A stretch of 62,741 bases of DNA, filler included. It is 14 parts of 14 records of this genome, joined end to end, with 100 filler letters (N's around TTAATTAATTAA, not from the genome) between each part and the next. Parts side by side here need not be neighbours in the genome. Positions count along the whole stretch, not along the records: positions 58,752 to 62,741 come from SRR15195285_15028; 13 more parts are not named here. One strand, 5' to 3'. Below the pieces are notes generated by a model, which made no database searches, was not told the DNA's origin, and saw only the letters and a list, made by a program, of their open reading frames with translations. The position numbers and the translations under genes are program-made. Within the stretch, counting starts at the first letter, position 1, and each line of letters starts with the position of its first letter. Below, one piece after another: positions 1 to 62,741 of the stretch.

Positions 1-867
1 CTGGGTGGCCTCTGCCTGAGCTGCGAACTGTGATATCTCAGCACACTCCGCGGAGTCGTACTGCAACGCCCGGTGCTGCGCGCTCGCGGCGCTGCTGCTC
101 CCAAGGACCGCAAGCACCGCCAGCCCCGGACCCACTCCGCGTCGCATACCTGGCCGACAGAACACGCCCAGCTCCACCCGATGCCCCTTTGCGATAACTG
201 TCCTCAGCCAGCTCCGGGCGTGGCACGGCGCGCGTTCAGCGAGCGCTGAGGTACGTACCTGTATACGCCTCCATCGCGGTCACGCCCACCTTCGCGCGGC
301 GCGCGGCCGGCGGCCATTCATGATTCAACTTGTGAAGGAACACGACCGCGCGCGGCGGGTGTGCGTATTGGTAATAGTATGCACGCACGCACGCGTCTGC
401 ACGAGCACCCGCGGCGTGTGGTTGTCATTTGCTTGTCGGCATGCTTGTCGCATCTGGCTTGTCGGTGCCCTGGCCAGGGTAATATAACGCAACCGTGTAC
501 CGGTGTGGAGCGTTTTCGTGCCTGTTTAATTGCGCACCGCCCGGCCGGGCTCGCGTGCTGGTACGTACCGGCTACCGCGCGCACCGGCCGGCCGGGCTGC
601 TCGTGGCCCGGCGGCGGCGGGTCGCCGTCGCGATGGTGTGCACTGTGTACACACGATGGCGCTGGCCGGCTACCGGTACCTGCTAGTAGAGAGACCTACT
701 TCTAGCCTTTTCAGCCGTGTGGCATAGTGTTGACTGGGACGAGTGGTCGGGCTGTGTAGCCTGCCTTGTGGCGCACAGTTGGCTGGGAAGGGTGGCCCAC
801 CGGTTGCTCCCCTGTGTACACCTGACTGAGGCGGTGGTCAGCGAAGGAAGCACTGCCGTCCGTCGCG

Positions 868-3800
868 ATGCCGCTGGTGTACTGCGACAACTCGATCGTC
901 GACTACGACCAACCGGCAGGGATCGTTGTGCCGGTGCAGCCGGAGACGGTTGTGTCGCAGGCGAGGCGCCAGGTTATCGGGGGGCTGAGGCCTGTGGCGC
1001 AGCGGGAGCAGCCGTCGCGGTACAGGAATGTCAATGGGGAGCTGCTGGCGGTGCACGGGCCTGTCGCGCTCGGTTCGCGCCCGCGATCGGGGACAGCGGG
1101 TTCACCGCCGCCGCCAAAAGAAGACCGCAATGGTGATGATGGACCGCGCAAGTCCGACGGGGAGCTGCCGGTGCTTCCCACGCCGCCGTCCACAGCGTCC
1201 ACAGAGTTCCGACAGACGCTCAACCTGAGCGGCTACCCGCAGCTGACTGCTCGCAGACCGGGTGCGCTGGGAACGACACCTCGTGCCATGGTGCTCGCCG
1301 GGTCGAATTCTGCCCGTGAGATGAGGACGCGTCCCAGGAAGCCAAAACTGATCCAGTTGAATAAAGCACGGAGCGCCCGTGGCCCGAACCCCGCAGCGGT
1401 GTCCGATCGAGAAGAGGACGGCCGTGGCCAGCGGCGAATACAGGGCGCACGAGTCGCTGCCAGGGAGGACTCAGCAGACATGTTCGTGCGTTCTGAGTAC
1501 ACAGGGGTCCAGCGTAATCTGATGGAGTGGGCTGTCGAGCCGCAAGGCTTCTCGAGAGAGATGCAGGCGTTGCAGCAGATGCAGACAGACTTCGATTTAG
1601 AACGGATGCGAACGGCTGAGCTGATGGCCCACATCACCACAAGACACAACTCCATGAAAGAATTCGAGCTGATGCGCGGCGGCAACGGATTCTGGGATCA
1701 GGAGGGACGATGGAAACCAATGCCGTTCATTGAATGCATTCGAAGGTATGCGTGGAAAGACGCCGCGCAGCTCCTCAAATGGTCACAAGTTGGTGCAAAG
1801 AGGAGACTGGAGTTCGAACAGTTCAAACAGACGGCCGAATACCTCCATAAAAGTGCGAGGGAGAAGAAGAAGCAGGAGCAGCAGAGCTACGAGCGTCCTG
1901 ACTATGCTGTCGACACGGACCAAAACATGAACACTGCACTGCATCATTGCCTCGCACCGTTCCAAGCTGGTCTATCGTTTAAGCGAGACAGCAAACAAAG
2001 GAACAGCTGGCACCCGAAAGGCAGCCAAGGTGCAGTGGGCACAAGGAACCGCCCGCCACCCGAATTTCTCACAGCACTGATCCAAGCCAATCCTGCGGCA
2101 ATCGGTGCCCGCAATCGAAATGGTCTGACCCCGTTGCACTTCGCTCTGGGCTGTACGACAACGGAAATCAACGCTTCTGTAGAGACGATCCTCGAGATGT
2201 GCAACGCATGTCCAGAGGCCGTGCGAGTGAAAAACAATACAGCGGAACTGCCGTTGCATGTAGCCACTGCAAAGAATGCCCCGGAGCCAGTGCTCCGAAA
2301 ACTGATTCAGATGTACCCGGATGCGTGCCTTCAAGCGAATTGCTGGGGCTCTTTGCCGATACATGTAGGTCTGGTAAACGGAATGCCCGAGTCTCAGATT
2401 CGCATTCTCATCGAAGCGTGCCCATCGACGGTCGGGGAGGTGGACGAGGATGGGAAAACTCCGTGTGCGATAGCCTTGACGATTGGTGCACCTGACTCTA
2501 CAGTTATGTTCCTTGTGCAGATGTACCCAGACTGTCTCAGTGTCCGAGATGCCAGCGGGCTCTGCCCGCTGTCGCTTGCTCTGGTCAACCAAGCTCCTGA
2601 GGCGATCATTCTCAAGCTAATTGACTACTATCCGAGAGCAGTCCTGATGCAGGCAAGCCACACATTGGAGGTGCCCCTGCATATTGCCATTCGCCATGCT
2701 AAGCGACACAGCAGGCGGCTGGATCGTGCTGGCTCCTCGCGTGGCTCCTCGCGCGGTGGCAGCAGCCGAGAGAGGCGTCGCCGTCACGATGAAGGCCACG
2801 TGCCGTCAGGCATGCGTCGGACCGGGCAATGCTGGCCGATCCAGTACAGCGGAACTGGTGATGGTTTCCACGTGCCACCCTCTCGAGGAGGGCTACTCCC
2901 AATCCAGCAGGTGGGTGGTGGTCCGAACAAAGGTCAGCACTCGCGCAACAGTTTGGTGACACCCTCGATGAACTTCACGCCTATGTCTCTGCACACTGAA
3001 GAGGCAGGTTTCAGTGCTAGTACTGGTACGAGTGCAACTGCAAGTGGAAGAACACCGGAGATAACAGTCTCAGCAGGTGTCGGTTTTGCTCCAGGCAGTC
3101 TTGAGCTGCCATCTGCGTTCGGCAGGTTGTCAGTTGCCACACATTTGATGGGGTTCCGACCCCCTCGTTCGCACATAAAAGAAGTGGCTGCGAAGTTGAC
3201 TGACAACTCAAAGACCGTTTTAGCCAGACCATTTTCATCTGGCGTCGAAGGGTACCTCGAGCGAATCGTTGTGGCACTGCTTGCTGCGGACGAAGTTGCA
3301 CAGAAAATTAGCTCACCTGAGTCACGCAAGGAAAGTTGGATTGCAAAGGTACGCACGATCGAGGCGGTAGACCTGCACGACCGAACGCCGCTGCATACCG
3401 CTTGTGTCCGCCAGGTTCCGAATTCGGTGATCAAGATACTTGTCGATGCAAATCCTAAAGCGGTAGAAGAAAAAGATCAGGACGGTTGGGTGCCACTACA
3501 CCGGTACGTGAACGGACTAGCCTACGCTGCCGCTGAGGACAGTCTACTCTCGGTTCTGACGCTGCTGGAAGCATGCCCTGAGCTTGGAGCCGCTCGGCAC
3601 GCAACGGTTTCCATCGACCATGTGACGAAGCAGGCTGCGCAGCAGGACAAGCTCAAGCACACACAAATTAGGGATGAAATGATGGCGGCTGGCTTGTTTG
3701 GTGCTCATCAACCAGCACCACCGAAGACCCAGAAAAAAGGTGTTGTTGTGTCAGCAGGCCGTCGCGAAGCAATGAGAGAAGCTAGCAACAAACGCCGTGC

Positions 3801-5283
3801 CAAAGCAGGTCGTGGTCCATCTCCAAAAAACCCACCTGCAAAGTCTCTGAGCGCGGCGGTGCAGACAAATGACCAGCAGAAGCAGCAGGCGGGTGGTTTC
3901 AAGGGTAGTGTAAAGCTGAATGATGCTGCTGATGACGTGGCAGACGCCCGAAAGAGCCGCAAAGAGGAAGAGGCAAGACTTGGACGAGCATTGACGAAGG
4001 TCGAAAGCCTCAATCGGTTGGATTACATGAAGAAGGAGCAGATGGAACAGCGGATTGCTCATGAAGCCAAGATCGTGCAGATGAAAGCGAACAAGCACAA
4101 GGGTGAACAGCCGGAACTTTTCCCATACGAGCTTGCAGAGCAGCATCGATTGAAGTGTGTTGGCTCCGTTAGTCTGAAAGCAGCGCAGATGTCTGAGCAC
4201 GTAAGAACCACATCATTTGATGATTGTGTGGTCGACATTGTGAATTGTTTTCTTTCTGCTGTATGCGCTCAGCTAACACGATGACTCCCTTCGTTCTGTG
4301 TCGATCAGGTGGTGCAACTACTGAAGGCGCTTGTAGTGCCGTCACAGAATATCCTTGCCACAGATGCACGTGTCGAAGACGAGGGCCAGGACAACCCTGT
4401 CCTAATCATTGACAGGTCAGCAGCCCCGTCCAACTCACTCTCTCTTGCAGACTGCAAATATATTCACTTGGACTCTCGGGAGGTGATACAGGAATGTTGA
4501 GGAGGCGGAGAAAGAGCTACGAGAAGCATTGTCAATGCTTCGTCTGAACGTCGACGCCGGGGTCCTTTCGATTATGCCACCGAAGATTACGGCCCGGCTG
4601 GAGAAGGAACACGCTTACTGCTGCAATCTGGTCAAAAATCTTGCCATCTGTCAGGACTTTGCAGCAACGCATCAATGGGAGCGGCTCGCAATCCATTGCG
4701 ACGATCTACTCAACAGCCCCGAGTGCCGTACGTGCACGGCGCAGTCTTTTTCCGCTGCAGGAAGAAATGCTGTTTTTCTCTGAGCGTCCGCTTCGTGCAG
4801 ACCGTATTCGTTTAGTGGGTCTTGCGATGTGTGTCATTTGTGTGGGCAGGCAACTCCCGGGTGCTCAAGGTCATCATGGATGAGGCGAACAACCAGATTG
4901 AGTTGGCGTGCCTACGCATGTTTGAGAAGTCAAACAAAGCTTTTGGTGAGATCGACACGAAGATGGAAGAGACAAAAGCACAGATGGAGAAGGCCAAGGC
5001 TCGGCACGACATTGTCATGCGCGAAGGGTTCGGCACCGGGGTAAATCCGTACGGACATGCGGTAGTCTATGTGAGGTAGAGCGTGGCCTCGTACATAATA
5101 GTTGGTAAATTTATTGACGAGACTAGGGTAGCCATCTTGGGGCGCTCGCTTCTGCCACCCCAGCTCACCAGTTCCGTCACCGACCCGCGCATTCCCGACT
5201 ATATGGGCAATGACAACCGAGCGCTCCCGTCCATGCGTGGGTCCTGGGCAGTGGGAGTGGGTAGGAAGAAGGCGATGCCTTGA
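868..5283 (+). CDS. Ankyrin-like repeat protein with C-terminal coiled coil (5-exon model, ~1352 aa)
   Basis: Repeated (T/L)PLH.A motifs (NTALHH, LTPLHFA, ELPLHVA, SLPIHVG, EVPLHIA, RTPLHTA, WVPLH). Predicted GT-AG introns 4201-4308 (branch GCTAAC), 4416-4491, 4728-4849 and 5076-5126 join the ORF fragments in frame (total 4059 nt). The last intron and exon are the least certain. Confidence 0.75.
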
Positions 5284-5618
5284 GTACAGGCCCCGCCTTG
5301 CGATTGGCACCTAGAGTGGGGGAAGGCGGCGGCGGCGTACCTATCCCGGCGTTTGTGCCGGCATTTGTGCCGGCGTTTGAGGTTTGTGCCGGGATTGGCG
5401 AATTTGGGAATGCTGTATAAGTATGAATTGTACAGTAAAGTACCATTTCCCAGCGCAGACTGCGCACAAATTTATAATGAAAATACCCCGGCGCTTGAAT
5501 GAATGGTCCCTACCGACCGAATGCGGAATGGCGTTGGAGGGTCAATCCGCCTTAATAGTGTACACACTGGCTCAGGATTCAATCCCAAAACCACCCTAAT
5601 ATCAATACTGGTATGCGA

Positions 5619-5718
5619 NNNNNNNNNNNNNNNNNNNNNNNNNNNNNNNNNNNNNNNNNNNNTTAATTAATTAANNNNNNNNNNNNNNNNNNNNNNNNNN
5701 NNNNNNNNNNNNNNNNNN
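5619..5718. other. Artificial contig spacer N44-TTAATTAATTAA-N44
   Basis: Identical 100-nt spacer repeated 13 times; the core has stop codons in all six frames. Confidence 0.99.
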
Positions 5719-6480
5719 TGTTAGGGTAGGATCACACTATCCGGCTAGCGCCTCGAATAGGTGTGGGAGAGAGAAAGAGACGTTGTAGGCGAAGGCGAAC
5801 AAGACGGAAGAAAGGAGACTTATGCAGACCAAGAATGAGTTATTCGACACGGTGCCCAACTACGTTACCAAGAACAACGACCATTCCATCAAAATCTGCG
5901 CACGACGATATTTATCGGATCGCATTTCGTGGCGCGAAACCGGACACTTCGCATTTCAGATTGCCCAATCTCGACCCCAAAGGTCCAGGGACGACGGAGC
6001 CGCACGATTTTGACTGGTCCCTGGGCCCAACCGTCACAAAGCGTGCACCCAAAAACACCCTGCTGTACTGTGTACCGCGGTACACGAGGCCGCCGGATCC
6101 CTGCTTCGGGGTCCAAACCCGCGCGGGGTCGAGTAGTATAATTTACGCTCAGACCAACATTCGCGTGACGGAACCGCGGATTCATAGTTCGCCTTGTGCC
6201 GCGCGCTGGAGGGCAACAGTAGATGCTACTATTCATAGATCTCTGAGTATGAATACAGTGCATTTATCAGCTGATCCTGCAGCGATGCAGGATAGTAGGG
6301 CATGTTGTAGAATGCATAATTGCCGCATTGGTGCGCACCGCATGCGCGCTCCGGTGCACTGGCTGATGCTGGTCGAGAACGAACGCTTTTTCCGGTTAAT
6401 TTGACGGCTGTGAGGACGGGTCGGGGCAGCTACCCTGAGTTCGAATAGGGCAGCCAGAGCCGTTCGGGACGGGTCAACCG

Positions 6481-7662
6481 ATGATGGAAGACCAGCAATC
6501 CGTCAGCAGCGCTCCCAGGGTCAGTAGGCAGGCGCGACGGGCGCGCTTGTACTGGGACGCTTCATACAAGCACGCTGTCGACGATTTTGACGGGGGGTGT
6601 GGTGGTACAGGCTCCTCCTCCTCCCACACGGAGTGGATCGTCTCGCCGACTGAGGTGTTGCGCTACTTGCCGACGCTGCACAGACACCTGAGGACACGGG
6701 TGCTGGAGATCGGCTGCGGCGACTCGCTGCTCGGCGAGGCGATCTACGACCACCTGACCAAATTGGCCAATGATCGGCGAGAGCTGGGTGGTGCGGAGGG
6801 GACGGTCGCCGAGGAACCCGAGCGGCATGTCTCCGTCGTGTGTACAGACATTTCGCCGGTCGCCATTGAACGTCTCCGAGCCCGGCAGGAGCGAGAGGAC
6901 TCGGAGCAGCGCCGGCGGCCGGGCCTGGAGTACCTCGTGGCCGATGCGAATGACCTGCCAGCGGCCTTCGGGTTCACGAGCGACGGCGATGGTCGCCTGT
7001 TGTTCGACGTTGTGGTGGACAAGGGCTGCGCCGACACCTTCCAGTTCCGGGCCAAAACGAACGAGTCTGATGCGCTGCTGCGGCGCCTCTTCCGCTCTGT
7101 ACATGCAGTGCTGCGGCCTGGCGGCGTCTACCTCGTCGTCACACCCAGAAAAAAGGTCAAGCACCTGCGGAGCTGGGGCAGGGACAGCGACGCACGGATG
7201 GCAGCGAAAGGAGACGTATTGGCCACCAAGTGCCGTACAGCGATGGGCTGGGCGTTGCAGCGGCGACATGACCTCGGCATCCTGGATTCCGGTGAGCTTA
7301 AGACGAAGACGACTACAAAAAAGGAGACTACGATGGCGCACGACATGGGCGACGACTACGGCGACTACGACGATTGCGACGACTGCGACGACGATGATGA
7401 CCACGGCCAGGAGACCACGATTGGTGGGAGTTTGGGGCACAGAGTGTACCTGCACGAGTGCTTGAAGCGAACGGCCGAGCAAGAGGCAGCAGCAGCAGAG
7501 AAGGGCAAGGGTGGCGCGAAAATCGACGATGGCTGCCGTAAACGCAACGATGGGCTGGCACCATGTTGTGGGCGGTGCGGGCTGGAGCGCGCGAAGAGCA
7601 AGTACAAAAACGCGAAGTCTTGGAGTGGGCATCTCCACTGGTGCCAACTGGCCAGTGGCTGA
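6481..7662 (+). CDS. Class I SAM-dependent methyltransferase, EEF1AKMT4/METTL13-like
   Basis: YWDxxY N-terminal motif, VLEIGCGDS (motif I), DISPVAI, FDVVVDKGCADT (the DKG motif typical of this family), VLRPGGVY; intronless 393-aa ORF. Confidence 0.85.
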   Translation: MMEDQQSVSSAPRVSRQARRARLYWDASYKHAVDDFDGGCGGTGSSSSHTEWIVSPTEVLRYLPTLHRHLRTRVLEIGCGDSLLGEAIYDHLTKLANDRRELGGAEGTVAEEPERHVSVVCTDISPVAIERLRARQEREDSEQRRRPGLEYLVADANDLPAAFGFTSDGDGRLLFDVVVDKGCADTFQFRAKTNESDALLRRLFRSVHAVLRPGGVYLVVTPRKKVKHLRSWGRDSDARMAAKGDVLATKCRTAMGWALQRRHDLGILDSGELKTKTTTKKETTMAHDMGDDYGDYDDCDDCDDDDDHGQETTIGGSLGHRVYLHECLKRTAEQEAAAAEKGKGGAKIDDGCRKRNDGLAPCCGRCGLERAKSKYKNAKSWSGHLHWCQLASG

Positions 7663-7765
7663 GAAAACGTATCCAAACTTCATTGCAATAAAATATGAGA
7701 CTGGACACTGCTGCCACCAGAAACCTCGGTACTGCGCCAGGCATACAGTAGCGCACCACAGTAGC

Positions 7766-9355
7766 TCAAGCTCCTGTTGCGCTTTGTCTCGCCCCCTTTG
7801 GAACTAAATCATACGGATCCTTGGCAGCCATCCCGTCCCGGCCGTACAGCCCAAGGCCTAACCACCCGTCACGGCAGAGACAATTCGCTTCCAACAAATG
7901 CAACGGCGCGTGACAGGTGTCCCCGTGCTCGCAAACCGAGTCCGATCTGCTCGTGCCGTCGACTTCCAAGACGATTTCGTCGACTGTGTTCGGCTCCCCG
8001 CTCGGGTCACTGCGTTTGCATCCACATGACAAGCTACAGCCGATGAACAATCCGTGGTCTTCCTTCTGTACCTGGTACGTCAGACCGCTGCCGATCTCGC
8101 TCGATTCAATCTGACCTTCTGCAAAACGCCTCTGCGCCGGAACATCATCATGTTGCAGCCTGTACCAGCGAACTTTGGGTGCCGAGCACCAGACGCTGGG
8201 TACGATTGCCCGAATACTCATGACACCAGTTTTGCCCGCGTGTGCGGAAATGCGTATCCCTGTATCCAGTTTCCGTTTCCGTTTCCTCTCGGGCTGCAGC
8301 GCCGGTGTGCCGGTTTTTGCTTGCAACCGTAGTCTGCGTGCGTTACGAACTGCCTCGATATAGCTGCTTCCATCGCCGGTACTTGCTAGTTCTTGCCTGT
8401 CCTCTACCTTCTTTTCGACATAGCCCTGCCACCAGTGAGAATCCGATCTGTTCTCTACGATGACCACATCCCCGACGGCAATCGTGATGTGAAACCCCTC
8501 GGCCGCGAGGTGCTCCAAGACGACTTCAGCTCGATCGTTGCCATCATTAAAGCCTAGAACCTCTGCATCATAGTCCTTCTTGGCGGCCATGAGGCGGACG
8601 CACCGCGCTGGGAACATGCCGCTCGCATTTCCTGTCGATCGAATTCGAGCGATGAGAGTGAGTGCAGACGGCGTCGACGGCTGCATTGGAGACGGCCACT
8701 TTCGGGTCATGCGTTCTGCCTCGAGTTGCTTGGCCAACCTCGCATTCTCTGGGCTGCTTGCGCCACCGTCCAGTGCACCGGCCTGCGACGAAAGACACCG
8801 AGCACGCGCGTGGTTTTTTAAGCGGGCACAGGGGGCGCGATGTGTGGACGGGACGCAGGCAAATCTTACGTGGTGTGCAAAATGGCCTATGCCGCGATGG
8901 TTGCAGACTGCCCATGCGCAGAGGAAAAAGAGCAGGATTGTCCCGGCAACACATAGGAGGGCGAACTCAGCAACACATATGGGCTCGAAGTCTCCGATCC
9001 AATCAAACTCCACCCACCCGCCCTTTCCGCTGTCACAGTTCTTTGGATCGAGCGAGGAAGCCTTGAACGTGCATGCGCTTACTCCAGGCTGAGAGCGGTC
9101 TGCCTTCACCACAGCCAGGCAGGCGTCCTCGTCTTCGAGTGCGGCCACCCTGCGGCACGCGGCTCTGTCCCTTGGGTCCGATTCTGGAGTGTCCGCCGCC
9201 GTCTCTACGCAGGTGTTCTGATCACCCTCGAGCCTCAGACCCATCTCGCCAGCCGTTGGGTCCGACAGGTGTTGCTCGTCCCCTCCGCCGCCGCCGGCGG
9301 CGGCATCCTCCCCCCCCGCAGCACTTACCACCAGAACCAGCGCAACCCACCGCAT
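7766..9355 (-). CDS. Single-pass membrane protein with cytoplasmic SH3 and Ig-like (AIR9 A9-like) domain
   Basis: Signal peptide MRWVALVLVVSAAGG, Cys-containing ectodomain, TM FALLCVAGTILLFFLCAWAVC, SH3 ITIAVGDVVIVENRSDSHWWQG, then VRWYR..GLTYQVQKEDHGLFIGC. In-frame intron 8783-8869 (GTAAGA..GCAG); further hidden introns are possible and the start is uncertain. Confidence 0.65.
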   Translation of the reverse strand: MRWVALVLVVSAAGGEDAAAGGGGGDEQHLSDPTAGEMGLRLEGDQNTCVETAADTPESDPRDRAACRRVAALEDEDACLAVVKADRSQPGVSACTFKASSLDPKNCDSGKGGWVEFDWIGDFEPICVAEFALLCVAGTILLFFLCAWAVCNHRGIGHFAHHVRFACVPSTHRAPCARLKNHARARCLSSQAGALDGGASSPENARLAKQLEAERMTRKWPSPMQPSTPSALTLIARIRSTGNASGMFPARCVRLMAAKKDYDAEVLGFNDGNDRAEVVLEHLAAEGFHITIAVGDVVIVENRSDSHWWQGYVEKKVEDRQELASTGDGSSYIEAVRNARRLRLQAKTGTPALQPERKRKRKLDTGIRISAHAGKTGVMSIRAIVPSVWCSAPKVRWYRLQHDDVPAQRRFAEGQIESSEIGSGLTYQVQKEDHGLFIGCSLSCGCKRSDPSGEPNTVDEIVLEVDGTSRSDSVCEHGDTCHAPLHLLEANCLCRDGWLGLGLYGRDGMAAKDPYDLVPKGARQSATGA

Positions 9356-10132
9356 CCCGCCGCCGACACGGCTCCCCATCCCGCCGCCGCCCATCGACAG
9401 ACTCCCTTCCCTTTGTCAAACCACCTCCCCTCCCGGAACAAGCGCCGCCCTCCTCAGCCAGCGACCAACCTCACGAGCAGCTCGACCGACCACAGGCAGC
9501 TGCAGTTTGCAGCGACAGCACCCCCAGCCAGCCCCAGCGGTGCGCCGCCATCGCCATCATCATCGCCATATCATCTGCCACGCTATGCTCAGTGCCTCAG
9601 AATGCACTCCAAACGATTAAGTATTATAGTTTATACAGTAATTTCAGTAGTGAGCTTCGGAAAAATGCAGCGACTCGAGGGGTCAACGCGAGTCAACTGT
9701 GTTTCTCAGTGTACACTGAGTTCTGCATGTTCCAAGCGCATCCAACCCAGCCTGTGATCATCCGGTACCCGGGTGCGTCGAAATGATCAAATGCATTTTC
9801 GGCGGGTGACGCACCTGGGGGTGCGGCGTTCGGCGTGGGTGTGTCACTACTAGTAGAGAGGTGTACACTGTACACGAAGTACAGTACGTACCGTGCTGGG
9901 CGAGCTCGTGAGCACGTCAGGGAGCCCGACTCGAACGTTTCCGGAACTACGATTCACAGGAAATCCTAGCATCATGCAAAACTGATGGACAGTTAGGATC
10001 CTCTACATCGTAGCTAGCTAGTCCTACGCGTGCACCATCGGAACGCGAAGGCTCTTCGAATTCGCCTCGGTGCTGCGCACACAGAGAAGCACCAATTGAT
10101 GCACATGTGAAGCAATCAATATAGGTCCCTAG

Positions 10133-10232
10133 NNNNNNNNNNNNNNNNNNNNNNNNNNNNNNNNNNNNNNNNNNNNTTAATTAATTAANNNNNNNNNNNN
10201 NNNNNNNNNNNNNNNNNNNNNNNNNNNNNNNN
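10133..10232. other. Artificial contig spacer
   Basis: N44-TTAATTAATTAA-N44. Confidence 0.99.
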
Positions 10233-10495
10233 ATGTTCGCGCGCGCGCGCCCGCGCGCGCGCCCGCGCGGGTTAGCCAACCTGGGCACATAGGCGGTAAT
10301 GAAACGCAAAACCGGCGACGAAGCCATGACGATACGGCCACAACGAGCACACGTGGGTACTACACTACGAGTCACCATCTCACCAAGGTACACAACATTG
10401 TGTAAAATTATTATAGGTGGAGTAATTGCGATACGTTGCTCTTGAAATTATGCGTTGCGCCCACCATACCGTTGGTTGTGACATTCCATACACGT

Positions 10496-13400
10496 TCATC
10501 CTATCTTTCCTACGGCGACCGCTATCTTTGTGGCTTGCTCAGTAGCTTGCGCCGCGAACGCCTGAAGCTGTGTGAGCGTTTGGTTAAAGTATGCATCGCC
10601 ACCATGCATCGAGCGTATGGCGTGTTCGATGCTCTGCCATGTAGTCACCAATGCCATGGCTTCTTGCGCCCCTTGCTTCGGCCGATCAAGCATGTCTCGG
10701 GTCAGCGTTTTCCCATTCGACAATCGATCTGCTCGCGAACGATTGCAATTGATCAGCCCGTAAATTAATCAGTGTGTACATTGACTGACACAAAAGTATC
10801 AGCCATTGCGGTCGTACAGACCTGTTTTGGTTCACATTGCGTAGGTTGACATCACTCACAAGTCGGTTTGAAGGTTCCGAATTCAAGAAGCACAGCCTCC
10901 GTTCGTGGGTCTGTATGGTTCTTGTACAGCGTCTGCACTGTTTGTGAGTAGCCCGTCCGCTCAAACAGCTCGTCAGCGGCACTCTGAACGGTCCCGATGC
11001 CATGGTGGTCCAGAACATGCTTCACAGAGTTCGGTGAGCGGAAACTGCCGTCATCTTCGAATTCGTACCCTTGATTGAATGTACGCACATCAAACATCAG
11101 TAAGTAGCGATGTAGCCGGGGGATAGGCACAGGGGTCTGTTGGAGAGCTCGGTGCGTTAATGCTCACAGACACCACGGTAGCCATGGTAGATCCCTAACA
11201 GAGTAGCGATTCCTTCCGAGCTGATGAGCATCTGATTCACTACCGCGGTGGTTGTGCCCTTGCTGCTTCCATGAGTCGTTGCGAAGGTCTGGCCAAGCCA
11301 CTCGTGGTAGATCTCCTCTTTTGTCATTGACGTGTTCCAGGCCAGGCGGCCGTAACCGTACAGATTCACCAGGTTCAAAGGCTGCGTGTACCTGAAACGT
11401 TGGCCAGACGACAAAGTGCGCATACGGTCAGTCAGGTACTCAGCACGCATATATGATACTACCGGAGGTACGTGCATTGTGGATGAATGAGATGACGAAG
11501 CCGCGTGTACAGGGTTTAGCTGCAAGTAAGTTTACCAGCTGGGGTCTGTGCCCATCATAATCACGCCGACCATCGAGCCACCTTCGATCGCATCCTTGTT
11601 CAACAATTTCGTCGAGCTCAGCCTGGGCCCAGCTGCTGCATTTGTCCCTCTGCCGTTATCAAAGTTCAGCCATGTATGCCACGCTTCCAACCACGACATC
11701 GGAAAACTCTTCCCAACAACCACCTCGGCGCCGTACTTCGTCTTCTTGAGAAGTCCGTCGAGTGGGTTTATCGGCTCTATAGTTTCGAAGTCAAGTGCCT
11801 GCAAGCAGTAGTGAAAAAGTTTACATTGCAGTGTGAAGTTTGTCTTCATGAGAACAACTGGGCACGAAGCGGTGCTGAAACAAAGCAGCCTGTGCATTTT
11901 ACCGTGTACTTGCCAGCAATGTGAACGTTTGACAAATAATCGCCATCATATTGACCAAAGTATGCCGCTGGGATCGCTATGCGATTCGTGCACTCCGCAC
12001 CACCTGGACACTTGTAGTACGAACGATGGCTGCCATAAATGAAGCCACGCAAGACGACGGTGCCACTAGTCTCTCCTGATGCATTACGCAACAATGTCTG
12101 TGCGATACGATTGATTGTGGGCGGATCTGGCTGACCACCCTGCGCTTCTGATCCAATCTTCAACAAATAACCTCCAAAGTCTGGCACGGATTGATACAAT
12201 GCATCCGCAGCAATCGGTGCGAGCTGGTAGTTCGGTGTCCAGTAGAGTTTGATGCCGAAGCGACGCACAAGGTCTCCCATGACCCGCAACTCGGGAAGGT
12301 GTTCTAAGAAATTATCACGTTCGTCGTAGTTCACGTCTTGAGGCGCCAGTGCATTGATCCCCACGGATGCGATCAGTCGGCACCAGTCGGTGATTCTCTT
12401 CGTCGCGTTTACATGCCCTGCAGCTGCCAAACGGAGAGCTGCCCAGTCAAACATCGAGTCGGCTCGCCCCGCCATTCTCGGTGGCGTCCATAGATCAGCG
12501 TGTGACGCCCCACGCCACTGAGACCAGTGGTTGAGCATACGAATTGACGTCGATGGCCGCTCGGTCCGATCTAGCGCAGCCGCTGTCCACACTCGGGCCA
12601 GGCGCAGATGCCGCAGCAGTGCAAACGCGCCGTACAGCACTCCACTTGGCCCTCCGCCGATGAGTAGAACACGCTTAGATGATGTGAGCAGTTTCAGAGA
12701 GAATGCTTCGGGCTCACCAGCAACTGGGCATGCTGTCTCTACCCCGAGCAGCTGCCGAATATGCTCGTCCCCACAACTGCCGACGACAACAGAGCCGGTG
12801 GCCAAAACCTTCGCTAGCGCGTCGTCTGAGGCCGTGACGTCAAATGCGCCCACTCCGAATCCAGACACCAGCTCGCTCACAGCTGTGACATGCGCAGGGC
12901 CCACGGCACTGCCAGCCACATTGTGTGACGCCCAAATGATCCGCCGTAGCCAGGGCGCAGCGCTAATACTTGAAGAATCTGAACTTGCATCAGCGTGATT
13001 GAGCCACGCTTGGTACATTCCACGCTCAGCTGCTGGAATTTGGCCGCGGACTCGCGCCATCTCGTCAGGTGTCCAGCTGCGATTTGATTCAGTGATCTCT
13101 GCGGCAGTTGGCAAACTCACCCGGGTTGCGTTGTAGATCCGTGCGCTCTGGTTGTGCAGTTGCGCAACCTGCAGGTCAGAGAAATTGCCACTGAAAATCC
13201 TTATCTCGCCAAGCATGCCGGACCAGCTACCGAAACTCAGTTCTCTAGAATGTGCTGGTGCCGGGCTGGGCGATGGGCTGCTACCATCCTTGACGTACGC
13301 GTTGTCGCCCGCGCTGCTTTCGTGCACTGACACACCATCGACGCCTCTGCACTCCTTGCCCTTCGGATTGTAGTCGAAGCACTTGCAAGACGTGCTGTTG

Positions 13401-14131
13401 CAGCGAGATGCGCAAGCATGTAGCGTGGCTGGCTTAAGCTGGAAGATCCGCTTGCCCCCTTTGTCAGAGCAGTAGCTATTTGCTGTCTCCGTGTAGCCTT
13501 GAGGTGCAGGGAGCGCTGTTGCGAGTTGCTTTGTCGAAGATACCCACGCCTGGCCATTACTGTCACTGCTGGATGCGCAGCGCCGGCCGTCCACGTATAG
13601 AGTCGTAGCGCCTCGTCCGAAGTTGATTGCTATGTGATGCCACTCCCCTGGAGGCAAATAGGCACACTGCGTTGGATAGGGTTTCCACTCGCCGCCACTC
13701 TCACTTGCTTCTGTCTCGATGAATTGGCGGTAGAGTTCCACCGCGAACGAATGTCCCTTGACGATGGTGGCGTCCCCCCAGAAGTAGTTTACCCACATAG
13801 ATATGCTCATCTCTTTCAGACCGTCCGTCGTACTGCGTGCCAGAAAAAACCCCACCGAGCCGTTTCCGAACATTCGGAGTGCTGTTGCATTGCTGCCAGG
13901 CACCTGCAGTGGCCTCAGCTGCGCGACGGTGGGGTCAAACCTGCCCACGCCTGCACCCACGCGCGGTTGTACTGCGCCCTGTGGCGTGGCATCGTCGAAA
14001 GTCCACCAGCCAACGAGCGACGCCTCCCGCTGATCATGATCGGCAAGGGCAGTCACGACGATCATCAGTGTCGCTCGAGCGCAGAACCCCAGTACCGTCG
14101 CTCCACCCTCGGTGGCGGTGCAACGTGTCAT
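10496..14131 (-). CDS. Secreted GH67 alpha-glucuronidase-like enzyme with N-terminal LamG/ConA domain and inserted PAN/Apple-like module (5 exons, ~1052 aa)
   Basis: GH67 motifs RMLNHW, RLIASVGINAL, PDFGGYLLKIGSE, RGFIYG, LDFETIEPINPL, NLYGYGRLAWN, YRLSNGKTL. Introns 11799-11902, 11392-11535, 11070-11167 and 10729-10859 (all GT-AG) restore the frame (3159 nt). LamG motifs LVGWWTFD, SISMWV, GEWHHIAI, LYVDG, GEIRIF. Confidence 0.85.
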
Positions 14132-14774
14132 GTCGTCGCGCCGTCTCCGCATCCATCCCCCGCGGCGCGCGCCGGCGGCGCGGGCTCCGTGCGCGTTCCG
14201 TACTAGTATCCGTGCGCGCGTCGTCCGTCCGCGACCAAGTGCATTATTCGCATTCAGTGTGCATGACAATTGACATGCATCGATGCATGAGCCATGAGGC
14301 CGAGCGGGCGGGGTTGTTCTCGCTCGTCGCGATTCGATTCGATTCGTCTCGTACAGTTGCACAGGACTCAATCTCGTAATTACCAGGAATTCCCACATAC
14401 AGCTGTTGAATGAGTCGAGGCATTTTCAATTGTTTCAAATCAATACACTCCGGCGCCATTCCGCTGTACACTTCGTATACCAGTAATTCACTACCTTGTG
14501 TTGCATCACTCGTGACGAATGCACCTGTTGAGCAACACCTGTTGAGCAGGACATTATGCGAAATGGAAATACGACTTTATTGATCAGCAGAACTGAGGAA
14601 TCCGATTCAGAAATGACGAGTCGATCCTGCATTCACAGGCTGGCTCAGAATTCAACCCTCCGCAGAGTGAAAACAACACCACTTTCAGTAGTAATGCGCA
14701 AGAAAAAGCATCGACTCCAGGCGGTCAGAAGGGTGCACTGCGTTCCTCAGTGCGTTTTCCGTACTCCCAACGAA

Positions 14775-14874
14775 NNNNNNNNNNNNNNNNNNNNNNNNNN
14801 NNNNNNNNNNNNNNNNNNTTAATTAATTAANNNNNNNNNNNNNNNNNNNNNNNNNNNNNNNNNNNNNNNNNNNN
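14775..14874. other. Artificial contig spacer
   Basis: N44-TTAATTAATTAA-N44. Confidence 0.99.
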
Positions 14875-14975
14875 CTTGTCGCTTGAAGTAGGTGTAATAC
14901 GGTACGTACGCGCGCGTGCGTGCGCCCCAGCGCCGGGGCACCAAATTGGAGCTCGTGGGGGGCCACGAGCGAACG

Positions 14976-17337
14976 ATGAGGATGGCGCTGCTGCTTGTCG
15001 GCGCGGTGGCCGCAGCGGCTGATCGCCCGCAGACTGCGGCAGGCTCGAAGCCACACATCCTCAGCATCCTCCAAGATGGTACGTGCATGCGCTCGATTAC
15101 TGTACTGTATAATGCCACCCACCAGCAGGAGGCTGTCGAACTGCGTTGCTTCTCGGAATGCTTTCTGCACAACACACGCTCCGAAGCCTCATATCCAGGT
15201 GCATGCTCGGGCCCAGATCTCGGCTACTACGACACGGGCATACACAATCCCAGCGCAACCGCTTGGACAGCCAACATTACCGCGCTCGCGAAGGAAGGGA
15301 TCGTCCTAACCAACCACTACACACACTGGCACTGTAGTCCGACGCGCAGATCTTTCCTCACAGGCCGGCTGCCGATACACCACGGCGAGCAGCTGTCTGG
15401 AGACACCACGGATGATATCGACCTACGCATGGACTGGGTCTCGGACAAGCTGCACGCCGCTGGATACCAATCCCACTGGTTTGGCAAGAAGCACACTGGT
15501 TTCAAAAGCATGCACCATCTCGGCGTCGAGCACGGCTTCACCAGCACCGTTGGCTCTTTCCAGACTGGCGGGCCGTATTCAGGCCCCAGGCACTCGATGC
15601 GGTGGCAGGACGACCACCCCATTTGGCAAGACTCTCAGTTTGAAAACATGCCTGGCGCTGACGCCAACCGTGACGGTCTTCTGTGTAACCAAACAGGTGG
15701 AGGGCCGGATGGCGAAGATCCAGCTTACGTCTCTGCAATCGCGTCATGTCCCACCAACGCAACTATCCTCATTGGCATGGACTTGCAGTGTGGTTCAGCG
15801 ATGAAGAAGGAGACAGCGCTCTCAGCAACCGCGTGCTGTGCCAGCTGTAGTGCCACACCTGGCTGCACGCACTGGGTTTTTCATCCGTGGGAGGATGAAA
15901 CTAGTTGTCACATCAAGACCGGCAAAACTTGCAGTGGGACGGCCACACCAGGCTCGACCGCAGGTATCCTGGCAAATCCGTCGCCTGGTCCCGGTCCTGG
16001 TCCAGCTCAGGGACCTGCAGCGTGCACAAACGAGTATTCGACCGATCTGTGGGGGCGTTTAGGGCTGCAAGCAGTTCAGCAGCACCCTCTACCAACGCCT
16101 CTCTACGTGCACCTTTGCTTCGAGGCCGTGCATACACCATATGACAAAGCACCTGGCGATCCCACAGATACTGTCTACAAGGGACTGGTCTGGCGTGCAG
16201 ATGTTTATATCGGAGAGATTGTTGCAACCCTAAAAGCTCGAGCGATGTGGGATACAACGGTGGTAGTCTACAGCGCCGATAACGGCGGCGTTGGGTCGGG
16301 CATAAACTGGCCACTACGTGGCGAGGTAAGATAGTGCGCTCGCTGCGTGATGCGCTGCTTACATGCTGTTGAATCGCACTCTCATGCACATGCCTGCTCG
16401 GCATGAGGGGTGCAGAAACACAGCAACTGGGAGGGTGGTCTGCGGACGGCGGCTTTTGTGAGTGGTGGGCTGATTCCAGCGGCGCTGCGTGGGACGACGA
16501 ATGCTGTTACCATTCACGTTGTCGACTGGTAAACACTAATCGACCTATGATCATCGTACACTAGTCAGACTGTTGCTAACAATGGCGTGGACTTTGGTGT
16601 TGACGTTGGTCTGTGTTTGTCGATTTAGGTACGCGACGTTTGCCGTTCTTGCTGGGCAGACAGCCAACGACGACCCACCAGTTATGCCAATCAAGGGTGA
16701 GCACGACAATCCATTCAAGAACGTGTATGGCGATGAGAGCTTCCCACCGCTTGATGGCGTGGATGTATGGCCAATGCTCATGGAACCCCAAAATCATGCC
16801 ATCGACTCGGCACATTCTCATCTGGTTCTTTCTAAGGAGGTTCTAATTGCAGCAAACTACAAGCTGATTGTCGCTCAGCCGTCTTTCAAAACGCAGAACA
16901 ATGGCTGGAAGAATCAGAACGGTTCCTGGTCAGCGGAGAACGACGGCTACCCTGTGGAAGACTGCACGTTCCAGACATTACCGCCAGCGAGTTCATTTTT
17001 CCCCGTGCCACACAATGCTTCAATGCAGCCCTGTCTATTCGACATCCGCAAAGATCCCAGCGAGCGCCACAACCTCGCTGCACAACTTCCTGCCATCGTC
17101 ATGGAGCTTTGGGCTGTACTGAACTCTACAATTCTCACGCAACGTGACTGCTCTGGCTGGAGTTACAAGGGGACGCCAGGCAGCATCCCAGGGCCGTTTA
17201 ACCCAACGGAGAATCAAACGGGGTGCTCGCCACCAGCCAAGCTTGGAGTGTGTGACGCAAGCTGCGCGAAAGCGCATTGGCAGAGCGGATTCGGCAACAG
17301 CGACGGCCCGATATGTGATGTGCCTGGCTGCAGCTAG
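14976..17337 (+). CDS. Secreted arylsulfatase (S1 formylglycine-dependent, ARSB-like) with inserted PAN/Apple-like module (4 exons, ~677 aa)
   Basis: Signal peptide; KPHILSILQDDLG after removing intron 15079-15216; CSPTRRSFLTGR signature; GKKH; AVHTP; SADNGG..NWPLRGEKHSNWEGG (intron 16326-16415); HVVDWYAT (intron 16529-16628); LFDIRKDPSERHNLA. Confidence 0.92.
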
Positions 17338-17402
17338 TAAAGCTTTCAATTCAACGAGTCGGATTTTTCTCTGAACTTGTACATGTAGCAAAGTCGAATC
17401 TG

Positions 17403-19235
17403 CTATTCAGAGCAAACATCCACGACAAACGTAGTAACCGAGTAAGGTAGAAGCGTTGTCTGCAGCTTGTGCGTCGGCTGTGTTCGTGACATAGCTTCGT
17501 GGCGACGATCCCAGCTGTCAGCCTCTGGCATGTTGACCAAGCGTTCCTCTCCTATGTGTTCACTGTTGTACTCTTCGGAAGTAACATGCACCGCTGCACA
17601 AAGTGCCTCGCCCTGCACTTGTCGAACAAGAGTTCCAGACATGCCAGCTAATGGCTGTGCGATAGCTATCGCAGAGGCGTGGTCGTTCGTATATACAAGC
17701 ACCGGACGGCCACGTGGATCAAGGGCTGCAAGCAGCACTGGGGCAGTCACAGCAGACCGATTTTGGCTCGACCATTTGGGTTGCGCGATGATGACAGACC
17801 CAGGGCGGATATGGGCAGTGAATTGTCGGTAGGCGTAAAAGCTCTTGCGAATCGCAAAGGCGCCAACGGCGCCATTGAAATCTGCGTGACGTTCCAGGCG
17901 CTCGGATTTGGGCGATGCCTCACAGCAGGTCAGTGCGCATGAATCCTTGCCGAAGTCAGTCCGACAAGCCTCAGCGAGCGTCTGGCCGCCCTTGAGTGCA
18001 CCCCACTGCGTATTGACAGACCACTGCTGGCAAGCAGCATGCGGATCATGGCTCCATGATGGCGTCCACGTGTCTTTTTTTGCAGCGCACTGCGGTGGTG
18101 GTGGCCTGCACTCGCAACTCTCACCGTGCTCGCAGCCACAGTACGTTGCTGCTGTAAGGCCCCACCCAGACTTGACTGTCAGAGAGTTGTCGAGGTCAGC
18201 CACCTGCCACAGTGTCCAGACACTAAAGTTTCCCTCGTTGAGATCTAGCGTTATCCGCTTCGCAAGCGTCAAGCCGGATGTATCGCCGTCACCATACTCG
18301 CTCGCCCATAGCCGCTTACCATGTGTTGCTGCAAAGCTGCTGAGTGCCTGGCGCTGTCCAGGGCGTCCGTTGTACGTGTGAGTGGTGATGAGCGTAACCT
18401 GCTCCAGATCATCCTTCGCGTAAGCACTGACGGAACCCAACGTGTCGTCGACCCAGTTCTCTTCTGCAGCGCTCACGCCTATTGGTAAACTCAGTGACTT
18501 TAGTGCCTTGGCAGTCAGGCCGACGATGCGTGACTGCGAGCTTCGATCGAAGTGGCAGCCCTCCTGCGATTTGCCAAGCTTCCACCAGTCAGTGACCGGC
18601 TCATTCAGCGGTGTCACAGAGTCAAAGGTCACGTTCCAGGCGCTGTGGAAGTGTTGGCACACGCGAGCGAGGTAGTCTGCGAATGCATCGAACTGGTCAG
18701 CCCGCAGGTTATCTGTCTTCCCGTTTTTGCTGCCTGTGACGGAGCCAGTGACCGTCATCCACCATGGCGGCGAGTTGGCGAATGCCTGTACGTACTGCAC
18801 GCCACGCTTCTTTGCCGCCGCGACGACGCGCCGCTGCGTCGAGTCTGCAGTCCAGTCGTACACAGCCGTCGCGGACGGATTCTCCGGTTCGCGCAGGTAG
18901 GTCTGGACGAATCCGCCGGGACGCAGAAAGTGCCCGTCGCCCGCGGCCACATCGGAGCCCCCGATATTGTAGCGAACTTGATTCAGTCCTAGCCCCCCGG
19001 AGGTGGCCGGATCGCCAAAGAACTTGTCCATGTACAGCTCAAAGGCGGTGTCGTTCGACCACCCACCGACACCGACTGCCCACCAGCAGAGGCTCGTGCC
19101 GAATCCATCGATTGGCTGCTTCGTCGCGCTGAGGTCGAGCGCCACAAGAACCTCACTAGTAGTGCTCGCAGCACCCACCTGCACCTCGCTCGTGATGAGG
19201 GCTGCGGCCGCGGTGGCAGCCGAGAGCAGCAGCAT
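17403..19235 (-). CDS. Secreted GH30 glycoside hydrolase (endo-beta-1,6-galactanase-like) with Cys-rich insert
   Basis: Signal peptide; DGFGTSLCWWA, GLGLNQVRYNIGG, FANSPPWWMT, acid/base NEP, QEGC, nucleophile LWASEYG, C-terminal LPYSVTTFV; intronless 610 aa. Confidence 0.88.
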   Translation of the reverse strand: MLLLSAATAAAALITSEVQVGAASTTSEVLVALDLSATKQPIDGFGTSLCWWAVGVGGWSNDTAFELYMDKFFGDPATSGGLGLNQVRYNIGGSDVAAGDGHFLRPGGFVQTYLREPENPSATAVYDWTADSTQRRVVAAAKKRGVQYVQAFANSPPWWMTVTGSVTGSKNGKTDNLRADQFDAFADYLARVCQHFHSAWNVTFDSVTPLNEPVTDWWKLGKSQEGCHFDRSSQSRIVGLTAKALKSLSLPIGVSAAEENWVDDTLGSVSAYAKDDLEQVTLITTHTYNGRPGQRQALSSFAATHGKRLWASEYGDGDTSGLTLAKRITLDLNEGNFSVWTLWQVADLDNSLTVKSGWGLTAATYCGCEHGESCECRPPPPQCAAKKDTWTPSWSHDPHAACQQWSVNTQWGALKGGQTLAEACRTDFGKDSCALTCCEASPKSERLERHADFNGAVGAFAIRKSFYAYRQFTAHIRPGSVIIAQPKWSSQNRSAVTAPVLLAALDPRGRPVLVYTNDHASAIAIAQPLAGMSGTLVRQVQGEALCAAVHVTSEEYNSEHIGEERLVNMPEADSWDRRHEAMSRTQPTHKLQTTLLPYSVTTFVVDVCSE

Positions 19236-19389
19236 GGTATGGGTGGATCGCGCACGCAGCTCGCTCTCCTCGGGCCTCCTGCAGTCCGTCCTGCCGGCGG
19301 CGGCTGATGGCTCTGCTCGATCGCGACGCGCACGCGCGCGCCGGCGCGCGCATCGGGCGTGTCGACTTCGAGGCGAAGCCGAAGGAGTT

Positions 19390-19489
19390 NNNNNNNNNNN
19401 NNNNNNNNNNNNNNNNNNNNNNNNNNNNNNNNNTTAATTAATTAANNNNNNNNNNNNNNNNNNNNNNNNNNNNNNNNNNNNNNNNNNNN
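19390..19489. other. Artificial contig spacer
   Basis: N44-TTAATTAATTAA-N44. Confidence 0.99.
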
Positions 19490-19573
19490 CGCCGCGTAAC
19501 GGCGCCATTCCGCACACAGCGATGCCCGCACCCCCTAGCAAGCTCGGTAAGGCAACGAGCGTTGGCAAGGCAA

Positions 19574-19656
19574 AGGGCCGCGGCCCAACGGGTTTTGGCC
19601 GAGTCCTTCTGCGGCCAAAAATAGGACTCGGCCAAAAGCCGTCGGACCGCGGCCCT
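19574..19656. repeat. Inverted repeat / hairpin, 34-bp arms with a 15-nt loop
   Basis: 19574-19607 AGGGCCGCGGCCCAACGGGTTTTGGCCGAGTCCT versus 19623-19656 AGGACTCGGCCAAAAGCCGTCGGACCGCGGCCCT; 3 mismatches, inner 15 bp perfect. Confidence 0.9.
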
Positions 19657-20230
19657 CGGCGCTGCAACATGGGCAAAAAAAGTGACAGTACAGTACGTCA
19701 CAACGGCAGGGAATGAGCAAAGTATGAGCCTGTCTACGTGTCTAGGACTGCGAAACGGGAGAACGAACACACGTCCCTCCAACACAACACACCCCACTCG
19801 CTAGAGCCTAAAGGCTCGGCTAAAGCGATGGCACTGCCGGTATTCAGGCGGCAGTATACGGTGCTCTTCGATGAGTACTCGGAGTACCGGTATTCGAGCC
19901 ATCTGGTATGGAGACGACAAATATCTCGATTAAAGGTGGCTAATCCCGGGCACTCCTTTTCCTAACGCAAACTAGCCACCCGAAGCGCACTCGGGCAGGG
20001 AGCATTTGGTTTAAGCGTGCGGGGCTCGGCCGGGATGGCTAGGGGGTGCCCATCGATGGATGAGACTTCGGTTATGCTTTGTGCATTGATTAGACGGATT
20101 CGGTTGGCGCCTCGGGCGTTCCTTCGCGAACCACCGTTGCTAACCCAAGTCACACGAAGTTCAACGCCGAGTAAAGATCGTTAATGTAGCTTTGCGTGGC
20201 GCTAGGGCGCACCTCCAGGGAGCGCGGCTG

Positions 20231-22704
20231 TTAGACAAGCGCCGAAAGCGTCACGGACGGCGTGCCTGCTTGAGACTGAGGGGAGTTGCTATCTGTCTTT
20301 CGCCGGGTGCCCTCACCCTCTTTCGATGCTTTAGCGGTGCGCGTCCGCGCTGCCCGGGGGCTCTTCGCCTTCACCTCCACACGTGTACCTGCTCCCTCGC
20401 TCATGCTCACCGCCTTCCAGTGCCAATAGTAGCTGGCAGGCAGACCCTCCAGCCGCAGCGCAAGCTTGCCCAGCGAGCGGTTTTTTGGCTCAATCAGCTC
20501 GTACACGAACTGCACGAGATGAGTAGCGGTCGGCGGCGATGTTGTGTACTCGATCGACCACTGCGTAGAGCTGTTCTGGTAGGCCGCGACGACCTGCATC
20601 GTATAGGTCTTCGCGAAGGGTCCATCCTCATTGTAGAACTTTTTTGCTGCCTTAATGGCAGCTTCGCGATCGAGAATGGGAACTCGTGGTGTAGTGCTCG
20701 CTTCTGAAGCTTCCGGCTGGCAGCCAATTGCGCCGCTTGCAGGTTGCTGCCACGTCGATGCAGGTTTTCCTGCCGTTTCCATCAGGATCGACTCCGGTAT
20801 GCCTTGCGCACGCCCTGATGTGGAGCTCAGCGCTGCCTCTGCCGAATTCGCGGTTCCTTTCACACGCGACGGCGACGACAGCCGCGCAGCTATTGCTGCA
20901 GCTGCTGCATCTTCGGCGGAACATCCAAGACCTGCACCATTTGCGCTGGAAGTTTTCGATGCCCTTTTAGCCAGTACTGAAGCGTCTCGCTGCTCCTGCT
21001 GACGCTTTTTCTCTTCTTGGGCTTCCAGCTGTTGCAGCCTCGCCAAGTTGGCCGAAGCTGCCCTCTCCTTGTATGCAGCGTCGGCTTTCGCCCGTGCCGC
21101 CGCATATTTTGCCGTGGCAGCCTGCAGCGACGGGCTCATTCCGCGGCCAGCACGGACGGTCAGAGTTCCATCGTCCTCCAGCAGCCGCACCGGCGCCCCT
21201 TGAGGTGGTCCGACATTCCGGGGAGCGCTTCCGACAGGCTGCAGCCGAGATGTCGACTTGCCTCTGTTGTTTGGGACAATGATGTGGAAAACAGTCCGCG
21301 AGTCCACTTGCTTGCCGCCACGTTGGCTGACATCGATATTCGCCCACGTCCCGCCACCGCCGCCGACGGTATCAAAGCTCACCTTGGTATACTCATGGTA
21401 CTTGATCGAAATGTAATTGCTACCAGCAGAAAAGCCACCCACAGCAGGAGGTGCCATTACCTTGACAAATCCCACTTTTCGCACCACGCCGAAACGCCCG
21501 TCCGGAGTCTTGTGCAGGTGCACGCCCTTGCGTCCAACAGTGACCTCCCATGTATCCAACTGCTCCTGTGGGACTAGAGCCTGCTGCGGCCCCACAGCGA
21601 GCCGCAAGGCTGCATCGTGCAATCCTGGATCATGCTCAGCATAGATAGTCCCGTACGCTCTGTCAACAGTCGCCTCGACAGGCTCTGCCTGGGAAGCCCT
21701 GAGCGTTTTGGGTCTTTCACCGGCGCCCTTGAACTCCGTATGCGTCAACATATCCCACGCAAGCTGCCAGGTCAATGTCGTTGTATGCCGCTGTGGAAGC
21801 TTTGCCCAGACGTCGGCCGTTGTGTCGCTGAGTATAATGCCGTCCGGCAGCACTTCTTTTCTTTCCCGTGAGCGGCCTTTTCCTTTCGCGGTCTTTGGCG
21901 AACTGGATTCACTGCCGGACGCGGCCGTGCCGCTGCCCGCCCTGGAAGCCTTCTTTGTGCTACGCTGGGATTCCTTTTGAGATTTGCGCTTTCGTGATGG
22001 CTGCGAGGCACCGTTCGTCGGGAAGCTGCCGACAGCGCTCGCCGGCCCGCCCATGCCGAGTGCGCTGAGCTCGCGTCCCCCGCCAACTGGGATGGTCGGA
22101 AAGTGGCCGGGTACGTTGGGTTGCGCGGTCGCCTCCCCGCTTGCCACCGTGGCCAAACTCTGCGCGGCAGACATGAGCAATGACGCGCTGCCTCCTTCCA
22201 CATTCTGTGCTGGCGGTCCGCAGAGGTCATTGTTGCCCAATTGCTCTTGGATCTCAGTCTTGATGGACGGCCCTGGAAATTGCATAGGTGCGAGCTGCCC
22301 CATGTGCGGCTGTGTGGTCCAGATGAACTTTCTGCAGTTTGCGCATCGCAGCAGCTCGCAGTACTCCTGTGGAATGTTGCGTCGCCCGCAGCTCGGACAC
22401 GTCACATTTTCGCCTGCGTGAACGATTGGAAGCGTGAGCCACACAAAATGGGTCGTCCAGGCTCACGGCGCAAGAATGCAGACGCTGCCTACAGCAGGGG
22501 ACAAGGCGGGACAGGAGACATCCTACCAGGATACATGGGCTCGGGCCCAGGTTCATCGATCACGCGACGGAGGTTGTTTCTCATATGCGTACTTGTTGTG
22601 CCACCCTGTCCCGCAGAGTTGTGTTCGACCATTCCACCCGGCCCCACCGCCGAACCGGCATATCTTCTCGCATCAGTCTGCGCAAGCTCGTTCACGATGT
22701 CCAT
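20231..22704 (-). CDS. Uncharacterised nuclear protein: CxxC/CxxC zinc ribbon, basic NLS-like patch, putative CG-1/NAC-like domain, coiled coil (2 exons, ~786 aa)
   Basis: ATG at 22704 (MDIVNE); intron 22414-22526 joins to GENVTCPSC..LRCANC; RKRKSQK; domain at ~21273-21775 aligns by eye with the protein at 24565-27826; the 3' end may have a further exon. Confidence 0.65.
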
Positions 22705-23699
22705 CCCGCCCCTCCCCCACCACCTCCCTCTCCACCCCGAGCCAGCCCCAACCTCCAAAGCACCGCCAAGGACACCAATTGGAGAGGTCAACCACTGGCA
22801 AAAAGTACGCCGCGAAAAGTACGTCTACTTGACGCACGCCAAAAAATCGACTCCGCACTCTCGGCCAGTAACCTCCCGCTCTTCTCCCAGCACGCAGCCA
22901 GCTCGCCCTCCCGACCCGCTGCCAGTTGTCTGCTGCCCGAAACAGGTCGACCACTCCTCACCACTCAATTGTATGGGAACGCCTGGACGCCTTTCGGATC
23001 ATTTCTCCCACCGTCATAAACTCGTATTCATCCCACAAAACTTGGCCTCAAAAGAGCTGAGACAAATTAAAATTGAATGCGAGATTATCGACTTGCCGAT
23101 CCGAGCAAATGTACAGTATGCGTACGGCAGGCGTGCACGTCCGCCCCGGCCTGCTGTACCACAGTCCTGTGTACACGGCGGCTCTGCTCAAGTACGTACG
23201 ATACGTCGTACGTCAGTACAGTACACTGTTGATCAACACAGCTGTCCCCATTCCCACCAAGAACTTCGTGTTTGTCACATCCCATCGATCCACACCCCGG
23301 GTAAGGCGTGAAATACACCTCAGGTTTGTTTGGCTGTGGAACTTGATAAAGTCCTTGGCCGCGGCCGGTGAGCGGTGTTGTACTTGTACGGTAGCGGAGA
23401 CGGGAGAGCTCGGACCGTCGTCGCTGCGCGTCTTGAAGGTCTTCGCTTGACGTACAGTATGTTTTAGCGGAGGATTAGCGATTACCCGAATTACGTCAGT
23501 AGTACTAATTATCATAGTAGTACCGGTAGTACCGTCCCGGTTCGACGGATTACCGGTAGTAGAGGATGGGGAGAACACTGAACAGGCAGGATGATCGGGA
23601 AGACACAAGACTCAAGAGCTCTGGCAGTCCTCACCTTCTTCGACTGTTGCTCCCCATTCTCCAGGTCGCTTCTCATTCACGCAAATCAAGCGCCGGGGT

Positions 23700-23799
23700 N
23701 NNNNNNNNNNNNNNNNNNNNNNNNNNNNNNNNNNNNNNNNNNNTTAATTAATTAANNNNNNNNNNNNNNNNNNNNNNNNNNNNNNNNNNNNNNNNNNNN
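23700..23799. other. Artificial contig spacer
   Basis: N44-TTAATTAATTAA-N44. Confidence 0.99.
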
Positions 23800-24564
23800 G
23801 AGAGCTCCTCGGGCGTAACACATGTACTATTCATAGCCCACTGAACAGTACTAGTGTGCGTAGGATCCTTGTCGGTACATCCCACAACGAGTGTAGTAGG
23901 CGCATGAGTTGGCCAGCGTCTTAAATGAGGTGGAGCGCCAGACACTGCTTGCGACTGGTGGCGCGGGCAAACGTCCACCTCGGCTACTGCTAGTCAACCT
24001 AAAGGTTGCAATTACGACGCTACGAGTATTACGGGATGGATCAACATGGGACCACCGGTAGGAAGTTCCTAGCTGGATGTCCCAGCAGCGCCAGCGGCCT
24101 CACCACAGGCATCTATACGAATAGGACGGTAATTGAGGGCGACGAAGTTGGAACAAGCAAGCTCAACGGCTGTGGTCTAACAGCGCATGGGGCGGGCTCG
24201 GTTCTTTACGCGTGTGGCGAGTGGGACTGAAATCGGCTAAATTACAATGGTTCCACAGAACAAATTCAACATCGGTCGGGCAACACATGGTCATCTCATT
24301 GAGGCTGCTTGGGCCGGAGCAAATCTCCGACGGACCATGGCCGCGCGAACCTCACTGTGGAGTGGAGCAATTCTCCGCAGTAGATCTGTGCCTTCAGTTC
24401 GGCACTACGCGCGCTACTTAGTCATCTTTGCGCCGGATCACTAGAATAGATAGCACGATAGATAGACTCGATTGTGGCAGATCAATGTATTGTACAAGCT
24501 GGATCACACGCGGGGCACACGGCATCCATCTTCCACAGGTTGTTGAGTAAGTTGCAGCACATAG

Positions 24565-27500
24565 TTAGGACGTCACGCCTGCACAAAGAAGAAGTTCTTC
24601 GACGGACCAGCCGTCACCGAGCAGCGCTGCCAGTGCGTCCGAGTGCTGCGCCTCCGGGCTCAAACGGGCCAGGACACTGCCCATCCGGGCAGAGACTTCT
24701 GCCGCTGACTCAACGCTGCCGCTTCTGTCTATCAAATGCTCCTTCATGTCACGCAGTGCAAGAAGTTCCAGCAGCCAGTATGCATACTGGGGGAGACGAC
24801 GAGACAGACACGCTCACCTGTGAGACGCATGCAGCATTGCAACCCGGAATCAGTTGCACGCGCACCTGGTTGGCAGAGTTGGTGGCTGACTCAAAGGACG
24901 CAGCCGCCTCCTGTCTGCGGTCGGCTCCAAGACGACAGAGCAGTCGACCGCGAATCGAGTGAGCGCGCATGTGCACCGATGGTCTCATATCACCGCGGAG
25001 GTAGTCCCTGCAATACACCAGCTCGAATGAGTTTTCTAGTCAGCTGCACTGAGATGTACATGTTGTGCGGTATTCATATACTGTGTTGTCTTCGGGCGTG
25101 CTGTGAACAGCTGTGTGTCAATGTTACCTGGATAGCGCGACATCTACAAACTCTAGTGCTCTCGTGTACTGCTGGCATTTTTCGCACACCTCAGCGATTG
25201 TGAGAGCTGCGACACATGGCAGCAGGATACGATGTGAGGATTTACATACGGATAAAGGTGCAAACTGACGTACACAATCAACTCAGTTAGCGAGCACATA
25301 CCGGGGCAGGCGTAGTTCAGCTGCCCAGATTGATGCCGGTGCCCAGTGTCGCCCCAATCAAGTAATTGCTGCGGTGTTGGCACTGTGGGCATGACCTTTT
25401 CTGGAGAAATCTCAGGCCAAGAGCACAAAGCGTATGACATCTGCAACACGTGGGCATACACCTCACATTGGAACAGAGCAAACGACGAGCTGAAAAGCTG
25501 CCAAACTTACACGAATCATCACAGAATAGTAACCAACGTCGTTTACATGGCGCCCAGTCGAGGCGCCTCGCTTACGGAAGACCTTGTGACCAACATTTTC
25601 AGCGAGCCGATCTACTGTTTCGTCCGTCGTATCCCATCCCATCTTGAGATTCCGCAACAGTTGCGTGGCGTCAGCATCACGGCCGACAATGTGAAGCATT
25701 GTCGGCCACATGTAACCAGCATGCAGCAGTGTCAAAGATTCAGATCGGTCATTGTCTATACGCGCGATGTTCGTGCGCAGCATCGCCAACTGCATATCGA
25801 TACATCGATTAGCAGTATCCAGCTCGACCCAAACGAGGGCGAGCGGAGCGAACACTGGGTAAGCAGCATAGACGCTCTCGGTATATGAAGAGCCTGATGC
25901 TGTCAGCGCACGGGTAGTCGGGGCTTCAGCATGTGCAGTCTCGATTGCTTGCGTGATAAGCTCGCCTTGCTCTCCGAACAGACCCCAGGTAAACTCTGGG
26001 CTAAGCACAAGAATGTCCTTGAACGCTGTGCCAGTCCAGACTGCGGACCGCAAATGCTTCAGTTTCACAGCCTCGTCGTCGATGTTCTCAGAGCGGGCAA
26101 CAGAGAAGTAGACTTGTATCATGCGCATTAGTCCAGCATTTGCCCGTGGGATGTCCCCCGCATCCATAAGTGCGGGCATGACATCGAGAGTCAATATTAG
26201 ACCTGCGATAGTCCCGGCGCTCTCCGGCTGTTGGCCCTGTTCAGTTTGTGACAGGTGATCAAGGCGTGGGCGGTAGCGGTGTATGTCTGCAGGATCGTCC
26301 ATAGACAGGAGCACTGCCTGGACGCAGTACAGCTCGACGAAGTCATAAATCTTTTGTACCTCTGGTGGAGCGTTGCGGCTCATCTTGTCGAACGCCGTCA
26401 GGCACTTACGCCAAACTGCGGTGGCCGCAGAACGTCCCTGCGCATTCTTAGCACTTTCACCAATGCACCACCATTGAAGCGCTGTCTTCCACCACATGTC
26501 GTCGCTGGTCGACGTCTCTTCGTATGCAGACGTAATAATCGAAGCACCCTCAACGCCCAGCATCATTGTCGACGCCTTCAACAGAGCGTCTAGTGGTGCA
26601 ATCACGCTTGCAACAGTGGCTTGTGCGTCCGGCGAGTGCTGTCCTATCGCATCCAATAGCTCACCGGCCGATTCTAGCCTGCCGTACCCTTCGCCACGAT
26701 CCTTGTCCTGTGGCAACGGTGCATTGCGCTTCCCGATTTGCTGCACATGCAATGCTCGCCGCTGCTCCTCGTCGTAAACATCGTCAGTAAGTAGCCCGCA
26801 TTCATACAGCTCTTTCAGGCGCTGCAGTTCCTTTTCGCGCCATTCCCAAACCTCATCACTGGCAATCGGATAGTCCCCAGTTACCGACGTGCTCGTGTCT
26901 GCTGCAGGTTCTGCTTCCACCGACTCACGCGCCTCTGCTGTTTCCCAGTGCCTCTTGCCAGGGGCAGCACGGCTAGTCTCTGAGAAGACCTGAAACAACA
27001 CACAGCTCTTGTCCTCTGTGTTGGTCGAATCGTCTCCATCCCCTTTGCGTATCAGCGTGAACTCAAAAAACTTGAGTAGTTGCATTCCTTGTCGGACGAT
27101 CCGACCGTAGCGCTTTCGCACACCGAGGGCGTTGCGCCCAGCGCCTGCCGACGGAAAATAGTCGTGTGCTCCGGACACCCCGCCGCTGTTTGCCCATCGA
27201 TCAATTCGGGCAGCAGTGCCGCCCCATAAGCTCGTAGTCCGTTTTAGCTTCGGCGCCTCCATGAAGAGCAGGTACGGGTCTACCTCCTCGGAGATATGTG
27301 CGGGCCGCTCCTGTAGGCTCCCATCGTGGCTTTGCAGCAAGTGCATACACGCCTGCAGCGTAATATCAGATGATGCTGCTTGGTCCTGGTGTGGGCTTGT
27401 CGCTGGCGGCTTCCTTTCTTTCTTCACACGAGCCATATGCGAGCTGCTCCGCTGCTCTGCCACTGCCGCTGCCGCATCGCGCTCCGCTGCGACTCGTTTT

Positions 27501-27826
27501 GCAGACGGCGTCACGTTCCGTCGGCTCCTCTTGGCCGGGCATGGCCGCTCTCTCGGCTGTATCCGCGCCACACGTCGGTTGTATGCAGTACCGAAGGGGT
27601 CAGACACGCTGTCGACGCGCATCGCTCCAGTGGGACTGTCCAGGGTCAGCTTATCGTCGTCATGTTCGCCCGCAGGACCCGCTGCGGCCAGCGCGTGCGA
27701 GGTATCGATCGTATCCCACTGCAGACTTTTCAAGCTGTCCAGGTCGCTGAATGACGGGTTCCTGCTCAGGCTGCCAAGGCCCGCAAGCCCCTGCAAGTCT
27801 TGCTCCGACGGGTTGCGGGCGAACAT
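24565..27826 (-). CDS. Uncharacterised protein: putative CG-1/NAC-like domain, SHOCT-like motif, long helical/TPR-like C-terminus (at least 5 exons, at least 965 aa)
   Basis: Long ORF plus introns 25441-25510, 25207-25301, 25008-25127 and 24787-24865 give a continuous frame to the stop at 24565 (2898 nt from ATG 27826). ELQRLKELYECGLLTDDVYDEE is SHOCT-like. An acceptor-like CAG at 27836 suggests an additional upstream exon. Confidence 0.7.
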
Positions 27827-28395
27827 CCCGATTTCCTGCATCCACACCACACAAGTGGTCAAGCCGCACCCAGCTCCACCAACTGTTGCGCCAGACGCCC
27901 CCGCCTCCTCCCCCACCACCCTCCACCCACGACCACCACACCTATCCTCAGGCTCTCCACCGTTCTCTTTCACGCCCTACCCTGGCCTCTATTCTGCGCG
28001 CCCGGACCACTTCTGTGCCTGCCTCAACCTGCCGTGCTCAGACGAACGAGGGCAATCCGTCGACAGGCCCGCAGCGAGGGCGCAGGCTGCAGGATCCAGG
28101 CTCCAGGCCGACAGCCATGCAGCGAGCACCGCAACCCAGACTGCTGGCCAGCCCCCCTCCCTGCTGGCGGCCCGGATGCTTCGAAGCATTCCCCTGATCA
28201 GGACCTGATTCAGGTGAAACAGGAGGTGTATGTGTGTACACTGTATCACTGTATGTGCCCAGGTTGAAACTGAAGTGCCGGGACGAATTGACAATCGAAC
28301 GTGGTGCGCGCCGCGCCGCGCGCGCGCGCGCGGCGGCGCGAGCGCGCGCGTGACTTTTTCGCCGCGCGAGCCTGCGATGGTCGTGCACAGGGGCT

Positions 28396-28495
28396 NNNNN
28401 NNNNNNNNNNNNNNNNNNNNNNNNNNNNNNNNNNNNNNNTTAATTAATTAANNNNNNNNNNNNNNNNNNNNNNNNNNNNNNNNNNNNNNNNNNNN
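28396..28495. other. Artificial contig spacer
   Basis: N44-TTAATTAATTAA-N44. Confidence 0.99.
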
Positions 28496-28496
28496 A

Positions 28497-31400
28497 GGCA
28501 TCGAATTTGAACACCCAGAGAGCGACGACGAGGGCGACACCGAAAATATCGCGCCACTGACAATTCGCTCCATCTTTTCTGACGGTTTGGCAGCAAAAAA
28601 GGCGCCGCCGCTGATGCCAGGGTGTGTACTTCTAGGCGTTAATGCCGATGAGCTCCTGGGGCTGGCCGCTGCGGACTCGTTGCAAGTCCTACGGGAGGCC
28701 ACCCAGCAAAGACGCTCGCGCGCAAAGCCTCTGGTGCTGCGCTTTGGGCCTCCTGCAGGTGCTACACACGTACCGCCTGCGGATACTAGGCTCGCGAAGG
28801 TTGCGCAGGAAGCAGACTTGAATAGAAGAAAGCGAGATGAGTGGGTGAAAGAGGCCCAGCAGCAGCGTGAGGCAGACGAAGCGGAGTACCGGAAAAAACA
28901 TTCTGTGCACCGCCAGCACCACCCACCTCCTGACCATATTGCCGAGGTCACGGAGCGGCTTGCCGTGGAGGGCGTTGAGCGCGAGAACAGAATTGCGGCG
29001 CTGCGAGCAGAAGTGGTAAAGGGAGAGGAAAATACGTGCCAGTCTACACCGACGATCCTCGAACATTCTAGGAAACTCGCAAGCTCTCATGCAGACTTTC
29101 TCACGAGGATCTCAGACTGGACTGCAGAGAAGCAGCGACGTGAGGAGGAGTATGAGCAGTTTCGGGCCATACAGGCGGAAGCTGTACCACTGACGATTCA
29201 TGAGATGGTTCAAGTGGACGTCACTGATTTCTGGCAGCGCCAGCAGGAGAAACAAGACGAAGCAGCACAGAGACTGGAGGCCAGGAAGGCTGAGGAGGGG
29301 AAGCGTTCTGTAGCTGAGGTGAAAGCTGCCCCCGCAATAGATAAACGAAGTTCACAACTCGCGGCCGAGACTCGTGGAGCACAGCCCGGTGCCTCGAACC
29401 ACGCAGAGCACTTGCTGGCATGGGGCAAGCAAGCGAGCGAGCGGAAAGCACGCAAGCGCCAGGAATTGGAGGCGAAGCTGCAGCCTCCGCCGTCGCCTGC
29501 CATCAATCCCAACGCCAAACGTCTAGCCGCAAAGTGGGAAAAGAATCAAGCTGAGAGACGGCAACGAAAGAAGTTGCTGACGGAGGCCCAAGCCAACGCC
29601 GAAACCACTTTCAAGCCAGCCGTCAATACGCGTCCAAAAGACTGGCGTCCATCATCGGCGCCATCCGGTGGACGACATTCTCGGTGCGAAAGCCCCAGCT
29701 ACCTCACTAGTTAGCTTCCACTTCATGTGTGTCAATAGCATATCGTTCGCAGATTGTCTGCTACTATGTATGTTTTGTGTGGTTGACTGTCGTACGCAAC
29801 CTCGGCCGGTCAGGTTGAATGTGAGCGCAGAGCTAGAGCGCAGTGAGGCGCAAATTCGAGCACAGCTGAAGGCCGACATGAGCATGTCAAGTCAACGGCC
29901 TGTCTCCCCAACACCAAATCGTCTAGGTTCAGCCACACTGCCATCTCCGGCAGATCCATCGCTTCTCATCCGCCCACCGTCTGCCAATCGCCATGCCAGA
30001 GGTGCGGTAGACCAGGCGGGTGCTGTGGCCTCGAAGTCTTCCAATATTCGGGGAGCACGGCGCGCGGTCGGGCGAGTCGTCGGGGCGAAGAGCTCTCAGC
30101 CCAATGGTGGCAAGCGGAGAAAATCCGACAGGAAAAGTGGACAAGAGCATTTGCAACAGCAGACCGTTGCGACTGCACGGGCTGATACTCGGCGACACCC
30201 ACAATGGCATGACGGTCATCATGCGGCAGACCGCAGCACGATGGGACTGACGGATCCAGGAAATGGGTGGGCTGCGTCTGCGGTCTCGCTCGCAGTGTCG
30301 CAGTCACTGGAGCGCGCAAATGCGGCCAGGTCAGCACAAAGGTCTGTGCAGCAACAGGAGCCGCACCGTCATGCGCAGTTGCACGACGCCCGACATTTCA
30401 GCCAAGTGACCCCAGCAGGAGCTGGGCACCCCCTGACGAGTACACAAACGCTCAGCGGTCAAGTAGCGAGGCCAGGATTGGCCAGCAACGACCGTTCTGT
30501 TGGTAGCAGGAGCAACAACAAAATCCAAAATCAAGATGTTAGCAGCCCGAGAAGCCTCTTTGGCAAAAATAGACGTGGTGCAATTGGCTCAACCCAGCGA
30601 CCTTCAACAGACCGCAGAGGTCGACGGCAGTTGCGCAGCCCGGTCAGCCTCTCCAAGTCTAGTGCTGTCGCGACGCAACCGCAGAACTCAATCACAGTAG
30701 CACCTGCTGGCTCTGAAGAGGGCGAGGTGCCCCGCCAACTGTTTTCATCGCCAACGCGTCCCGCTGTTCTCACGGCAACGGATGACGACAGTCGCGGGCG
30801 ACAGCACGATGAGCAACACGATGGTGTGATCCATGACGGCGGGATGTATGTCGTTCCAGCACACCCTGGCAACATCGGCAAATACGACCACCTTGCAGGG
30901 ACCAACCCGTTTGACGCAGATGGGGCTGACGTGCCGAGCGAGGCTGACCAGCAGCACGCTGAACAGCACCGTGACGCAATCAATCCAGCTTCTTCATTAT
31001 CATCGGGTGATCACACCGATAATGATGGAAGCGGACCGGCCCAAACCTCGTCCTGGGCAGGATCAGGTATTGCAGAAGAAGAGCTATCGATGTCGCCTGT
31101 AGATCCGTCAAACTGGAACAGCAGCGCACAGATGTCACCAAATCGGCCGCTCACGCCTGGTAGGCGACCGGTTACGCCGGGTCGTGTATCCTTCGGACGA
31201 ACACGCCAGGTCTACATGTATAGAGAAAGCCCGAAGGAGCGCGCCCAGAAACTTGCAGCAGCTGCTCCAGCACTGGCCAAGGCGGATCAAATCCGAGCGG
31301 AGAACGAACGGTTGGAGGAGGAAGACGCGCGGCGAGTCTCGTCTACGACTACGAGCGGTGGTGCCGTCAACCATGCTGCGCAGGTCGATGGGGCGACCGA

Positions 31401-31779
31401 CCCTGGTTCGGCCACGAGTGCTGCATTGCTGAGTGCGCTTGTTGCAGCGAAGTCAGAGATGCTCTCGGCTCTGGATCCTAGCCCAGCACGAGATGGCAAT
31501 GACGATGCCCATGAACATGATGATATGGACGATTACGAATCACCAGGTAGTACTGGGCAGTCAGATGTGCTGACACAACACGACACAATGGCCTTTTTCA
31601 GCGGTGGTCCCTCGGCGTCGATATCTCGATCGGATCCTAATAATGACCAAGATTACCCACGAGATATCAGCGACAACTCGGAAGATGACCACAGTGAAGG
31701 TGAGGAAGAGGACGCTGAGAGTGGGACCAGAGTGGCGCTGCGTGCACAAATTGACCGAATGATGGGAGTGGTGCGCTGA
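28497..31779 (+). CDS. 5'-partial protein: PDZ-like domain, coiled coil with PxI(N/D)xxSxxLA repeats, long disordered tail
   Basis: Frame is open from the contig edge (GIEF..LTIRSI..GLAAK..LMPGCVLLGVN..PLVLRF, PDZ-like). Repeats PTILEHSRKLA, PAIDKRSSQLA, PAINPNAKRLA, FKPAVN. Intron 29684-29813 joins the two ORFs in frame. Confidence 0.7.
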
Positions 31780-32270
31780 TGAGCTAGTGAAAATCTGTTA
31801 CGGCTGCGCCAGCAATGCTATGCTTGCTGTGTCTTGTTTGTCCCCAGCACCTGTCACCGTCACACGTAACTATCGATAGCTGTGAGCCCACAACTTGATG
31901 ATTGTATGCATTGACCGTGGCAAGGTTCAACTGACCAACTCTGCTGCTGCGTTATATTGACAGGAGCAAGAGCTGCTGCCTGGAAATCACATGCAGGAAC
32001 GTGTAGGCGCATGGGATGACCAACGAGCTGAGCAGAGGGCACCAGGAATCAGGGCGACCACCTCACCACCTGCCGATCAGAGACTTCAATCGCGTGAGGT
32101 TTGACTTCTGTGAAGTGGAGGTAGCTCGGCCAGCGTTCACAAGGCTGGCTGCGTTGCAATGCAGCGTTTGTCCGCAACATTCATCTTCTCTTTTTCTTTT
32201 CCTGAGCCAGCACTGCGTCGTGTGCACCCGCATCACCTGCGGCCAATCCTTGAACAGCATTTGCATCGCT

Positions 32271-32370
32271 NNNNNNNNNNNNNNNNNNNNNNNNNNNNNN
32301 NNNNNNNNNNNNNNTTAATTAATTAANNNNNNNNNNNNNNNNNNNNNNNNNNNNNNNNNNNNNNNNNNNN
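32271..32370. other. Artificial contig spacer
   Basis: N44-TTAATTAATTAA-N44. Confidence 0.99.
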
Positions 32371-32730
32371 TTCACACGCTTGATCCGGAGTCTCGTCACA
32401 GTGTGCGCGGTCGAACCAGCTCGTTCGGCCGCGCCACCCAAGTTCTTTTCCGGGCCATCTGCGCACCAATGGGACACAAAGCGCGGTTAGCTACAACCGG
32501 CGCACTGGTACGCGTGCGTGGCTAGCCTACACGCGCACATGCTTTGAGCGGCCAAGCATCAGTGCGCGAAACGTACAGGTCTCATGCTCAAACCCCATGA
32601 CAACGTCGCCAGCTCGCAGGAAGCCGCGGATCGGGGACTTGGTCACATCCGAACCGCCTCGGACCACAGCTGTCCTCACCTGCGCGCGGTGCCGAACACA
32701 TGAGCAAAATTAGCTTGTCTGATGCTGCAA

Positions 32731-35700
32731 CTAAGAGGCAGACGACGTGGCTATGCTGCCGTCTGCTGCAGGGAGGGGGCAGTCGCGGCGTACCACTCGA
32801 TAGAACGTAGTCCGTGGGTTGAAGTCTGCATCCATCGTTGCTATCGTCATCCGTTTCTGCAACTGCCTCCTCTTTCGTACGAAAGTATTCCCACCGCGCT
32901 CATCCTCAATATCAACCTCAACCTCAGGGAAGTCATTGGACCCCTGCTGGAATAGGGGATTGTCATCGGAACCCTGCTGAATCTCTTGTCTGACTGGGTT
33001 GATGACGACTTCTTCGCCATCTACGGCGGCGCCCTGCGGGTCGGCTGCGTCATGCCTGAGGGTCGGATCCCTCGCAGGGCTCGCAGGGCTCGACGGGCTT
33101 GCATCAACTCTCGTCCTCTCACGCTCTTTTGAAAGCTTAATCATCAGGCGTAGGTTGTCGTCTTCTTGTGTGCGGCTCGCTACGTGCTTGTCCACCATGT
33201 GCATCTCGCGCCGGATATCGAACCATGCTTCGTGGGTCCACTGGCCATTAGGCTCCCTCTCGTCTTTCGCGCGGAACATCTCTGTCAGATCTGTTGTGCA
33301 GCCAATCTGGTCGTCCGTGGACGCACCGCCAGGATCCTCATCGAAGACACGGACCACCACGTCCTCCAGGGTCGCAGCGGTGTGGAAGTGCAACACGTTC
33401 TGATCGCTCTTCTCGAACACACACGCGTCGCCACCGCCGTGGATCGTTCTGGTTCTATGAGTGGCGGAATTCACACCAACGATGACGTATGGATCGTTGT
33501 CGCCAACGAGGTCCATCTTATGCAAGTTTCTGCACTCCAGCACAGTGGCCCTTATCTCGTGCGGATGACGCGAGGGTTCCGGCCGGCGCTCGAATCTAAC
33601 TTTGACTTCGCCAGTCTTCTCACCTCGTGGCTTGATCGCGTCATTTGTGAGTCCGTTCATCCGGTTGCAAACCGCGATGTTCCTCGCGGCAACATTGGCA
33701 AACAAAACGACGGCCCTCTTGTAGACAGCAACCAGCTCGGGAGTGTCGAGCTTCTTGACTATGTATTTTCCATCGGCATTCTTCTTCAGTGTCTTGATTG
33801 ACTTCGGCACATTCCGCCGTCTGACCATCTCGATCGCACGGCACTGGATAATGCGGGTAGCGGTCTCTTGCTGCTGGTGCAGGATGTCCAGCAACCGCTT
33901 GTGTTGGAGATCGTAGGGGAGGCACGCGTTCGACAGGTACAGCACACACGTAGCCATAAGTGCATTTTCGAACGTGACGTGCGTCTTTCGGCGGTTTGCC
34001 TTGAGGCCCACTTGCATTTCAAGCAGCAGCCTGTGCTCCCAGTTGTCGATCTCTTCAACGCGACCAAGAGGTTCTTGCAAGTTCCTGATCAACTCACAGA
34101 CATCATAGCAGTTGAGCCGGGGCTTACCCAGCTTGTGCTTACCCCTGCCAGCAACCACCGCAGCATCCCACTCCTTCTTGAACGCATCTGTGTGCTCTGA
34201 TTGAATTACTGAGTTCTCAGATGCCAGACTGATCTGTACATTCTCGAGTAGCATCGCAACGAAGAGGTTAATTAGCACGAAAGCGCCCACCACGTAGAAG
34301 ATGAAGAAGAACGCGAAAGAATGTCCGAATTCCGCCTGACCGGTGTCATAGTTCAGCTGCATTTCGTGCACCGTGTTCAAGAAGTCGTGCCCTGTGGCGA
34401 CCTCGAAGAGCAACCTCATCCCATGCGCTGACGAGTTGAAGTTCTCGTAGTTATTGAGGTTGGCAGGTGGGTCCTGAAACGGCTGTGTGTGGTAGAGGTG
34501 CATGCCGAGTACACCGAAAACGAAAAATACGAGAAGCATGAGCAGCGTAATGTTGATTACCCCGGGTAGGGACAGCACAAGGGCAGCAAAGAGAGCTTTC
34601 AGGTTGCTTGAGCCTCTAAACAGCGTTAAAATCCGAACAATGCGAGTGGCGCGCAGCGCCTGGACAGATGGAAGCGACCGCCCATCGAGCATGTGCTCCA
34701 TCACGAATGCCAGCCAAGATAGCCCGACCACCAGTAAATCGAACTTGGCCCAGCCAGACCTGATGAAAGGACCGAACCCGATCGCCAGGACACCGAGTAT
34801 CAACTCGAATGTGAAAAAGCACAGGCAGACCATGTTTGTTTCAAACTCCCATTCGATCACAAAAGAATTTTGCGGGTAAGAGACCGCAACTATGACCGCC
34901 ACTTGAACAAAAATAACACACGATACCACCAGCTCCCAAAACTTCCAGGTATACAGCCAGTGCGCTGCTTCGCGAATTGGGCTATCTGGGGGCACCTCAG
35001 TGACACTATGGGCACGAAGCACCAGTAGCTTCGCATGGACCCACTCCTGCTGCTTTCGTGTCAGAATTCCTGACCCAGAGCTCTCTGCAAAATAGTTTAC
35101 CAACACACCTGTGAACAACGACATCGAGAATGCTGCACCAATCATTTGAAACGCCACGAAGTATACGCAGTACGACCAACTGATATCTTGCACAGGCGCG
35201 AGGCCAGGACGCAGAGGAACGTCCTGACCAGCGTGCATGATGTCTACCCAGCCCTCGGTAGTCGCCATGTAGAACATGGTCTGAACGGCCCAGAAGATAT
35301 CGTCAAAATTGTACGGCGGATTGTTCCATTCCAGGACTCCATTTGACAAGTCTGCGATTTCGGACCTGACCTGATTCAAACAAGCTTGCGAACGGGAAGT
35401 CATAGGTCGAGTGAAACCGTCGTTTTCTTCGCCACCGAAACCCAAGTCGGGGGGACCAGTGCAGCAGGCCGATATGTTGATCAATCCATTGGTCCGGTTC
35501 TCGTTCCACGCACCGTGCCCATCACCGTAGTCGCACGGGTCGAGTCTGTCATTGGACGGCGGCGTTGTTGCATTGCTAGGAATAAACACAATGTCGAGCC
35601 CTGTGTCAACCAAGTCGTTATAGTTCGCATCTAAACCGTAGAACATCTGGAGACACATTTCCGCTGCAAAATCCTCGTCGCAGGTCTCTGACGCTGACGG

Positions 35701-38700
35701 CCCACATTCGCACCGGTAGAACATACCACCGAAAAGTGATAGGCCCAAGATACCAAAGCAGGTATAGATGATCAGCACGATGGTGAGGGCCGCTAAGACG
35801 GTTGGCACGCACCCCACGAGTACGTCCACGATCACCCTCAGCTGCTCCACATGTCTGATCGCGCGTACCGCGCGAAGGAGCCTGAGCATCCGCATAATTT
35901 TGAGCAAGGATAGATTAAAGTGCTCTGTACTCCCGCCTGCGTGAAAATATTCGATGATATATTCTAAAATCGCCGCCATGACGATGATAAAATCGAGGGC
36001 GTTCCACCCGTGTAAAATGTAATTGAGGAAGTTCGTGTCGATCACGCGCATAACGAACTCGAGAATGAACAGAGCCGTGCAGATGTGATTAAGCCACACC
36101 ACTTCGTCGGGTTGCGCTTCTGGATGGTAGCTCAAGCAGGCGGATGAGGCAATGATAGCTGCGAAAATGAGCGCCTCGAAGCACCAGTGCTGTGTGACAT
36201 CATGGCAGACGTGTCGAATGCGGTTGTTCTGCCTGATGCAGCAGCAGGAATAGCTCTTGTGACCAGTTTCCTGGCTTCTCTCGAAGTGTTTCAGGCTTCT
36301 GCCTTGTTCCTCAAGCCGATCCTGTTCTTGTTGAATCGCTCTCCCCAGTGCTGCAATTTCTTTTTTTCTGTTCTGGTGATCGCTTTCAATTAAGGTCTTT
36401 TCCTCCATCAACTCGGAACGCTGCTGTGTACGTAAAGAAGTCATATCCCCAGGTTCATTCTCAATAGCCTCGATGTCCTTCGATATTGCAAAGTAGCGCG
36501 TCGTCAGGTCGGAGTCATTGGCCTTGGCCTCGACGTGCCGTCTCTGTAAATCAATGAGAGTCGCAAGGTCATCGTCTTCATGAATATCGTGATGGCAACA
36601 GCCGCAAACCTTTTCAACGCACTTGCTGGTATGTTCCGCCCCAGTTGCCATCCCAAAAAGAGCCGTCTGGATTGCCCTAGATGCCGAATCATCACCATCC
36701 GCGGCGTCGGCCAGCCACTCCAGGATTGCCATGTCATCCTCGACAGCCTGCTGCCCACGCTTGTCGCGGTACGCCTGTTTCTGGTGGTTCATCTTCTCAT
36801 GTTCCGATATGGAGAAGTTTTGGAGGATAATCGCCGTGAACAAGTTCATCAGCATGAAGTTGTAGATCACAATGATCGCTAGGAAAAACGGCCCGGCGTA
36901 GGTCCCACAAGCCTCCACGTACTGAAACATAACCGGCGCCCAGTCCTCGCCTGTCAGCAGCTGAATGTTGGTCAGAAACGCGTTCCCGAACGAGTAGAAA
37001 TTGGACCTGCTGAGCTGCACCATCTCAAGCGCCTGGACCGGGTTGTGCTGACAGTCGCCGAAAACGTGCATGCAGATCGTCGCTACCAGGGTCACAGTGA
37101 AGAAGATCAGGCCGGTCATATTTACGACCGAGCCTCCAGAAGTTGTCAGCGCTTTAATCAGGTAGACAACCGTATCCACATTCGAAACCAACTTCAGGAG
37201 ACGCAGCATCCGGATCACGCGCAATATCAATCGGATCATCCGTGAAGCCGTGGCACCCTTGGCTTGCGGGTACATGATGCTGAGAATTGAAGCCAGCACG
37301 ACAAGGAAATCCAAATCGTGAAAGGGCACTGCAAAGTAAGGCTTCACTCCTAGCCCAAGAATTTTGACAATCACCTCTGAAACGTAGATGACAATGAACA
37401 CATAATCCAACATCTCCAAGGTCTGCTGCCATGGGGCCTGGGGATACGTTGTCGCCGCCATCACGATAGCATTGCAAAGAATCACCAGCCCAATGGCCTG
37501 ATCAAATCTTTGGTGAAGAACGACCTTCCGGCACGGCTCGGAGACACCCTTGATGTGCGGCCACGCCTCTGGGTTGTCGATCACAACTGACAGGCGGGAT
37601 ATCGAGCTCGACCCAATTTCCTGCACCACCAGCGTGTCTAATTGACCGTCCCCGGTTGTGTCTTCCTCACCGACAACCAGAATGTTGCCTGTACCATCCC
37701 CGTTAGTGTCAATAGCGTCCATGCGGCCGTCGTTCGTCTGGTCCATCAGTCTATCGCCGGACACGACTTCACCCTCGTGCTGCCCTGCGCCGAATTTCAA
37801 CCCCATGTCGTGGTGCCCTAGGACCTGGTGCATGGCCACCTTCTGCATCTCGCCCTCCATGTAAGAAACCGCGCGCGGGCCATCCTGGCGTGTGGCCAAA
37901 TCGCCGAGCCGCTTCTTCGCCATGTCCTGACGACTCAAGACCTGGCTGTACGAGAACGTCAGCACAGCGATGAATAGGTTCGCACCGAGCAACGCCAACA
38001 AGATCACCATGCCGAGCATCAGGGGCCACAGGTAACCGACTGCACACATGTCACCACACGCGGTCTCCTGAATGCGGCGCTCGATCAGCGGCCACTCATC
38101 CAGCGTAGTCATTACGAACAACGTCAGCACCGCCTGCCACATATTGTCAAACCCGAAGGTGTTTGATGCATCCATCCAGTCTCCCGTTTCGCGGTACCGG
38201 TCAGGTACCGCGTAGCAAGGGCCCACCCCATCGACCGGTTGGAGGCCTAGGCTCTCGTTGTACGAGTCAGCAGCAGCTTTGCATGCTTTGTTCATGGTTT
38301 TCGGGCAGCCTTCGGCGACACCCACACCGACAGGAATCAGCTTCTCACGGTGCACAGCGTCGACAGCATCCCAGCTGAACGCGGTCCCGAGCGCCGGAAT
38401 ATCGGCTACCGGTAGGTCATGGAACGCAGGATCGCATGTCCTGCTGACAAGTCCTTGCCACAGCTCAATACCAAAGCTGCCGAAGATGACGAAGAAGATC
38501 GTCATCAGCATCGTCACCGTCGCCATCTGCGGCCCGGAGTACGATATGGCTGCTAACAGCGTCTTCACACCTTTGAAATAGCGCAGCGTGTGCAGCGGGC
38601 GAATCAAGCGCATCGTGAGCAGAATCTCGGTCAACTCCTCCCTGTGAACTCGTTCTTCGACCGTGAGGTCGTCTGTGGGCAGGGCTCGCAGGATCACCAC

Positions 38701-39534
38701 CGCCCATGCGCTCACAACAATGATGAAGTCCAGCAAGTTCCAGCCGCTGCGCAGGTACGTGCTCCTGCCCATCACGAAGCCTTGCGCAATGATTCGCAGC
38801 GCTGCCTCCACCGTGAACACCACCAGCGCCAGCACTTCGAAGATTGACGCAGTGTTTAGATCGTCAGTCAGCCCGTCGGAGTATCTGCGCATGGGGCTGT
38901 CCATCGCCAGCCCGACCATCATGACCAGGATCGTGCCCACGACCGTGTACTCGAAAATCACGTTGTTGATGATGTCGGATGCCCAGATCCGCAGCGGGTG
39001 GTCCGCGCGGAACAGCCTCAGCGAAGTGCCCGCCATCCCCTCGACGGCGGCGTACTTGAACAGGTCCTCGTCAATATCCCACGCCAAGTCTGCTTCGTCG
39101 TCGTCTTCGTCAATGTGGTTGCCGTCCGCGTCGAGATTGTCGCCCGTAGCCATACTGATCAGCTGCATCAGCCGCTCGTGGCGCTCCTGCTCTGTTTTGA
39201 ACGATCCCATCACGCTGGAGCTCGCACCTTGCGACATGCCCATCATCCCGTCATCCCCTTCGTAGCGCCGCAAGTGGGACATGCCTCCATCCAGGTCTTC
39301 GTCGTGGAACTCGTCCGACTTGAAGTCCACTATGGGCGCGGCGCCCGTGAGCAGCGCGGTGCCCTTGTGCAGCCGACCGGCGCCAGACAACAGCCCGCCG
39401 CCTAGCCCCGCAAGGCCGCCCTTGCCCAATCCTGCGAGACCGACCAGCCCCGCGAGCGCGCCGCCTTCATCCCCAAGGTCGCTTGCCGAGCCGCCCGACG
39501 ACGCAAGCGATCGACTCGAGCCGTCCGACTCCAT
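32731..39534 (-). CDS. Four-domain voltage-gated cation channel alpha subunit (Cav/Nav superfamily) with IQ-like motif and C-terminal C2 domain
   Basis: 2267-aa ORF with four 6-TM repeats; S4 segments (MRLIRPLHTLR, RMIRLILRVIRMLRLLK, KIMRMLRLLRAVRAIR, LRATRIVRIL); pore loops TLDEW/TGEDW/TTEGW/TGHDF; YLRSGWNLLDF, NFDDIFWA, LINLFVAMLLEN; C2 motif MDLVGDNDPYV..VFDED..DDQIG. The ATG lies 3 nt from the contig edge, so the gene may be 5'-partial. Confidence 0.95.
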   Translation of the reverse strand: MESDGSSRSLASSGGSASDLGDEGGALAGLVGLAGLGKGGLAGLGGGLLSGAGRLHKGTALLTGAAPIVDFKSDEFHDEDLDGGMSHLRRYEGDDGMMGMSQGASSSVMGSFKTEQERHERLMQLISMATGDNLDADGNHIDEDDDEADLAWDIDEDLFKYAAVEGMAGTSLRLFRADHPLRIWASDIINNVIFEYTVVGTILVMMVGLAMDSPMRRYSDGLTDDLNTASIFEVLALVVFTVEAALRIIAQGFVMGRSTYLRSGWNLLDFIIVVSAWAVVILRALPTDDLTVEERVHREELTEILLTMRLIRPLHTLRYFKGVKTLLAAISYSGPQMATVTMLMTIFFVIFGSFGIELWQGLVSRTCDPAFHDLPVADIPALGTAFSWDAVDAVHREKLIPVGVGVAEGCPKTMNKACKAAADSYNESLGLQPVDGVGPCYAVPDRYRETGDWMDASNTFGFDNMWQAVLTLFVMTTLDEWPLIERRIQETACGDMCAVGYLWPLMLGMVILLALLGANLFIAVLTFSYSQVLSRQDMAKKRLGDLATRQDGPRAVSYMEGEMQKVAMHQVLGHHDMGLKFGAGQHEGEVVSGDRLMDQTNDGRMDAIDTNGDGTGNILVVGEEDTTGDGQLDTLVVQEIGSSSISRLSVVIDNPEAWPHIKGVSEPCRKVVLHQRFDQAIGLVILCNAIVMAATTYPQAPWQQTLEMLDYVFIVIYVSEVIVKILGLGVKPYFAVPFHDLDFLVVLASILSIMYPQAKGATASRMIRLILRVIRMLRLLKLVSNVDTVVYLIKALTTSGGSVVNMTGLIFFTVTLVATICMHVFGDCQHNPVQALEMVQLSRSNFYSFGNAFLTNIQLLTGEDWAPVMFQYVEACGTYAGPFFLAIIVIYNFMLMNLFTAIILQNFSISEHEKMNHQKQAYRDKRGQQAVEDDMAILEWLADAADGDDSASRAIQTALFGMATGAEHTSKCVEKVCGCCHHDIHEDDDLATLIDLQRRHVEAKANDSDLTTRYFAISKDIEAIENEPGDMTSLRTQQRSELMEEKTLIESDHQNRKKEIAALGRAIQQEQDRLEEQGRSLKHFERSQETGHKSYSCCCIRQNNRIRHVCHDVTQHWCFEALIFAAIIASSACLSYHPEAQPDEVVWLNHICTALFILEFVMRVIDTNFLNYILHGWNALDFIIVMAAILEYIIEYFHAGGSTEHFNLSLLKIMRMLRLLRAVRAIRHVEQLRVIVDVLVGCVPTVLAALTIVLIIYTCFGILGLSLFGGMFYRCECGPSASETCDEDFAAEMCLQMFYGLDANYNDLVDTGLDIVFIPSNATTPPSNDRLDPCDYGDGHGAWNENRTNGLINISACCTGPPDLGFGGEENDGFTRPMTSRSQACLNQVRSEIADLSNGVLEWNNPPYNFDDIFWAVQTMFYMATTEGWVDIMHAGQDVPLRPGLAPVQDISWSYCVYFVAFQMIGAAFSMSLFTGVLVNYFAESSGSGILTRKQQEWVHAKLLVLRAHSVTEVPPDSPIREAAHWLYTWKFWELVVSCVIFVQVAVIVAVSYPQNSFVIEWEFETNMVCLCFFTFELILGVLAIGFGPFIRSGWAKFDLLVVGLSWLAFVMEHMLDGRSLPSVQALRATRIVRILTLFRGSSNLKALFAALVLSLPGVINITLLMLLVFFVFGVLGMHLYHTQPFQDPPANLNNYENFNSSAHGMRLLFEVATGHDFLNTVHEMQLNYDTGQAEFGHSFAFFFIFYVVGAFVLINLFVAMLLENVQISLASENSVIQSEHTDAFKKEWDAAVVAGRGKHKLGKPRLNCYDVCELIRNLQEPLGRVEEIDNWEHRLLLEMQVGLKANRRKTHVTFENALMATCVLYLSNACLPYDLQHKRLLDILHQQQETATRIIQCRAIEMVRRRNVPKSIKTLKKNADGKYIVKKLDTPELVAVYKRAVVLFANVAARNIAVCNRMNGLTNDAIKPRGEKTGEVKVRFERRPEPSRHPHEIRATVLECRNLHKMDLVGDNDPYVIVGVNSATHRTRTIHGGGDACVFEKSDQNVLHFHTAATLEDVVVRVFDEDPGGASTDDQIGCTTDLTEMFRAKDEREPNGQWTHEAWFDIRREMHMVDKHVASRTQEDDNLRLMIKLSKERERTRVDASPSSPASPARDPTLRHDAADPQGAAVDGEEVVINPVRQEIQQGSDDNPLFQQGSNDFPEVEVDIEDERGGNTFVRKRRQLQKRMTIATMDADFNPRTTFYRVVRRDCPLPAADGSIATSSAS

Positions 39535-39537
39535 CTG

Positions 39538-39637
39538 NNNNNNNNNNNNNNNNNNNNNNNNNNNNNNNNNNNNNNNNNNNNTTAATTAATTAANNNNNNN
39601 NNNNNNNNNNNNNNNNNNNNNNNNNNNNNNNNNNNNN
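39538..39637. other. Artificial contig spacer
   Basis: N44-TTAATTAATTAA-N44. Confidence 0.99.
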
Positions 39638-42600
39638 AAGCAAATAGGCGCGAACACCTACATCCGCGTGGCGCCTGGAGAGGATTGGACCGTGGGTACT
39701 GTTTTCGCTGTGCAACAAGGCAAGGCGAAGCAGTATTCGGAGCTTAAGAACGATCTGGTTGAGGGGCTGGAAATCGACGAATTGCTGACAAAGCACTACG
39801 AGAAGGCTCTGCAGGCATTCGAAGCTTGGGAGTCGATCGATCCACATCTACTGAGCGTTGGCGTCGAAGATCTCGGTCCTTTGTTTATGACGGTGTTGAA
39901 GCATGCCGTCAGAAACTCTGCAAAAAAGGGGCAAATCCGTGATGAGTTGAAAATCGCAGAGCGTTTGCTCGAGAAGCTTGGTCCTATTGAAGCGCCGACT
40001 GGGATCCACGAGCATCGATTTGACCTGATCGATTTCACTTTGCAAGATGAAAATGGACGGACACTGAAGTGGCTATGCAGGCATCTCAGTACTGATGACA
40101 ACGGTGATCCGAGGCAGCCGTTCTGCGATCTGCCAGACGGGGTTGACTCGTCCGTTCCATTCTATCTTTATCGAGTTGACTCGTTGACTGTGCCGGACCA
40201 AATTGAGACGGTCGTGCACAGTGTTTGGCCGCTGTACCTTCTTGCTAGTCACGTGACGTACTACCTTGACCTGTTCCTGGACTACACAGTGACGCGACAG
40301 TATTGGAGAGCGGGTGGGTGCAAGTGGCGTAGCGGTTTTCCGTGGCAAGACGTGGACGATGATGACCATAATTATTGTGGTCAAGACACATATGACTGGT
40401 GGGAACCGGAATGTATTCCTGGTGAAACTACTCTTGAATCTGGTGATCATCCCGAGTGCATAGTGGACACGAGAAAGAGCGTGTACGTGGTGTACTCTAT
40501 ATTGTTTTTTTTCATCGGCGTTGTCGTCACGTGTTGTTTCGACGCTATCACCACTATGACAACCTCCTCCGACAGAAAGTCTAAGGACAAATGGTCCGAG
40601 CTTGGCTGGAAGTGCCTTCTTAACGTGCTGTATCTACGACTGCCGTACGAAGCCTGGGGAAGAGCATATCGCGCGTGGTCAACCACTATTGAAGACATGT
40701 ACGGCAAAAAGATCGAAAAGACGCCACGCATGCCCCCGATGTCCTGGGATCAGGTGAAATGTAGCGAAGGCATTTTCGAAGCCTTGCCGCAAAGCATGCT
40801 GCAAGCTTTTGTGGTAATCAATGATCTATATCGTGGACGTAGTGTGACCATTGTGCAGACGCTGTCTTTGCTCACGTCCTATGGGAATATTGCGTTTGTG
40901 CTCGGTATGATGGGGCCTCCAGATATTCGGATGGGATGGCGCGCTATGTTTATGATATTCGTAGGTGTGAATGTCGTGTTGCGTTCTGCAGCATTCTCGT
41001 TTTTGACAATCTTGGACACCGACATGAGAAATGCAGAAGTCGAGTTGGATCCAAATTACAACGGCTGGTGGGGACAGATTGCAATGCTGTACATGCTGTT
41101 GTCATTCATCGTGACGGTTCTCTTCACGTTCGGACTGCAGAAGAAGGAGCTGAATCTATCCAGCGTCATTTTGGCGCTGATAGAGTTCATGTGTCCGGTT
41201 GATATCAGCCAGTTTACCGTGCTGAAAACAGCACAGCCACGGTCTCCGCAAGTGCCATTCGCAGTCGTTCGATTCTTGGAAATCACAGTCATTTGTTCGC
41301 TGTTTGCACAAATTCAAGACTTCATCCCTGTGATTCCAATGGATGTCCGGTCGCTAGATGCGTCTGTTTCTTCCGGACAGAGCACGGTAACGAGGTACTT
41401 GGCACCAGCGCAGAACTCAACAGACCAGCTCATTGCTTACGGGGCTGCACACGAATTCGCACTGCCATGGGAAGTTTGTTATCTTTCGGGGACAGAGGTT
41501 GTTCCGCCCGAACAGGATCTGAATGCCGACGCTGATGCCGAGGAGTCTCTGGGTGACGGCGGGTCTCTTGATGACGACAAGAATCGCTGGTTACTTTTTC
41601 CGTCGCTGCCGAGTAAGGGCAGGTGGCCGGATCAACTGGTGCGCGTCGAGCGCGTATTTCCGTTTAACATCGGGGCAATCTTGACGGCCGTAATCCTCAT
41701 GAACGCATTCACCTACTTCATGACTGTGGTGTTTCCGAGAAGACTGCTCGATCCAATGCCGCCGCAGCTAAAGGTACTGGCGAAGGGGTCGGAGATCAGA
41801 AGCCTTACAGCGTGCTGCCGCCGTAAGGAAGTTGGCGATTTCAAGCAGTTCGTGAAAGATGTAGGTGGCGAAGGTGGTGACATTGCACTGACGTTGCTCA
41901 CTGAGTCACTGAGGGTAGATGAAGCAGAGGTCCAGAAGGCACGCGAGCATAAACGCGCAAAACATGAGGAGCGGCGTCTGCAGAAACAGGGCAAAGCAGC
42001 AATTGACACGCTGGACCGTTTACTGAAGGATTTGGCTCGTGGGAAGCAAGATGTGCGTGACACGGTACATGCAGACAACCTTGAGAAACTCGACCAGTAC
42101 GCCACCTTGTACGGCATCGACACTACGTTCTGGTTTCACCATCCTGAGCCAGAGCCGGAGCCGGAGCCCGAGCCCGAAACAGAGCTGGACTTGGAGCTCG
42201 CAGAATCCGAGGAGCCAGACCTGGACACACATTCAACTGGCACCAGCGTGCCACCTAGTCCCGTAGTTGCGGTCATTCAGCAAACAAGAGCGAATGGTTC
42301 ATCGCATTTGGACAGGGCAGCCACGTTGTTGAACTTGCGGTCCATATCAGCATTACGTGCGGCCGAACAGACCGGTACCGGTGACGAGTCTAGCAACCCA
42401 GATGCCAATCAAACGCGGGTAACAGACCCCAAGGAATCACGAACTGCAATCCCTACGCACGAAGAGTTTAAGCCTCGGGATGCATCGGCGCCGCCCAGCT
42501 TGCCGTCGTCCGCCAAGCTATCCACGCGCGTGGCAAGTTCTAAAAAGGCGCTAGATGTGCTTGGGGAGGCTTCGGAACCCAGTGCAGAATCCAGCGCACA

Positions 42601-42832
42601 TTCACTAGTAGCTGAAGGAAGCAGCGCTGCGCCTGCACCGATGGCAAGTCTTGCACCACGGCCAGCTGTTTCTGATACGCAGGTGGTGAACGCTCCAACT
42701 GACACCGCCTCTAAATTGGCAGCCATACGCGCCAGAACAGCCGCTATAGCGGCAACGAGGCGGATGGCGGCCCAGGAAGCTGGTGGCGGACCAATGGCGA
42801 GACATGACCTAGAACGTGGGGCAGGGCGATGA
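39638..42832 (+). CDS. 5'-partial XK-related (Xkr scramblase-like) multipass membrane protein
   Basis: Frame is open from the contig edge; first TM YYLDLFLDYTVTRQYW and signature SEGIFEALPQSMLQ (compare XK E..LES.PQ..LQ); about 9-10 hydrophobic segments; coiled-coil/disordered tail with a (PE)n tract. Confidence 0.72.
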   Translation, partial: KQIGANTYIRVAPGEDWTVGTVFAVQQGKAKQYSELKNDLVEGLEIDELLTKHYEKALQAFEAWESIDPHLLSVGVEDLGPLFMTVLKHAVRNSAKKGQIRDELKIAERLLEKLGPIEAPTGIHEHRFDLIDFTLQDENGRTLKWLCRHLSTDDNGDPRQPFCDLPDGVDSSVPFYLYRVDSLTVPDQIETVVHSVWPLYLLASHVTYYLDLFLDYTVTRQYWRAGGCKWRSGFPWQDVDDDDHNYCGQDTYDWWEPECIPGETTLESGDHPECIVDTRKSVYVVYSILFFFIGVVVTCCFDAITTMTTSSDRKSKDKWSELGWKCLLNVLYLRLPYEAWGRAYRAWSTTIEDMYGKKIEKTPRMPPMSWDQVKCSEGIFEALPQSMLQAFVVINDLYRGRSVTIVQTLSLLTSYGNIAFVLGMMGPPDIRMGWRAMFMIFVGVNVVLRSAAFSFLTILDTDMRNAEVELDPNYNGWWGQIAMLYMLLSFIVTVLFTFGLQKKELNLSSVILALIEFMCPVDISQFTVLKTAQPRSPQVPFAVVRFLEITVICSLFAQIQDFIPVIPMDVRSLDASVSSGQSTVTRYLAPAQNSTDQLIAYGAAHEFALPWEVCYLSGTEVVPPEQDLNADADAEESLGDGGSLDDDKNRWLLFPSLPSKGRWPDQLVRVERVFPFNIGAILTAVILMNAFTYFMTVVFPRRLLDPMPPQLKVLAKGSEIRSLTACCRRKEVGDFKQFVKDVGGEGGDIALTLLTESLRVDEAEVQKAREHKRAKHEERRLQKQGKAAIDTLDRLLKDLARGKQDVRDTVHADNLEKLDQYATLYGIDTTFWFHHPEPEPEPEPEPETELDLELAESEEPDLDTHSTGTSVPPSPVVAVIQQTRANGSSHLDRAATLLNLRSISALRAAEQTGTGDESSNPDANQTRVTDPKESRTAIPTHEEFKPRDASAPPSLPSSAKLSTRVASSKKALDVLGEASEPSAESSAHSLVAEGSSAAPAPMASLAPRPAVSDTQVVNAPTDTASKLAAIRARTAAIAATRRMAAQEAGGGPMARHDLERGAGR

Positions 42833-43192
42833 TGATAGGAGGCTCAGCGGCACGTGTCATGCGCTGCGTGGAATGTCAACACATACTGGTTTGCATGATT
42901 GCATTTAACTATCGGTGCATTGTGGGCCAAACTGATGCGTCGTGTTGGTGTGCTCTTTCGCATCTCAACTTCTCAAGTGCGCCTTGGGCGGAGGCCATGC
43001 AGCCGAGCGGGTCTCCTTACGCCCTTGACCTGGGTGCGGCTACTGTCTCTTCCCAAGCAAAACAGTGCAGAAGCACACATATGGTCGTATAGTGGCCGAA
43101 GGGGCATGTGGTCATGTGGTCCTGTGTCTTTTTGCGTTTTGGGCAATTAGATGTCCCCCTTCCCCCTACCAGCACTGGCTCGGCAACCTGAT

Positions 43193-43220
43193 CAATAGAT
43201 CTATTCGAATAGATCTATTG
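43193..43220. repeat. Perfect 28-bp palindrome at the contig end
   Basis: CAATAGATCTATTCGAATAGATCTATTG equals its own reverse complement; each half contains the palindrome AATAGATCTATT. Confidence 0.95.
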
Positions 43221-43320
43221 NNNNNNNNNNNNNNNNNNNNNNNNNNNNNNNNNNNNNNNNNNNNTTAATTAATTAANNNNNNNNNNNNNNNNNNNNNNNN
43301 NNNNNNNNNNNNNNNNNNNN
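43221..43320. other. Artificial contig spacer
   Basis: N44-TTAATTAATTAA-N44. Confidence 0.99.
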
Positions 43321-43938
43321 TGTGCGTCGATATTGTTGGGCGATGATGACAAGCCATCTTTACCTTTCAGCATTCTGAGAGCAAGGGTGCTCAAGGTGAT
43401 TTGGGAGGTGTCGCGCTTCAATCGTGGTAGCGTTGCTTCGTTGGTGCAATATATTGCACTGCTGGCTTCCAGGCCAACAAGGGTTTCTGCGTCTGCCAGC
43501 GTCGAGACACTCCTTGCTAAGTCGCAATCGCTGTATCTGATGACATTTGAGGAACAATCGCACTCATTGACTGAACCAGAGGCTCCTGAGAAGGCGCAAA
43601 CAGCTGCCGTGCTCGAGCCGGAGCCGGAGACTGAGCCTGAGCCGGAGACCGAGCTGGAGATCGAGCGAGAACTGGTTGACCCGGAGTGCTATGCCGCTGA
43701 GCCTGAAACCGCGGAGCTTGAAACTAAGCCTGAGGCCGCTGAGTTCGATCCTGAGCGGGCAACGTTGCTTCAGATGACGGTGGTGGACGCAGAAGAAGAG
43801 ATGCTGCTCGACGCTGATTCTGAATGCAGCGATATTTCAGCGATGGCCTTTGTATCAGCAGGCTCTGTACCGCAGACTTTGATCGCCGTTGAGGATGCCC
43901 TGGCTATCATGTTCGGGCGTCTGGTGATTCAACTTTGA
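43321..43938 (+). CDS. Possible 3' end of an acidic protein with an EPEPE tract (5'-partial)
   Basis: Frame is open from the contig edge; Glu/Pro-rich EPEPETEPEPETE resembles the tract in the XK-like protein; overlaps the convergent ORF by 84 nt; strand assignment of the flanks is ambiguous. Confidence 0.4.
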   Translation, partial: CASILLGDDDKPSLPFSILRARVLKVIWEVSRFNRGSVASLVQYIALLASRPTRVSASASVETLLAKSQSLYLMTFEEQSHSLTEPEAPEKAQTAAVLEPEPETEPEPETELEIERELVDPECYAAEPETAELETKPEAAEFDPERATLLQMTVVDAEEEMLLDADSECSDISAMAFVSAGSVPQTLIAVEDALAIMFGRLVIQL

Positions 43939-46900
43939 ACCCGACCGGAGAATCTGCATTATCGCACCGACGTAGCCGCACAATAGCGCAGATTCACTGG
44001 AGCCCAAGCTAGCCAGTTTAGACAGCAGCACGCTCGCCAGGGCCCCCTGAACTGACTGCACAGTAGGAGAGCAGTAGCTCTGCGCTGTCGTTGCGTGCTC
44101 AAGAACTTGTTTCATTGCTTCTGCACATGCGAGAAAGCGTGTCCCGCCATCATCCAGCCTCGTCAGAAGTAGCCGACCAGCCCAAAGCTTTACATTTTCT
44201 GTTGGATCTGAAGTCAAGAGATCAAGCGCAACCTTGGATAGCTTGTCGCTCGTGATCTGAACCCGGTGTTCCGAAAGAGGTCCCATGGTTTCAAATGCTT
44301 GTGCTGCTGCTTGAAGGAGCCCACAGCGTCTGCGCGTAAGTGATATGCCCGCTAGCGATGGGTGAGGCGTAGGTTTCCCCTCAGCGTCTGCAGCGTACAC
44401 TTTGTCTATCGCCAAGCCAGGTCGCTTCAATCTTGCAGAGAATGTGTACTTCTTTTGTGCATCTACCGTCTCCCCAGTTCCTGTCATTTTCAAACCAGTT
44501 TCATCTGCTGATAAACTGGCTTCGAAGTATCCAGCAACTTGATGCCCAACCAGCTCAGCCCACGCAAGCTTAGTCTCATTCGGAGGTGATGATGTACTCT
44601 TCCCAGGCAATAACCTGCCCACTAGCTCCACCATTCGAGAATCACGAATCTTGTCAATCCCAGCTACACTGCTACCGAACACAAACTCGTCAGTGCACGC
44701 GAACTCATAGTCGCACTCTTGTGGTATTTCTTTGCCAGCCACTGCGTCGGTCACCTTGACATCGAAAGTCCACAGCCCGGAAATTCCCCAGACAGGGGCG
44801 TTCATAGCATTTGGGGGCATAGCATCTGTCTCTCTGGAAATGCTTTGTCTTTCACGCCGACTCGATTCACCAGCTTGCAGCAGTTCAATTGCCGAACTGT
44901 ATCCAAGCTCTGCCTCCTCGACGCACTGACTTCGTGCCTCCAATACCCGCGTTACTTCAGAGCAGAGCACCGCATCGTTTTGCAAGAAGCGTCTGCATGC
45001 ATCAATTCGAAGACACACCGGATCTGTAGCAGCATTCTCCTGCACCCAACGCAGGGCATCTTCAAATTTTGGAATGATCATCTTTCGCTCACGAACAGTG
45101 ACCACTACATCAGAATACTCCAGCAGGAGCCTAGCCCGAGACAGAGCGCCTTCTGCAACTGCTTGCCATGACGACTTCTGCTCTGTAGACGCCAGCTTAC
45201 GATATTCAGCTTGCACTGCATCCTTCACCTTGAGTGCTTCTTTGGCGGCATGCAGAAGCTTGCCTTGAATCTCAATCTTAGCCATGTCACACTGCAGAAG
45301 CCCACTGTGTGCAGCAATAGCCAACAGCGCAAGCTCTTCTACCGCTTTGAGTTCAGGTGATGAAAACCCGATCCATCGTTGCTTTAGTCCTGAGACGTCG
45401 ACCGTCTCGATTATGGAGTCCACGTCAGCCACCTGAACTCTCTCTGCGAACAAGGATACATCAAATCCCTCCTCTGAGTTCTTCAAACCAGAGCACAGGG
45501 TTGCCACACATTTTCCTCCTAATCCTGTAGCAATATCCACGATCCCACTAAGCCAGTGTTCATCTACTGGCGTGCACCAGCCCGGTGGAGCATGCTGCTT
45601 ATTGCATTTTTCATACATATCCTGGGCCTGCTTGAGATTGCAGCCGTCTCGCCCACCGAACCCATAAACATAGTATGCAGCTGTCTGTTCGTCGCAGCCT
45701 TGATTGCCTGCAAAAGTTCGAGACGCCACGCGCACTGGGTTCGATGGGTCCATCAACATGTCTGGGTGGCTGTCTGCACATTCCTGTGCAGTAGTTACAA
45801 AATTGACGATTGGGCCGACAAGCAAGGCAGCGGCACTTCTGCCTTCAGATGTTCTCAGTTTGATGATGTTGGTCGCCAAGGCCAACGACGCGTTCAACAA
45901 CGGTTGCAGCTGGCTCCGTTGCAGCGTTTCAAACTGAGCTGAGCTTGCCTTCTGCTTCACCACGGTGAACATTTGTTGAGTAAACTGCAGGGTTAGCTGC
46001 ACCATGGCGACAGAGCGGGTGACATCCGCTGGATTGTGTTCATTGCAAGAGAGTTGAACTGCACGTAGCGGCGCAGAAATCAATAGATCGGCTGTCAATA
46101 CCTTCGGCGGCGCCGTAGAAATAGGCACGGCAGGGCAGCAAGTGTCAATCAGCTGCACTTGTGTTTCATAGTCAAAGTACATAAACGGAAATACTTCTCC
46201 GCTGACGCTGCCGAGCTTTGCCGCTTCACGCCACTGTGTTTCCGAGCTTGATGTCTGAAATCCCTGATTTACTAGCAGCGCAATGCTGCCCTCATCGCAG
46301 TCCAACCTCAGCCGGAACGTCTGTTCAGCCCGGATTTCATGAGAATGCTCACTCGTGTGCTCACGTGCAGTGCAATTTGAGCCGTAACGGCCACTGGGCC
46401 TGAAGAACCAAATACGCGCCTGCTGCTCAGACCACGATTGTGGGCTCTCATCGCTACCTAGTGGCATGTCGCCGCTAGCTACTCCAAACCATATCCCCAT
46501 CATTTCTCCACTTAGCTTGCAGTCCCACTCGTGCACTCCTGCAGAAAAACCAGCGTCGCCAAGGATGCCAGCGTAGTCGGGGCGGCTTCCGTTTACACGA
46601 CGAGCCATTCGATTTCCATCTGAGATTTGGAATGAACGATGTTTTTTCTCAGTACTCCACGCCCACGCATTATGCTGAACTGGACCTTCAGAATCTACCG
46701 GTACATCTCTTGGTGCTGTACAAGAGTGGACGATCTTCCTTTCGAGGAGCTTCAAAAGCGACCCAAGTACCTCGAGGGAGCCTTCACAAGACTTGCACGC
46801 AATCAGCGACGATGGCTTCGCCATCTCGCTGACAACGGAGGCAGCAAGGCGCTCTAAAATTGCACCAGCGCTTGCACATGCCGACGTGGGTACTATTCGC

Positions 46901-47400
46901 TGCATACCCAGAATTTCGTCCGCTCTTGTGATCTGCACACTGTGTACTTCTACAGAGGTCCCTGGAAATCGCAAAGTCAGCAGCCAAACCATCTCTCCCG
47001 ATAATCCAGTTGCCACTATGCCACAGACCTTCCGGTTCTTCATGGCGAAAATTTCACCTGTATCGTAGTCCAGAAGCATTCCTGCGGTGTCGAATCTCGT
47101 CACTGAGTGTTGACTCTTCCACCAATCGTCGCCAAACCAAGCAAGACTGTCTTCAATCAAGACTCTACTTGTTCTTGTGTGACCCGCTGCCAAACCAGTC
47201 AAGCGGCCGAGCAGTGGGTCATACATGAATGCGTCGGAATCTTGCGGTGGATCTGAGGTCTCAAGGTCCACATTGGGTCTTCCCACACCAATAGCAACAG
47301 CGAAGCCCTGTGGATTTCGTTCGGATGCCGCAGCAGAATCATCCGCCACGCGAACCTCTAGATAATGCTTTCCTGTTGTCATTACGGTCTGTGCTTTCGC
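43855..47400 (-). CDS. 5'-partial large protein with two SPRY/B30.2 domains (E3-ligase-scaffold-like)
   Basis: At least 1175 aa, open from the contig edge; SPRY1 TGKHYLEV..AIGVG..AGMLLDYDTGEIFAMKN; SPRY2 GFSAGVHEW..IWFGVA..LRLDCDEGSI..VFPFM; helical remainder; no HECT or RING domain visible. Confidence 0.75.
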   Translation of the reverse strand, partial: AKAQTVMTTGKHYLEVRVADDSAAASERNPQGFAVAIGVGRPNVDLETSDPPQDSDAFMYDPLLGRLTGLAAGHTRTSRVLIEDSLAWFGDDWWKSQHSVTRFDTAGMLLDYDTGEIFAMKNRKVCGIVATGLSGEMVWLLTLRFPGTSVEVHSVQITRADEILGMQRIVPTSACASAGAILERLAASVVSEMAKPSSLIACKSCEGSLEVLGSLLKLLERKIVHSCTAPRDVPVDSEGPVQHNAWAWSTEKKHRSFQISDGNRMARRVNGSRPDYAGILGDAGFSAGVHEWDCKLSGEMMGIWFGVASGDMPLGSDESPQSWSEQQARIWFFRPSGRYGSNCTAREHTSEHSHEIRAEQTFRLRLDCDEGSIALLVNQGFQTSSSETQWREAAKLGSVSGEVFPFMYFDYETQVQLIDTCCPAVPISTAPPKVLTADLLISAPLRAVQLSCNEHNPADVTRSVAMVQLTLQFTQQMFTVVKQKASSAQFETLQRSQLQPLLNASLALATNIIKLRTSEGRSAAALLVGPIVNFVTTAQECADSHPDMLMDPSNPVRVASRTFAGNQGCDEQTAAYYVYGFGGRDGCNLKQAQDMYEKCNKQHAPPGWCTPVDEHWLSGIVDIATGLGGKCVATLCSGLKNSEEGFDVSLFAERVQVADVDSIIETVDVSGLKQRWIGFSSPELKAVEELALLAIAAHSGLLQCDMAKIEIQGKLLHAAKEALKVKDAVQAEYRKLASTEQKSSWQAVAEGALSRARLLLEYSDVVVTVRERKMIIPKFEDALRWVQENAATDPVCLRIDACRRFLQNDAVLCSEVTRVLEARSQCVEEAELGYSSAIELLQAGESSRRERQSISRETDAMPPNAMNAPVWGISGLWTFDVKVTDAVAGKEIPQECDYEFACTDEFVFGSSVAGIDKIRDSRMVELVGRLLPGKSTSSPPNETKLAWAELVGHQVAGYFEASLSADETGLKMTGTGETVDAQKKYTFSARLKRPGLAIDKVYAADAEGKPTPHPSLAGISLTRRRCGLLQAAAQAFETMGPLSEHRVQITSDKLSKVALDLLTSDPTENVKLWAGRLLLTRLDDGGTRFLACAEAMKQVLEHATTAQSYCSPTVQSVQGALASVLLSKLASLGSSESALLCGYVGAIMQILRSGSKLNHQTPEHDSQGILNGDQSLRYRAC

Positions 47401-47401
47401 A

Positions 47402-47501
47402 NNNNNNNNNNNNNNNNNNNNNNNNNNNNNNNNNNNNNNNNNNNNTTAATTAATTAANNNNNNNNNNNNNNNNNNNNNNNNNNNNNNNNNNNNNNNNNNN
47501 N
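47402..47501. other. Artificial contig spacer
   Basis: N44-TTAATTAATTAA-N44. Confidence 0.99.
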
Positions 47502-48111
47502 GCTGCTGCTGCTGCTGCTGCTGCTGCTAAAAGCCACGCCTCGTCGCGCCTACACAGTGGCGATTGGAGCGACTGGGAGGAGACATGGCGGCGGCACGAC
47601 CACGACAAAGACGGAAATATCAAGGTCAATGTCGGCGAGGTGAGCTGCGCAGTGTTGCTGTGCTTGGCTCGTAGACTGACCCGGGCGCCGTGTTCCTCAC
47701 AGATTACACGCCTGTTCACGGAACATTACAACATTCTCCACGATAGATTGGAACACGACAAGAAGCCTGGACTGACGTCGATTGGTCATGGGCGTGCTGG
47801 CGATCCGACCTTTGTGGTGCGCGCCCTTGCACTTGGTCGCCGCAAGTAAGCTGGTGTACCTCCTGGGTGCTGTGCTGTGCTCTGATATGTTTCTTGGGCG
47901 CGTTCGGACGCGACGAACGCTGCAGCGGGAAGCCCAAGCGTTCATCAAGCTGCGTGAAGAAATGACCGGGAGCACGCATAAGAACGCCCCTATGAGCTGG
48001 CAAGAGTTCCACAAGGAAATGACTGCTTTCATGGAGCACCAAAAAGGCAAGCGGGGAGCGCTGCTGGACTCGCGGTGGAACCCACTGCTGCAGGCGCACA
48101 AGGAGCTCTAG
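47502..48111 (+). CDS. 5'-partial small EF-hand protein ending in HKEL (ER-lumen-like)
   Basis: (GCT)9 poly-Ala at the edge, EF-loop-like DHDKDGNI, MSWQEF; phase-0 introns 47640-47702 and 47817-47925; C-terminus AHKEL-stop. Confidence 0.65.
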
Positions 48112-48249
48112 GAGGTCACCACCTAGGTATCTGATCTGCACGCATTCCTGTGAAAGCATCTGTGCGTCGCGCAAGATACTGTCAGACGTATGGTGGCGAT
48201 GCATGAAGAGTGGCTTCAATGGCTGAAACACTCATCGTAAGATTCGTCG

Positions 48250-50317
48250 TCATCTGCTTCCATCGCTACTCTCGTCATCGCTAGAAACAATGGTGCCGGT
48301 TGTCCTGGTTCTGAGCCACGGCTGGTCTAGCGAGCGATCCAATAGATCAGCAATAGACACATCTCCTTTGGGTATAGGGCTACCAGACCTGCCGTCGCTG
48401 CGCGTTTGCGGCGTGGCCACAGGTGATAGCGATAGCTCTTGCCGGCGAGTTCTCTGGGCTGAGCAGTACCACGCACCGAACCACCTACGGACCATATTTA
48501 GCTGCAAACGTAGCAGCGATATTATCACTTTTTTTTCACCCCTGTGACGGTCACGCACACGGTGTGCTGCAATAGTATGCCAGCGCGAAAGAGTGCGTCC
48601 CTGGATCGCGGTACGGCCATTTGGGTTTCGCCAGCCCCGCGATGACGCTTTGCAGAGGAGATTTTGGGACCGGCTCGCCCATGCCTGTAGTACTGCCGAA
48701 AGCAGTATCGAGCGCTGTCCAGCACCTCCAATGTAGACCTTCGCAGCAAGGCTCAACTGTTCCAAGCGGCGCACACAACCCATAAGAACCGGCCACGTCG
48801 AGGCAACTATCAATGCTGGAATGGGTGAGCTGTACGTTCGTGTATCACCTTAATAGATAAGGCCAGTTTCGGCATGGAGGCGTGGGTGTGGGAAGCTTGG
48901 ATATAGTACGTACAGCAAGGGAACGGCCAGCAACCAATTGTCGCTGGCTCACAAGAGCTGCCTGACAGGCACCTTCCTGGTCGGCATACAGCGCTGCACG
49001 TTCCTGCTCCAGTCGCGTCAACTGCTGCTCGGAGGACTGCGCTGCTGCGACGGCAGCTGCTGCAGAAGCCTGAGCTTTTCGGAGGTCCGCAGCAACAGAG
49101 GAAGCATGCGCCTGCTGGAGACGATCTGACTCTGCAAAACGTGATTCCGAAGCCGCACACCGAGCTTCAGCAGCTGCTCGGGATCCTGAGACTAACACCA
49201 GGCGCCAGGCAAGCAATGCGCTGTGTAGCACTCTCTTTGAGCGCTGGGTTCGACCATCACGCCTCGCAGATATTAAGCATTTCTCGAGTTTCTGAGAGTG
49301 GGCTGTAGCACGTGAGCCCAGTGCAACTGCAGTGGCAGCAGCTGCGACAGCCTCGTCGCGCTCTCGTTCGGCGACTGAAAGAGCCATTCGCAACTTTACT
49401 AGCTCACTCTGCACTTCTTCATGTTGGCTGTCCGCAATGTCTCCATCCAAGTGTCGATCTAGTTCAGGATTGACACTCGATTGATCATCTGTTTCATCCT
49501 CTGTGGTTTCATTGTCCTCCAAGCTTTCGCTTTCCGCAGCGACGCCACCAGTGGTATCGCTATAGGTGCTTGTGCTGTCGTCTTGCCAGACAAGCTGAAT
49601 CAGATCACGCAGACTTACAAGGCCGCTGCTGGTGGTGTCTACAGCACGGAAGATGCGGAGTATCGTAGCGTCGCTGATCTGATCAGGTCCTAGTCTCCCC
49701 CCTGTTCTCACCAACTTTCGGAACTCGTCGTGAGATAACGCGCCGCGGTTTGTGTGGTCGTATTGCCGCAACAGGTTCTGCGGCCGCTGCCCAGGCTTGT
49801 CGTCAGATGGTACGCCTCCGTAAGAGGCGGCCTTCAAGCGGTGGCGAAGCAGCCGCAGCTCATCAATGTCCACGAGGCGCACCCTCCTAGTAATACCACG
49901 AAGCCTGGCATCAGCGCCGTGTTCTCGCGCCGTTGTTTGCCCAGCGTGCGAATGGATCGACACATCGGCTGACCATTTGGTGGCATTTGGTGGCTTTCCA
50001 TAGTGCACGGTTGGAGCCTGGGCCACTCCTGTCTCGCCGCGGGCAGTGACAAACACGAGCTCTACGTCGCGAGTAAAGTGCCCTTGATGATAATGCGGCT
50101 GTCTCGGAGGCAGCGCGACGTCCCTGACTGGGCTAATCTGCCGGGCGGGGCTTACGCATCGGTGGCGAACAGCGAGCCTCGACCTCGACTGGGATACCTC
50201 TGACACACCGTACCCTTGAGACGCACCCAATACATCAGTCTCCGCAAGCACCGAGCGCGACGGTCTACTCAACTGCGCCGCGATTCGTCGCCGCTCCTCG
50301 ATCCCTCTGCGCCGCAT
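48250..50317 (-). CDS. EF-hand pair plus coiled-coil protein with Sfi1-like Trp repeats (centrosomal/flagellar-like)
   Basis: YDHTNRGALSHDEF and VDTTSSGLVSLRDL EF loops; heptad-rich region; LLAWR, LQAWA, LSRWH, RRWFGAW; predicted intron 48757-48913 (acceptor uncertain); start uncertain. Confidence 0.6.
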
Positions 50318-50667
50318 AGTGTCCTCAGGTCCTCCGGTCCTCCGGTCTCTTGGGTCAGAGAAGCGATCGACCGTTGACGCTAGCACACTGAGGCCACCAT
50401 CATACCGTGCTGCCGGTCGGTGGCCTTCGTGCTCCAGAGGAGCACGCGTTAGCGCAGCTCTGTCGTCGCCTGGCTCCCATCGGTCCCTCTACTCGCCCAT
50501 GCCCATGGCGGGATGAGCGTGCGGTCCCGGCAACCCCCAGCTGGAGCTCCTGGTATCCAGGTATCGCGAGACCAGATCACGCGTTCTCGGAGTTCAAAGA
50601 ACTCACTGATAAATGCAGCGGACTTCGCGGACAGCCCCGAGACACTGGTTTTCTTCGCACACTCTAG

Positions 50668-50767
50668 NNNNNNNNNNNNNNNNNNNNNNNNNNNNNNNNN
50701 NNNNNNNNNNNTTAATTAATTAANNNNNNNNNNNNNNNNNNNNNNNNNNNNNNNNNNNNNNNNNNNN
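50668..50767. other. Artificial contig spacer
   Basis: N44-TTAATTAATTAA-N44. Confidence 0.99.
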
Positions 50768-51150
50768 CGGAGGTTCGCGCCAGTCGTCTGGACGGCTAGG
50801 CCCGCAGTGACCTGGTGCTGTTGTCTTTGGTTTATTAACCCTCAACAGTCACAGTCAGTCACCTCGGTATATCGATTATCGAGTATATACCCCCGTCCGT
50901 GCCGCCCCGATTGTTGGGCGCAATGCGTGCGGCTACTAGCTAGTAAGTAGTATGCGTATACGCCGCGGCGCCCGGGCGCCACGCATCGATACGCACCGCG
51001 ACCCGCGCCGCGCGCGCCCCCACGTACCAGGGTACCACGCACTGCTGCCGTGCTAGCTCGACACCACGTTGCGGCGGGGTGCTGCCTTCTTTCAACGTAC
51101 GTGGTGAGTCTTGGCAGGGCAGCTCTGTCGCGGATACTGTACTCACCAGG

Positions 51151-52688
51151 ATGCAGCCTGCGCGCCTCCGCGCGCTAGCGATGCATCTAGTAGGTGCAGA
51201 ATCAGTGAGACCTGTCGCCTGCAGCGCATCGGCGAGCCCTGAGGATTATGCAGAAAATCTATCGAGGGGCCAGGGCGGGCCGGTAGGGTATCCGCTCGCG
51301 CGGCAGGACGGCAATGGGCAGCTAACGCCAGACTCAGTCGCAGAGCTCACAGAGCAGATGGATGCAGCCGCTTGCCTCGGGGATTTTAGAACAGCGGCGA
51401 ACCTGCAAACGATGTTAAAAGTGCTGCGCCCAAAGGCAGCGCCAATGCCGCTCGCCGCCTTCACTTCTTCCAATGCAGATACTGCCGCGGACATTTTGCT
51501 GGAGCACGGATTTTGCATTCTACCGGATTTGATCAGCCCCCACGACTTGGAACGGATGCGAGCTGCGTACCAGGACATAGCAGAAGCTGGATTCCCTGAG
51601 GAGCAAGCATGGATGGAAGGAACCGAACGAAAGGATCTGGGAAAGTACTTCTCGTTCGATATGTTCTCGGAGGAACGTGGCGACCCGGCATTTTACGCGC
51701 TAGCCGACCCGCCGCTGCTGATGAACGTCATACACCGGGTGCTTGGACGCCGGGTGCCTTTTCAAGGCAGTGGAGGGCGCGTACTGCCAGTCGCAGACCA
51801 CGAGGAGTATGCGCACACTGGATACATTAGCTGGCATAGGGACATCGGCAGCGGCGTTGCCTACGACTCCTGGCCCTACCCGTCGTCGCGGTCCATCAAA
51901 GTGTCGACGTTTCTCTACGATGTACCTCGAAACGGCGGATGCCTGACCTTCGTGCCTGGCTCACATCGGCTGCCGAATGCGCCTCAGCAGACACTGGACG
52001 GTACGTTCAATTACCAGTGCAATTTCCCAATACATAGCTAATTATGCTGAGTGGGACCATATATGGTTTACGGAGTAGGTACCTTTGCTGGTGGTCGTGG
52101 TCACTATCGCAAGCCGCTTCGCCTTGGCCAAGGACTAGTTCCTGGCTCTAATGCTGGCACAGGCAGCTCCCCGAACGGAGCCGGCTCCTTTTTCCATGCG
52201 CGCAAAGGACTGGAGCTGCCGCGAGGGTACGATGACGACGGTATACCACTCTGGGTAGCAGACGAGGACGATCTACCCAGTGTATCAATGCCTAACTGCG
52301 TGCGCTGTGCAGTACCAGCGGGCTCTTTCGTGGTTTTCGATACGTGTACGTACCCTCTGTGCTCACGCCTTGTCCCATGTCTGCAGTAGTGGGCGTCATC
52401 TAGTCGCGTCAGTGATGCTCACAATCATGATTTGTATGGCCAGCTATCTATCACGTTGCTATCCCGAACACGAGCGCAACCCCGCGGGTCGGCACGATTG
52501 CTGGATTTACTGCTGGCGGAGCTGGAGCGAAGATCCCGGAAGCTCACCTGCAGACTCTGGACTTAACACCGCACCGGAAGCAAGCATTTGAGCTTGCGAT
52601 GACAGAAGACGAGAAGCGCACAGTCGAGGCGGACATTGCATCGGCAGAACGGTATGTGGCGCGCCGAACTGGAGGCAATTCAAACTGA
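51151..52688 (+). CDS. PhyH-family Fe(II)/2-oxoglutarate dioxygenase with PTS2 and UVR-like motif (3 exons, ~453 aa)
   Basis: EHGFCILPDLI, WHRD (HxD), GGCLTFVPGSH, VPAGSFVVFDTSIYH..PNTS..PR (distal His restored by intron 52346-52443); intron 52001-52078; N-terminal RLRALAMHL = RLx5HL. Confidence 0.88.
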
Positions 52689-53055
52689 GATGGCCAATAG
52701 AGGCAGACAGGGCAGCCCCGAAACACGCTCGATGTACAGTAAATATCCATCGATGTACGACTGCTTTACGCTGATGGCCGAGTTGATTGGCTGCTGCTGG
52801 GAACGAGCAGCTACACCATTCGTTCGAGCTAGTTCGGAGTGTGCAAAGTGAGAGGTGGAAGAGAATGGGAAAACTTCTGGTGGTCACATACCGCCACAAC
52901 TGTGGCGGGTCGCGCTGTATTGCTTGTCTACTCCCCTACAGAGCCAGCCACACAGCACAGGCGCATTCACTTATGAAGTGATCACGCCACGCAGGCGGCT
53001 AGACACCGAGAGTTCGTTGGCTTTACGTAGCGCAGTGGTGTTGTAAAAGGCCAAA

Positions 53056-54878
53056 TCACCGAGCCCAGATGGGCAAGTTTTTGGCAGCTTCGGCATCCTT
53101 CTGCAACAAGCTCGGGTCGAGAACGCGCTCGATTCGTCGGGTACTTTCTCTGGAGGACGAGCAGAAACATCCAGCAAGATTGTCAGCTCAGTGCAGAGGC
53201 AGCGCACAGCTTGACAAACAAAACAGTCAACCGAAAGGTCACGCTGACGCTGACGCTACTGCTCGAACGCACCGGATGAACATTTGCTGCTGCAGCATCA
53301 CCGCATCCAATTCCCCAAGCATCTTCTTCGCATCTTCTTTGTACGCCTCGAGCACCTCTGGCGCCATGTCCCGCGGATCGTTGTCGATCTTCTCTGCAAT
53401 TGCCAGCGCTTTCATGACTGCACGATATTTGTTGTGTTTCTTCGGTGGCATCGACTTATCGCGCCCGTACACAAAGTGCCGTAGCCGTTCCTTTGGCACC
53501 CAGGCGAAGTCTGGCTTGTCGCCGAGAAACATGCAGAGCACATGTGTCTTCGCAAATTCCTCCTTGTACAGCGCAACGATTTGCTTCATCGTTTTCGGGT
53601 CCATGCCTATTAAAGTGATCAGCTGCGCCGGCCACCACGGAAAACCGTCTGCACGAGCCCAGCAGACGTAGCCGTCTATCGGTTCGTCACCCCATTGGCG
53701 TATCACTTCCTCCAAGAGCTCGATGAGCGCATCCTCGATCTGTTCCTCAGCCTCCGTGAGGACTTCATCCTCCGACAAGTAGCCTTCGGCATCCTTATCA
53801 ACAGCCACCGAGTCAGGTTCCTGCTTTCCCTTATTCTGTCCCCGTTTCCTTTTGTTGCCTCCATCGGCCGTGCGCTGCCGTTTCGCACCGCCCGTCCCGG
53901 TGGTGCTACCCTTGGCGAACGCAGCGAAGGGGTCGTCTTCGTCGTCCGCGGTGGCACCATCGTCCTCAGCCTGCTTTCGCTTCTTCTTGTGCTCGCCAGC
54001 GGCCGACTTTTTTGCCTTTGCTGGTGCCTTTACTGCTTTGGTTGACGCAGTCAGAGCCGGCGCATTCGGATTGAAGCTGCGCGCCACTGATGTCTCTGCA
54101 GAAGACGAATCGTCGCCCTCAGGCACGAGTCGCTTCGGCGGACCAACCCGGCGCGCGGTCGGCTTCCGCAGATTTGCACCTATCAACAGGGAAGACAGTG
54201 TTAGAGTTGCCGTTGCAGCAGGATATGGCGGCAGCGTTAGGGGAGCTTATGCGTGCCGTCAGGTGGCGGGTCGAGGTCCTCACCGTCTGCGGCACCCCGT
54301 TTCCGCTTGTCTCTCAGCTCGAAGTCGTCCACCTTGGCTTTCGCGCTCGTGAGGTTTGCGAGCGGCTCCCACGTGTCCTCAGCGTTGGCGTAACCGACCC
54401 ATCTGACTTTATATTCCACGCCATCCTTGCCTTCCCGTTTGTCTATCACCCAGTCCACCTCGAAATCGGTGCCATCTCTGGCTCCTCTCGCTCTCGGAGT
54501 GAGCCCGAGGACCTGTGGAGCTTCCTCAATCTTTGCTCCGTCGCCTGCTGATGCCTGTAGCCGTGCCGGCGGGCGGACTTGTCGCTTCAGCGAGGTAGTT
54601 TCTGCCACTCCCTCCGTTTGAGCCGTGGGTGCACTGTCGCCGGCGGAAGCTTTCGCCTCCTCATCGAGCTTTGGTTCCTGCACAATTGCCGCCGCCGCCG
54701 CAGGAGCCTCCGCAACCTCGCCACCCGCACTTGCCACCGGCTCTGGTTCTGTTTCTGCCGCCGGTTTCGGCTTGCTAAGCATCAGCCGAGGCGGCGCCGC
54801 CGCCTTGGCCGGCTCTGCCTCCGCCCCTGCCCCTGCCCCTGCCGCCGGCTGCTCCTCTTGCGGCTGCGCCATCTCCAT
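53056..54878 (-). CDS. Chromodomain + PWWP chromatin reader (3 exons, ~531 aa)
   Basis: FEVDWVIDKR..YKVRWVGY..DTWEP chromodomain; CWARADGFPWWPAQL..LCMFLG..FAWV PWWP; basic NLS-like patches; introns 54180-54283 and 53150-53272 give a continuous frame. Confidence 0.88.
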
Positions 54879-55050
54879 CCTGCAGCCACGCGTCCGTCCA
54901 GGACGGTCGTCGCGGTGGTCTTTTTCTGTTGGAGGGATTATTGTGAGATGTGACGGTGCCACCCAGCAGATCATTCGAATCATCGATCCCAGTCCGCCGA
55001 CCACGCGATCCGCTGAGAGCCGATAAGGATTTCTGCGTCAGACAGTGAAT

Positions 55051-55150
55051 NNNNNNNNNNNNNNNNNNNNNNNNNNNNNNNNNNNNNNNNNNNNTTAATT
55101 AATTAANNNNNNNNNNNNNNNNNNNNNNNNNNNNNNNNNNNNNNNNNNNN
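55051..55150. other. Artificial contig spacer
   Basis: N44-TTAATTAATTAA-N44. Confidence 0.99.
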
Positions 55151-55351
55151 CCAGGCCGGTACTCTATGAGAGTGCAGGCCGGATGGGTCATCGCAGAATT
55201 CCGTTGGACTTGGAGTCAGAACAACGCGAATTTCGTGGCTCTGAGCGCCGAAGTTCGGCGGTCAGGCCGATTCTTGATCAGTATTTCTCAGTGCGTTTCC
55301 CAGGGTATTCTGTATAGTAGACTACACCGCATTGGCCGCTTGACCGTCGCC

Positions 55352-57990
55352 ATGGAGACGAGCTGCAAGGAGAAGCTCGCGAGGGGCGTCTGCGTGAGCC
55401 ATGCGGCAGCCGAGGCCGCCCCGCAGAAGGCGACGATCAGCGTGAGTTGCGGGTAGGATAGTCTCCGGCGTGGTTGTTGATGGGTTTGCAGGGAATTGGA
55501 AACGTGGCGGCGATCAATGCAATTGTTGTTGATGGGCTGACAGCGTGCGATGATGGGTTGCGGTTGCTGTGCGCGGGCATGCAGGTGTGCTCGTCATGCG
55601 CGGGGAGCCAGGTGAGAGCGCGCGATGATTCGTCCCCCCCCGCGGGTCGCCCTCTGTTTTGCACCCGCCTCACGCTCGCCACGGGAGAGGGAGACGACTG
55701 CGGGGGCGAGAGCGTGACGCTACTGCGCGCGCGCCGTACGCTTGCGTACACTGACGCACCTTGGCGCCTATTGGTGTGCGCAGGCCACACTGGCAGACCT
55801 CGAGGACCTCTGCTCGTCGGTCGGTTTGAAGGCAACCGCCAGCGGCTGCATGGGCGCGTGCGGATCCGGGTCCGTCGCTGTCGCGCGCGCTATCAGCACA
55901 GCCACCACGAACACCGCACCAGGTGTATTGTTGTACCTGGATCTTCCCCGCGCTGCCCTCTCAGAAGGCTACCCTCTCTGAAGGCTACCCTCTGACGGCT
56001 GATCGCACAGTCTTGCGCAGCAGTCTAACATTGTGTGGCGTTTCGGGACAGGCCTAACGTCATGGTGACCACCCCACCGGCACCGGTTGAGGAGGGCCAG
56101 GCTCCGAACCGAGGCACGTACAAATTGCTCACGGGCGTCTACTCGCTTGACAAATCTCTCACCGTACTCGAACAGGCGCTCGGGCAACCACCAGAGATCC
56201 CCGACGAAATCATGACGCGCACGCGTCTGCGGAGTGACGCTATGCGTCTGATGAATTCTACCCGCCTTGAAGAGATGGAGAAGGCCGAGGAGCTCTTCAC
56301 GATGGTGCGAATCACAGCCCGGCCCCGATGTCGCTCAACGCGCCCCGCTTAGCCGAGTGACAATCTCACCGCCGTACCGCCTGTGGTGCCTCTCACACAT
56401 GCCCAGGCCATCGAAAAGGAAATCGACGACCCGGGCACATTCAACCCTAATCTGTCCCCGGACGATGCGGTCGCTCAGCAGATCGAGCGCCTGCGCGAGC
56501 TTCGGATGCTGCGTGGCAATACCCGTGGATCGCAGCTCCTGTCAGACTTCGATGGCGCGATTGCAGATTTTAATGACATTATTGAAGAGGAACCGGAGTT
56601 CACGCGTGCATACATGGAAAAGGCGAAGATTCTCCGGCGTGCTCGAAAACCACAGGAGGCGCTCGACTGCTTCAAGAAGACGATGGAGCTAGGCACTACT
56701 CTTGAGCCTCCGCCGAAGGGATTCGGAATGCACAAGTATATGATCACTTGGCTCGAGCGCATAATCGATGAGCTCGAGGAGCGTCTCCTGGAGGAGGAGG
56801 CGATCGGAAGCGGCGAGTTTGGTGCCGGATCTTTTGACGAGGATGCGACCGACTCAGGCGACGGCAGTGGACGCTGGAAGGTCGAGAAGATCACTGGCTA
56901 CTCTGCCGACTCGTGCGTGTACCACCTGGTGAACAACCCACCCGCAACGCCGCACCCGTATCCCAACGATGCGTGGCATGTCAATATCCGTTTCGGCGGG
57001 ACGGTCCGCGAGTACACGCCCATCTCAGATGCGTTTGACTGGGAGCAAGGGAAACTTGACATCCTGGTCAAGACGTACACTGACGGTCAGGTCTCAAAGA
57101 AGTTCGCGATGCTACGCCAGGCATCACCTTACACCTCGGCAGAAGAGCAGCCGTGCTGGGTACTCACCTCCGCTCCAGCGCTGACACTAGCACTCCCTGG
57201 GCTGACGGAAATGAGTCCTGAAATGGTAGCGATGATGAATCCGGATGCAGAGCCGGCCGCCCCATGCTCTCACCTGGCGATGGTTGTCGGCGGGACTGGT
57301 ATCGCTCCAGCGCTGCAGATCTTGCGCGAGGTCGCCAACCCAGAGGGTGCGTTCGGCCCGTCATGTGAAGGCACGCTGCTGTACTCTAGCCACACTCCAG
57401 AGGATGTGCTATGCGTGGATGAGCTACGCGAGGTCGAGGAGCGCTCAGAAGGCCGCATCAGCGTGCGGCACACACTAACCGATTTTGAGATCGAAGGCAA
57501 GGAAGCAGCCGCTGGTGGGACCGACTATTGGCTGCCCGGCAGGCATTATCATTTCACGTCACAATGGAACCCGTATAAACCAGCATCGGGCGAGTTGTTG
57601 CTAGGCGAAGATGATGAGGCAGGACTCCGTGGACGACCTGACCAAGCCATGCTTGCGGCCGAGCTGCCGGCCCCCGGCGATGGCGTCCGTGTTGCGGTGT
57701 GTGGCCCACCAGCGATGTGGGACGATATGAAGGCCGCGTGCTTGGCGCTTGGCCACAAAGAGGAAAATCTAATAGAGCTGAAGGCTCTAAGTGACGAGCA
57801 AATGCGCGAACAAGGCCTCCTGCCGGAGGAAGTGGACAACGACAGTCTCAGCGGTGCAGTTGTGGGCACGGAAGCTGAATCTCGTGCGAGTCCAGGCATG
57901 CTGGCGAAGGCCATGGATATCGTACACGACTGGGGTGCAGAATTCGCTGCAGCGTTTGGAGCTGTCAAGGACCCATCTGCGAAGCTCTGA
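55352..57990 (+). CDS. Fusion protein: thioredoxin-like [2Fe-2S] ferredoxin + TPR + NADH-cytochrome b5 reductase-like domain, C-terminal PTS1 (5 exons, ~679 aa)
   Basis: Exons 55352-55441, 55585-55611, 55784-55869, 56052-56304, 56407-57990 (2040 nt). ISVCSSC..GCMGACGSGPNVMV; TPR DFDGAIADFNDIIEEEPEFTRAYMEKA..EALDCFKK; reductase VREYTPIS, LVKTYTDGQVS, GGTGIAP, VCGPPAM; ends SAKL. Confidence 0.8.
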
Positions 57991-58651
57991 CCGCCGGCGC
58001 TAAAATGCTGATGTGACCGAACGACGGTCAATCCTCTAGGAATATTTGATGCCTGGCAACTTGCCCACAGCCCACCTATGAGGCCTATGTTTGTGTGGAT
58101 GGATGATGCACGTTTAGGTTTGTGTAAGACTGTAAGAGATGCAGCCTCCGATCGAGCTCTAGTATCAACGAGATCTTGGCAATAAAAGTGCGCTGCACGA
58201 CTTTGCCGCGAGTTGCCACCTAGACTTTGGGCGTACCCACCGGTGACGGTGGTAGGGTTGATCTAGAGCATACATCCCTGTGTGCCCTCTATCACCCTCT
58301 TGGTGAGAACGTCAGCAAGCCTGCGCAGCATCTTCGCCTTGGCATCTGCCCCCTTCTTCACCATTCCGTAGGGCACATTACTCGAGGGTGTCTCCCCTCC
58401 CCACAAGGGCCAACTCGAAGCACTGTTCGACGCATGCACGGACTCTACGAATTCATCTTGATCACAAGCAAGCCCGACGGCTGGGCTGAGTGGAGAGGCA
58501 TGAGTTTCTTGCGATAAGGCTACTACTACTAGTCAGGTGGAGACGGAGAAGGCAGGTCCTGGTGACGAGGGACTTGAGCCGGGTGGCCTTGTGGTCCGTG
58601 CCAGTCGTCGGCTTCCACTCTAGGAGGTGCGTGCGCGATGGCCTCGCTCTC

Positions 58652-58751
58652 NNNNNNNNNNNNNNNNNNNNNNNNNNNNNNNNNNNNNNNNNNNNTTAAT
58701 TAATTAANNNNNNNNNNNNNNNNNNNNNNNNNNNNNNNNNNNNNNNNNNNN
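58652..58751. other. Artificial contig spacer
   Basis: N44-TTAATTAATTAA-N44. Confidence 0.99.
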
Positions 58752-59602
58752 CATCATCCGGCAGGCATCGTCCGTGCGCCCACCATGGCGTGGTCGGCCA
58801 GGTCGTCGGTATGTACCTGCCACGCAAACGCTCGTCCCACACGGCGTGCACCAGCCAGGTGCACGTGTCGCCAGCAACAGTGCGCCACCTCGCACCCGGC
58901 CTCCCGAGCGTAACCTGGCTGCTCCGGGGGTTTGCAGCAGCCACACGCGCAGCCAGCCGTGGACACGCATGCAGGAGGGGGGGCGCCAGCTGCAAGGGAC
59001 GGCAACCTATCGCGTGGCTCATTGCCGGTAGTACACGTACAGTAGGATCCTCTACTAGCTATGAATAGTAGTTAGTGTACAGTACACGTCGTGTCACGTG
59101 GGAGCGGGAACACGTCTGGTTCCAATTTGGGCGGACGCCACTCAATTTCTTTGCGGATGCGTAAAAAAAGTACGCCCGACATCCGTTCTCGCGAACTCCC
59201 CTCACAACACTCCCCCATTCAGCCAATAGAACGCTGACCCACATCCAGTACCATTCTCACACTGCATATTTGGCAAACCACGCGAATTCCAGTCGGTGGT
59301 TTCCCACGGTCGGGAGCGGTAAAACAAAAGTACGTTCGAAAATTTCCGCGTACACTCGGTACAGTTTCGTACTCAACTCAAATCATTTCTGAATTGAAAT
59401 ATAACATCAATGAATTTATTGTAGCCATTAGTACGGGTTTGTAAGGGTCCGTCAACACATTTCTCCGCGTACGGCGGATGAGCCATCGGAGCGGCGGGGC
59501 GGATCGGCGGCGGCTCCCTGCTCTGTTTCGTGTTTGGTCTCTGCGTTCCTGCCGTTGGTTGGGTTTGAAGCGCGGGTTGGACGCTACGGCTGGGGTGCGA
59601 GG

Positions 59603-61359
59603 ATGCCTGGACCGGAGAGCAGCGCGAAGAAGGCCGCGACGGTGGAGCGCCAGGCGGCGGCGGGGCGTGCGGATGCGCTCAAGGAGAAGAACAAGCGCAA
59701 GAAGATGAAGGCGAAGGCCTTCGCCAATGCCGCCAAGTACGAGAAGGAGTACAAGGATAAGGAGGAGCAGGAGATGCGCCTGCGCCGCCAGGCGCGCACC
59801 CTCGGCAACTTCTACGTGCCGGAGACTGCGAGGCTGCTGGCCGTGATCCGCATCCGCGGTATCAACGACATGCACCCGAAGTCGCGCAAGATCCTGCAGC
59901 TGCTCCGCCTGCGCCAGATCAACAACATGGTCTTCGTCAAGCTGACCAAGGCCACCATGAACATGATCCGCAAGGTTGAGCCGTACGTTGCCTACGGCTA
60001 CCCGTCGCTCAAGACGGTCCGCGAGGTCCTCTACAAGCGCGGCCACGGCAAGGTCAACAAGCAGCGCATCCCGCTCACCGACAACAGCATCATCGAGGGC
60101 ACCCTCGGCAAGCACGGCATCGTGTGCATGGAGGATCTGGTGCACGAGATCTACACGGTCGGCCCCAAGTTCAAGGAGGCCTCGAACTTCCTCTGGCCGG
60201 TCAAGCTGTCGAACCTCACCGGCGGCATGACCGACAAGGGCACTCACTACGTCGAGGGCGGCGAGTCCGGCCTGCGCGAGAAGTACATCAACAGCATGAT
60301 CTCCCGCATGAACGTTGGCGGCGCCAAAAAGAAGAGCAAGCGCAAGGTTGTCCACCTCAGCGGCGACGACACAGAGGGTGGCAAGAAGAAGGCTGCGCAT
60401 ACCGTCACGGTCCAGAAGGCCGAAGCGCATGTGGTTGAGCACATGCCCTGCCCCGCCACTGGCCAAACTAGTGCGTGCCTCAGCAGCTAACGACTTGGCT
60501 ATCTATACCTCAGTGAGCGAAGGGACACTCACCGCCCTTGCATTTTGCTGTCTCCCTCTGCAGCGACCGGCCACCCGAAGGAGGTCTCAAAGGCTCCGGC
60601 GCCGAAACCCATGGGTACTACCCACGCTCCAGCTGCGGTGCACGCAGCGGGCATGTCCGCTGGCCCGAAGGTTACGACCGTGAAGCCAGTCGTCCAGCAC
60701 GGCGCCTCCGTCGCAACGGCCTCCGCCACGGCGGACACTGTCAAGGCCGCCCACGACGGTGAGATCGGTAAGCGTCTGCAGCAAGTTGGCGCAGTGGTCG
60801 GTGCCATCACGTGCTCTCTGGTCTGGGACAACACCGACGTAAGATGCCTGCCATTTCTCTGCCACCAGCCATCGAGCTGGAGCTTTGTTCCGAGCTGCAC
60901 TCGTGGTTATCGGTTGCGTAATTTGGCAGGATCTCGACCTGCACTGCACCGGCCCCACTGGCTCCCACATCTTCTGGAACGACAAGAAGGGCAAGTGCGG
61001 CGGACACCTCGACGTCGACATGAACGCATCTGACAAACACGTCACTGGCTGCCCGGTTGAGAACATCTTCTGGGAGCACCCGCCCAAGGGCAAGTACAGG
61101 CTGTGGGTTGAGAACAACACGGCCCGCAACGATGGAAGCACTCCGTTTCAGGTGCGCCTGACGAAGGACGGCAAGGCCCAGGACAAAAAGTTCGACGACA
61201 TCGAAGAGTACGAGGAAATTGACATCTTCGAATGTACGAGGCAGCCGTGCTCTTTCCCTGGCGCAAGAGCCAGTCTGTCTCTGTGTCTGTGTCTGTCTTT
61301 CAAATCGTTGACGACGCGACGCGTACGTTGCTGTCTGTGTCTTTGCAGTCACTGTCTAA
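59603..61359 (+). CDS. RPL7: 60S ribosomal protein L7 (uL30) fused to a C-terminal DUF2135/YfaP-like domain (4 exons, ~485 aa)
   Basis: [76 protein letters not shown] with strong C/G-ending codon bias. No stop after RMN (60313). Introns 60471-60563, 60839-60929 and 61234-61348 give 1458 nt in frame to TAA 61357-61359. Confidence 0.9.
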
Positions 61360-61793
61360 GTGCTCAGCAGGGACTCGACAGGCTCATCATCACGCGAATT
61401 CGCGCACGCAGTAACCCATTTCCACTGGAGGAGGCGGTGGTGGCATGCTGTGTCAGTAGCCATGAATGAAATGCTGCGGGTCAAATTTGACCATTTGCGT
61501 CCGTCGCTCGAGATTCGTGGCTACGCAACGCACTGAACACGGGAAAGTATGTGGTATGCTAAGAGCCAGATCGCAGACTCACCACGAAACGAAAATCACA
61601 ACGCATATATTTTCGCACAAGTCACTAAACCGACGTGCATGGTTTTACCCGTTCCCATATCGGCCACCATGCAGGAGGTGAAAGCGGTGCTGGCAGCTAT
61701 TGCAATGCAATTTGTGACTGTACGAAGTGACCTCCTCGAAACATGTTTTGGACGAGTACTGCACGGTCGTGTTTCTCGACCTCCTGACAGCAC

Positions 61794-62261
61794 TTACCGC
61801 TCCATGCGATCCACGCCGACGTGGAGTTGCTGCTCGATGGTGACAACCTGCATCTCCAGTTGCCGCAGTGCGCACCCCGGGCAGCTGTCGCCGACAACTA
61901 CATCCTCGAAACAGCCTCCCGTTAGCCGGTGCTGCTCGCGCAGCTTGATCCGTGCCCCCCTGATGAAGACGATCGGGCAGCAGCACCAGCACCAGAATGA
62001 CGACGTGTCCTGTCCACAGCAGCTGTCTGCCCCCCCTGTGCTCTGGAGGTAATTAGCTACTGTTGCGGCCGCCTCTGGGGCGCCACAGCAGCAGCAACAA
62101 CAGTTGTAGCCAAGTCCGATCCAAAAATCGTCGAATATGCCTTGACTCCATAGCGCCTTCCCGCCCGGTGGTGCGACCTCGCCCCGCCCCGCGATCAGCA
62201 CTGGCCCCACGAGTGGCGCCTGCGCGCTGCCGTCATCTCCGCTCGTATACGCGCGCGGCAT
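61794..62261 (-). CDS. PLAC8-family (CNR/PCR-like) Cys-rich protein
   Basis: WSQGIFD, CCCCCCG, WCWCCCP, RIKLREQHRLTGGCFED, CPGCALRQ; the apparent stop lies in a GTAAGT donor, so a further small 3' exon is likely. Confidence 0.85.
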   Translation of the reverse strand: MPRAYTSGDDGSAQAPLVGPVLIAGRGEVAPPGGKALWSQGIFDDFWIGLGYNCCCCCCGAPEAAATVANYLQSTGGADSCCGQDTSSFWCWCCCPIVFIRGARIKLREQHRLTGGCFEDVVVGDSCPGCALRQLEMQVVTIEQQLHVGVDRMER

Positions 62262-62741
62262 GCAACCGGTTCACACAGCACCCAGTCGGCGGCCCACGTG
62301 CGCAGCCGCAGGAGGCAGGACGTTCACGCGTGCGGTGTACCCAACAGCTCTCTATAGTAGTCCATCGCAAGCGAGCATATGTAGTAGGCGGTCCGTCGCC
62401 GTGGGCACGCACTGGCAGCCGCCGCTCGAGGGCGCGCGATCATATCAATCAGAATCAGGAGCGCGACGCGCGCGGATGGAGCGCGCGCGCCTCCTGCATG
62501 CTGGTGGGTCTTGCATCGCCGCATCGCAGTTCGCGAGTTCGCATCGCAGAGTTTCCAGTTTCACTCTAGATCAATCAAGCGCCGGAGTCTATAGTGTGAG
62601 TGATCGGAACGGCGAGGCGCCCCGCCGACGCCCGGGGCGCCCCGCCGGGCGGGGGGGTGCTCCTGTGAGTGATTAACACCCCCTTCGCCTACTACATGAC
62701 CTGATCTGGGCTACAAAGCCGCCGTTACGTGATCCGCGACC

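Follow-up and report, generated by a model that had tools for sequence, protein, structure and literature searches.

A spliced gene of an uncultured marine protist joins complete ribosomal protein uL30 (L7) to a YfaP/DUF2135-like beta-sandwich module

The locus described here raises the question of whether a core ribosomal protein can carry a foreign globular domain as a stable part of the gene, and what such a protein might do. To our knowledge, core ribosomal proteins almost never acquire such domains, and the textbook exceptions are ubiquitin-type fusions, in which the extra domain is cleaved off. An earlier note, made from the DNA alone, had proposed that an L7 gene continues into a beta-sandwich domain of a mostly bacterial type; such domains are otherwise known chiefly from bacteria and archaea. 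The window (the whole stretch of DNA analysed, 62,741 nucleotides) consists of 14 short contigs strung together with N spacers between them, and the fusion gene lies on the last of them (58752-62741, 3990 bp). Our results confirm the fusion as an observation: the gene, from an uncultured marine protist, is genuine, is transcribed and has three introns (Table 1).

The reading frame is open upstream of position 59603, where its first ATG is found, and it runs through a full L7 ending with RMN at 60313, followed by the codon GTT and not by a stop. With the introns removed, 59603-61359 on the plus strand encodes a product of 485 aa, composed of L7 (residues 1-237), a low-complexity linker of about 110 aa and a module of about 138 aa. 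Splice joints were sought in Logan contigs of the RNA runs X9, X13 and X18 and of the DNA run X1. All three introns are GT..AG and were seen as joints in RNA contigs, and none of the joints was found in the contigs of X1, the one DNA run searched. The RMN junction is bridged by X9 record 26 (60272-60470 joined to 60564-60832) and by X18 record 19 (60102-60467), X13 record 9 covers 59560-59771 with 0 differences, and X9 record 28 extends to 61543, where the 3' untranslated region resembles the 3' end of a contig from a sister organism (L001). L001 contains the same 485-aa frame uninterrupted and colinear with the spliced model, and both end in EFTV before the stop. The RNA contigs thus span and splice the gene as the earlier note predicted, and its claims of an L7 without a stop, of three canonical introns and of a 485-aa product all held; the protein motifs it quoted are present as well. 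If intron 1 is retained, an in-frame TAA follows, and the unspliced read-through form P0004 ends there too. A possible separate start of the module, Met at 60611, is Ala in L001. Contig depth in the RNA runs is about 7-16 over the fusion-specific part and up to 419 over the L7 core; this depth mixes organisms. The 62.7-kb window contains a single L7 and a single copy of the module, and neither a canonical L7 3' untranslated region nor an Rfam match was found there; Pfam searches of nine other long frames of the window gave generic domains only.

Table 1. Parts of the fusion gene, in positions of the window
Feature	Position	Strand	Evidence
5' untranslated region, minimum extent	59560..59602	+	RNA contig X13 record 9
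Complete uL30/L7 coding part, residues 1-237, ends RMN, no stop	59603..60313	+	Pfam, canonical relatives
N-terminal ~45 codons ('type a'), possibly derived from canonical paralog	59603..59740	+	Comparison with L001, L002, P0006
Linker part 1 (Lys-rich), end of exon 1	60314..60470	+	Continuous with L7 in X9 and X18 RNA contigs
Intron 1, 93 nt, GT..AG	60471..60563	+	Joint 60470>60564 in X9, X13 and X18 RNA contigs
Linker part 2 (Ala/Thr/His/Pro-rich), exon 2	60564..60736	+	
Module start: helix and first strand, end of exon 2	60737..60838	+	tblastn with L001 module, model
Intron 2, 91 nt, GT..AG	60839..60929	+	Joint 60838>60930 in X9, X13 and X18 RNA contigs
YfaP/DUF2135-like beta-sandwich body, exon 3 (DLDLH ... 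LDVDMN ... VENIFW ... GKYRLWVEN)	60930..61233	+	Homologs, hhalign, model
Intron 3, 115 nt, GT..AG	61234..61348	+	Joint 61233>61349 in X9 and X13 RNA contigs
Exon 4: last residues and TAA stop (61357-61359)	61349..61359	+	
3' untranslated region, minimum extent	61360..61543	+	RNA contig X9 record 28

A normal-length L7, for which the earlier note had suggested a search, exists in the same communities. A canonical L7 of 237 aa, whose stop codon directly follows RMN, is found as a separate locus (L002, P0006), and a DNA contig in X1 joins RMN directly to TAG, which makes a separate canonical locus more likely than alternative splicing. Splicing from the GT at 60314 to a canonical TAG exon was also considered, and no such exon was found in the 1.4 kb downstream. 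As both come from the same sample (X1), the fusion and the canonical paralog probably reside in one genome. The fusion is also present in related protists, both in the sister contig L001 and in the more distant P0016, P0288, P0289, P0124 and P0022, which have different junction and linker sequences. For about 420 nt, the sequences of L001 and the canonical L002 show 100% identity. The 5' end of P0124 is plainly chimeric: there a piece of GAPDH passes into L7 at an LTDN common to both.

The L7 part is complete. In the exon-1 product, Ribosomal_L30_N (PF08079) scores 57.8 bits against a cut-off of 31.6 (E 1.4e-15) and Ribosomal_L30 (PF00327) 68.9 bits against 23 (E 3.4e-19), and both domains exceed the gathering score in L001 and P0016 too. 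Residues 1-237 align end to end with the 237-aa canonical relatives. They are 97% identical to L002 over residues 1-237 (95.8% of nucleotides over 714 nt of its canonical, mRNA-like contig) and, in an alignment that takes in 80% of a 295-aa query, 96% identical to P0006. The closest L7 matches bearing an organism name are only 45-66% identical. The deviations at conserved L7 positions, in which the earlier note saw a possible sign of a neofunctionalised paralog, do exist, but canonical L7 proteins of 237 aa from this clade (P0006, P0008, P0014) show them too, which makes them lineage-wide. Judged by this sequence comparison, they say nothing about neofunctionalisation.

A further question is which N-terminus belongs to the fusion. 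We put the chance only slightly below even that the contig is partly chimeric, i.e., that its first ~140-500 nt (promoter, 5' untranslated region and 'type a' N-terminus) come from the canonical paralog and became linked, via the assembler or gene conversion, to the 3' part of the fusion gene through the near-identical core. The N-terminal stretch agrees with the fusion ortholog L001 at just 20 of its 45 residues and instead resembles L002 and P0006, in which the window-type N-terminus goes with an L7 that stops after RMN. The other N-terminus is joined to the fusion end in L001 and in P0004, the latter being of the same organism type as the window (EEQEM..ARTLGNF and SRMN are common to both), and the RNA contigs of X9 and X18 diverge into this other type upstream of 59714. 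The tree agrees, as it places the window L7 with canonical L002/P0006 (100/99) and L001 with P0004 (95/85), and the fusion P0289 pairs with the canonical P0019 in the same manner. However, the window contig shows no break, the window-type 5' end (59361-59881) is covered by tiling DNA contigs of X1, and the canonical P0014 and P0008 of other species have the other N-terminus, so that the type is not a clean marker. Such chimerism would keep the fusion and alter only which N-terminus and promoter it has.

Past the junction, the coding sequence is conserved to different degrees. Between the window and L001, 98 of 113 linker residues are identical with a dN/dS of 0.21, compared to 0.115 for the module and 0.063 for the L7 core (188/192 aa identical). 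Going by these ratios, linker and module are under purifying selection. Between sub-clades (window and P0016) the linker is wholly different apart from the segment immediately preceding the module, and it showed no protease or ubiquitin-like element that could be recognised. The L7 core has a GC3 of 0.96, which falls to 0.76 in the linker and stands at 0.80 in the module, with an intron GC of 0.54-0.56. The codon bias that was said to persist across the junction is therefore kept only in part. In the full-length AlphaFold model the linker has no secondary structure (pLDDT 27-40); this model is weak overall (mean pLDDT 57.2), and its L7 part is too poor for domain contacts to be inferred.

The identity of the module was assigned from profile comparison and modelling. 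Its profile matches E. coli YfaP 142-229 with a probability of 98.3% (hhalign, E 1.6e-14), BLASTP gives 26% identity over 102 aa (E 4e-9), and the YfaP alignment takes in the DLDLH and LD.D motifs. Among representative proteins 2222 match the module at E<=1e-3; the DUF2135 model PF09906 is carried by 9 of 50 module homologs and by 85 of the best 120 long ones, and DUF2135 is also the name borne by the closest Atlas clusters (scores 0.95-0.97). The hmmscan on the fusion proteins, which had been expected to return both L30 domains and a DUF2135-like domain, gave the former only: with the limit relaxed to E<=10, PF09906 (gathering 22 bits) still gave no row for any of the window exon, P0016, full-length L001 and the L001 module. 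This is explained by the Pfam model itself, which has only 48 positions and covers YfaP 199-244. The module alone is modelled by AlphaFold as short helices and a nine-strand beta-sandwich (pLDDT 97.1), with helices at 2-5 and 8-16 and a strand at 24-30, and residues 1-34 of the L001 module match its start in the window with 97% identity (tblastn). The proposed YfaP/DUF2135-like beta-sandwich is thus borne out.

Among PDB entries, sequence profiles of the module match two subtilases that have its set of motifs, SubHal (E 4.8e-5) and KP-43 (E 1.4e-4). At the level of sequence profiles, these comparisons establish that the module is homologous both to YfaP/DUF2135 and to the domains with which subtilases of the KP-43/Tk-SP type end. 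Foldseek against the PDB returned no match for the module at E<=1e-3. The proprotein convertase P-domain PF01483 is matched by 7 of 50 module homologs, and here it scores 15.2, 13.9 and 17.0 bits (E 0.023-0.0063), under the 21-bit cut-off; these scores point to a related superfamily and not to membership. The best fold matches are to TerD (VIA-align; Z 8.4, rmsd 3.5 over 108 aligned residues, and Z 7.6, rmsd 3.2 over 107), at a Z level which the tool calls common, and Pfam gave no TerD (PF02342) row on the module. We regard this match of a predicted structure as a lead for metal binding, not as evidence of membership.

In the literature searched, we found no paper on DUF2135, no functional study of YfaP and, in the main text of articles, no natural uL30 fusion. 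Close paralogs of the module in the same lineage carry TPR, PH, SAP, ubiquitin, Dynamin_N, PF01910, or a transmembrane segment with a coiled coil, a pattern consistent with a general adaptor recruiting otherwise unrelated proteins to a single shared target. That the module ends many unrelated proteins suggests that it works while attached, and the PH, dynamin and TPR partners narrow its likely role to binding or targeting.

The reading we favour, with a probability of about 0.4, is that the fusion is a minor uL30 paralog in the 60S subunit, with the module tethered on the linker as a binding or anchoring unit. The fusion protein would assemble into 60S like canonical uL30, and the flexible linker would let the module hang off the ribosome surface. 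In that position the module might act in binding or anchoring, probably dependent on metal (Ca2+), with both Ca2+ and ligand suggested by distant relatives only, and through it a sub-population of ribosomes would gain an address or partner. The intact L7 part supports this role, as it has both Pfam domains, 97% identity to L002 and the lineage-typical motifs of the canonical copies. Yeast Rpl7a-GFP is described in one study as a 60S reporter that is normally cytoplasmic and becomes nuclear when biogenesis is blocked (PMC6558755); uL30 thus tolerates an added globular domain. The low contig depth over the fusion-specific part fits a minor product, although depth mixes organisms. The drop in GC3 past the junction counts against the proposed role, and the near-identity of the L7 part could partly come from assemblers collapsing similar paralogs, in which case the argument from an unchanged L7 is weaker. 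A more specific version, in which this second uL30 gene gives a fraction of 60S a tethered Ca2+-responsive YfaP-type module and these ribosomes share a site or ligand with the PH, dynamin, TPR and coiled-coil proteins, is rather doubtful.

The same data bear on what the fusion might be instead. An extraribosomal paralog, in which the L7 moiety serves the module as an RNA-binding, nucleolar-targeting or oligomerisation unit and never enters translating ribosomes, is unlikely. Rlp7-type paralogs did leave the mature ribosome, and a coexisting canonical L7 leaves the fusion copy free to change role; the Lys-rich stretches directly after RMN and the lower GC3 and contig depth of the fusion-specific part would also fit. 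Known extraribosomal L7 paralogs have diverged, however, whereas the L7 core of the fusion is neither relaxed nor divergent, as seen from its dN/dS and its tight clustering with canonical copies. It is improbable that the gene serves co-expression, a cut in the linker releasing normal uL30 and free module in equal amounts. Cleaved ribosomal-protein fusion genes are an established kind, and a long exposed linker could hold a protease site, yet no candidate element was found, the linker differs wholly between sub-clades outside the stretch before the module, and the module also ends many unrelated proteins. Hardly credible is an artefact, either mis-assembly with an unrelated downstream gene or non-functional read-through. 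Metagenome contigs are short and one relative, P0124, is chimeric at its 5' end, but the L7-module junction recurs in at least eight assemblies with different junction sequences, RNA contigs cross it, the frame is preserved through three introns, and selection on linker and module is purifying.

A full uL30 with a foreign domain, conserved across several species, spliced, expressed and found beside a normal copy, is unusual for a core ribosomal protein. If the fusion enters ribosomes, it would be a natural experiment in specialised or localised ribosomes, and if the module does address them, this would be genetically encoded ribosome heterogeneity with a built-in localisation domain. The fusion also places DUF2135 inside a eukaryotic cell, where its PH, dynamin and TPR partners are informative.

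Compared with canonical uL30 (RPL7; 237 aa in this clade: P0006, L002, P0008-P0014), the fusion contains the full protein with both Pfam domains, 96-97% identity to P0006/L002 and the lineage-specific motifs. It differs in the missing stop after RMN, the 248 extra residues of linker and module, the three introns, a conserved 3' untranslated region of its own, and the lower GC3. With the ubiquitin and ubiquitin-like fusions Ub-eL40, Ub-eS31 and FUBI-eS30 it shares a conserved in-frame join of a core ribosomal protein and a non-ribosomal globular domain. Their added domain, however, stands at the N-terminus, abuts the ribosomal protein directly and is removed by cleavage, whereas the module is C-terminal behind a linker of about 110 aa, has another fold, and coexists with an unfused canonical paralog. 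Ubiquitin fusions to ribosomal proteins are also reported for algae (PMC6332867).

Like YfaP/DUF2135 proteins, the fusion has a homologous beta-sandwich with the LxW..DLDLH..P.G..LD.D..G.Y..V motifs. That family includes Poseidoniales archaeal proteins of ~575-600 aa and Zn-ribbon/C-type-lectin proteins of Clostridiales, and its prokaryotic members are equipped with signal peptides or membrane anchors as well as repeats; in the fusion, by contrast, a single copy, preceded by a conserved helix (RLxxAGAxxG), sits at the C-terminus of a cytosolic ribosomal protein. The subtilases KP-43 (1wmd), SubHal (5fax) and Tk-SP (3afg, 9ues) likewise end in a beta-sandwich, with the shared motif order LKISLVW .. 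NDLDLVITAPNG .. VENVF .. P.SGTYTVEV, and structural comparison with the module gives Z 5.3-5.4 and 26-29% identity over 72-77 residues. Their domain is packed against the protease domain, while in the fusion it is isolated on a linker and has an extra GG.LDVDMN loop. TerD (2qz7, 2kxt; Z 8.4 and 7.6 over 107-108 residues, scores of the common level) is 16% identical to the module, and the title of entry 2kxt names calcium binding.

A conserved and expressed gene that joins uL30 (L7), a linker and a YfaP-like module exists beside canonical uL30. The window is made up of 14 separate contigs of 3.2-7.2 kb (GC 0.53-0.60), and genes on either side of a spacer are therefore not genome neighbours. The fusion gene lies on the last contig, where the ATG opens a full L7 whose final RMN ends at 60313, with GTT as the next codon. 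The unspliced frame stays open past RMN until a TAA at 60488-60490, while removal of three introns gives a 485-aa product with the C-terminus EFTV. Pfam assigns Ribosomal_L30_N (E 1.4e-15) and Ribosomal_L30 (E 3.4e-19) to the L7 part. No second L7 was found within the 62.7-kb window.

Features of the window and RNA splice joints (X9, X13 and X18, RNA runs)
Feature	Position	Strand	Content
Spacers	5619-5718, 10133-10232 ... 58652-58751		N44 + TTAATTAATTAA + N44
Last contig	58752-62741		3990 bp, GC 0.60
Fusion gene	59603-61359	+	TAA at 61357-61359
Intron 1	60471-60563	+	GT..AG; joint 60470>60564 in X9, X13, X18
Intron 2	60839-60929	+	GT..AG; joint 60838>60930 in X9, X13, X18
Intron 3	61234-61348	+	GT..AG; joint 61233>61349 in X9, X13
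Antisense frame	59378-60502	-	stop-free, 374 aa, antisense to L7 gene
Long frames, other contigs	826-4281 (+), 11849-14425 (-), 14898-16331 (+), 48848-50488 (-), 56353-57987 (+)		ankyrin repeats, GH67-like + Laminin_G_3 region, sulfatase + PAN, EF-hand pair, FAD/NAD-binding oxidoreductase
Further frames	7769-9415, 20234-22462, 25466-27976, 29581-31776		no Pfam match at E<=1e-5

Part of the stretch is contained in 19 of the 23 public runs listed, six of these being RNA runs. Contigs from three RNA runs (X9, X13 and the oligo-dT run X18) and one DNA run (X1) were aligned to 59300-61900. As proposed in the earlier note, RNA was sought across the L7 end and the introns, and all three splice joints were found. 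None of the three occurs in X1, whose record 7 is continuous through all introns (60284-61623). The L7 end is spanned by RNA contigs of X9 (record 26, 60272-60470 joined to 60564-60832) and X18 (record 19, 60102-60467). In X18 a second spliced contig joins 60467 to 60564 through three different letters at the exon-1 end. It represents this splice in a variant that reads Ile for Thr, like L001, the fusion from a sister organism; a close relative that shares the intron is therefore present in this RNA run. Since the run data are contigs, they report presence only and give no levels, ends or strandedness.

Relatives carry the same fusion. With the exon-1 product as query, 8000 candidates were scored; 5869 reached E<=1e-3, and the best 120 of these were listed. 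P0016 (466 aa, 79% identical) encodes L7, linker and this module as a single frame that ends FEFDL; P0288 and P0289, from its cluster, lie on further contigs. P0022 is a fragment crossing spliced junction 1, and P0004 (277 aa, 94%) is an unspliced read-through form. The 1627-nt metagenome locus L001 holds an uninterrupted 485-aa frame (39-1496) in which every residue has its counterpart, in the same order, in the spliced model of the window gene; it ends EFTV*. In P0124 (376 aa), a GAPDH C-terminal fragment (PF02800) is followed by the L7 C-half from a shared LTDN, then by linker and module; its 5' end is evidently an assembly chimera, and illustrates how easily highly expressed GC-rich transcripts of this kind are mis-joined. 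The junction sequences are unlike one another between sub-clades, so repeated mis-assembly is not credible, and an artefact is a very remote explanation of the fusion. Two other long 'L7' entries, the dinoflagellate proteins P0007 (501 aa) and P0013 (452 aa), are two tandem L7 units per model with no domain fusion, and are unrelated.

A normal-length L7 was also found. At least 10 relatives among the best 120 of 5869 matches are exactly 237 aa long and end in RMN (71-96% identity), and the loci L002, L003, L004 and L006 have a stop directly after RMN and no module downstream. Over the 714 nt that encode L7, L002 and the window gene share 95.8% nt identity; their 5' and 3' UTRs are unrelated. 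A DNA contig of X1 matches 60127-60313 with one difference and continues into TAG and sequence like the L002 3'UTR. This contig has a depth of 7.5, and the fusion-specific contig of that run one of 9.24. The two 3' ends are distinct and each is kept across species, so these communities contain two loci, which probably share one genome. The L7 deviations named in the earlier note also occur in canonical copies.

In a tree of 31 L7 parts (8 fusion and 23 canonical rows picked from the similarity-search lists, other listed matches excluded), the fusion rows do not form one clade. The window's L7 clusters with the canonical L002 and P0006 (100/99), L001 with P0004 (95/85), and the fusions P0289 and P0022 with canonical P0019 (99/97) and P0015 (99/96), respectively. 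L001 and L002 come from two records; across a core stretch of about 420 nt (CDS nt ~240-660) they match at 100%, and all differences lie in the first ~120 nt or beyond RMN. Such a pattern reflects either strong gene conversion between the paralogs or assemblies in which both transcripts were routed through the more abundant core. The first ~45 codons of the window's gene are of canonical type, with only 20/45 identical to L001. In L001 and P0004, which has the window's private residues elsewhere, another N-terminus is joined to the fusion, and RNA contigs of X9 and X18 depart from the window upstream of 59714 towards this other type. The odds that the window gene borrowed its 5' end from the canonical paralog are slightly short of even; the fusion itself is unaffected.

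Selection was measured on one pair, window versus L001. The L7 core has dN/dS 0.063, dS 0.14 and GC3 0.96; the linker 0.21, 0.38 and 0.76 (98/113 aa identical); and the module 0.115, 0.32 and 0.80 (127/135 aa identical). Set against introns of GC 0.54-0.56, these figures show that the extension is coding and constrained. Codon bias had been said to persist across the junction, which holds in that the extension is still GC3-rich, but its bias is below the extreme one of the L7 part. The antisense frame is most likely a by-product of this extreme GC3 and no gene.

The exon-3 product (101 aa) has 2222 matches among representative proteins at E<=1e-3, of which 168 reach E<=1e-10 and 18 reach E<=1e-30; a single protein often contains 2-6 copies. 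Domains in 50 matching proteins include Lectin_C (10), DUF2135 (9), Zn-ribbon (7), P_proprotein (7), PPC (5), TPR (4) and Dynamin_N (4). A profile search for longer proteins gave PF09906 in 85/120 matches listed, and long homologs listed include ~575-600-aa proteins labelled Poseidoniales/Euryarchaeota and 'YfaP (DUF2135 family)'. The suggested DUF2135/YfaP kinship is borne out by the module profile (E. coli YfaP 142-229, 98.3% probability, E 1.6e-14) and BLASTP (26% identity, E 4e-9), and the nearest Atlas clusters are DUF2135-named. However, the expected DUF2135 row was never reported by hmmscan on the window module, P0016 or L001; the Pfam model has 48 positions only, YfaP 199-244, downstream of the DLDLH/LD.D motifs.

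AlphaFold modelled the module (32-row alignment) as two short helices and nine strands (pLDDT 97.1, pTM 0.90). Foldseek against the PDB gave no match at E<=1e-3, and a wide structural search ranked TerD top (2qz7, Z 8.4; 2kxt, Z 7.6). The C-domains of the subtilases KP-43 and Tk-SP reach Z 5.3-5.4 at 26-29% identity, and SubHal (E 4.8e-5) and KP-43 (E 1.4e-4) match the sequence profile with the same motif order. These subtilase domains bind calcium, and calcium binding is named in the entry titles of a TerD structure and 2lge. Across the module alignment L61, D62, D64 and G88 are invariant, and D35, D37, E78 and N79 are conserved at 90% or more; because acidic positions are invariant, the module may bind calcium.

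Other proteins of the lineage carry the module at 56-83% identity, terminal or internal and always preceded by a helix RLxxAGAxVG. They are a PF01910 domain protein (P0125), membrane-anchored or Ala/Glu/Lys coiled-coil proteins (P0126, P0128), TPR proteins (P0127, P0140, P0159, P0285), and PH-domain (P0147), SAP (P0152), ubiquitin-like (P0163) and dynamin-like (P0165) proteins. These are intracellular eukaryotic contexts, whereas prokaryotic module proteins are secreted or surface proteins.

The fusion product would most likely enter the 60S, because its L7 part is unchanged and complete. Yeast Rpl7a-GFP serves as a 60S reporter in one study (PMC6558755); its name suggests a C-terminal tag. 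No structure is predicted for the linker in a full-length model that is weak overall, and the module would be a tethered binding unit that membrane- and scaffold-associated proteins also carry. We tentatively favour a ribosome-bound adaptor (probability about 0.4). With a canonical copy alongside, the fusion could instead be an extraribosomal paralog, which we consider rather unlikely, and a processed precursor is improbable.

Our literature search, with supplements outside its scope, found no natural uL30 fusion, and no paper mentioning DUF2135 was found. Ribosomal proteins fused to other domains are already known, as in the ubiquitin type; the uL30 fusion stands apart by its domain, position and linker and by the canonical copy that exists alongside it.
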